A stretch of DNA of 59,167 nucleotides, the filler included, from Sphacelaria rigidula (Eukaryota): NCBI GenBank assembly GCA_964200075.2. It is 8 parts of 8 records of this genome, joined end to end, with 100 filler letters (N's around TTAATTAATTAA, not from the genome) between each part and the next. Parts side by side here need not be neighbours in the genome. Positions count along the whole stretch, not along the records: positions 7,410 to 14,718 come from CAXNAA020015512.1; 7 more parts are not named here. One strand, written 5' to 3'. Numbering within the stretch: position 1 is the first letter of the stretch; the number at the start of each line of letters is the position of its first letter. This document shows, piece after piece, positions 1 through 59,167 of this stretch. The position numbers and the translations under genes are program-made. The notes under the pieces were generated by a model that saw nothing but the letters and a program-made list of their open reading frames with translations, did no database searches and was not told the DNA's origin.

Positions 1-107
1 CCCCATCACCTTGCCACACAGCCCTTTGTGGTCGGGATGGGCCGCCATTTCCCTCTTTGTTGCATGCGGCAAATTCTCTTTGAAGGGTACGAGCGTTGCG
101 GCGCACA

Positions 108-141
108 TACAGTACAGTGCAGTGCAGTACAGTGCAGTGCG
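108..141. repeat. Pentanucleotide microsatellite (ACAGT/GCAGT)n
   Basis: tacagtacagtgcagtgcagtacagtgcagtgc; the same motif recurs in reverse orientation at about 6205-6227 and 53372-53405. Confidence 0.8.
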
Positions 142-928
142 CCTTTCCGACTGCAGCAGCAGCTGCCGCTGCATACTCCCTTGCATATTCTGGGCAATTC
201 TCAGCTATCGAGATCATCTGCGACCGAGATCATCTGCCTATATACCGCGTCTTCATCCTCGCCCACTACATACCTTTTAACTGTAGACTGCAAGGCATCG
301 GCGGAGGGATAAGCAGAATTGATGACGATAGTTCCTCTTGTCTTTCCACGGTCCACCTGGGTTTAGTGCCTCATGAAAATGACCACATGGCATGTACACT
401 CCTTCCCGGTTTTTCCCACTCCACCCTGTGTTAGTGTAATTACTACGTTTTAGTATGGGCTGGCGGCCCAAAAGAACTCTCGGGAAATCCCCGGAACGCT
501 ATACTGAATGCCAGTAATACGATAAGCCATGCGCCGGGCATCCTGGCTTTGGAAACCGGGAAAGGCTCATCTGGGCGAGGGTTAGAGCCCCCACACGATC
601 ATTGCAGTCACATCACACTAGGCAACAGTCCCCGCGCTGGTCGTTCGGATCTGGTCGTTAAATTCGCCTCGCGGTAATTGGGCAGGTCGCTCCCTGACTT
701 TTTTTTTTTTATTTCACCAACACATGGTCAACATCGTGTTTGGGGTTGGGGGGTCGATCCCAAAAGGGTTAATGCACAAAAACAACCGATTCCTCTCAAA
801 ACCTCCCTTCCAATTCGGCGCAAACGTTGTTCTTCTTTGTTTTATTGTTTTATTGTTTTGGGCTTTATTTTTTGTAAAACTGAGTATGCCATACAACGTG
901 GACCACCTGTGCGCTGTTGACATGTATA

Positions 929-1100
929 CCAGTGTTGAGTATCGAATGAAAAAAAAGTCCGATACGATACTTTCAAAGTATCGACGGGTTGACGTCAATT
1001 CCGATATTTTTTCGATACGCGGAAAATGACCCGATACGTATCAATGCTCGATCCTGATACTTGATACTTGATACTTGATTCGATACGATACGACTGTTTT
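929..1100. mobile_element. Degenerate MITE-like fragment with reiterated CGATAC/GTATCG subterminal motifs (hAT-like)
   Basis: Starts CAGTGTTG and carries many CGATAC/GATAC motifs; a similar motif-rich segment lies at about 2468-2625. Confidence 0.4.
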
Positions 1101-1279
1101 GGTGTGGACGCAGCTTGCAATACCTCACGGCATTATACTGACACACAAGCAGCCTAACCTATAGTGGGTGCATGCCTGATTATATGAAGGTACAGGAGCG
1201 CCAGTGTGCGATTTATTATCTGGCATAATAGAAGTGGCGGCACAATATGCGGCGCGGAGGTTAGTTTACACTCGGGTGA

Positions 1280-1485
1280 TAAACCCGAACCCTCACCCCA
1301 ACAAAGGCACACTGAGAACCCTTGAGCAAGGGGGTGCAAAGTATTGCGTAGGCAAAGTGTGCGTTGCCAGACCTCAAATCGGCGCCCCAGTAGTCGATTT
1401 CGATAAAAACGCGTTCTACGCACGCTAGAAGCACGCTTGGAGCACAGCCGCGATAAAGATCCGTATTTCTGTGTCCACACCCAAA
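1280..1485 (+). repeat. Dispersed repeat with degenerate CCCTAA-like head; related copy at about 5445-5660
   Basis: Both copies share, in the same order, gcaagggggg, taggcaaag, atcggcg, aaaaacgcg, cgcacgcta and aagatccg(t/a)atttc. Confidence 0.6.
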
Positions 1486-4400
1486 CCACGTCGAACTAAA
1501 AATCAACCATAGCACCCTCCCGAGTGTCAAACTATACTGGCGGCTGGCGGCGTGATGCTTCCGTTCAACATGAATGGTTCTTCATCGTGCAAGAGGCAAG
1601 TCGCAAAAGAGGTATAATAATAGTTGATCACAACGCCAGGTGTGATGCGTGATCCACAGCGTGTTGATCAAGCCGGTGATATACCAGAGTATATTTCGCG
1701 GCCACTATTCCGTCATTGTTTCGATCGAATTCGGGCATTTATCTGGACTCTGCGCATTGCGCACTGCGAACGCATTCCTCGTTATTGAATAAAAAACGCG
1801 CCAAACCTCGAAAATGCGAGATAATGATAAACTACATGCACGCTCGCTTTTTCTGTTCTCCATACCAAACAAGGGAAGAAGTCGGCAGGGTACGTCCAAT
1901 TTTTTCATTGTTGGCTACACAACGAAGTAAAAACTACAGACACCTGAACGCCAAAGCAATATAATTCAAAAGCTTGTACAAAAAAATGGATATGATGGGA
2001 CGAGGAAATTACCGTCTACCCTCACACGCGAAACACTTCCGCCTACTTGAAATATTCACAAGGCATCAACGGTACTCTTTCGCCCCCTTTCTGATATCTG
2101 CACAGGAGATACTGCCAAACTATTAACTACAACGTGCAAACTCTGTAGAAACACCGTAGAAATACCGTACACAGAAACAAGTTGACTCCACTGCGGCGAT
2201 TGCTCATGAGCGCTTTTTTGGGGGCCCTCGGGTCCGGATCGCCCGTATGTCACCCGACTCCGTGGCACCCATGAAAAAGCACCCAGTAGTTGACCGCTTA
2301 GGTGCCAAACTTGCTGCGTTTCTTGTTGTGTGGTGTGTAGAGTGTGGTGGGTAGCGAGGTGGTGGGCATTGGGGTGATGGACGGTGGGCGGAGGCATGCG
2401 AAAAAGGGGGGACGATGTGCTGCCTACCATCCCCCACCCCCCACCTCCCCCGGTAAAAAAATAAATTAGTACATCGACGATTTCAATATCGGATATCGAA
2501 ATTTATATTGATATATGTATATATTGACGAATATGGGCTTGGAAACCGGCGATACCGATACGCCGTATAGACTGATACATATATATCGAAATCGTATCGA
2601 GTACCGATGTCCGATTTTCAACAGTACATAGTGGCTGCTGGGTGTTTTCATCTCATGGGCTGCCTGGAGGTTCAGTGGGTGTGCAGATATGAAGTAGTGG
2701 GAATGGGCAAGAATACAAGCACAGACGGCACCGTTACACCGCCCTCAGTCAGTGCAGCATGTTGACTGCAGCATGAACTCACTGTTCCTACGGTGAGCAT
2801 GGTGACCGCAGCGAGTGTTGTCTTCGGAGGAGGTGGTCTTCGATGTCGAACGTAGCGCGTCCTAATTCGCGGCTGCCGAGATGCTAGCATGGGCCTCTCT
2901 TCCTGTCGACGCGGCACAGAAGGATAAAATGAGTTACCACCTGTGCGATGTTCTAACCTGCACGCTTGTCCATTTCGTCAGACCCGGCGTGGCGCATGCT
3001 TCCTGGCGTGTTGTACAGCAGAGCAGAGAGCCAGCAAACTCATTTTCAAGTCATGATTTTGACGAAACAGCTATTCCACATGAAGGCTACGCATGTAGAA
3101 TGGTGGGGACTAAAAAATAACTCTCCCCAGGTCACAAGAATCGCGACACATTGTATAGAGAAGCGATTGCGCCCGAAACAATATGGTGACAGGGAACATC
3201 TTCCCAGCTCTGCGCGCGGGCGCTTTCAAAACACTCAAACCTGTTGAAACCGCACGTAGGTGTCATGTGGACGGACCAGTTGGACCTAAACGTGCCACAA
3301 ATCTGTGTCCACTGAGATAACTGGAGAACTTAGTCAAAGCCTTGCTGCTTCTCTGACCTCACAGAATACAAACTAAAGTTGTATCCACGTAAAAATGAAC
3401 GAATCTGACCACAAATCGGCGTCCAGATTTGTCTTTTTGAAGATTTTTGAACTCTTTGAAGTTGGTCGGGGTGGGGTGTCACGCCGTACATATTACTTGC
3501 TGGCATCTGCCGTGACATCGACCACTATCCGCTTACGACCATTCCACACGTTGAACGACCGCGAATCTGAGTGGAAGGACTCGTGGTCGTTGAACGTTAT
3601 TGCGTCCAGTCGTGCGGATCGCCTCCTCTTGGCCTAGCTACTTTTGGCGGTTCGGGATAGCTGTTCTAATGAGAGACAACGCCTACAAGATCTTGGGGGG
3701 TCTGTGGCCGCTGGGTCGTTGCCACATCTCATATCCGTGCCATAATCGGTACACAACAGTACAAAGTACGGCACCACAATCTCAGGGTACGGAGGTGTTG
3801 CGGGTGCGGCCATTGCGCTGACGGAGCCCTTGGCAGGTGCAGCCGCGACTGATTTCTGCGTGATACCGACACTCCAAAAACTTCAGTCTGCTCGGTAATC
3901 ATCGACATAGATTCTACACTTGCCGCACTCCACAAAAGGAAGTTTTTTTCCCTGTGCGATCAAGTGCCCGAGGCCCATTCAAGGGCCATTGACGCATAGG
4001 ACTGCTGCATTACTTCTTTTATAGCACGGGCGCTAGTGTAGGCACTTTCCCCTTTCCATACTTCAAAGGTTTGCACGTCCTGGGCGGCTCGATACATGAT
4101 GTGTATTGCCCCTGCGATACGTTGCCCAATCAGGGGATGCAATGTAGGTCAACCGAACAATATGATTGCACACGAGGAACGTAAAACGTATGCACGCTTC
4201 CACCTTCTTCGGGACGATTTACATCGCTCCCTTTCGTGCAAACCTGTTTCCCAGGTGCGATTATCTTCCTTTCATGGACGTGCTATTTGTATCATCTACC
4301 TCCATTTTACTCACATGCTATTACAAAACGTCCACGAACACTGCAGTAGTTGAATATAAATATATTTTTACCTTTGACCGCCATAATGTTCACCCTAAGA

Positions 4401-5444
4401 GTGAGTGTAAGACCCAGACCAGGCACCCTGGCGGTCAGATGGTTGACATCACGTTTGCTCCCCGGCCGAGCCCAAGGTCTACCTAGTGACTCCGTCGCGG
4501 GCGCACCAGGCCACAACAGAGTACGAGGGGAGGTCTACAAGCGCAGCTCGCCAGTGCACTGATGGTTCAGTGCACTAGCGAGGTTGTGCTCGTCCTTCGA
4601 AGATCTCGTTTTTTGTTAAGGGTCAGAGTGAAGAGTTGATGGAAAAGGTACGGTTCAGAAAGGACGCGGGATATCTGAAGTGCTGAGAAAACACGAAATA
4701 ACCAAAACAAGATCGGCGTTCTCCCCCCCGCATGGAGCGAATACAAACGAAAGTAAGGAATACAAATCAGCCATGCAGGAAATGAAGTACGCGCTCCAGC
4801 GAAAAATAGTGACAACCAAGAAAAATCCCAGGTTTGGCCTGGTCTTCGCACTACTTATAAATGAAAGACGAAACTAGTAAAAAATTGCGAGGGGGTGGTA
4901 TCGTACATAGGCGTGCGGAACCGTCAAGAGAGGGGCGCCTGAACGATGGAGCCTCCCCGCCCTTGCACCATTGATGAGGCGACGGAAATAAAGTCACCAG
5001 TGAGTGGGAGTATGCGTCTCTTCTGCTAGAACTTGCAAAGTCCTGGGATTATATATGAGCTAGGCTCAGATTGGACCCATGAGGGAGAACGGGGAGGAAA
5101 TATGTGCAACATTTGTCCGGCGTCCGTTGACTCCCAAACCCAAACACAACGCAGGATGGACCGGCGCTCTGAAACTTGGAGATTTGGAATGTGCATGTAC
5201 TGTAGTACTCTTGAAAAAGACGTAAAGTCGTGTATGCCTTGCGTACTATGGGGCAACAACAGGCAAACGCCTGTCATGTGCCAACACCAACAGCATATGG
5301 CGCGGTAAGTACCCTCAAATTCCCTTTGACAACTCAATCGCGGGGGGCTACGGGCAATGGGGGAAGGGGCAGGGCTGAAGGGGGTGGGTTCACCTCAGTT
5401 CGTATTCCCAAAATTCATGATTGATACATTTTTGGAATAATGCT

Positions 5445-5660
5445 AACCCTAACCCTAACCCTAACTCCAACTCCAACTCAAGGCATACCGACGACCCTCG
5501 GGCAAGGGGGGTCCAAAAGGGTGCCCTAGGCAAAGCGTACGTTTGCAGAACTGATATCGGCGGCACCCGTTTGGACAAAAACGCGGTCTGCGCACGCTAT
5601 AATAGGAGTACTCGGGACTGTCAGCCTCACTTAAGATCCGAATTTCGGTGCCCGGACTAA
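5445..5660 (+). repeat. Dispersed repeat starting with (CCCTAA)3 plus degenerate CTCCAA units
   Basis: aaccctaaccctaaccctaactccaactccaactc followed by blocks homologous to 1280-1485. Confidence 0.6.
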
Positions 5661-6279
5661 CATCAAGTAGATTCAAGTATGGATTTGGGGATGCGCACTG
5701 AGGTAAACTTTACTAGGAGGTTGCGTATAGAAGAATAAAAAACAGAGGGGATCTTCCGCACTGGCTTTTGAGGGATCTTGGCCTAGTATTAACCCACTTT
5801 GTGTTCTTTTCTTCGTTTTTTCTCTTCGTTTTTTTTCTTCGTTTTTTTCTTCGTAGAACTCCGGTCACTTTTTGCTCAACGTTTTTCTTGTAGACGAAGA
5901 CAGAAACTGAATCTTACGGTATTTAGAATAGGCGAAGGCTCATCTGCTCAGGTAGTGCGCTGTTCCTAAAATAGTCTTTTTTTTTCGGGGATGCACATGG
6001 TCGTCATAGATTCATGAAGAAATGTCTGTTTTCTTCATTTGACTCGTACTTTTATCTGACCCTTCGCCTTCCCCGGGACGGGTCTGTAGTCTACTATACT
6101 AGTCTCAATTAATCAGCCCATCTTCCCCGGTACTCACCCCACATTTTACTAACGCGGATTGGATCAGCGCTGCTGCACCCGGTCGACTCTCGTGAGTTGT
6201 ATTCTCTGCACTGCACTGCACTGCACTCGCGTTGTCACACTTTTCAACGACGGGAACGAGATGAGATGGTGCTTTACAA

Positions 6280-6360
6280 GACAGGATCTACCGGGACTCG
6301 AACCCACGTCTCACCCTATCGAAACGTTCGTGTTTATATCAAACCACCGAGGCGCGGCGG
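6280..6360 (-). mobile_element. tRNA-derived SINE-like head (degenerate)
   Basis: The minus strand has a B-box GGTTCGAGTCCC downstream of an A-box-like GGTGGTTTGAT; no full cloverleaf. Confidence 0.4.
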
Positions 6361-6675
6361 TAGTATTCGCAGTACAAAAGAGGGGGCGTAAGAGCCAGTT
6401 GCAGTCCAGGAAGTAAGAACGACGCCCGATGACTCTCAGACCTCAAAAGAACGCGGGTGAACACATGGGTTGCCGTTGCTGCAACCAGGCCGAAATTTGT
6501 CTGCCCCGCGATGACTTTCGAATATAGTAATCACAGTCGACAATGGTATGGAGCTTGCGAGCCTTGGTGTAACCTGCTGCATAATTATGTCAGCCGTAGG
6601 GAGACGTTCATCGGCTAGCAGTAAACTACTCCGCGAGCAATATCCAGACTCTGTTATGCACGGTCCATTCGTATG

Positions 6676-7075
6676 TAGGCTGGGCCAGCTGATAGTGAAT
6701 TTTTATATGTATTTTGGCGACGCTGTGGGTAATGCGAAAAGTTAGACACTGAATTTTGACACAACATTTTTATCATCACTACGCACATCATTTTTCAAGG
6801 TGCATTTAAAAAAACAAAAAATACAGGAAGATAGAGCGATTTGAAGTTTCTTTAAAACCTAGAAATATGCTGCAACACCGCGAAAAAAACGAAATACGGA
6901 TGCACCTCGGGAGATGTTGTGCGTAGTGATAATTGACATGTTGTGTCAACAGTTCAGCGCCTAACTCTTCGAATTACCCACAGCATCTACTTTTTCGTCT
7001 GGCACCCGGTGGTCAAACTGGTAGAACCGCCTCTTATTACAGAGGTCACGAGTTCGAATCCCGACACGACCATTT
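6676..7075 (+). repeat. Dispersed repeat related to 8476-8870, followed by a tRNA-like SINE head
   Basis: Both copies start with GCTGGGCCAGCTGAT, share gagcgatttgaa, and are followed by cagaggtcacgagtt(c/t)gaatc (B-box-like). Confidence 0.5.
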
Positions 7076-7309
7076 TGTTCTTGCTCAAAATCTGGCATAG
7101 CGCCTTGCATCTGGGGGTGTATAGCGCGATTTGAGGTAGCACTTCTCCCTCTTACGGTGGTAAATGACCGTCGGCTGGGAAGTTCTCTCTCACGATGGAG
7201 CTGTTGACAACCTTGATGCCATCTTGCAGCACCACTTATGCCAGTGTGCTTTTGCCCGCGCATGTCGAGTCAACGCGTGCCTGTGCGGCGTAATTCCCTA
7301 CCGTAATTC

Positions 7310-7409
7310 NNNNNNNNNNNNNNNNNNNNNNNNNNNNNNNNNNNNNNNNNNNNTTAATTAATTAANNNNNNNNNNNNNNNNNNNNNNNNNNNNNNNNNNN
7401 NNNNNNNNN
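7310..7409. other. Artificial contig linker (N44-TTAATTAATTAA-N44)
   Basis: Exactly 100 bp with a six-frame stop motif in the middle. Identical linkers occur at 14719-14818, 22128-22227, 29536-29635, 36944-37043, 44352-44451 and 51760-51859. Confidence 0.98.
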
Positions 7410-7532
7410 TGTTCTTTTTTTTTTTTTCTCAGAGCGTGTTTCAGTTTCGTTTTTCTTGGGTACGTCCATCATGAGACCACTGCTGGACCCCTGGGGGGTC
7501 AGTTCAAGTGCGACAATCAATCAATCAATCAA
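7410..7532 (+). mobile_element. 3' end of a non-LTR retroposon/SINE family with (AATC)n tail
   Basis: cttgggtacgtccatcatgagaccactgctggacccctggggggtcag followed by (aatc)n. Homologous copies at about 51915-52000 (-) and 56370-56463 (+). Confidence 0.7.
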
Positions 7533-7714
7533 CCTGTACGGAAGAACATGAAGTGCCATCTACTATTTGGCCCTTATTGAGCGACATCGGTAGTGGCAAT
7601 TCGTGTTGAAGTACAGAAGCGCGATCCTCTGCGTCCTTCTGTTCCTCGACGATCATCAAATGGAGCAATGCCATTTTTTTTTATCGATTTGATTTCCCTG
7701 TGAAAATTGCTTAG

Positions 7715-7798
7715 GGAACGAGGCGGAGAGGCCGGAGACCGAGGCCGAGCCTGGATTCTACGACGGGTGGGGGCCGAACGAGGACGATAATAACCGTG
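7715..7798 (+). CDS. Probable internal exon (phase 1-1) upstream of the peptide-repeat exon: (G)NEAERPETEAEPGFYDGWGPNEDDNNR(G)
   Basis: ttgcttAG acceptor, G|GTAAGC donor, 84 nt open frame, acidic composition; splices in frame to the acceptor at 11084/11085. Confidence 0.6.
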
Positions 7799-7839
7799 GT
7801 AAGCACAGTACCGGTAGCGCCAATGACTCTCAACCACTA

Positions 7840-8383
7840 CAGTGGTGGGCGGTCTAACTATTTAGGGGTGTTTTGGGCATTTCTTCGCGTCCTATTCTTC
7901 GATAGGACTCGAAATTGCCAGCGTCGGTAGATTTTGGTACAATGAACAGATCATCCTCGAAACACAGTGCCCAAGTCAGTGCCAGTTGGTGTCATCGGGC
8001 GAAACGAGTAACAACTCCGTTCATCAGGAGGGTGTTATTGACCGTGAAATAAAGTTTTCGGCCCTAGTGCAATAAGTAGCCAGAAATTCTGAAAATAAAA
8101 CTGTACATTTCTTCACAAATATGATCGGGACAGGCTCGATAGTCCGGAAATACAAAAGAGTAGGAATCTGGGCTGAAACGTGGCAGGACCCCCGATCGGT
8201 CAGCCCGTAAGTCACTCAATATTGATTACAGATGTTTTTTTTTCTTGGAATATCGAGCGGATACAAATATCTTCAGATTCCCCATGTGTTAAGCGACGTC
8301 AAGTGAAAAGTGTCCGAGAAAATCGCCAATTACGAAAAAAACACAAAATGCCATGAAATGAATAGTTAGACCGCCCACTACTG
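7840..8383. mobile_element. 544-bp MITE, Tc1/mariner-like (TA TSD)
   Basis: 23-bp TIR CAGT(G/A)GTGGGCGGTCTAACTATT with TA on both sides; second copy at 15354-15897. Confidence 0.9.
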
Positions 8384-9179
8384 TAAGCACCGGAGCCCAG
8401 CACAACGACAAAAATATTATGTTTCACCGGCGTGTGTCTTCCCTGTTTCCCATAGTTTTTGAACCGGGTTTGACTACAAGCTGGGCCAGCTGATCGTTTT
8501 GTTTTCGGCCATGAGGTGACGCGGTGGTGTTGATGAGGGGAGTTAGGCGTAGAAATTATGCCGACTTCTTGTCAACACGCGCAACATCTCCGAGGGAGCA
8601 AATAAGCAAAAAAAAACGTTGGAGCGATTTGAAATTTCATTGAAGACCGGAAAAGGCCACAACTCGGTGAAATAAAACGACGGTATCCCCAGTCACGAAT
8701 TTTGTACTTTCGCGCAGAGGATCCTCGGTGAAGTTTGTCTCAGTTTGTATCAAAAGTCCCATAGTGGGCCCAGCGTGAAACACTTCGTGGTACTGCTGGG
8801 CCGCCGCTGTCTTTCAAGGAATGGAGAATACTCCAATTGCAGAGGTCACGAGTTTGAATCACCCAAATCTTTTTGTTTCCTCGCAACCTCTGATTCCGTC
8901 GTTCAGGTAATGAATTATGCACAGTACATCCTCTTTTTTCTCCGAGGCAGAGTCTATATGACCAAACTGGTCTGCCGTTCACAGTGATATGCTTAAATCG
9001 GGCTGAGTCGGAAAAACTGAAGTAGTTGTGAGCTAAAGGGCGCTACGTTATACCACTGGCCCAGCTCGCACAATGCTGATAAGTGAGGTTGCGTTCGCCT
9101 ACCGGACCAAAATATGGTCTTGTAAAATCGTCGCCTTCATCATTCGGTTCAAATATTGTGATCGTCAAAACTGCTCTGA

Positions 9180-9651
9180 GGTTACTTCTTATGTATTGAA
9201 AAAAATGAATCTTGTTGAAAAGTGCATTTTTGGCCCTTCTCCGTCGTTTTTCCCCCGACAAAAGGGCTAGGCGGATGTTGACACCTCGGAATGACTTGCT
9301 CTATACGCTGAGACGGTTCCAGAGCACCTTTGCGTTTCCCGTAGGTCACAGTTTCGTTCTTGGCCAAAATTGCATTTTCAATAACAAACGTCCAAGTTAT
9401 AATAAAGCAGGGTGAAAACTGACGTTTTTTTGGTAATTCGACTGTTCGTTGTTGTAAATGCAAGTTCGACCAAAAATGACACCGTGGCCTACGGAAAACG
9501 CAAACGTGCTCTGGAACGGCCTCGGCGAGTAGAGCAAGTCATTCCAAGGTGTCAACATCCGCCTAGCCCTCTTTTCGGGGGAAAAACGACAGAGAAGGGC
9601 CAAACATACACTTTTCAACAAGATTCGTTTTTTGATACATAGGAAGTAGCC
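9180..9651. mobile_element. 472-bp foldback MITE (long imperfect palindrome), PIF/Harbinger-like ends
   Basis: Arms of about 220 bp are reverse complements (for example agggctaggcggatgttgacacct / aggtgtcaacatccgcctagccct); GG...CC ends flanked by TGA and TTA. Confidence 0.8.
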
Positions 9652-11084
9652 TTACATACCCATGTGAATAGCGTCCATAACGAGGTCGTTCGATTGCTCT
9701 GGTCGTTGATGTTTCAAAAGCTTGCCAATATAGCGGGGAATATGAGTGCGTCGTAGAAGCAAGCTTGGCAGCTTGTTGTGCGCCAGTGCGAGCGCCTTAT
9801 CTTGGAAAATGATGTGGCAATCTCATCTGGGTAAAAAGACGTGGCAATATCTGCATGGATATGTAGAGATACGCATTTCCGAGTGCCCTTAACCAATATC
9901 AAGTGACAAGGGAACTAGGCTCCGCTGTATCGGTAACAGAAAATTTCCGCCGAGGATGCACAGCCGTTGTCAGACTTTTAATCGTTATGCGATAAGAGCA
10001 AGTCGATGGGCTTCACGGGCGCTTTATTAGCCACAACACAGAAATGATAAACAAGTCGATGAGCCTGTTGAGGGTAGCTCTGGAGAGTGAAACAAGATGG
10101 GCCCCCCTCGAACTTACAGGCTAGTCTAGGGTGAACGACCAGAGTACGCTCCCAAGCGATCGCTTACGCCTTTTGTTGGAGTTGGGTCGTGTCTTAGCAC
10201 ATGATTTTTCGATCGAAAAAGTGGGGTGTAATAATTATGGGGGTAGCTAATACATTGGCTGGGGTCTCTCAGTATGAATGCCAGGAGATACCATGGTTCC
10301 AGCTCACCAAGCTCCCAACGTAAGCACGATCATACAGACCTGAGACAATGCGTCACGGAACCCAGGGTCTACGAGCAGACCCGCTCATCGTGATATCTTG
10401 CAACGTCTGATAGGCCGTCATTTGATTCCGATCTGATAGGCCGTCATTTTACTCGTCTTAGAATAAAAAAAAGGATATAATTGGAAATACATATAATATC
10501 GGAGTTTTCTTTTTCTCCTCGCCCCCTTTCCCCTCCTGGGACCTCAGAAATCTGGCGAATAAACAACATCGAAAGACCTTGTTCATACAGCCCTTATAAA
10601 TATCAGGGTCTTGTCTAAAAAACGCCGTGAGCAATGGGCCGTTAATGCACCAAAGTATACAGGTGTACGCGGGAGCCTCCCTTTTTGATTATAGCATGCT
10701 ACCGACGTTTTCCCTAGGAGCTTGAGCTAAATATCGACCGTTTGGGATCCAGTTCGCGAGGCACGCAACGAAACTTCGCACACTCGTTGCTTGGACTAAC
10801 TCGGCACGAGTCAGATTCAAATCTTACATATTGAAGCAATCTGTACCGACCTGCACGGGTTTTTATGCTGGGACCCCCAGAAGCCTGTAGAGAGCGCATC
10901 AACCATGTCATGTCGTACACTTCACCCGAGCACAGTCCGCCACAACGGTTCTGTTCCATTGGTCGAATGCAGACGAAAATGTTCGAATAAACGTTTGAGA
11001 CAAACGTCAACAAGGTGCATCGCAATAAACTGGAATATTGACCGCTGCATGCGATTCCTACTGCCGCGCGGTACCGCACACCAG

Positions 11085-11859
11085 GCCTCATGGGAGATGA
11101 CCTCGCTGGCTGGAGAAAAACGTTCCAGGTTACCGATGACTACGACGCGGACCTCGTCTTCCCTGAGGACCTTGAAGAACAGATGCTTTTGATGAGACGC
11201 TCCTTTGATGTGGAAGATCATATGTATCTTGAGATATACTCATTTGACTTGGAAAGGAACGGAGACGCCAGGAGAGCGAGAGGTGCGACTCAAGAAGACA
11301 TGTACTCCATGAGCTACTCGTTTGATCTAGAAAGAAACGGAGACGCCAGGAGAGCGAGAGGTGCTGCTCAAGAATATATGTACTCCATGAGCTACTCGTT
11401 CGATCTGGAAAGAAACGGAGACGTCAGGAGAGCGAGAGGTGCTGCTCAAGAAGATATGTACTCCATGAGCTACTCGTTCGATCTGGAAAGAAACGGAGAC
11501 GCCAGGAGAGCGAGAGGTGCTGCTCAAGAAGATATGTATTCTATGAGCTACTCGTTCGATCTGGAAAGAAACGGAGACGCCAGGAAAGCGAGAGGTGCTG
11601 CTCCAGAAGATATGTACTCCATGAGCTACTCGTTTGATCTGGAAGGGAGCCACAATACCATGTATTCTATGAACTATATTACTCCTGTGATCTAGGAAGG
11701 AACGGAGCCATCAGCGAGGCGAGAAGTGCAGCGCAAGGAAAAATGGATCCCGTGAAGAACCTCATTGATCTGGGAAAGAACGGCAACGACATGAAAAAGA
11801 GAGGTGCAGCGCATGGAGGAATGTTTTCTATGAGCTACTCCTTTGATGTGGAAAAATAG
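11085..11859 (+). CDS. Terminal exon encoding a tandem peptide-repeat protein (26-aa units MYSMSYSFDLERNGDARRARGAAQED); apparent frameshift at about 11674-11680
   Basis: ORF 11090-11695 with a caccAG acceptor at 11084 and an in-frame stop upstream at 11039. Repeat ATGs lie at 11222, 11300, 11378, 11456, 11534 and 11612 (78-bp period). Further units continue in another frame to TAG at 11857-11859. Confidence 0.7.
11222..11660 (+). repeat. 78-bp coding tandem repeat, about 5.5 near-perfect units
   Basis: Directly visible period of 78 nt. Confidence 0.97.
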
Positions 11860-13694
11860 CTTGAAACGTCGTACGTTCGACGACAAGAGTATTTTTGTTG
11901 TGGGAAGGAGCAAGCATCATCGCGAACCAAGCAAGATGGTCTTTGCTTCGACTACGAGTACACAAACGTTTGCTTGGCTTTTCTTTTCTTCGGCCCCGAC
12001 ATGTCACTTCGGTTTTCGACGTTCTTGCCGGGTTGCACACGATTTCATTGGACATAGCGTGTGATCAATTCCCCACGGATTCCCCACGGATTCTCGCATA
12101 TCATTTTCCGCTATAGTACTGCCCCTCTCGTTTGGTCGGTCGTTTTCATTCGAAGATTTCTTGTCTCGGTTTTAGTTGTAGTCATAGCTCCACTGATTCT
12201 GCTTACGAAACATGCGTTCCATTAAAGCGACTGAAACCTGTTCGATGTAATTTCGGAAACAAGCCTTACTTGATGCTCAGGTTGTTTGTGTGTCTTCGTG
12301 GCGTTTGTGTTTGTCCGGAGTGGTATGATCGATGCCGCACGGTCACCTTCGTAATGCGTGAAAAGACTCGCGTGCTCAGGTGAACGCATCGGAGTTCAAA
12401 CACGGCTGTGGTTAGGGTTAGTGTTGGTGTTAGTGTTAGTTACGGTCAGGGGCGTGGTCCCTGCGAGGAATGCTTCGATTGGTTTTGAAAAACGTCGATC
12501 CTGAGGTGTTCTGAACAACAACGCGGTCCTCTAGGCACGCAGTCTTGTCACGCATGACAATCCTTGTGTCCTGTCTTGAACGTATTCTTGCGGGAGACTG
12601 GAACGTTGTGTTGTGAACGTGGCTCTCGCTTCAGCGACTGCCACATGAAGACTTCGATGCGTTCTGAAGGAAGACGTACCGAAATCATTCGGAATTTTGC
12701 TCAAGTCTGCCTTTTGCTGCTTCATGCCTCCATGGGTTTCTGTTCAATCGTCGTTCCTTTTTCCTGCTCCCCTGGCTTGTATCGCGTCGTTGTGTTTGTG
12801 TTGACCGTGGATGAGGGAGGAGTATAATTCATGTTTCGATGGGGACATGAATTATTGCCCCGTCGCCGAGTATCACGTGTACAGACAGGTGAAGCTGTTC
12901 GAATGCAGCCATGACATGTGTTAGCTGGCAATGCTAAAGTAGAGTGACTCCTGCCCATTTTCCGTGTGTTTTTTTTGTTGGGTTTTGGGAGATAGTGCTC
13001 GTTCTCCACTTTGTAGGTGAAAGTGTTCGCATGACAACGGAATGGACACAATAATTGCGCTACTTTCTCACCACTTTGTTTCGTTCCAATTTTGTTGAAC
13101 GTCGTGTTGTTTTGTAGCCCCATACTTGAATCTTCATATTCTGAATGCAGCTGTGATTCGTGTTGGCCGGAAAGATTCATACAGTGGATCGTGTGTGTCC
13201 TCCACTTTTTGTGATGTCTTCACTTTCACTTTTATCATTTCGTAGTGTTAAGTATTGGTTCTGCGCATAAATTATACGTGCGCGGTTTGATATGAATAGT
13301 TAGTAGTGAAAATAATAGGGGTATTCTCTGACAGAGTATACATGCGAGTCATACATGGTATCCCGAGTTCATTGCTGCTTGGCTGTTCCTCAGAAACATT
13401 CGAGGTGTATATCTCAATAGTCGGTGCGGTGTTGGTGTGGGCGGGTGAGGCGGTGACCCGCTGGCAGCAGTGATTGGTTAGTGTGGAAACAGTGCGGTCC
13501 CCACGGGGGGGGGTATTCATGATCATGCATGCCATAGTCATAGGGGCCCGTGTTATCGAGTCCAAAAATGTGAGAAGCGCGACGTGATATTGGTGGGAGC
13601 CCGGAAGATATTTTCCAAAAATGTGTGAACCGTCACTTCACTATCAATATCACGAAATGATGATCATTTCCCTTGTTTCGTCAAAACACCGCCC

Positions 13695-14170
13695 AAGACC
13701 ATTGGCCTCGCATCCCTACAAAGCCGGGACGAAGCACGTCGGCTTCTCGCCGGAGAAGGCTCGCACTCAATCACCAAGCGCCAAGCGCCGTGGTGTGTTC
13801 GGCGAGTCGCATGAAGGGTGAGCTGCATCGTGCCAAAGTTGTTCGGCCCGAGGCGTACTGGTTTCATCACATTTGGATCACAGCCTACAATGCGTTGCTT
13901 CATATTCTGGTATCGCCACTTCCCGAGACAGCCACGGTTACACTGCCTCATGGGTGTCTCACCATTTGAACAATGTACAGGACGATCATCCCCTTTACAC
14001 AGAGTTGAGATTTTTCCACCGCGCACAACATGATTTACCTCGACCACCACTACGGTTACCGCAAAAAAACGCAAGCGAGAAAACCCCCCGATAACCTGAC
14101 TGCCTAGCTTAAGCATTGAACAACGTGTTTTACAGCGTCATTGCCAATTGACGCCAGCCCTTAACAGGGC
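13695..14170 (+). repeat. Dispersed repeat family; other copies at about 34452-34880 and 56566-56662
   Basis: All three copies share cattg(g/a)cct(c/t)gcatc(c/t)ctac(a/g)aagccgg. The first two also share tgtgttcggcgagtcgc, caccattt(g/a)aaca, gagaaaa and tacagcgtc(a/g)ttgccaa. Confidence 0.8.
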
Positions 14171-14818
14171 GGCGGCGGGGGAATTGCCGGTTTCTAGATC
14201 AACGGCGAAGCTTTCGAAATCAAACTGCATGTTTCCATTTACTTTCTAGGTAGCCGCAAACTTAGGAAGCCGGAAAAGGTAAAATTTCGCTTGAAGTCAA
14301 GAAATGGGGGTCGTCGACCAATCAAAAGTGGCAAAACGATGAGCTATGTTCTGTGTGTCCGAATGGCGCCGCCCACCGGCGGCAATGACAAGATGTATCG
14401 CTTTGGGGACACGGATTGGAAATACATGAGACGTTTCTCGGAGCAATTTTGGACACGCTTGCCCCCTCTACTGTTGTCACGACAGCTGCACAGATCACAG
14501 CATATCAATAAAAGCGAAAGTTCAATACCCCAATGAAACCACGGTGAAGAAGTACTGCGGGGGTCAAAACACACCAATGGAAGGTAACAAAAAACGAGCA
14601 TTGACGGCGAAAAAGCTGCCCCCCCCCGCCGTCAACAAGTTCTGACGAGTGATGCTACAGTAGGGGTACACAAATATTTTCTGAGGTTAGAATTGTTAGG
14701 AGCCCCTTATCTCATCCANNNNNNNNNNNNNNNNNNNNNNNNNNNNNNNNNNNNNNNNNNNNTTAATTAATTAANNNNNNNNNNNNNNNNNNNNNNNNNN
14801 NNNNNNNNNNNNNNNNNN

Positions 14819-14880
14819 AACCCCCCTGCTCAACCATCAGAAGGTTACGAGGTTACCATCTGAGCCACCGGGGCGACCGG
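14819..14880 (-). mobile_element. tRNA-derived SINE head, same family as 59077-59167
   Basis: Reverse complement reads accggtcgccccggtggctcagatggtaacctcgtaaccttctgatggttg, with an A-box TGGCTCAGATGG. Confidence 0.75.
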
Positions 14881-15353
14881 TATGAGTATGGCAGTTTTGA
14901 TGGATGATGAATGTCCGACTTTGCTTGTTAAGGTGTATTGACTTTGGACTCATCCTACGATAGGGGGGGGGGGATTTTGGGCCACGTCTTGCACGAAATT
15001 TCGAGTCAAATCGTCGTTGAAAGCAGCAACGGTTGTTCGAACGAGCTTGTTGTGGACTAAAAACGCTCATCCATACTGCATGACACCGTTTGAAATCAAA
15101 TACAAGCGCAACGCAAGTGTTGCAGGTCGTCTGACACACCTATGAGCCTCTTTTTTCGTGCAACCAAATACCCCCCCCCCCCCTATCGGAGGATGACTCT
15201 TTGGACTGGACGTGACGATATTGGTGAAGGTGGGCGTGGTTCTTTCCCATTCCGCTATGAACTCTGAGGAGGAACAACGGTTTTTAGAGTGAAGTGGTGT
15301 AAGTAAACGGGACTCTCATCACTCTGGAAAAATTGCTCTGAAAAAACTTCATA

Positions 15354-15897
15354 CAGTAGTGGGCGGTCTAACTATTCAGCGCCGTTTTTTGGATTTTCCT
15401 GGCGTACTACTCTTCGATAGAACTCGAAATTGCTAGCGTCGGTAGATTTTGGTTCAATAAACAGATGACCTTCGAAAAACAGTGCCCAAGTCAGTGCTAG
15501 TTGGTGTTATCGGGCGAAACGAGTAAATACCCGTTCATCAGGAGGGTTTTATTGACCGTGAAACACAGTTTTTCGGCTCCAGTGCAATGAGTAGACAGAA
15601 TTTCAAAAAAATATATCTGTATATTTTTTTACAGATACGATCGGGACAGGATCGATTGGCCAAAAATACCGAAGAGTAAAAATTTCGGCTGAAACGTCGC
15701 AGGACCCCTGATGAACGGTCAGCCCGTAAGTCGATGAATATTGAGTACATATGTTTCTTTTTTCTTCGAATGTGGAGCGGATACAAATATCTTGTGATCC
15801 TCAATGTAATAAGCGGCGGCAAGCAAAAAGAGCCCGAGAAAATCGCCAGTTACGAAGAAATCACAAAATGCCTCAAAATGAGGACCGCCCACTACTG
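15354..15897. mobile_element. 544-bp MITE, second copy of the 7840-8383 family
   Basis: CAGTAGTGGGCGGTC TIRs, TA flanks and collinear internal homology. Confidence 0.9.
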
Positions 15898-16410
15898 TAG
15901 CGGAAAGTTTACCGTTACCGGCTATTTTTTCCTTCCACTTTGGCTCTAAGATTTGAAAAAACGTTTTCCAAAACTCTTTAATATGCGAAGTTTTTCTGCA
16001 GTTGGCCGGTCTCCGAGAAAAATGAGCGATCCCCGAGAAAAATGCAAGTCTGGGCAAGAAACTGCATCGGAAAAACGCACAGACGAGCTGGAACCGTCCC
16101 AATGAGTACCGCAAGTCACATCAAGATGTCAAAATCCGCCTACCACTTAACCCTTCGACCGCGAGCGCCGCCTCACAACAGTTGTACAGGCTGACACTCC
16201 CGAGGCATCCGGGGATTTCCAGAGGTCGGGGGGGGGTCTTCTAGCAGAGCATCCGAGAAGCTCACGGACTCGACCATGTGTATTTCGAAGTTTCCCGCAG
16301 AAAATTATGAGCCGTGCAGGAGGCCCGAGAGGCGCGGGATGACCATTCTGACCAATCATGGTAATCGAAATGTGCACTATAGTTCCCCTAGCGTGAGACT
16401 AGCGTAAGGC

Positions 16411-17053
16411 TGTATCGCTGTCTACCCCCATGACTCATCTTGGTCATGGTAAATCAATCATAGATGACAGACTACAAACGTATATGCTTTGCACTTCAGT
16501 ATTTGAGTGCACTGTTGTTCAGTCCTGTCTCAGCTGCTTCGTCCTAGCTGCATACCAGCACCTGACATTACACAAACGGCGCAACACGCGAGCCCCCTCC
16601 GCGAGTATCCAGTGCACATTGCGATTAACGCCCACGTCGACGGAGATGCGACCGGTATTGCGGACCAGTCATTGGAGGTTTGCGTATACTTCCCACATCG
16701 CCCTCGAGAGTTCGCTCACGAGGCTTATAGCCTCTGCCAGACGATCTGGACAAGAGGGCTATTCAGTGAGGGACTTCTCCAGGGCGATGTGGGAAGTATA
16801 CGCAAACCTCCAATGACTGGTCNNNNNNNNNNAGAGGGCTATTCAGTGAGGGACTTCTCCAGAATCCACTGGCCTCACGCTCTATAAGAACTCCTCTTAG
16901 AGCTTCCATTCACGAAGTAAGCAACAGCAGCCCACTGTCTACACATCAAAGGCTACACGGTAAGGGTCATCACCCACACTGTACCCTGTCACATAATCAT
17001 CATCCAGTATCATACATGTTAAACGCAACGGCTTGGCACCATTTTGGGCTACA
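16411..17053 (-). repeat. Putative 3' LTR of gypsy element 1
   Basis: TGTA...TACA termini, preceded on the minus strand by G-rich TTGGGGGTGC just after the integrase/chromodomain end; contains a 10-N gap. No 5' LTR is present to confirm it. Confidence 0.5.
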
Positions 17054-17722
17054 GCACCCCCAAAGCGAGTTCAATACAAACGAACGAGCTTGACTACCAA
17101 CAAAAATCACCAAGCCGAATTTGCATGCGCCAAATCACAAAGAAATGCCATACATACTCCGACGCTAATTTACTGGTCAACACCCGAGTCAACCGCAGTT
17201 TACGCAATTCCTTGACAACATAGTTAGGCGCCGAAGAATGAATTTTCCGAAGAGACCCCCACGCACGTTCTTCAGAATCGAAGCCATCCCAATCGACCAA
17301 AACTATGACATTTCCATCATCGTCTTCTGCGACGTGTACCAAAGCATTCATCCGACACCCCCCCTGAGCATACTAATGCTGAAAATCATTTTTGAGTTCC
17401 GTAGTGATGTGCAACTGTGAGTCAGCATAAAAACGTAAACGAGCGACATGAGCCGAGTGCACGGCGCCAGAAACAATATTCTGCACCGAATACACGTGAG
17501 CGTGATCGACTCCGCCCACTCGCCACGGACCTGTCCATGTGGACATCAGTTTTGGCGTCACATCTTGCCTACGAACACGAGCACACAAAACAAAATCACC
17601 AACCGCAAATTTGGGCAACACAGCTTGGCCCTGAGAAAGCTTACGTTTAGTTTCTCGGGACATCGTAACAGCTGCTTGCACTTCTGTGCAAAACCTCACT
17701 TGCTCTTCAACGACGTTCTTAA

Positions 17723-17792
17723 GGCTTAGACCGCGAGATTAGTCTTTCTGGATCATGCATACTTTTTTTTCACTAACCTTGCGGTCTGAGGG
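17723..17792. mobile_element. Short piggyBac-like MITE inserted in the gypsy integrase
   Basis: Homologous to 30958-31057 and 45718-45815 (cttagaccgcgag...ctggatcatgcatacttt); flanked by TTAA and TCAA. Confidence 0.8.
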
Positions 17793-20700
17793 TCAACCTT
17801 GTCACGCAACGCGTCAGCATTCATGACATCGATTTTCCACTCGCCGTCAGTGGCAGAAACCAACGCTGATAACGCGGTACGCGGCGCCCGTCCAAACATC
17901 ACACAGTATGGAGTGTAGCGGTATCGTTCACGAAAAGACGTATTCAGCGCCCACTGAGCTGCCCGTAGAATATTAACCCAATCCGACACCGGTCGTCTCT
18001 GTTGTGATAAAATAGACATCAGCGCACGAATAACCTCCTTCACCATAATACGTTCACATGCACCGTTGGACCATGGGGTGTATGCAACAGCAAACCACTG
18101 CAACAAATATTGAGCCGTGACCTCATCTGTACAAGCTCCGATCGGCCTCAGACAAACGAAATTAGATAAATCATCCATTATGACTAGTACGTATCGAAAA
18201 CCATCGTCCTCAGGCAAGCCATCATCACCTTCAGGCCCGCTACTCCCGACGTAGAGAAAGTCAAAGTGAACCACCCCACCTGGCGCAGTACCATGCACAG
18301 TACCGCCAAACGGACGAGGTACAATTTCACCAGCACGAGTGTCTACACAGTGTAAACACTGGCGAACAAACTCGCAAACCTGAGAATCCATGTGAGGCCA
18401 CACACAGTATTATTTCAGACGAAACAAAGTCGGCGCCGCACCACGGTGCCCAGCCGATCTCATGTGAGCGCACACCATAAGGCGATTTTGCAGAGTCTTA
18501 TCCTCTGGCGGAATCCACAGAACGTCGCGACTGCCAACATGTACCCGAAACAAACCATCATCAGCCAAGGTAGTTTGACCGAAGGCCGTGGGAAAAGAAG
18601 TTACACCGTCGCCGACTGTTTTTTGCTGCGCATTGCGAATTACATCTAACGAGGGCAGCGAATCATCAGCATCACACGGGCTGTACACAGCAACGGAACG
18701 AATAGGTATGGTAGGGACCTGTACCCAACTAGAGAACAAATCTCCCCAACATTTTCTTTCTCCCGGGATATGTTCAATTGCGTATCGGTACTGACCTAGC
18801 ACACCTTTCCAATTCTCCAGTCTCGGTGCCATGGCTTTTGTGACGGAGGTGCCACACTCCTCAGAGCTGAAAATGTACTTCAGATTACGATTATCAGTGA
18901 AGATACGAACACCACCCCAGAGCAAATACTCGAGTCTACGGAATGTGTTTACAATCGCGAAACCTTCCTTATCCACTGTCGCCCACCGCAACTGTGAAAC
19001 CTTGAAACTACCACTCAGAAACCCCAAAGGTTCGTGTGACATATTTTCCAACGCCATTCCACTGTTAAACTCTGCGACAGGCACCTGCGTCAGGAAAGAC
19101 CCCCAGTGAAGGCCACTTGCATCGGGAAACATTAACACAACGCACCCAGGACGAGGATGATACAGTGGGACCGCTTGCGCCACCAAATCCTGCGCTGCAC
19201 GCCATGCCCGCACCCGATCCTCCGTCCAGGCGTCTTCCAGAATGACACGATTTCGCGCCACCCGCTTGGTCCTACGCGACGCCCCTGCCATCAGCTGTTC
19301 TAAAAACGCACGAAGCAGCGCTACTACTCCTGCCATGCGAGGTAGCGAAGTTCGCAACTAAGTGACCGCCTGCAAAAACTGCATCAGCTCACTTGCATTT
19401 TGAGGACGTCGCATTGTACTCAGTCCTTGACTGCGTGCAGGATCATGAGACACAGTTCCGTGCGAGTACACGTTGCCACACCAAACTAGTTCTCGAGAAA
19501 AAACGTGCACTTGAGAGCTGCGACGAAGAGACCAACACTTTCCAAACGTCCGAGAATCTTGTCTAACAACGTCAGCAACGATTCTTCTGAATCGGCGAAA
19601 TAGAGAACATCATCGACCCACACTTTGCAATCCAATCCCTGCAAAAGATCAGTCATCACACCCTGAAAATAGGATGTAGCATTCAGCACACCTGGAGGAA
19701 CACGAGTTGGCGTAAAAGGACCTTCTGGTGTGACGATCAGGAAGAACTCTTGTGCGTCCGGTGCCAGAGGCATTTGCCAATACCCCTGGAGCAAGGTCAA
19801 TTTGCCAAGGCATTGTGCTCCCAGTAACTCCCGCATGCCCTCCTGACCCGGCATTGCCCCCGGAGACTGCTCTATCTGCGCGTTCACCGCTTGGTAGTCA
19901 CTGACCAAACGGAAAGTATCTTTTTTCGGCATTGCCATCGCCGGACTCGCCCACACTGCTTGTATGTTCCTCACCACCAAACCAACCGCCACCAACGCCG
20001 CTATGTATGCAGCCAGCCACCCGGTTTTCACCGGATCGTATCGCCTTGGCTTGGTCTTTACAGCCTTCGCCTGCGGCTTGAGTTGCACGCGCATCGGCTC
20101 TACGCGCGCTGGCGGATCACCGCACAGCGCACGTCGAAATGTATCTACGCGACGAGACAAAATATCGCGCAGACGATAAGTGCCCTCGGCGCTCAGGCCC
20201 TGCTGTTCGGCCTGTCGCACGCTATCTGCCAGCGCGCGATCCCTCCCCTCCTTCTCTTCTGCAGGGTTCAGAAACATGTCCGGGCCCCAGTCCACCAATC
20301 TCTCCACTGCCTCATCCGCAGGATTTTCCTTCACACGCTCAGATTGAAACGCATCGACAGAGATGGTCACCCGCCTAGCCGCTAGATGACTATAGTTTTC
20401 GACGTCCGTCTGAACCGGCACGGCATGGGGGCGTAACTTCTCCAACGCCAGAGGATACAAATCAATGCCGATCTGCTTCATTGTTGCCATACCGAAGAGA
20501 ATGACATCATCCCTGCCGGGAAAAATAGCGAAGGTGATAGGTGGCATCTGCACAGCCCCCCACGGAGTGCGTACAATTACGGAGATTGGGACCGTCTTGT
20601 GTGTTGCCGTCGCGAGCTCTCCCGTAGCGGTGTGAGCGGTTTGGGGACCGTTTTGGAACGGCAACTGTAATTGAGCGTTGCCGCAGAGCGAACACAACTG

Positions 20701-22289
20701 GGCCAGCAAACCCACGCTGATAGACGTAAGCGCGGACCCAGAGTCCAGAATAACTCGTGCCATCAATGATCCTACCGTACCTGCCAAAGAAAGGTCAGCA
20801 CGGAGGCATTGTGCAGTGCGATCGACAGGTACTACACCTGTTGGGGAGAAACCTTGATTGTTGGCTACAGTCACCTGTCGCCAAGGCTGCGCTCCAGAAA
20901 GTGGCATCGTCGACACCGAATCGGCGTTCCACCCCGACCAAGATTCCGTATATGTAGACGGCGCCGTTGCCGCCGTCGCAGTAGCGGGAGCGATACCAGA
21001 CACGGAGCCTGCCTGGCCGGTGGTTTGCGAGCTGTCCGCTCCAGCATCACCCATCGAAGTACCACTCCCTCCTACATAAACTGCCCACCACGGCATGGAC
21101 GGGCCAGAAGAGCGTGAGGCAGGTTCTGAAGATGCAGCCGAAAATATTGTAGTGGAGGATCCACCATCCGTCGCCTCTCGATTGCTGCCGCGGCCACCGC
21201 GCCCGCGTCCACCATGACCTCTACCTCCTCCTCCATGACGACGGCCGCTGGATCCTGACTAATCTTTCGGACTTTTTTTATTAGCGCCCTTGGCGCGATG
21301 CTTGGGACCATCCTTTAAAAGAAGTCCATGGTCGCCACAGTTATAGCATGTGCAAGTAGATGTCCCTCGCGCAGACGACTGCTGCTGCTGTTGTTGTTTG
21401 CGGCGAGATCCACCTGTACTTGCCCCACCATCACGGCGTTCTACAGATTCTACAAGTTTCCACTTGTCAACAGCCTCAAATACCGTCTTCATCACTAAAG
21501 TCGGGTTTCGTTTCCACCCCTTCCCGTACTTCAAGAGCGTCTTGACATGAGCCTTAAACGCCGGAGGCGCAATACCGTCCACCATGGCAATAGAAACTAA
21601 CTCTGCCGGACCTGGCAGCCAGCTTTTGTCTTGTGCCCTGTACACGGCTTCGACCGACAATGTTTTTGAAAATTACTGTTCCAAATTTGAAGTGATTGTC
21701 ATTGCCCTATCCCGTACAGACAATGGTCCGTCTTGGGCCATCCTGAGAATGCGCTTGATATCAGCCGCAGCCCGAGTTTTATCCTCTCGACCGTCGGTGG
21801 TGGTATACCCAGCATGCTGCTTCGCAGCATCTACGATCTCCGCTGCGGTCATTGTTCGTCCGTCTGTGTACAGGATTTCGAAACATTGACGAATGTAGGC
21901 AGGAATCAACTGCCCAACGGGCACTTGCGCGTGTGTCACTCATCCTTCTTCATTACGCAACCGCTGTTCGTAATCGAGATAGGCCCCGAAAAACTTGCGA
22001 CTACCTGCTTCGTTCCACTCTTTACCATGTTGCGGCGGATGTAACGTCTCACCCAATACCAGTAACAACAAATTGTGAGAATTGAGGTTTAACTTCGAGA
22101 TGAGGCTCAAGCCTAAAACAGTGCTTTNNNNNNNNNNNNNNNNNNNNNNNNNNNNNNNNNNNNNNNNNNNNTTAATTAATTAANNNNNNNNNNNNNNNNN
22201 NNNNNNNNNNNNNNNNNNNNNNNNNNNGATTCAAAGACCAAGTCTCTCTTCACCGTCGATCTGTTTTCGATCGTGAGATCTGTCCCGAT

Positions 22290-22742
22290 ATTATTGTTAG
22301 TCGTGTAGGTATGACACGATTATTTTTTCCAGCTCGCCTTATAATTTCGCCTCTTTTCTCCGGATTTATGACACGGCGAGTCAAGTTAGCGCGTATTATT
22401 TTATCTTGAACTGATTTGATACGCGTTCATGTCTGAGTATTATTTCAGTCGTGTAGGCCTGACACGAAAAATTACTGCCGCTCGCCTTAATTATTATTAT
22501 TATTTTTTTTCGCGAATTCTGGGGACGGCGAGTCATCTTCGAGCGTATTATTCAACTTGGTTTGATTTTATAGGCGTTTTTTTTTCTTCAGACATTGTGT
22601 TGGTCGTGTAAGTATAACACGATTTTTTTCCAGCTTGCCTCTTATTTTTCTCTTATTTATTTATTTTTTCCGAATTTTGAGATGGCGAGTCAAATTAGCG
22701 CGTATTGTCCAACTTGTGTTTTATTCGATACGCGTTAATGAG
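22290..22742. repeat. Three diverged tandem units of about 150 bp in the 3' region of gypsy element 2
   Basis: gtcgtgta..acacga, gct(c/t)gcct, ggcgagtca and gcgtatt each recur three times at about 150-bp spacing. Confidence 0.8.
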
Positions 22743-25700
22743 TTGTTGACATTGTGGTATAGCGTCCGCTCGGTACTCTAAGTCTGCTGACGGCCCGTAG
22801 CCGTGAAGACGGAGACGGTACTTATAATTTTGATGGCTCTTTCTTCCCGGACCTCGTTTGTGGCCCACCACCTTGTCAACGATGTAACGTTCAATTCTTG
22901 GTTCGTTACTTCCGGACGGTCAAGTTGGGGCAAGGGTAGTTTTTTGCCTAGGAAATACTCGTCGAGTCGGTCAAACTCGGGAGCTGGGGGTCGTTTTCGT
23001 GGATAATATTGCTTAAGGTGAGCGAGGTGTACCGACGTCTCTTTCGCATCTTCGCTTACCTTGACCTTATAGACAACCGGAGAAATTTGTTTGACGACCT
23101 TGTATGGCCCCCGCCATGGTAATACCAACTTTGGATTAGGACCGTCTGTGTCTTGGTGTGGCCTGAACAGCAGCATTTGTTGGCCAGGTTTAAAGACAGG
23201 GTATGGCTTGAGCTTATCATTGCTTGCCTTTTGTTTTTCTGCTCGTTTTTTCAAGTTGCGCCTTGCAATTTCAAAAGCTATCTGCAAGTTTTCTTTTGCC
23301 TCTTTCGCGTATTGTTCAGCATCCACAGCGTGCCCTTTTTCGGAAATGCCCAAAATAATGTCGACAGGTAATTTTGGTTGACGTCCGAACATGAGAAAAC
23401 AGGGTGTTTCTTGCACTGAGGTGTTGAATGATGTATTTATACGCCATTTGCACAAAGGGTAGCATAGATGCCCAGTTGTCTTGTTCGACCGTACTATGCA
23501 TGGCTAACATAGCGTGCAAATTGGAGAGTACGCGTTCTGAAACAGAGTTGCCTTGAGGGCGGAATGGTGTCGTGCGTGTTTTGTCAAAGTTCAGGATCAA
23601 CTGCAACTGGTGTATTACCCGGTTCTCGAACTCTTTACCGCAATCAGAATGGAGTTTTTCGGGTATCGCAAATGTCGTGAAGACACGGTCTACCAACATT
23701 CTTGCCACCGTACTGGCGGATTTGTTCGGTATGGGAATAAACAGTGCATATCGTGTCAGATGATCCATCACAGACATTACATACTTACACGGCACACCGG
23801 CTGCCGAATTTTAAATCGTCTTGTATTCGACAAGATCTATTGATATCCGCTCAAAAGGTCTGTTCACAGGTACGTGGCCTACAGGCAATTTCGGACGGTT
23901 ATGGGCCGTCTTTCTTCTCTGACATGAGTGGCAACGTTGACACCACTTTCGCACATCTTGGCTCAATGTCGGCCAATAATATTTGTTCTTAATCTTTTCA
24001 TACGTCGATTAGAATCCACGGTAACCTCCAGACAACACATGATCGTGATAAGAGTGCAAAACGAAATTAACCAGAGCTTCTGGTAGCACTAGTCTATCGC
24101 GGTCGGTGCCTTTTTTTCGAAGGTTCCCTGGCAAGTATGACCTGAACAAAATACCGTCACGGAGCAAAAAGTAGGACATTGAAGTCAGTGTCTCCTTTTC
24201 CGGGAACGGTGCGTCGTCGTCTGTCAGATATTGAATATAAGAGCCATAATATAATATTATTTTGCCTGTTCGGTTCGCAACTTGTCTTTGTTTACAGACG
24301 TGAAAACATATGTAGCGCTTGTGTGGGTAGCATTGACGGTAAACAGCTCTCTGTCGCTCTGTACTGGTTTGAGATTATCGAACTCATCCGCTGAAAATTG
24401 AAACGGTTGGTGCGGTTTCTTCGCGTGCAATTTGGGATCCTCTGGGACGTTCCGACAAATTGGCGCGAGCAGGGGTTTGACCTCATCATTCTGGTCTTCT
24501 TCAAACCGAAAGAGCCTTGATAGAGTGTCCGGAACGATATCTAATTTCCCCGTTTGTGCTTCACAGTGAAGTCAAAGGACTATAAAGCTATCGCCCATCT
24601 TTTCAACATATTGCTCGTGTCTTGCATGGAATAGAGGTACCGTAGCGCTGCATGGTCTGCCACACACGTGAAATGTTTTCCCCATAAAAACGGCCTTCAG
24701 TGTTGTATAGTTAATACAACTGCATAACATTCTTTGGGTGTAGCAGAGTAGTGCCGCTGAGCATGATTGAAACGCTGACTGAAATACGCTACGATTGCAG
24801 TTTTGCCCCCCTTTATCTTGGGTGAGCACCGATCCAGCACCCTCTCCAGACGCGTCAACTTAAATGGTGAACTCCTTTGAAAAGTCTGGGAAGTGAAGGA
24901 CAGGAGCGGTGGTGAGAAGTCTTTTTACTTCGGCAAAAGCTGCATCGTGTTCGTGATTCCAGCGTTTTGCTACTTCCTTGGCTGCCTCTTTTTTCGTTAG
25001 ATCTACCAACGGGGCGATTACCTGTGCGAGATTCGGAATAAATTTTCTCAAAAAATTAATCGTCCCTAACACTGAACGTAATTTTTTTATGTTCGTTGGT
25101 GTAGGTAAATCTAAGATGGCCTTTACGCGGTCTTCCCTAATTTTGATCCCGTCAGCAGACAAAGTGTAGCCGATCTACTTGACCTCCTTGGGACCAAACT
25201 GTGCTTTAGAGGGCTTTAGGGTAAGACCTGCTTTTTTCAGTGCTTTGAACATGTCTTTCAGAGTGAGGTTATTTTCCCATGTGGAGGAGCAGGCGATCAA
25301 ATCATTCATGTACACCAACAGACCGCTCCTGGGTCCAAAGTGTGAGAAAGTAAGAGCTATTATTCGCGAAAAAATGAACGGGGAAGATGCCAGGCCGAAC
25401 GGTAGCCTGTTGAATACCCACTTACCCTTCTTTGTAACAAAGGCCGTTTTTTCTTTCTCCTCCGCTATTGGGATCTGATGGAACGCGCTCTGTACATCAA
25501 ATACAGAGATAAATTTGGCGCCTGCCACCGTATCTACATGACTTTCCAAATTAGGCATCGGCCATGACTTGTGCACAAGACTTTTATTGAGCGTGGATCT
25601 GTAGTCAACACAAAATCGGGCAGTACCATCATGTTTAGCTACGATCGTCACTGCCGAGCCCCATGGGATGGGTCTCTGTTCGATTATTCCGTCTTTTTCC

Positions 25701-28700
25701 ATCTCCTGTACACAGTTGTCGATGACTTCTTGAATTCTGGGGTTGGCTCTGCACGGGGCCCGATCGATGGGCTTGGTGCCCGGGACAAGGGGAAAAGTTG
25801 CTTCCCCAATTGTACAACAACCTAATTCTCGTTGTGACAGTAGGAGACGGACCTGTATTTGATCCATAGGTCGAGCACTTGACTCTTCTGATTTTCAGAA
25901 AACGTGCTATATTTAAATGCATTTTGGAGCGCTATTGTAAGTTCTTCCCGGGCGTCAGTATTTTGCCGTTCAGCTTGTGAAATTGCACTGACGTTTTCCG
26001 TCGGTTATTTGTTTCAACTTGTGAACGTTCACCGGCGTTTCCCGTCGGGTCATTTTTTCCGACTTGTGTGATGTGTCCCAAAAGCAAATTTCTTGGGAGT
26101 TGGACGTGTCTATTCGACGGGTTTGCTACTTGTACCATAGCTGTTTTGTTGACCGCTGACCAGATGCAGGCTGTGCGTGCCACAACGAGGCGGCTAAAAG
26201 CATCCGGTACTTTGATGGATTGGAGGTCTTCACTCGTTACAAGTCTTGGCTCAATGACCGCTTTAGTCGTAAATTTTGGCGGCTCATTTGTTTCGACCAA
26301 GAGAGCCATCTCACTTCGCGGCGGGACGGAGCATCTTTTTGAGAGATACACGAGTACCTTTTCAGCCGATGCTACCCGTATGACAGAACAATAATCATAT
26401 TCTGAAAACTTCGGATGAACTTTTCTGTCTCTTCTTCGATGAGTAGCTGTCAGGCGAACTGTTGAACTACGAAACGCCAGGGTTTCTTCCTGCCAATCGA
26501 GAATCCCGCCAAATGCGCTCATCACCGAATTCTCCATCAGCATGAGATCTGGCTTGAGATCGCTGAGGAAAAATGCTTCAACGGGCAAGGTTATGTCACC
26601 CAGGGTGAGGTCAAAGCGAATAAATCCCTTTACCGTGATTGGGGAACCGTCAGCACTACGTAGATCTGTAGAACGTGATGGGACGGATTGCATGTCCTGC
26701 TCTCTCAAAGTAGGATGTGCACGAATGAACTTGAGACTGACAATGGGAAGATCAGAAGCAGTATCAATGATTATGGCCGGAACCTCCATTCCGTTGACTC
26801 TGGCGGGAACCTGCACTCTAGGTGATGCAGGTCGTAACGTTGCCGGCTTCCTAGGATAGCGGGCCAACAAAGACATGAAGAACGGCTCGAATTCTGCCGA
26901 GCCTGGGGGCAAAAATTTGGATCTGTGCTTTTCATTATTTTCCCGAGACGTCTTGGTTACAAAAGCAGCTTGGGGCGCATTTTCCAGGTGGCGATGCTTC
27001 CCACGTAACATCTGATCCTGACCTGATGTATTCCCCACTTGCTCTTTTATTCTAGCCGTTGCAACTGTAACCCCTTCCACATGTACTCCCTTACATGACC
27101 TCATAGAAGAAGCTACGCCTTGACTAGCCAACCGCACACGTTTCTTGCCCTTTTTATCTCCCACCAGAGGGTCGGCACCCATTCCGTGGTGCACAGTATT
27201 TTCTGTACTTCTGCGTCACGCTTGCTACCTTGAAAAAATTTCCGATAGACTGCACGGTAGTTGCTCTTTTCGCTTGTACACGTGTCCCTTCGCTGGGCGA
27301 GGGCCCCTGCTCTGGGCACCATCAAACACCTAACGCTAACAGCTGCTCTTTATGTGTCTTCGCTAGTTGACAGTGTTCTATGGAATGATTGTGTTTGAAC
27401 CTGCACGGCTTGTATGTGCAACGCTCGCCTTTCTTCCTTGATTGACTATCAGTTTTTCCCCGCCCTCTACTCTCTGACCGACTACGTTTTGCGGTCTCAC
27501 TGGGAGAAGGTGATGGGCCCATGTTGTCCCCCGGATGTGAAGAACGTTTTTTCGACCTTCCGCGGTCTCCGCCAGCCCACCGTTTTTCTCTCAACAACTT
27601 TTCAATTTGCTGCCCTTGATCGGCAACTGTTTCCGCGAGCTGAGAGGAGTTGTGCATGGCGAAAGATGAAACGTGGGTCGGAGAGGGATTGGAAATTTCT
27701 GGCTGAGTCCCGCGCAAATTGTTGGTTTCGTGTTTTTTGGCACGGGCTCTTGCAACCTGAAAGCTATGAGTTGGATCTTCGCGTACGATTTCAACCCTGA
27801 TATGTGGCGGCAATCCTGCTTCAAAAGCAGCCGTCTGACTGGCTTCCCGTGCGAAGCTAACGGGGTCCCTACCATGTGGCGTGACTCGTGCGGCTTCTGC
27901 ATAAAAACGAGAGTGTGCTTTGGACACTTCTAGCGCGTAGGAGTCTACAGTGTGGTGGTCCTTAAATTTCAGCTCCGCTATACCCCGGGCGAGGATTGCA
28001 ATGCGATTAGGTGGAGAGTATAAATTCGTATAAGCATCGACCCACTCGCCCCATGATGCGGGGGCCCTGGTGGATACTTCACCTTCTTGTGCCCGAAGGG
28101 CTTCGAGATTCGCCTCTGTCCGCCATTCTAAGGTACCTGTTACGAGATCCGTGTACGCGTCTAGAGCTGTGTCCCTCAGTAAGAGCTGTAAATGCTTGAT
28201 GCATCGGCGATCGATTCCCTCTCGCGTGCATTGATCCTGCGAGTTAATTTCAACTCGGGACCGGTACTGTCGCATTATCGTTGGAATGTCTTCAGTTGGT
28301 AGTCCTCTCAAAACCATACTAGAACCGAGATCGTTTTGTTTGAGCGTGAATCGAGGAGTGTGTACTATAGTGCTGATAGCACTTGATCGAGTTTGGTTTT
28401 CATGCGAGGGGGTCAAATTTGGTGCCGCTTGGGGTGAAATATTACCACCAGGCACGTGAGGTAATGCCTGAGGGCTACTGATCACTTGTTGGTTCGTAGG
28501 GGATGCGTAACCTACGTTGCTCGGGTGAAGTTGGGCGGAAGTCAGCGAGGTTTGAGAGTTTGTGCCGGGCGAATGATTTGGTGCAGTGACTTGATCTACT
28601 ACATTATCAGTCCCCCGGGACAATCGAGGGGGCGTGGTAGGTGCCTGCACACTACGAGAGCTTGGCGGCGTCGTGTCATTAGGTGCATGATCACCGCGAC

Positions 28701-29535
28701 GTAGATGTACCGAAGTACCCCTCACTACCTCTACCTCTAAGTTTGGCTGTTCTACTGCCGCCCCATTGTTCACCTGGTATACTTGCTGGATCCCATCTTG
28801 GGAGTCCAGCATCCCCAGCGCTCGCAAAGCCCACTGAGGAGGATCCGTCCCCTTGTCGAAGTGTTGTTCCATAGTTTTCAAGGCCACCTTGAGAGCTGCC
28901 TCTTCGATGTGTCCCAGTACCGGGTCGGAGAACGTGACGGCTCTCGATGAGGGGGTCCTGCCCACGTTCTCGGGATTCGTGTCGCCGAGGCCGGAGCTGC
29001 TTTCATCCTCCTCGCGGAGGAGAGAAAAGTGGTTGCCCCGGTCGCTGGGAGCGTTGCCGGCCTGGGAGCGTTTTCTTCCCTCAGGGTCGCGCGCCCTCTT
29101 CTTGCCTTTGTCGGATTTTTTCTCCGAGGGGGACGAAGAAACTCCAGGCTTGGACGAGGACGGGGGCGCGGCTGGCGTGGACGACGAGGAGGTCGCGGAC
29201 GGGGCAACTGATTTTTCCGGGGCCGGTGCCTCTGCTACTTGAGCAAACGTCGGCTGGGCAGAGGACGAAGACGCGCCTGCGCCTGCGCCCGTTGACCTGC
29301 CGCTGTTGCTCCCGCTATTTTTGCTGCTGTTCCTCCCCATGATGAACGATGTATAATGGGTTAGAAAAGAAAAAATCCGAGGGTCTCGCACACTTGTCTG
29401 AAACTGGTGTTCGCCAATATGGAAGTCGTGAGACTCCCGGTGACGGTAGAAACCGTCGAAGGTGGCCGATGATTTCCCTCGGGTTATGTAGCCAAGGATT
29501 GACCGTAAGTCGTCGGGTTGAGGCAAAGTGGATCA
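22695..29535 (-). mobile_element. Ty3/gypsy LTR retrotransposon 2 (intact gag, degenerate pol, chromodomain)
   Basis: PR IIIDTASD; RT PWGSAV..FCVDYR..SAFHQI..KTAF..RLPFGL..VYMND; RT connection LRSVLG..LLTTAPVLHFPDF; IN MDHLTR, HSDCGKEF, PQGNSVSER, WRGPYKV; frameshifted chromo-like tail. Candidate LTR end CA at 29421-29420 followed by PBS-like TGGCGAACACCAG. Confidence 0.95.
27322..29340 (-). CDS. Retrotransposon Gag-like protein, 672 aa
   Basis: Uninterrupted ORF from ATG at 29340 (MGRNSSK). Capsid-like motifs LRDTALDAY, SWGEWVDAY and FEAGLPPHIR; C-terminal CTYKPCRFKHNHSIEHC knuckle-like motif. Confidence 0.85.
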   Translation of the reverse strand: MGRNSSKNSGSNSGRSTGAGAGASSSSAQPTFAQVAEAPAPEKSVAPSATSSSSTPAAPPSSSKPGVSSSPSEKKSDKGKKRARDPEGRKRSQAGNAPSDRGNHFSLLREEDESSSGLGDTNPENVGRTPSSRAVTFSDPVLGHIEEAALKVALKTMEQHFDKGTDPPQWALRALGMLDSQDGIQQVYQVNNGAAVEQPNLEVEVVRGTSVHLRRGDHAPNDTTPPSSRSVQAPTTPPRLSRGTDNVVDQVTAPNHSPGTNSQTSLTSAQLHPSNVGYASPTNQQVISSPQALPHVPGGNISPQAAPNLTPSHENQTRSSAISTIVHTPRFTLKQNDLGSSMVLRGLPTEDIPTIMRQYRSRVEINSQDQCTREGIDRRCIKHLQLLLRDTALDAYTDLVTGTLEWRTEANLEALRAQEGEVSTRAPASWGEWVDAYTNLYSPPNRIAILARGIAELKFKDHHTVDSYALEVSKAHSRFYAEAARVTPHGRDPVSFAREASQTAAFEAGLPPHIRVEIVREDPTHSFQVARARAKKHETNNLRGTQPEISNPSPTHVSSFAMHNSSQLAETVADQGQQIEKLLREKRWAGGDRGRSKKRSSHPGDNMGPSPSPSETAKRSRSESRGRGKTDSQSRKKGERCTYKPCRFKHNHSIEHCQLAKTHKEQLLALGV

Positions 29536-29705
29536 NNNNNNNNNNNNNNNNNNNNNNNNNNNNNNNNNNNNNNNNNNNNTTAATTAATTAANNNNNNNNN
29601 NNNNNNNNNNNNNNNNNNNNNNNNNNNNNNNNNNNCATAACATGGGTGTCACACGAATTTTGAAGATCCGGGGCCGAAGATCTGTTGCCATAACATCCGG
29701 CCTTA

Positions 29706-29881
29706 GGCCAACTCTTGTGGGAGCGCTTAGAATTTTATTTTGCAATAATTTTAAATGACTTTCTTTTTTTTTCTTTGCCGTAGTGTATTTTGTGCTCGTT
29801 CACCATGATGACGAACGAAAAAAAAAACTCCTCTAAAATTGTTGCAGAATAAAATTTCAAACGCTCCCATAGGAGTTGGCC
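29706..29881. mobile_element. 176-bp PIF/Harbinger (Tourist-like) MITE, TTA TSD
   Basis: TIR GGCCAACTC(T/C)T(G/A)TGGGAGCG with TTA on both sides. Confidence 0.85.
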
Positions 29882-29884
29882 TTA

Positions 29885-30079
29885 GGCCGTGTCTTATCAA
29901 ATTGTTCTCGACTCGAAAACGTACGGTGCAATCGCATTTGCTTGTACCTGATACGTCCACAGCATTCATGTTCTCAACCATCTGAAAAAATTAGTAGCGT
30001 GCACGAATCAGAAACGGAACGAGCGAATTCGATTCGACCGCACGTTTTCGACACTACAACAATTTGAAAAGACACGGCC
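29885..30079. mobile_element. 195-bp PIF/Harbinger (Tourist-like) MITE, TTA TSD
   Basis: TIR GGCCGTGTCTT(A/T)TCAAATTGTT with TTA on both sides. Confidence 0.85.
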
Positions 30080-30290
30080 TTACCGCACTCAACGAGTACT
30101 CCACAGTGTACCGCAGTGATATCGCGAGGATCAACCATCGTCCAGTATAACCATTTCCCATAACCCGCTGATGAGAGAAGCTCTGTCCAAACTGGGCATG
30201 GATGATTGCGCGATCTGGTCGGGGGGGGGGGGGGGGTCGCGGCCAGAGGATCAATGGGTGAAACACACCATGGGCACTGTACTTTATCAC

Positions 30291-30384
30291 CTTCGGACGA
30301 GCCCCGCGATGAGCGCGACAGAAACGCTTGATTTTCCTGTGTGCTCCTTTGTCGCCGCAACGTATATTGCCTTCCCGCGACCCC
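30291..30384 (-). CDS. Exon of a BioD-like / phosphotransacetylase N-terminal (AAA_26-type) P-loop protein
   Basis: cttgcAG acceptor and AG|GTGATA donor; translates GRGKAIYVAATKEHTGKSSVSVALIAGLVR, a Walker-A T-x-x-x-x-GKS motif after a hydrophobic strand. Not in the supplied ORF track. Confidence 0.7.
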
Positions 30385-30957
30385 CTGCAAGATAAGATCA
30401 ACCCCCGAGCACGTTCATGAGCCATGGATTCAAATATGAATCTATAATAATCGTTTCGAAGCGGGACAAAAAAGGAGGTAGGAACGGAGCTTGTGATTTG
30501 CGGACGTTGCTGGTGAAGCACGGACCATCGCTACCAAGTAACCTCCACACACATGTTACTTCGCTGTTCAACCCTTTGCCTGCCAGGGTAGGTAATCTGG
30601 ATCACGCAGCTACAGTATGTTTCAAGTGAAAGTGATGCTCATTCAACAGGTGGCCTGCCCGGCTGCCCTGGCGGTCAAAGGGCTAGTTAACGCTACAGGT
30701 AGTGCCGCGGTAAAATGGAAACCCAAAACCTAGCAGCAACCTGTTCCTTTGGCGCATGTATATACGAGTCATTTACCTACCTCACTGTGCTTGATCCTTA
30801 ATCACCGCACTGCGACTTGACGTATCGAACGAATCTCGTAGGACGAGCAACTATGTGCAGCATTATTACCGCATATGTGCACCTATATCAACCAACCGAC
30901 GGTAGGGCGAGCAACTTGACACTTCGCGTGTATTTTGTTCTGCGATAAGTTACTTAA

Positions 30958-31057
30958 CCCTTAGACCGCGAGGGTAGTCCATATCTGGATCATGCATACT
31001 TTTTTCAAGTGAAATTGGTGGCGATTCAACAGATGACCTACCCTCGCCGTCGAAGGG
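30958..31057. mobile_element. 100-bp piggyBac-like MITE, TTAA TSD
   Basis: TTAA|CCCTTAGACCGCGAGGGTAG...CTACCCTCGCCGTCGAAGGG|TTAA. Confidence 0.9.
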
Positions 31058-31679
31058 TTAAGTCTTGAAGTCGAAACGACTATACATCCACTGTTGTGAT
31101 TTAGTGTGTATCGTGTGGTGCAATACAACACTGCTGTTGTTGGTTCAGTGGAAGTGGCGCGGAACTCGAACCTGTGCAGTACAGTACGGTACTTCAACCC
31201 GGCGGAAACTCACGGCTTCCTGTCACCAAGCATCGCCGAACACAACCAACAGGATTCCTGGCAGCTCTGCGAATGATAATGTTCATCCTGATAGCTAGAA
31301 GTAACGCGTGGTGGTTGCTCAATCCTCGATCCTCTCTAACGAAGCGTTCATGATACAATCGCAATCGCGGATGGCAAAAATGGTCCGTCAAGACCTTTAG
31401 GTCATGCTCCAGATGTTCGCTTGCTGCCTCTTGTGACAAGCAGCAAAGAAGTGATTCAAACATATTGATACAGTTCATTGTTGTATATATGTATGAAGAC
31501 GATGAGTTTGAAGGACTAGATGGGCGTTGTGAAAGAGATCCTTGAGATGTGATGCAATGATGTTGAACAGACTGGTCCCGAGCGACCGACGGGAACCGAC
31601 AACGTTCGATAAAGACACGCAGTGTGAGGTTCGGTGCAAGGTCGCCACCTCGAGAGGCAGAACGTTGTGTCGTAGAACA

Positions 31680-36487
<4,808 letters not shown>

Positions 36488-37486
36488 TGAGCATGGTGTA
36501 CCCTATCCTAACTACATATGCATACTTCGTGCAAGAACTCTCATGGACACGAACTATTTTTTATTTTTTTCATGTGATGCGGGTTACAATGTGGAGCGTT
36601 CTGTCGGAATCTGGCCCCCAGTTATGGTCACAACGCTCCAAATCACAAGAGCGCGAAAGCGATACTATTAACAGGTGGTGTATCATGCTCTGCCCCACAC
36701 AAGACAACGTTATTCCGCACCACAGACCAGCAAATAAACATATACCTTACGCCGAAGGCGGCTGCTACAGAGCCACGGCCGAAACACATTCGATTCCCCA
36801 ATGGAAGCCTCGAGCATACCAGTGCACAGTGCTTTATTTCGGTGATTTTTATGCGAAATGATGCAGAATGATGGAGATGCGTTCCGAAACAACTCTTCGG
36901 ATTCACGCACACGAAAACTGCTTCCCCCCCCCCCCCCGCAGGCNNNNNNNNNNNNNNNNNNNNNNNNNNNNNNNNNNNNNNNNNNNNTTAATTAATTAAN
37001 NNNNNNNNNNNNNNNNNNNNNNNNNNNNNNNNNNNNNNNNNNNCGGCTTTTGAGTTTAACCTCAATTTTTTTTTCAACCCCATTTTTGAAAATCGGCTGT
37101 TAACTGGCGCTCTCGTAGCCATTTCCAGTTAAACTCCAGTTACAATGAAGATAAACAGTATTCACTGGTCCAATCACGGCGAGGCAAAATTTATCGACCA
37201 CATCCGAACGACCAGTGGAGGGGGGGTGTCACCCGGAGTGATGTTACTGTAAAGTTGGTGTACCCTGTCTCTGGCCCACAACAAAGCCTTCGGAGCAAGA
37301 AAAAGTCCAAGTGGTAGGGGCTCGGATTCCCGATTTGTTTCATCATTTACTCTTTTACATAGGTCCGACTTCCCATCCCCCCATTTTGTTTTGGGTGACC
37401 ATTCTATATTGAAACCTAGTTGATCACACTAACACGTAGGGCTCGGAGAAATTCGGGAATGAATGTACCCTAGTATATATAACAGC

Positions 37487-38655
37487 GGATCCTGGAAATG
37501 AGGTCCATCTAAAAAATTGGGGTTGAAGTGACATTTCTTTTTCGTGGGGAAAATAAGAAACAGTAACACAAAGCGAAAGTATCTTTCCCCCCAAAATTCC
37601 GCAGGAGGAGTTAAGCAGTTCTGGCTAGGTGCACCCAACGAGTGCAGTGTACACGCGTGTCGATGACGATATCACCAGAGAGAGAAGCAACGACAGAGAG
37701 AAAGCTCCTCGCCCGTGTCCTTCGCGTGTCCTCGATTGGCGATTGCCAATATCGCTCGAGAGACTGGCATCATCGATGTTACCAGCATGTACCCAATTTT
37801 CCATGTTGTGCCAGAACACCGAGCTGCGGAGAGATTTCGTCTCTTCTTCTTGCTTGCCTGATGCCAAGATCGATTTCTCTCTGCCCCTCTTTCTGGACAA
37901 GACGCGCGTCTATGCGCTGAAAAACATGTCGTTGAAAAACAGGGCAATGTTCCCGTCACCGCTACTACTGTTCTCTGTCACACACATGCTAGCAAGGACG
38001 GTGCTGCGGCAATAACAGATAGATCCAATTTGAACTTATGGGGTGTTATTCGTCAATGATTTTCCCCGACCTCCCCCTAACCGGGTTCCCGAGCAGAAGA
38101 GCGTGCCACACGCCAGTTGAGGGGAGTGTATGAGAGATCAAACACTTGTAGAGGCCTTCTTGACATGCGGAGTGAAAAAAGGTACCTATGGTGGTGACCT
38201 AACTGTTGCTACCGTGGCGCATAGAAGCCCGTCCATGCCGCAATCTGCAGCACACGCTGGCCGCGTAAACACCTAAAAGTAGGTACAACAGTACGAGAGT
38301 AGCTTACTATAATTAATAATTATTCCGATGTCAGGAGGTCATGCACTATTACAAGTTGAGAGAAGAGACGAGAGTGCTCTACGATCAACCGCATGTCGTT
38401 GCATTCGAGACCCACGCCATCAACCGCCGGCAGCAAGGGTCTTGTGGCTTTCACGCGACGCTGTCGGCAGCACAGCAGACAAACCGGGTCATAGCTACCT
38501 TTCATTTCTCTACCGCACGTACTCTCGTCTGCTCGGAGGTGGTCACGGTAACAACATGCACCGAAGTCGCAACATCTGTGAAAGCTAGAGAGTTTGATTT
38601 TTATGAACTGCATCCACACAAATGAAACGACTCTCAAAACCTTAGGATAGCTTCA
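37487..38655. repeat. Dispersed repeat of about 1.1 kb; second copy at 46443-47523
   Basis: Collinear high similarity, for example aacagggc(a/t)atgttcccgtcaccgctactactg, ttgacatgcggagtgaaaaaag and gtgctctacgatcaacc. Confidence 0.9.
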
Positions 38656-39608
38656 AACATAACGAAAGACTGGGTGAGCTTGTCCACGTGTTGCGGTCTC
38701 CGTACGAAGCTCATGGGACAAACGGTGACAGACACTATAAAATGGCGACATGGATTGAGGACTAGATTAATGATGCGGTATTTCTTGGCAATTTTTCTCT
38801 GCAAGCGCATTTCTTACCCGCTACGGAGTCGTGTTAACGGAGCGATGGCTTGAACAATGGCTGGGGGCTGTGTGAGCATATTCCAGGTTTTGTGGTGTTC
38901 AAAGAAGGCTCACGGGGCGAACGATAACAGGTACTCAAGTCGCGACATGGATTCAGCATCACCCTATATTGTAAATATAGTAGGGTGGTGCTGCCTCAAC
39001 AGACAGGCCTCACTATCTCAGTGGGCAGGGGCTCGCAGATGGTGCACAGCACCAGTACCTATTGAGCTTATTGTTTGCGTCGTGCAGCAAAAGATAAAGC
39101 CAATGGTGTACACGGGCGCTTATTTGGCCAAAATATAACAAAACACACAGTACCTTCTCTCACAGCTGAGAATTGGAGGTAGGTAGGGAGAGTGAGAGCA
39201 GTTGGGGGTCGAGATCGTCATGCTGAAGCTGCGATCACTCTCATATCATAACACACCTTTTGAATCAATTTGCTGCTGATATGCTAGTCTACTGCAAATT
39301 ACGTATCCTACTTACTTGGCTACAATACCCAAATTCTGGGACGTTCTCTACCTTTATATCCCAACCTTCGTCGAAACTAAACGGTGAATCGAAACGGGTA
39401 TTTTTGAACCGTCACGAATTGACCGCTATTTGCTACACGTCGACATTCAGATACGAATATACAGTGTTGTCTGATATAAACATATTCCAAAATTCTGCAG
39501 TAACGACAATAACTCCCCCGCAACAGTGACGGCAGCAACGACGGCCTCCGCGACAGGAACCACAGAATCTGGCCATGGAAATAACAGCGACAACAATGAA
39601 TTATTAAC

Positions 39609-40260
39609 ATGCATTTCAACAACAAGCATAATCCAATATGCACTCAAGGCAAACAAACGCTGCCGTCTTCAACTACTTTTGGGACATCGGGAGATACGAT
39701 GACTGACGCGTCTTCACGACTAAATGATATGGGATGTATATTTGTGGCCGGCTGTACCACTAACAGCGGCACGCGTACTGCGAAAGCCGTCCACATTTCG
39801 ATGATGGTCGACAGCGGAACGTCCAGTCATTTTGTCGATGGCCAGTTGTTGTCGAAATCTGCACACGAAATGCTCGACTATGTCAAGCTGACTCCCAATA
39901 TCCATACAGCAGCTGAGCATCATCTACTCCACGGCACCAGGAGAAGCATCATCCACTTCATCGTTACCGTGCCTAATGCAATTAGAGCTCCATCGTCTCC
40001 CAGCCACAGTTGAACCGGGGCTTGGTGGGCACCTGTATTCACACGATAATTCGTGGAGAAAGGGAGTATATTTTGCCTGGTCTCATCTGGACCTGAGGAT
40101 GTTCACAACATCCATCAGCATCAACAGTATTCGGATTAGTGTTTCATATGAGGATGAAGACCGCTCACGTAGGAAAACACTTCGACACATGATTGACTGC
40201 GGTATAGTTGACGACAAAATCATGGGCGTGGGAACAGCTCTTAACGGCAGAAGTTGTTGA
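39609..40260 (+). mobile_element. Ty1/copia protease-region remnant
   Basis: MMVDSGTSSHFVD...MLDYVKL and frameshifted VEPGLGGHLYS, matching the copia DSGASxH...PxLxxNLxS pattern. Confidence 0.7.
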
Positions 40261-40832
40261 AGATCGGGCACTAGAAGACGCTACGGCGTACCGACTATTT
40301 TACAATGAAAGCCGACCTGTGTCACAAACGTCAAGGCGCCGCCGTGAACCCGAGTTGTAAGGTGTCGGAAAATGTCAAGGAGACAAAAATATTATACAAT
40401 TATTCACGTTCATCGTGAGAGACGTGTTATCATCAGTAAGCGTTCCCGACGCATCCCCCCCAACACTGTCAAATCCTCGAACATCACCGGGATTGACGAC
40501 ACCCCAACTCGTTGTGCTGCATCTACTACCGTAAAGTTTGGAAAACCCAGCTGTCAAGAAAATACGCTCATCGAATAACGCCCCCCACCTACGGTGGTGA
40601 CCGCCACTCTGAGGGCGCAAGGGGGGGCAACTTCATTGGCAAGCGGAAGTTTCAGGCATACTGTACCTGTACGTTTGTTTATCACAGACAGGTACAAGGT
40701 ATGCCGCTGACACTAAGCGCCAAAAAAAGTTGTAGCCGACTCACCTGCCGCATACCCTGATGCTGGTAAAAGAACAGACAACTTCTTCTCTCCTCAAACA
40801 TTGTACAACAACATCCTCGTGTAAACCAGATC

Positions 40833-41050
40833 GTGTATGATGTTCAGATCCCAGACCATTTCCTAGCTGCCATCATAGAAACTCTGTTGTATGGATGTGT
40901 CATATGGACGCTGCGTTCTGAGGACTTCGGTAGCCTGCGCATTGCCCTCCACAAACTGTTGTTGCGAGTGGGTGGATGTCATGGGAAAGATCGGACGGGC
41001 TACAAGACTCTTTGTACAGAGCTGTGCTCGAGATGGCCAACTGCGAGTGT
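40833..41050 (+). mobile_element. LINE (RTE-like) ORF2 C-terminal fragment
   Basis: IIETLLYGCVIWTLR...HKLLLRV, matching the post-RT LLYGCExW motif. Confidence 0.65.
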
Positions 41051-41054
41051 ATCG

Positions 41055-41295
41055 AGACCACCTCACTCCAGCCTGCCCTTTCGTTACTTTCTTCCATACA
41101 GCCCTATCAACTACGGCAGGTAATCTCTTCATCTGAATCTTCTTCGCTCTATGTTTCCATCTAAGGTTTCTCATGTATGTTTCAAGTGGGTAAGTTCCCA
41201 ACTCTGCCATGAACCCTGTATTAATCGTCCCTTTCGAGCACCCAAGTAGTTTCTTAGCTGCTGCATACTGTACTGTTTCCAACTTCTTCGCCAAC
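41055..41295 (-). mobile_element. LINE ORF2 C-terminal fragment, second family
   Basis: KLETVQYAAAKKLLGC..AELGTYPL..LRWKHR..RLPAVV..GQAGVRW. Confidence 0.65.
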
Positions 41296-41441
41296 TTTAC
41301 GGGGGAGGGGGAGGGTATAAACCGATTCCAAAGTAAGGGTGCGCGTGCGTCTATTTCCTGTTACACCTCGCGTGTTGAGGGGCACCCCTTTCACATATAA
41401 CACAGCCAACAATACAATAGATGACCCTCTTAAAGAGCATT

Positions 41442-41845
41442 GATCCGTTTTTGAGGTTCAACATTTTAATGAGCTTCAACTCGAAAACAGTGCTTTCCCT
41501 GACCCAAAGTCATGACCAATGAATTTCATATGGACGACCTCATACCCCCGGACCTCCGCAAAACTATTTCGGGGGTTGCCCGTCTTCCGTGCCCCCAAGG
41601 TTTATATGCGAAAGCGCCAATTTGGGGCTAAAAACGTCCACTTTTTCTCCCCGATATCGAGGCGAAAAGGTGCTTTCGCACATACGCTTTGGGGGCACGG
41701 AAAATGGGCAACCCCCGAAATAGTTTCAAGGAGGTCGGGGGGCATGAGGTCGTTTTTATGAAATTCATTGGTCATGACTTTGGATCAGGGAAAGCACTGT
41801 TTTCGAGTTGAAACTCATAAAAATGTTGAACCTCAAAAACGGATC
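41442..41845. mobile_element. Foldback MITE of about 400 bp (long imperfect palindrome)
   Basis: Arms gatccgtttttgaggttcaacattt...caaagtcatgaccaatgaatttcata and their reverse complements; a related end fragment lies at about 22084-22127. Confidence 0.85.
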
Positions 41846-42529
41846 CAGGATCTTGTTTACATTTGCGTGTTTGAAAGGATATGAAACCACTTTCATCCCC
41901 GGTCGCGGAGAGACGGAGGCTACAAATCAATAGGGTGGGGATCGGGTGTTTGAGCGGTACATTTCACGTTAGATGTGACTCCCGTTGAGGAGAGGATGCC
42001 TTGATTCCGCTCCTGGGTGAGAAACTACTTTTCATTTGTTCCCGCTTCTCACAGTTTCGGTATATCGACTGAAAGGTATCAATCATAGCCAAGGGCATCT
42101 CCATCCTTACACCTCAGACCAAGACAATGAATACGAGTATCATGGGTAAGTTCACGGCAAACTCCCCTGCGCTCTGCCCCGCTACGCACCCGGCACCATA
42201 ACCCAACTTGACCAATGTCTTGATGCTAGTCATATGCACCCTGAATAAAATAATGGACTTGATGTGTTTCGACATTTGTTGAACCCAAACCAGTCAAAAA
42301 TGTGGACCATTCGACCCTGCGGAAGTACCCCGGGATACGCTCGCTAACGGATTCTACTCGATCAAGCCATCTCGGACCCAATCATATATGATAGACCAAT
42401 GATTCCGAAGAGCTTCAGAAACGAAAGCCAAACCAGGATTCTGCATGAATACACTACATTGATATCGACACCGCTCGCACAATCTATTACCTGCAGTGCC
42501 CACATACCTACGGCGCAGGGAGTATTCGC

Positions 42530-43817
42530 TTAGGTCGGGCGGCACGCAGCAGGCGGAGGGCAGGGGGCACGTACGCAGACCACGGACGTGTCGAGGTAGC
42601 ACTCCTCATCTTTACGACAAAGCCTCGGGTCGCAGAAATCAGCGCAGTACGGTTCTTCATCTTCGGTGCCTTCAAGGTATATCAGGCACTCCTGTACATG
42701 GTTCATGATCGGAGCAGTAAGAAAAACCATCATGACGTAACTGTTGTTGATGGCTTGAAAGGTCGGAAGCTATGCACGATGCGAAGACAATATTTCATTG
42801 TTTAGCGTCGTATATCATCGCGGGTTAGGATTTGAAGCGTTTTGGGTTCGTCGCGTCCGGTCGAGGCGATGTTAGATGGAGACCACGACAAAATCACAAT
42901 GAAGCGGGTCACGTTCGACGGGTGTATCATCCGCTGGATAAACCAGCAACGATTCTACACGATACATTCGGATGTTGTTTCGAACGACTTCGCATACCTA
43001 GCTCGTACTCGGTTCAAGTCATGAGCATGATGAGGCGTTTTGCTCCCAAATATCGGTTCCAAATACTGCTTCTGTAGAGAACTCTGATACCCTCACCGCC
43101 ATTACTGTAGCAGGGACAATCCCGCCACACACCTGAAATTCCCTGCAGTTGCCATCGCATGGGTCTTCCACTATGGGCGAGCACTTGGCCTCGGGTGGGC
43201 ACACGACTGTGGGAAGGGCAATGCAGAAGCGGGGCTCGAGCGTGCACACCTCGTCCTTTGCACACGGGCTTGGATCGCACACATCGGCGCAGTAGTGCTG
43301 CTCGAGATCAGTGCCCTCAAGGTGTACCAGGCATTCCTGTTCGGCACAACAGGCAACGGGAGAATGTCGTGTAGTCCATCGCAGAGTAAGGGGCATAGTG
43401 ACCACCGGAACGCAACTTATTGACCAGAGCGTAGTTTGCTTCCCCAGCCAAACCCAGGTGCACGACTACAAAATTGACCAAGAATTCCCGATACGCACCT
43501 GAAATATGGTGCAGTCCTCACACGTGTTGTAGTTCCCGCATCCCTCTTGGAGGAGCATCAGGTCGTCATCGGTCACCTGATCCCAGGGCCTGAATCCACC
43601 ACACAGACCCACGGCACGAAGTTCGTCGTTTTCATCGCGGATAAGGTCGATGAAGTACTCTGATCCGATGTCCATGTCGATGCCGCAGGAGTCACTGCTT
43701 GCTTCGGTGACGATTTTGAGCACTCCAGCGTAGATGACATCGGGTTCGGATTTGTATCGTGTAACGGTTTCGACGGTGAAGGTTACATCACCGTCGGCAG
43801 AAATCTCTCCGTCCGAC
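42530..43817 (-). CDS. TIMP/NTR-like domain plus Cys-rich repeat protein, 3' part (exons 43499-43817, 43133-43336, 42530-42691)
   Basis: GT-AG phase-compatible exons; TIMP-like VTEASSDSCGIDMDIGSEYFI..GLCGGFRPWDQV; two homologous exons ECLxxLEGT..YCADxCDP..C.KDE.C.L...C....CPP.A.C; stop at 42530. Confidence 0.8.
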
Positions 43818-43996
43818 CTATGAAACGGTACGATATGTAGGGAAACACAAACGGCACAAGAAGGGGAGGGGCGAGCAGGGTGCATTCCTTCATCATGTGT
43901 TGACATGCTGAGACGCCATGCTGTCTAGAAAACAGCATGCGCGAATCGTGGTGTGCACAGCTGGTAGTTGGAAGGGCTAATGAAGAAAGGGAGCGG

Positions 43997-44251
43997 AGCA
44001 ATGCTACGGTAGGGGTGCACCTTTTGCGCCAAATCTTTGTCTGGTTCAGGGGCTCCTAATGATTCTAGATGCACAAGGATATGGGTCAGGGCATCCTCAT
44101 TTGCAAATTCATGCGGGATATCCTCAGCACATTGGGATATTAATCCTGGCGTACGCTCGCATATTTCATAAGTCGTGTTTAGGATGAGATGAAGGGTTCC
44201 TGACAATTTCGACGTTGGAAAATATTCGTGCACCCCTACCGTAGCATTGCT
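43997..44251. mobile_element. MITE with perfect 24-bp inverted ends
   Basis: AGCAATGCTACGGTAGGGGTGCAC at 43997-44020 and its exact reverse complement at 44228-44251. Confidence 0.75.
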
Positions 44252-44973
44252 TCGTCTCGAAAGGGATGTGTGGTCAACGGTCACACGACTAAGAACAGTG
44301 TTTTCGTGAGATTGAGAGTAGTTGATACGATTGAGAGTGAAAAGCGGTCAANNNNNNNNNNNNNNNNNNNNNNNNNNNNNNNNNNNNNNNNNNNNTTAAT
44401 TAATTAANNNNNNNNNNNNNNNNNNNNNNNNNNNNNNNNNNNNNNNNNNNNCTATTCCTTACCAGACACATTACCAAAGTAAAGAAAGAAAATAAGAAGA
44501 GCGACGCCACGAAAAACGATGAGAAGTAGCTCCCCCGAGTTTAACGGGGAGAGAAAAGAAAGAAAGAAGAACAAAAACAAACGCCAGATCTGTCAAAAGT
44601 GTACACCGAAAGGAATGAAGAGGGAAGATAATAAAGGACGAAACAGGAAGAGAGGTGACACACGGAGAGTAGTATGGCCACCATGTTAGGGGTTCAGCTC
44701 AAAAACAAAAAACAAGAACAACCCCAGGCACCTCATGTACAACTACCACAGCTGTTCGCAGAAAAGCAGCAGCGAGTTTACTGCTCGCATGGACTACAGG
44801 TTGCTTTTTAGAGGTCCTCGGTCGGCATTGGGGGAGCTCTAGAGGAGGTACAGCAAACAAATGAGTATGTACTCATAATCCAATGTCAAAGGTTACGGTT
44901 CGTCTTGTCCCGAACGTGAGATGTCCGTTCGCTTTTTCCCCCGATCTCATGGTTGATCCACCCGCACGATTAA

Positions 44974-45153
44974 TCCTTTGACAGCGCGGGTAGATCTCCT
45001 GTATTGGCATCAATTTCACTTCAAGAAAGTATGCGTGGTTCGGATGGACTACCCCGCATCGCGGTCTGAGACGGCGAGAGTATGCCATATGACGAATCGG
45101 CATCAATTTCACTTGAAAAGTTTGCATGATCCAGATAGACGGTGTAACGGTTA
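44974..45153. mobile_element. Degenerate tandem dimer of the piggyBac-like MITE
   Basis: Follows TTAA; ggcatcaatttcactt..aaagt(a/t)tgc occurs twice. Confidence 0.6.
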
Positions 45154-45717
45154 CCATTATTTTTACATCATTTCTTTCTATTTCGAAAACATCAGGTAAT
45201 CCAAGCTCAAGACGGTCCTCCAAATATCGGACATCTGCTCGGTCTGAGGCACGGTCGTTGATATCGCGCTCTTGTGGCTGTTTTGATGAGTACCGCCTTT
45301 ACTCATGTGCCGGTATCGCGGTGTCATTTTGAGTGCGCATCTCGAGTGTGCAGCGAAAAGCGGGACAAAAAAGTGTCTGAGCAAAAATTCTAGCCGGGCG
45401 CAAGGATAGATGATAGATCAGTCGGGTCTCACAGTCACCCGGGTAAGGATGTGATGGATTGGATCAAGGCCACCACGGCACGTATCGTCAATCTTGAAAA
45501 ACACATGGTATCCTACTACGCGGCACCATAGACCAAAAAGGCAACGCAAAGGGAACGGAGTTGATGGGTTGATGGCGGCGGTTGGCGTCTGGAGAATGCT
45601 CCACACGCTGCTCGCTGACGTTCAAAGATGGTCTGTGGCGGTCCTCGCGGCGGGCAGATTTTTTCCAGGGCCCGACACGTCACGGGTTCTAGATGAAAGT
45701 TTCACGTCAAAAGTTAA

Positions 45718-45815
45718 CCCTTAGACCGCGAGGTTAGTCTTCTGTTGGATTGGCATCAATTTCAAGTGAAGAAAAGTATGCATGATCCAGAAAGACTAAT
45801 CTCGCGGCCTAAGGG
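45718..45815. mobile_element. 98-bp piggyBac-like MITE, TTAA TSD
   Basis: TTAA|CCCTTAGACCGCGAG...CTCGCGGCCTAAGGG|TTAA. Confidence 0.9.
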
Positions 45816-46442
45816 TTAAGCGAGGCTAGTAATACGGTGGGGAACCACGTGGGGAGCCCTCGTTCGACTTGACTTTCAAACAGAGCACGCCACGTGGTCC
45901 CGTCCCTCACCGTAGTACTAGCCCGGCTTAACCTTTGACGTGAAACGTTTATCTTGAACTCGTGAGGTTCAGGACCCTGATTTTTTCCCGCTTGTGGTCC
46001 AGCGTGTGTTGGGTTGTCGACTTTAAAAAATAGCATCTATGCCGGGTCAATTATGTTCAACTTTGTGTACCCAGCAAAAAGCAGCACGGCGGCCTCTGAA
46101 TTTCATACGACGAAAATCAGCACCTTTATATTTTCTTTACATGTAGTCCCGTGTGGCACTGCGACACACACTTATATAGGTGACGCACCCCACCGGAGTA
46201 TTGTTGTGCTGCAGTCCCGAGGTCGTACCCGCCCAATACTTGGCAATCGCGCTAAGCCGTTTCACAGAAACAAAGTAGCATGGCCGAGCACACAGAAATC
46301 CCCCGATCACACGTTGAAGAATTGAAGTGCGATACAGTATTTCCGCGATTTACCGCCAGTTGAAAGCGGTCGTGGGTCTAAAAAACATGCCTTGTGTAAA
46401 ATAGTGGTCCTTGGAAGTGTAGACAATCAACCACATGAGAGT

Positions 46443-47523
46443 GGATCCTGAAAAATGGGGTCCATCTCAAACATGAGGTTGAAGTGACATTTCTTTTTTG
46501 CAGGGATGGCGCGAAACTCTCACGACCGAGCGAAGTCATCTTCCCCCACAAATGCCCGCAGCAGTTGAGCAGCTGTGGCTAGGTGCACCTAACAAATGCG
46601 GTGTACATGCGTGTCGATGACGATAGCAGAGAAGTAACGACGGAGAGGAAACTCCACGCCCGTATCTTTTGTGTGTCCTCGCTCAGCGATTACACAACTC
46701 TCGAGAGATTGGCATCATCGATCTTACCAGCATGTTCCCAATTTTCCATGTGCCGAAACATGGAGATGCGGAGAGATTTCCTCTCGTCTTGAAACTGCCT
46801 GTCGAGCTCACCAATGCAAACAACGATTTCTCCCTGCCTCTCCTTTTGGACAGGACGCGCCTCTGTGCGCTGAAAAATATGTCGGTAAAGAACAGGGCTA
46901 TGTTCCCGTCACCGCTACTACTGCTCTCTGTCACACACATGCTAGCAAGGGCGGTGGTGCAGCCGTAACAAATAGATTCCATATGAACTTGGGGGGTGTT
47001 ATTCATCGTTGATTTTACGCACATCTGACCCCGTGGGTGCCCGACGAGAACAGCGTGCCACACACCAGTTGAGGAGGGTGTAAGTATGAGAAATCAACCA
47101 CTTGTAGAGACCTTGACATGCGGAGTGAAAAAAGATACGCATGGTGGTGACCTAACTGTGGCTAGTGTGGCGCATTGGAGTCCGTTCATGCTGCAATCTG
47201 GAGCTCACGCTGGTCGCGTGAACACCTCGGTACAGTACGAGTAGCTTTCCAGAATTATTCCGATGTGGGGAGATTATGCATTACAAGCTGGGACGAGGGT
47301 GCTCTACGATCAACCACTTGTCGTTGCATTTGAGACCCACGCACCAACAACCGACAGCAAAGGTCTTATGGCAGGCAAGCCCGATCGTAGCTAGCTTTCG
47401 TTATTCTACCGTACTTCCTCCCGACCGAAGTTCGCAATAGGTATGAAAACTAAACAGAGTGATTTTTCTCAACTACATCCACCCACTTCAAATGACTCTC
47501 AAGACTTGAGGGAGGATGGCTTC
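46443..47523. repeat. Second copy of the 1.1-kb dispersed repeat
   Basis: Collinear with 37487-38655. Confidence 0.9.
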
Positions 47524-49449
47524 CCTGTCCCCCCACCAGGTTCTAATGAAGGACCGTAGAGGTTTTGCAACCGCCTATAACATTAATGAGGGTACGGAGA
47601 GTTTCTTCTCCATGAAAACACGTGTTTTCCAACCTGCAAAGCGTTTCATGCGCATTGTTTTTTAATACAAACGGTAAACTTGTCGATTTCTGTTCCGTTC
47701 TCCACGGACTGGCTGATGCCAATCCCAGAAAAGCTTGGCATTGCTGTTCGACTGTATCTTCGCGTGTTAAGCCGGACTATTATCAGAGTGCAAGAGGCGG
47801 CATTACAGGCTTGGCTCATTGACTTTTGTGCAAGCGTACTTGTATGTGAGTGTAGGCACAAGTGTGGCACAGGTTGCCTGCCTTTCTATACCGACTGCTC
47901 CTGGTGGGAAATAATGATGCACCGTGCTGCTGTCCGCAGCGATGCCTTGGCGGCCTAGTGTAATGACTGTAGAGAAGGTGTACGACACTGGGTACACACG
48001 ATTCCCACAACATCTATCGTGGTTGGCGAGGACTACAGACGTGACTCATTGCCCGCTGTTCACGTGTGTGTGTTGTGATGGTGTGTGAGTGGTTCAGACA
48101 TTACAAGTTCGGTTCAGCTTGTTATGGCACCTGGAATAAAAACAGCCAAGTTTTTCGAATGAATGCTCAAAGCAGTCTCTATTTCGGTCTCTTCGTAGCA
48201 CATGAACGGGGTTGGCCGGTGTGAGGATTGCCCAGAAAGCAAAGGAAAACCCCTTTCAGCTCGTGCTTCGATAGTTGACTAGTCGTTGGTCCACTGTTGA
48301 AATGCCGCTTCAGCTTCACCCCGTGGCGGGCGATGTTGGGCGATTGTCTAGGGAGCATAGCGGATCATTTCACCAATCAGATGGTCCAAAATGTATCCCC
48401 CCATCAGACCTTGCCGATGTGACAAATATACTCCAATCACGCATGCGCTGGTTAATCTGGAAAGCGTTCGCTGATGATGGAGGAATCTGCACCCCCCACC
48501 CCCATCTACATCATGTGAAACCCCTGGTCTGTAAGACGGGTAAACTGTTCTGAAATGATTCCGGAGGCCAAGTTTCCGGGGAATTTTTTCAACCTTGGGC
48601 CACGGTGTACGAAGACGAAGATATCATTTCGGAATGTCGAATGGATGGTGTATACAGATCAAAGGCCAATGACAAGGCAGCATAAGGTGTGTTCTTGATT
48701 TTTTTACCGCATCATCCATGGTGCAGTGATCTCGAGGATTCGAAAAGTAGGAATATGAAGAATGGGCGGCCGCACGCACCCACGAGTGGGCTACCGTGCA
48801 TAGCCTGCACATGTTTCATATCAACTCCCGAGATCACTGTATCATGGATAATGACAATGATGAACCAAGCACACATCCTATGCTCTCTTGTCAAAATCCT
48901 TTGATACCAAGAGAGTAAAATATCTTACTGTCTCGTCGTAAAGGTGTTGGACACGAGGGATATAAGCCGACCATCCGACACGGAAAGATGCTTCTGGTGA
49001 GTCGCCAAAGGAGAGTATGGTGGACGCTTCTCCCCATGTCCATGTTCAAACCTTTTGGCTGTCGTCTCCGCTTTCGGTTCCCGATTTTGGCTCCTTCACA
49101 AGGCTTTGTAGTGAGAGCCAGCGTAATCGTGTACGAAACTGTTCCGAGTCGGGGTCCTATCGCCAAGACCATATGTGATTACACCACGACGGTGTGACAG
49201 TATCACGGTACCGCAAGTGAACCAGTCGTTCAACCATAGGGTGCCCCTTCGACGAGAAGGTGTTCAAGCAGGATCCGAAGTTGCCGAGTACAAAGTCTGC
49301 GAGTTTCCACGGCCATGGATGCATTTCTCGACCCTTCAATTCCCAAACCGTGACTAAGAGTACTACACCTATCCCCTGCCCTTCGCCACGCCCTTTCGCG
49401 CGCTAAAAAATACATGTCTATTTGTTTTTATTTCTTCGTCATACTCCAG

Positions 49450-51006
<1,557 letters not shown>

Positions 51007-51673
51007 TGACTTGTCGTGATTGTATAGGGGACGTTGATCACGGAATGTCAGGAACTGTCTCCACCCTTTGACCGCCCTTTGTTGATGGTTGTGGTTTGTG
51101 TGCTGACAGTCCCGCTATTCCTCTGGAGGATGGTCTTTGTACGCGTAAATGGGATGGACGCCAAATGGACGTGGGGTGGGGTACGGTAATTGAAGAGGCA
51201 GATATTGAAAACTGGAACTATTTCCATTATCAAGTGCTCGCAGGTGGTACACGCGAGCCTCAACAGTGAAAATGATACCTGTTCAACATATTTACGCATT
51301 TGGGGTGATGAACAGTCGAAGGATGAGAGTAAAGCTGTGCTGCATTCAGAAGCCTTCCCACACGATTTATGAAGAGCGTGTTGAGGGAGGGGAGGGCCCT
51401 CTTTTTTTTTCCTTTTTGGTACGATCGTCCTTTTCGCATGTGTGCTTTGTGTCAAATCTATAGATCGAATCGTGCGTTAAAGTATTCCCCTTCTTTCTTT
51501 TTCATTCCAGAATCGTCATGGGTTTGACATGTGTCTTTATGTGTGTGCGTGTGTTTTTAGTTACGCTGGTTTCGGAGTACCGTAGTGACCGCACACCGAT
51601 GAAAGATTGTGTGGACGGCTATTTTGGCAGTGGGTCAGTATCTGCTATACTGTAGTTGGATACGTGGCGCGTA

Positions 51674-51713
<40 letters not shown>

Positions 51714-52486
51714 GAAGGGGGGGACCCCGCCTCCCTCTTCGTAAAGCGAACCACACCCANNNNNNNNNNNNNNNNNNNNNNNNNNNNNNNNNNNNNNNNN
51801 NNNTTAATTAATTAANNNNNNNNNNNNNNNNNNNNNNNNNNNNNNNNNNNNNNNNNNNNAAAGGGGTAGACTGGCGCCCAGAATAAACGGGACGACAACA
51901 CACACAACACACACACATTGACTGACCTCCCAGGGATCCAGCCATGGTGACATGATAGACGTACCCAAGAAAAAACAAAATTGAAAAACGCGCTGGAGGA
52001 AGGAACAGAAACAATCGAACAGAACGACGTAGTAGACTCAGGATAAAAAGTGAACAAAAACGAAGAACAGAGAGAAATGGCCGATCTAAAACAAAAAAGG
52101 CAAAAAAAAAAAAGAAGAGAAAAGCGAAAAAGACAAACAAAAATGACGGGAAAAGCCCTAGGGATTCAGCGTTCAAGATCAAAACATCACACTCGAGGTA
52201 AGCCAGCACGACGAAGAGAGCATGCAGGTAAACAGATGAAAAATTGAGGATGATGTTGCTTGTACAATATCCGCAACAGTGAGTGGTGGTTACCACTGTA
52301 CAACGCACTTCCACCGCAGGACAAAAAAGATGCCATCCCACGAAAACAGCTCAGCGAAGACACACAAACGCTTACTTGACTTGTGCCTCAGAACCTGTCA
52401 GAGGTTCTTCAGCTCTAATATCTTCACAGAAACTCAACACCCACATGACCATGTAGAAAGGCATCTTGTCCTTTAAAAAAAAAAAC

Positions 52487-53330
52487 TGTTCTGAACCCCA
52501 TATGCAGCAGAGTTGGTTTCAGTTTATCTTTGGGAGGGTTCGCAGCCCAACGGTTGACCTGGTGACAGCATGGCCCGGGAGCGGCCGGGAAAGGGGGAGG
52601 GGTTTACGGATATGCTTTTTCTTGATATATAATGCTATAATACTCCCTCTGTCCGGAAATATAAGATCGGTTAGGATATTCGAAATAGAATATCGGTTTT
52701 GTCGTTGAGGGGCTTACAAAAGGTAATTTTGCACCATTTGACTTTGCCGTGCTTCCATCGGAATACAACTGGAAGATATGGCGTACAACAGGGGATGGTA
52801 AATTTGCATCCCCTCCGAATAATTTTTTTTCTCCGGAGGAATTTTCCGAACATCTGGTCAGTAATGAAACTCGAACGTCGTTTCTTCTCCCGTATGGAGC
52901 GAAGACAAGTTTTTTTTTTTCCAATCTCTTTTTTTAGGTGTAATCTTGGCTATATAGAGCATGTGACACAATTTTGATTAACAAACAAGCATCTTCCCTT
53001 TTGACCGGGAGCAAAATTACAGGGCGACAAAAATCGGCACCTTTGAAACGAAGCAAAGAGCACGAAGAAAAACAAATTGGAAAAAAAAATGTGTTGTTTT
53101 CGAAGAAAAAAGGATGTTTCAGGTAGTAATCGAACTCCCGCCCCAATTTTTCATGAAAAGGTTGACTTGCGAAGCATCTCGTTCGAACCGATCTTCTATT
53201 TCCGGACAGAGAACCGATCTTCTATTTCCGGACAGAGCTGGTATATTTCGTGTTTTTATTGGGGGCTCCGAATCTGAGAAGAATTTGAAATTAGGGTCCA
53301 AGCCCCCTCGGGTTATTCAAATTCAGAAAC
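52487..53330. mobile_element. Non-autonomous DNA-transposon-like element with inverted subterminal repeats
   Basis: ctctgtccggaaatataagatcggtt (about 52647) is inverted relative to a duplicated aaccgatcttctatttccggacagag (about 53187-53237); boundaries are approximate. Confidence 0.5.
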
Positions 53331-53439
53331 GCTAGAGATGTCCTTGCCTTCGTCCTCCGTCGATCCTCCGTGGTACTGTACTGTACTGCACTGTGCTGTA
53401 CTGTGCTGGACGAAGTATTAATACTGTACTGTCCCGTAC

Positions 53440-56400
53440 CTTGTGCAAGAAGTAGGTGTCTTCAAAGCCCCATCGACCACTGTTGGAATCGTCTATTCCC
53501 CCAACCGCAGTGAAGTCAGACTTGTACATAGCCATCGGCCCGAACGTGCTCAGAGGATACAAGCACTGACCTGTGCCGCCAGACAAACCAGGGATAGAGA
53601 GACAAGTCATGCAAACGCCATGCGGCTCGGTAAAAGTCACCGGATGGGGGAGAGAGACAGACAGACAGACGCACCCAATCGACCAGCGCCAAATAGAAAA
53701 TATTGCGTATGTTTTTGGTGTGAATTGAATCGACGCGAACAGGGAAAGAAACCCAGGGCCGCAAAAAACGCGAAATATCAACAGAGGGAAGGGTGTGTGT
53801 AGCCGCTATTTTGCTACGAGTATTCAGTCTCAGATAATCTCCTACACAGCACACACCGCGCTATGTATCGTCATAGGGGTTACGCTAGCTTAGTCTTACT
53901 TGGGCGTGCGGATGCCCTGATTTTTACATCTGGGGAAGCATCTGTCACGGTGCGACTTCACGTTGGATCAACTCAAGTTTTTCTCCTCTCGTTTTACGTC
54001 AGCCCCCCCTCTCCCTTGAGACAGGTCCGTAACCTCAAGTGATGAACCCGTTCTTATTTCTCTCCCCGCAATAATATCTCTTGAAGTTAGGAATTGCGAA
54101 TCGGGCCACTACTCCTGCACCGCCACGACGCCCGTCAATCACACTTCCTTTCTTACTCACATCCTCACGCTTCTACCGGCGGAAATCATATACAGTACTC
54201 ATCACAGCAGAACCCCGCACAAATAGGAATTCCATACCGCAGCCTCACACCGGAACCGGTTACAGATGTTCCGTGTACCGCATAAGCTAGCGGGCGCGCG
54301 GGGGCAATCAACGACTACACATTTCGTCGCTCTCAACTGGAGCGTACCTTTACCATGAACACATGTCACGCCAAAGCTTCGGAGAATCAAAATACGGTAT
54401 ACCCGGAAAGCTTGAACGATCTCTGCCACCGAAAAAACGAACGCGTCCCATCTGTCGAAATTATCTCGCGGTGCCTTCAGACAAGCAGAGTTCGTTTCAT
54501 ATCGAACCATATTCTATACATTGTTGATATTACGTGATTTGAGTTTGAGCAGCGATGTTCGGACCTTTAGTGGGGCTGACAGTCCCCAGTGCTCCTAGCG
54601 CGCGCGCGCGCAAAACACGCTCTTGTGAAATGCGGCGCCAATTTGACATCTGCCACACACACACTTTGCCTACTGAACCCTCTGCAGCACCTTCGCCCGT
54701 GGGTTCTCGAAATCCGTCGGGTTGGGGTTAGGAATTAGGATTTCAGCGTTATTTCAAAAACGTGTGAACCATGAATTTGGCGCCGAACCGTGACAAACCC
54801 ACCTCCTTCAGACGCCCGCGCTCAAAATTTTACCAAAATCGGAGTTCTATGTTGTGATATACCAAATATACTCATTTTCACGCCCGATTCGGCGCCTTCC
54901 ATGCTTTCCCACGCTGTGGCAGATACCGGTACAGTACTAATCTTGAAAAACACATCGCTGCACGACTACCGTCACTGCGGTGTCCGCCTTCATTCCTACC
55001 GCCAAGTGGATGAATGTTGGGTGCTGTACCCCCTCTTTGGCATTGCATGTAGACGACGAAATCACCCGTCGCGGAAAGATGGTTGCACTTCTTGATGGCA
55101 ACATATTGTATTACTGCGACAGCTTGAGGCATTGCCACGCCCAACATTACCTAAATCCTGCCTGGTGCCCAGAAACGCTTCGACCAACAGGGTGGACGCG
55201 TAAAATAGCCAGGGTCTAGCCAGCGCTCTGTTGCTCACGACAGCGCTTTCTCATCTCTCCTGCCAGCACACAACCATGTGCAGTAGGTAGGCCTCTGCTA
55301 CAGCTGTCAGCCAACACCATAGGCCACTTCTACCATACGTAGTGTGCGAACGGCACACTCATGTCAACCAAACATTTCGGCCAATGCAACCCGATCACAG
55401 CCAGTCGTACTCAAGGATTGATGTCGTAGGGTGACGGTTTACACAAGCCCCGAGCTATCGAGCTTCTAGGACCATAAAACTCGCCGACCGCAGGCGATAT
55501 ATAAGGGGATGTTATACTACGTACCTCGAGACAGCCCAGCACTGCATCTGCAGGATTCTACCACAGAGCTATCCTAACAGCGCGGCCAATATAATTTACC
55601 ACAAGTCCGATCCACTAATATACTCATATCAAGTAATTGCGCAGGGTCCCAGTACAGTGCAGGGTCTCAGCATAGTGCGATCATCCCGGGCTGGCGACCC
55701 ATCACACTATGCTGCAAACTCCACCGTATCGGCACAGTGAAAAAATAAAAAGGCAAAGAGTCACCACTCGACGAGAGGTATTCAGGGGTGGTATCCTACG
55801 TGCCGATAGTACACATACACCGAAGACCTACGGCTCTCACCTCGAACCCCTTGGTTATCGTACGACAGCAAAAAGTTGACGGCCTGGACGCCCTGCACAA
55901 CAGTCTGTCTCAAGGCGTCCGCTAAGCCGCACGGCGGAAACAAGTCGGCATCGTGCACGAACATGATGTGATCGTCTGGGATGACCACCGCGGCGTCTTG
56001 AATAGCTTTCGCCTTGGTAAACGGTGTTCTCGTCGCCACGTACACAGTGTCCACCTGCAAAAAATATCGGACGGGCGCCAGATGTGATGGGAAAGATAAT
56101 CATTCTGTACATTATATTGATTTCTCCGCACTGCAATGTTTCGAATGTGGCATGTTGTACCACAGTGTGGTGTACGACATATACATGTACACGACACCTC
56201 GCGAGCACCAAAACATACTTATTAGCAGCTTGCAACAGTGCAATAGTGTACAAAGCCCCGCTTTTCTTTCTTGTACATTTTATTCATTTTTTTCGCGTGT
56301 TAATCTACCATGTCCTTCTGATCGACTTTTTCTCTTCCTTTTTTTTCTTTAGCGAGTAAGTGTTTCAGTGTTGTTTTGTCTTGGGTACGCCTATCATGTC

Positions 56401-58828
56401 ACCACGGCTGGATCCCTGGGGTGGGTCAGTCAAAGAGCGATAATCAATCAAAATCAATCAGTCACTACTCTGTTCTACTTGGCAAGTGGGAATGCAACAG
56501 GGCTGCCGTGGGTCCATGATTTTGTAAGGAGGGTGCAGTCATTATCTTGCATGCCGTAGTCACAACATCATTGACCTCGCATCTCTACAAAGCCGGCACG
56601 GAGCACGCCGGGTTTTCGCCGGACCAGGCTCGCGATCAATCACCAAGCGCGAAGCGGAGGGTTTGCCCGAACTCAGGTGCTCATGTCGAATCTGAGGATG
56701 GGTAGTATCACCACCATCATCATCGAGTACTGATGTAACGTTTTGGTTCATTGTTACGATAGCTCACCGTATCGGAACCCCAGCATTAACCTTCATCAAA
56801 TAATTTCACCTGATGAACGCCTTCATCAAATCGTACTAGTAGTCTGACAAACAACTTTCAACTTTCAGAAACCGACGGATGATCAATGTTTCGCGACGTT
56901 TGGGCAATTCATTCTGAAATACACACATACATATGTATATACACACATCCGACAACGTTTTGGGAAGTCATTCTGAATGAACACACATTCGACAATCATT
57001 TTGGGGGAAACTTGTTCTAAATGAACAATTACTGCATTATTCCAAAGCACACACCCAAGGCTGGGCACAAGCAATTTTTTTCATGGCTTCACTTTCTGCA
57101 ACCCAAATCACGTCCATACCCCCGACTCTGGCGGCCCACTCGGCTATTGCTGGACTTAAAAAGTGACGACTTTTTGTTCGCTGGTTGGGCAGTTCTACCG
57201 ACGACACTGCTAGGAAAATGCTAGGAAAATGCTGATTTGCCTTCTACAAGCTCGGAATGAACCTCTCTTGCAGGTCACAGTCCCCCAGTGATTGGTTCAA
57301 CTGGTACACCTTACTATTGTAAGCTGCTCAGGGCGGACGGCTGAGGGGGCGTACTCATTTGCTGCTTGCCTTAGTCGTTTGAATATTGACCACCTATGCC
57401 TTTCGAGACGGAGCACGTTTCGAGGGGGGGTTGCAATCTGGTTTTCCTCGTTGGAAATTTGGGGACGTGGGAAGAAAAGAAAATTTTGCGAAAATCGACG
57501 GGGCGCAGGATTACTGATCGTCATGATCCAATCCGAGATGAAAAAATGCAAGGCATGTAACATACAATAGGCGGGATGATGATCTCTCAACATCATGGGC
57601 TCGTCGTTGCGGGAAAGGATCGGCGTCGAAAGTATACAAAGAAGGATAGATGTTCTCTACAGGCTTGGCGTTCTATTGGTTGATCGACAGATGTATCTAT
57701 CGATCAAATGCTCTCGCCCTTGAATATTGAGAGGACGGCGGGGCGTGAGGTTCTCATGCTCCGCATCTTGGATCAATGCGTGTTCAGAAGAGCGACCGCG
57801 GATGGCCAATCTTAATCGTCCCTCTTTGGCCAAATTCGCTTCTTGACAACGATTCGCTTTGCCTGTCAGCTCTTCACCCCAACTAACCCTAACCCTAACC
57901 CTAACCCTAACCCTCGTGCGCCACGAAGTAAGCAGAAAGTCTCACTTGACCCAAAAATCATGTGGTGGGTTTCTGTTTCTAGACATCACTAACTTCAAGA
58001 TTCGGAAATATGATTTGAAAGGTAGGTACCACTGGCTCCCTCAAAGGTTGGCCGCTGTTTTCCTTGCTCGTGGTGCAATTTTTTGTTCCGTACAAAACCG
58101 ACTCGGGACACTGCTACTCATGATACATACATAGCTGTCTGTTTCTGCTCGCAAGGCACTTCACACACACGGTAACGGCTGACATCACGATACGACCGAC
58201 TCAGCAGTAACAGAACAAGGCACCTGGACGACAACAGTGACGAAACCCAACACAAAACCTACAATACAACAAAAGACCTATCCCGCATATGCATGCAGCC
58301 GGCAAGACAGCGAAACAGCAGTAATCACCAATGATGCCTGATTACAAATGATAGCACTAACTCACAAAAAACAAAAGAGAGAGAGAAAAATTCAGCAAGC
58401 AGCGGGAAACATACACACATACACACGCACAGGGTGTCATAACTCACATCATACTGCTCGAGCATCTCTTCCACCTCAGCACTATCCGTGGCCACAATTA
58501 CCCTAAAATTTGTACCGTTTCTCTGCTCCCTCATCCCCCCCTGCTCCGACCATGATGCCGCCCCACCCTCTACGGACCAGTTTCTCCTTCCATTTTCGCT
58601 CCGAGACCAAACCTGACGGTCACCGTCCCCAGCCGATCCAAACGAGGCCGTATGTTGGCCCTTGCGGGACAATCGCTCGGGCCAAAACGCGGGGGAATAG
58701 TTCTCGGGGTCGGTACATTTCGGTGCGAGGGGGTCGGTGTCTGGAAGGGGTGTGCAGTCGGATCCCTTGGCCAGACGCTCCATTTGGGGCATGAGGGTTT
58801 CCAGTCGGGTTACTAGGCCGCTCGATAC
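53440..58828 (-). CDS. Chondroitin N-acetylgalactosaminyltransferase / GT7-like glycosyltransferase, internal exons 58448-58828, 55841-56054, 53440-53570
   Basis: DxD motif MFVHDADL and MYKSDFTAVGGID..RWGFED (GT7-type GGxD..WGxED); GT-AG junctions with compatible phases. Confidence 0.85.
57883..57914. repeat. Interstitial telomere-type repeat, about 5 CCCTAA units
   Basis: ctaaccctaaccctaaccctaaccctaaccct. Confidence 0.85.
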
Positions 58829-59076
58829 CTGGGGATGGAGTAATGGAGGAGGGGTTGTACAAACGATATTTGCTGATGAGCTGGAAGTTCTAACTCTCAG
58901 CATCAAGACGTAGGTAGACGAACCGATTCTGAGTATCGCGAAGCTGTCCACTCGAGTCCCACGCATTCCGACGCACCACCTGTGTATGAACTGACTTCGC
59001 CTACACGATTGCTCCTGCACTAGAGATCCCAAGCTGCTCGTCGTGAAAGGTTCAAGGATCAACACCTAAACACTTG

Positions 59077-59167
59077 ACCGGTCGCCCCGGTGGCTCAGTT
59101 GGTAACCTCGGAACCTTCTGACGGTTGGGTTGCGGGTTCAATTGTCGGAGTGATATGGAATTTTTTC
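59077..59167 (+). mobile_element. tRNA-derived SINE head
   Basis: A-box TGGCTCAGTTGG and B-box-like GGTTCAATT, no acceptor-stem pairing; homologous copy at 14819-14880. Confidence 0.75.

Follow-up and report, generated by a model that had tools for sequence, protein, structure and literature searches.

We think it somewhat probable that the tandem repeat locus analysed here, from Sphacelaria rigidula, is a lineage-restricted single-exon gene, or a recently decayed copy of one, that encodes an acidic, Ser/Tyr-rich protein built from 26-residue repeats, and not a secretory multi-peptide precursor; we infer that its product would not be processed into peptides. The window, that is, the whole stretch of DNA that was analysed (59,167 nucleotides), consists of eight pieces of approximately 7.3 kb joined by linkers of the form N44-TTAATTAATTAA-N44, and the locus lies on the piece at 7410–14718. 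It provides an example of a lineage-restricted coding minisatellite: homogenised central units lie between diverged ones, synonymous change is in measurable excess, one distant relative was found, and frame-breaking indels are present at both ends of this copy. If expressed, the locus would be a candidate for studying the origin and decay of repeat proteins. No specialist question hinges on the locus at present, and it would become notable only if peptide processing were shown.

Organization of the repeat array

Tandem Repeats Finder placed a 78-bp array at 11250–11644 (5.1 copies, 94% matches, no indels), which together with the repeat units in the frame 11042–11695 confirms the 78-bp (26-aa) units described in an earlier, sequence-only reading. 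The units in this frame read MYSMSYSFDLERNGDARRARGAAQED, plus the variants which that reading had named, and five intact MYSMSYSFDLE cores occur in a single frame. The diverged cores that it reported were all located, at 11183 (MLLMRRSFDVE), 11222 (MYLEIYSFDLE) and 11821 (MFSMSYSFDVEK). Its total of about ten cores stands insofar as they are recognisable, but they do not all share one frame, since 8b, 9 and 10 are shifted; core 9 (MDPVKNLIDLG) is barely recognisable as a core. The main frame comprises a non-repeat N-terminal part, cores 1–7 and the start of core 8. The features of the locus, all on the plus strand, are as follows:

11042–11695 (+): main open frame, 217 codons between two stops, ending in TAG
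11049–11051 (+): ATG, then CG; offset by one base from the frame of the main ORF; probable ancestral start codon
11090–11092 (+): first in-frame ATG of the main ORF, which would yield a 201-aa product
11183–11221 (+): unit 1, core MLLMRRSFDVE and a two-residue spacer, DH, without a basic site
11222–11299 (+): unit 2, MYLEIYSFDLERNGDARRARGATQED; DNA identity to units 3–6 is 78–79%
11300–11611 (+): units 3–6, four complete 78-bp units with 91–99% pairwise identity; young, homogenised centre of the array
11612–11659 (+): unit 7, core MYSMSYSFDLE intact, spacer reduced by 30 bp to GSHNT, which carries no basic site
11660–11742 (+): unit 8, MYSMNY, five extra bases (approximately 11678–11682), then SCDLGRNGAISEARSAAQGK in the shifted frame
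11743–11820 (+): unit 9 (shifted frame), MDPVKNLIDLGKNGNDMKKRGAAHGG, core strongly diverged
11821–11859 (+): unit 10 (shifted frame), MFSMSYSFDVEK and TAG; probable ancestral C-terminus

The array probably grew and was homogenised through unequal crossing-over or replication slippage, which would explain why central units 3–6 are 91–99% identical, while units 1, 2, 8, 9 and 10 at the edges are old and diverged. Measured against the consensus unit, unit 2 shows eight synonymous and four non-synonymous codon changes, unit 9 three and 17, and unit 10 three synonymous and three conservative changes. The encoded protein is acidic and rich in Ser and Tyr, with a pI of about 4.5–4.7.

Evidence for coding

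Across the ten pairs of the five complete units, which are not independent of each other, pN/pS is 0.22 in the proposed frame (pS 0.305, pN 0.067), compared with 0.57–1.23 in the other five frames. Units 2–7 depart from the consensus unit by 13 synonymous and eight non-synonymous codon changes, for which the binomial P amounts to 3.7e-4 if a synonymous share of 0.25 is expected and to 0.011 if the expected share is 0.35, the share computed on the consensus unit being 0.21–0.27. Under parsimony, with shared states counted once, at least 10 synonymous events are set against eight non-synonymous codons (P 0.0014–0.0097). The near-identical units alone give five against four (P 0.05–0.17); all ten units give 29 against 43, which is not significant at a share of 0.35 (P 0.21); and units 8b and 9, with eight against 26, lie near the neutral share. 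The synonymous excess comprises few events, which fall mainly within unit 2.

Synonymous variation in the YSFDLE codons had been pointed out by the sequence-only reading, and is borne out by seven synonymous and no non-synonymous changes among units 2–7, with every codon variant that it named (TCA/TCG, TTT/TTC, GAC/GAT, TTG/CTA/CTG, TAT-TCT) being present. Its view that selection acts on the peptide, in preference to a neutral minisatellite, gains support from the pN/pS value, from the 13 and eight codon changes in units 2–7, and from a protein homologue, described below. Upstream of the array the main frame continues for approximately 200 bp, across units so diverged as to be recognisable as protein only. 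In the non-repeat N-terminal part, GC content at the first, second and third codon positions is 0.68, 0.38 and 0.60; outside this part, codon-position GC fails to distinguish the ORF from either known exons or background.

A single distant homologue

A protein search among 1.84 billion representatives returned three matches at E ≤ 0.001, of which P0003 (123 aa, pairwise E 4e-18 to the main ORF) is the only true homologue; it represents a cluster of one member from one 3007-bp contig, and was compared here as protein sequence alone. Its alignment covers the cores as well as the non-repeat N-terminus (I-P-T...Y.T-P-G-L..D-D.A-G..K...V.D.Y-D-A-D), where identity is 35–41%. The other two are long repeat proteins with a different type of unit: P0002, of 1319 aa, matched at E 8.4e-6 with 22% identity, and P0004, of 515 aa, at E 2.4e-4. 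Their matches are probably periodic or compositional and not a sign of relationship.

A word-indexed protein search with the 217-aa ORF found nothing at E ≤ 0.01 among 8000 candidates of 119–380 aa, and a two-sequence profile recovered P0003 alone among 4271 candidates of 61–216 aa and no match among 8000 candidates of greater length. Pattern scans of metagenome, prokaryote genome and viral contigs produced 160, 198 and 117 matches respectively, none of them confirmed, and the degenerate pattern M-[YF]-S-M-S-Y-S-F-D-[LV]-E matched no stretch of the metagenome contigs. A literature search for the string SYSFDLE matched no paper. No Pfam family was significant (the best, SEN2-like_N, scored 19.9 bits, under its cut-off of 26), Rfam had no matches across the whole window, and the Atlas yielded no neighbour or usable match. 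The tail frame (P0001) gave no BLASTP alignment with P0003; the two C-termini are alike by eye only (S-Y-S-F-D-V-E-K in the tail frame, S-Y-S-Y-H-Q-E-Y in P0003).

Frame breaks and the state of the present copy

The five extra bases near 11678–11682 put the rest of core 8 into another frame; a TAG at 11693–11695 closes the main frame, and cores 8b, 9 and 10 are readable in the frame 11638–11859 only. This break is real: contigs of two DNA runs, X3 (record 12) and X4 (record 21), which come from two studies, agree with it without a difference or gap over at least 11556–11717. An open stretch of 73 codons makes up the tail frame, with a stop directly past the last core; the chance of its staying open is 0.01–0.03. 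This open tail fits a recent break. Within the tail frame X4 differs at two sites only, one change being synonymous and the other (T>A at 11825, unit 10) turning F into Y, towards the consensus.

A further disturbance is apparent at the start of the gene. P0003 begins M-R-I-P-T and the locus reads ATG CG, then ATT CCT ACT; from this five-base coincidence with the P0003 protein, the loss of one base directly after the ancestral ATG is probable. Translation from the ATG at 11049 in the present sequence gives a 47-codon frame only, ending at 11192. The ancestral gene probably started at this ATG and ended past the last core, at the stop now at 11857–11859. As to the present copy, a truncated 201-aa product from the internal ATG at 11090 and a young pseudogene seem to us about equally probable.

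Basic sites and the N-terminus

The sequence-only reading took the locus for an exon of a secreted prepro-protein, in which furin- or kexin-type cuts after RRAR, RKAR or KKR free acidic peptides of approximately 22 aa, their Ser and Tyr perhaps modified, with a role in signalling, wall or adhesion, or as RiPP-like products. The minimal furin-type motif is R-x-x-R, which RRAR and RKAR fit, and processing at RRAR would on this motif be formally possible in chemical terms; the residue at P2 is Ala, unlike the Lys or Arg of the fuller R-x-[KR]-R site of convertase substrates. Cleavage by convertases takes place in the secretory pathway, and nothing here supports this protein entering it.

That a basic spacer is kept between cores proved correct for six of the nine junctions (RRAR before G at four, RKAR before G at one, KKR before G at one) but not for the remainder, DH, GSHNT and SEAR before S, which contain neither R-x-x-R nor a dibasic site. 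Of the six basic junctions, five belong to the block of near-identical units or border directly on it, and the KKR junction lies beyond the frame break, in the tail frame. Five R-x-x-R sites stand in the ORF at an exact spacing of 26 residues; caution is needed here, as RRAR motifs that recur at regular intervals within one young block of repeats amount to about one observation and not five. Homologues had been expected to carry the basic sites, and P0003 does not: it contains no R-x-x-R motif, its sole dibasic pair (KK) is in the N-terminal part, and none of its three core-core junctions includes K or R, the cores abutting directly. Its single long spacer reads GDGSMGNAYGVED, compared with GDARRARGATQED here, and RRAR aligns to SMGN.

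The N-terminus had been thought to lie off the contig, which is contradicted by approximately 3.6 kb of the same piece (7410–14718) upstream. The main frame opens directly after a TGA stop, two codons before I-P-T, coinciding with the N-terminus of P0003 (MRIPTT), and no AG that could act as a splice acceptor lies between this stop and the codons for the conserved IPT. The apparent true N-terminus carries no signal peptide: by the maximum 9-residue Kyte-Doolittle mean, a crude measure of a signal peptide, the first 38 residues reach 0.73 in the stop-to-stop ORF, 0.48 from the ATG at 11090 and 0.14 in P0003. The maximum anywhere is 0.80 in the ORF and 0.96 in P0003, and neither has a membrane segment. 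Among upstream ATG-initiated frames in 9600–11300 none begins with a clearly hydrophobic stretch, the best having seven of ten hydrophobic residues in short frames of 31–40 aa that are unlinked to the ORF. With no hydrophobic N-terminus and sites that are not conserved in P0003, the proposal of a secreted precursor cut at RRAR before G into peptides of approximately 22 aa is not upheld.

Comparison with known repeat systems

Kex2-processed repeat proteins (KEPs) are defined, in the available text of PMC6339444, by a signal peptide and by KR, RR or KK sites between all repeats, with at least three repeats and sites giving at least four fragments. The locus resembles fungal KEPs (alpha-factor, Rep1 and ustiloxin-type) in having more than the minimum of near-identical repeats (5.1 copies at 94%), an RR-containing motif at a fixed position in the unit, and a core that is less variable than the spacer in the young units. 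RR occurs at four junctions, RK at one, and KK/KR at one beyond the break. It is unlike them in lacking a signal peptide, as judged by the crude Kyte-Doolittle measure, in missing sites at three of nine junctions, in the absence of sites from P0003, and, to judge by the labels of the sequencing runs, in not coming from a fungus.

Among diatoms, Sil1p and the silacidins are repeated precursors cut at the ends of their units; the accessible part of PMC4557024 describes a signal peptide at residues 1–19 of Sil1p and units ending RRIL or RRNL, and proposes RxL as a general diatom processing motif. The ORF is like the silacidins, so far as that source portrays them, in being acidic and Ser-rich with a repetitive, precursor-like layout. 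It has no signal peptide and no lysine clusters. RxL has no match in the ORF, the tail frame or P0003, and homology to Sil1p or silacidin precursors was not found.

Dikaritin-type RiPP precursors of the ustiloxin kind have neighbouring genes for modifying enzymes (DUF3328/UstYa, tyrosinase). Such genes were sought in the 17 other ORFs of at least 90 aa on the 7.3-kb piece at 7410–14718, which gave no Pfam matches at E ≤ 0.001. The locus shares with lineage-restricted tandem-repeat 'orphan' proteins, or coding minisatellites, a unit length divisible by three, homogenised central units between diverged ones, almost no homologues, a hydrophilic composition of low complexity and a prediction as repeat beta structure or disorder; because these proteins are grouped by description and do not form a family, there are no defining residues to compare.

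Predicted structure

The stretch S-M-S-Y-S-F-D-L-E, in the core at the start of each unit, alternates between polar and hydrophobic residues, as is read directly from the sequence; an N-G turn motif comes after it, as does a linker rich in Arg and Ala. The residue pattern, together with a low-confidence AlphaFold2 model, suggests an amphipathic beta-strand. The single-sequence model (mean pLDDT 55.7, pTM 0.58) contains 11 strands and no helices; Foldseek against PDB gave 199 matches at E ≤ 10 but none at E ≤ 0.001, led by 2b0r_A (E 0.046, TMq 0.26), with mainly beta-helix folds in the top rows. We give this result little weight because AlphaFold2 tends to yield such folds for repeats, an over-prediction of beta-type folds that is noted in the available text of PMC11795689. 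Selection may have kept a strand-turn-linker architecture of the whole protein and not a cleavage site.

Alternative interpretations

Were the array a non-coding minisatellite, the open frame would be a by-product of a 78-bp unit that chances to be free of stops and has a length divisible by three; over the near-perfect units four of the six frames are indeed open, as for any stop-poor 78-bp unit, the surroundings of the array are repetitive, MITE-like and other high-copy elements being less than 1 kb away in both directions, no Pfam family exceeds its cut-off, the Atlas offers no neighbour, and frame-breaking indels occur at both ends. We nevertheless regard this as improbable, given that the low pN/pS is confined to the proposed frame, that the frame runs on upstream through units recognisable as protein only, and that the N-terminal part has the codon-position GC reported above and is conserved in P0003, which is not expected of non-coding DNA. 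An intact, functional gene is unlikely, yet less so: an intron might remove the unit 8 break, or the 201-aa form from ATG 11090 might be normal, and the protein would work uncut, for instance as a scaffold or self-associating protein rich in beta structure. The open tail frame, the mild changes in unit 10, the two X4 differences and the identical sequence in two studies all agree with this. Judged from the sequence, a splice may bypass the break, given that 112 of the 585 GT..AG pairs of at least 20 bases formally join the two frames, the continuous frame ending at the 11857 stop; these pairs carry little weight, however, because any in-register deletion spanning the insertion restores the frame, and an intron within a tandem array is ad hoc. 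The near-neutral share of changes in units 8b and 9 and an ancestral start that is apparently out of frame also speak against an intact gene.

The secreted prepro-protein has in its favour the regular R-x-x-R sites of the ORF and the KKR of the tail frame, a core kept by synonymous-only change in units 2–7, the repeat number and four RR sites that match the formal KEP layout in the available text of PMC6339444, and the diatom precedents in that of PMC4557024. We hold it to be very improbable all the same, as neither the ORF nor P0003 has a hydrophobic N-terminus, P0003 starts where the frame opens with no acceptor before the conserved codons, no upstream frame supplies a clearly hydrophobic start, the sites are patchy here, clustered in one young block and replaced by SMGN in P0003, the diatom RxL is absent and no modifying-enzyme gene is recognisable nearby. 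Barely credible is a true multi-copy precursor, in an alga-like eukaryote, that lacks a classical signal peptide and reaches a protease acting at basic sites, P0003 having lost or moved its sites; its route would be unconventional secretion or a spliced upstream exon, and, if true, it would constitute a KEP-like peptide system outside fungi and animals. A lineage-restricted repeat gene, or a recently decayed copy of one, is the reading that we retain.

Copy number and genomic setting

Summed depth in the bins 11070–11313 and 11802–12289 was 27–33 in X1, 14–16 in X3 and 32–35 in X4, similar to unique contigs, while flanking repeats reached 1e3 to 3e6. The locus is single-copy; membership of a high-copy transposable element or minisatellite, which the sequence-only reading had allowed for, does not agree with ordinary depth in these three DNA runs. 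In a further run, X8, whose label as RNA is guessed, summed depth was 13.3 in the bin 11558–11801 and zero in the neighbouring array bins, and none of the pieces listed for it lies over the array. A tRNA scan found no genes, and a scan for bacterial promoters and terminators, inapplicable to a eukaryote, gave nothing above shuffles.

MITE-like and other high-copy elements lie within 1 kb of the array on both sides. Direct repeats at 7871–8361 and 15386–15881, approximately 7.5 kb apart, were considered as an LTR pair around the array and rejected; they are two copies of an element of approximately 550 bp with terminal inverted repeats, and sit on different assembly pieces.

The tandem array and its frame

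A single strong tandem array is present in the region, at 11250-11644 (period 78, 5.1 copies, 94% matches, 0 indels; Tandem Repeats Finder), within a frame open from 11042 to a TAG at 11693-11695 (217 codons; the main ORF), in which the units read MYSMSYSFDLERNGDARRARGAAQED and variants already recognised by the sequence-only reading. Two diverged units lie upstream of the near-perfect block (MLLMRRSFDVE-DH and MYLEIYSFDLE...), and three further units, recognisable only after a change of frame, lie downstream. Unit 8 carries five extra bases near 11678-11682 and the main frame meets its TAG within this unit; units 8b, 9 and 10 are read in the frame 11638-11859 (the tail frame), where a TAG directly follows MFSMSYSFDVEK. 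The earlier count of about ten cores is therefore correct as DNA anatomy and incorrect as a description of one protein. Assembly slip does not account for the frame break: a contig of DNA run X3 (record 12, 11556-12066) and, in another study, a contig of DNA run X4 (record 21, 11556-11717) both span it with 0 differences and 0 gaps. The tail frame is still open for 73 codons (chance 0.01-0.03), in keeping with a fairly recent break.

Contigs from the three DNA runs X1, X3 and X4 cover the entire piece that carries the array.

Table. Depth of the locus in three DNA runs; summed depth refers to bins 11070-11313 and 11802-12289.
Run, study: unique-contig depth; summed depth
X1, P1: 20-31; 27-33
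X3, P1: 9-15; 14-16
X4, P2: 25-40; 32-35

Bins flanking the locus reach a summed depth of 1e3 to 3e6 and, although summed depth does not equal copy number, this contrast argues that the locus is not a high-copy element; there is no second copy of the array within the window. Relative to the window, X4 has a 26-base deletion at 10406 and scattered single-base differences (about 0.2-1.2% in unique contigs), so the locus occurs in at least two slightly different genomes. Two of its differences, 11772 G>A and 11825 T>A, fall in the tail frame, where by our reading the former would be synonymous and the latter would change MFSMSYSFDVE to MYSMSYSFDVE.

Coding signature

Nei-Gojobori counting across the 10 pairs of the five complete units yields, in the proposed frame, pS 0.305 and pN 0.067 (ratio 0.22); ratios in the other five frames are 0.57-1.23. 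Codon changes were also counted for each unit against the consensus unit, on which the expected synonymous share of single-base changes is 0.21-0.27.

Table. Codon changes relative to the consensus unit.
Unit: synonymous; non-synonymous
2: 8; 4
3: 2; 1
4: 0; 1
6: 2; 2
7: 1; 0
Units 2-7, total: 13; 8

The synonymous excess (binomial P 3.7e-4 at an expected share of 0.25, 0.011 at 0.35) is made up of few events, mainly from unit 2. When states common to several units are counted once, at least 10 synonymous events stand against 8 non-synonymous codons (P 0.0014-0.0097), and for the near-identical units taken by themselves the count is 5 to 4 (P 0.05-0.17). That variation in the YSFDL core is purely synonymous, as previously proposed, is borne out by the six YSFDLE codons of units 2-7, where 7 of 7 changes are synonymous. 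All ten units together show 29 synonymous and 43 non-synonymous changes, which falls short of significance when the expected share is 0.35; units 8b and 9, past the frame break, have 8 and 26, near the neutral share, and unit 10 has 3 synonymous and 3 conservative codon changes. Both the repeat and the coding signature it carries are real.

A single homologue and the start of the frame

A complete HMMER search of 1.84 billion representative proteins returned three at E <= 0.001. Two are long repeat proteins with other unit types, and we read them as periodic matches. The remaining protein, P0003 (123 aa), is a genuine relative (pairwise BLASTP E 4e-18), its alignment including the S-Y-S-F cores and a non-repeat N-terminus with invariant positions I3 P4 T5 Y9 T11 P12 G13 L14 D17 D18 A20 G21 K24 V28 D30 Y32 D33 A34 D35. 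P0003 is a singleton from one 3007-base contig, and searches of the word-indexed protein collection, Atlas and Pfam, as well as of metagenome contigs, prokaryote genomes and viral contigs, returned no further relative.

The N-terminus of P0003 is M-R-I-P-T-T; the main ORF opens P-L-H-A-I-P-T-A immediately after a TGA stop. No AG occurs in the 12 bases that separate this TGA from the I-P-T codons, and an upstream exon therefore cannot be spliced into the main frame there. Nor does it follow that N-terminal exons lie off-contig, as had been supposed, about 3.6 kb of the same piece preceding the array. Just before ATT-CCT-ACT, one base out of frame, stands ATG-CG (11049-11053), and an ancestral M-R-I-P-T would become the present sequence if one base were lost after its second codon. 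This match of five bases, expected by chance about once in 1000, suggests that the ancestral start was ATG 11049.

Neither protein has a hydrophobic N-terminus on the Kyte-Doolittle scale, on which signal-peptide cores score about 2 or more: within the first 38 residues, the 9-residue mean peaks at 0.73 for the main ORF, 0.48 from ATG 11090 and 0.14 for P0003, and it is at most 0.96 throughout both the main ORF and P0003.

Peptide precursor or whole protein

The sequence-only reading proposed a possible multi-copy peptide precursor cut at basic sites in the spacer. A basic site does occur at 6 of the 9 array junctions (RRAR four times, RKAR once, and KKR once, past the frame break), and is missing from DH, GSHNT and SEAR|S. 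Five of the six sites lie in or border the block of units 3-6, where identity between units is 91-99%, and amount to about one independent observation. The cores of P0003 adjoin directly (...SYSFHLEE-LDLTSYSFHLGE-LDLTSYSFPLEEE...), with K or R at none of its three core junctions and no R-x-x-R anywhere in the protein; its single long spacer is GDGSMGNAYGVED, against GDARRARGATQED in the array. Homologues lacking basic sites and a full-length protein lacking a signal peptide had both been named beforehand as refuting the precursor, and the evidence goes against it on both counts; the precursor is not supported. A resemblance to known precursors in working, by release of repeated peptides, has only low odds.

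Fungal KEPs are defined as having a signal peptide, three or more repeats, and KR, RR or KK sites between repeats (PMC6339444); the locus has the repeats, has the sites in part and lacks the signal peptide. In diatoms, Sil1p carries a signal peptide (residues 1-19) and its units end in RRIL or RRNL, and silacidin precursors are repetitive and acidic (PMC4557024). The locus is similar to silacidins in composition, but the silaffin and silacidin defining motifs given there are absent, including any diatom-type RxL motif. It therefore belongs to neither group.

Our reading of the locus is instead a lineage-restricted gene, small and with a single exon, that would encode an acidic repeat protein. 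The main ORF product has a pI of 4.5-4.7, and its 217 residues include 40 Asp+Glu, 19 Ser and 17 Tyr. Its array, with a homogenised centre and old edges, would have grown by unequal crossing-over or slippage. The core alternates polar and hydrophobic residues (S-M-S-Y-S-F-D-L-E), as in amphipathic beta-strands; next come N-G, a pair common in turns, and a linker rich in Arg and Ala. If the protein works uncut, as a series of such strand-turn-linker repeats, this would explain why the core is conserved in both proteins and the basic residues are not. An AlphaFold2 model is all-beta (11 strands, mean pLDDT 55.7, pTM 0.58), and its weak PDB neighbours are mainly beta-helices, none at E <= 0.001. 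The model adds little, since AlphaFold2 is reported to yield unrealistic beta-solenoids for repeats (PMC11795689).

In the present copy the start shift is probable and the frame break certain, and the copy would give either a truncated 201-aa product from ATG 11090, which is preceded by an overlapping 47-codon frame from 11049, or a young pseudogene. That 112 of 585 GT..AG pairs would splice the main and tail frames together follows trivially from the repeat. We class the locus, as the best fit, as a new and almost orphan gene or pseudogene for a tandem-repeat protein.

Genomic context

The window is not one continuous stretch; its 59,167 bases comprise eight pieces of 7308-7309 bases, which look like equal-length assembly contigs joined end to end, separated by seven linkers at a spacing of 7408-7409 bases. 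Neighbours across a linker are therefore not genomic neighbours, and valid context for the array, which lies in the second piece, is limited to 7410-14718. A separate N10 gap is at 16823-16832.

Features of the window:
7310-7409, 14719-14818, 22128-22227, 29536-29635, 36944-37043, 44352-44451, 51760-51859: linkers, N44-TTAATTAATTAA-N44
17753-21258, 22778-29532, minus strand: Ty3/gypsy-type retroelement pieces (RVT_1, RT_RNaseH, integrase core, Integrase_p58_C)
49354-49866, 50587-51006, plus strand: host-gene pieces, two DEAD/DEAH-box helicase ORF parts about 700 bases apart
53335-53805, minus strand; 35798-36106, plus strand: further host-gene pieces
7838-8385, 15352-15899: MITE-like element of about 550 bp, two copies 83% identical, on different pieces
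9179-9652: long hairpin, 207-nt arms 84% complementary, 20 nt between arms
13510-13997: very abundant repeat, summed depth 1e6 to 3e6 (X1, X3, X4) and 1e5 to 2.5e5 (X8, a run labelled RNA by guess only)
14822-14881, 59077-59136: 60-nt inverted pair, 88% complementary

Next to the retroelement pieces, two long ORFs (427 and 736 aa) had no Pfam match, and the gap between the helicase parts is possibly an intron. The host-gene pieces include a glycosyltransferase family 7 piece (Glyco_transf_7C / CHGN-like); a LETM1_RBD match is weak and under its cut-off. Interstitial TTAGGG/CCCTAA-type telomere-like runs occur at 5447-5464 and 57887-57910, with a degenerate run near 12410-12450 inside the high-copy bin 12290-12533. 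Retroelement, helicase, glycosyltransferase and TTAGGG-type features together indicate a repeat-rich eukaryote as the source.

The MITE-like element has terminal inverted repeats of about 25 bp and a depth of 1e4-1e5 in the DNA runs, where unique sequence has about 30; the hairpin, also high-copy in these runs, is probably another foldback or MITE-type element. The repeat at 13510-13997 shows many variant joints omitting about 155 bases (13541 to 13696) and has related copies at 34488-34871 and 56563-56656. ARAGORN called no tRNA genes in the window; the 60-nt inverted pair is tRNA-like by eye and may be a tRNA-derived SINE.
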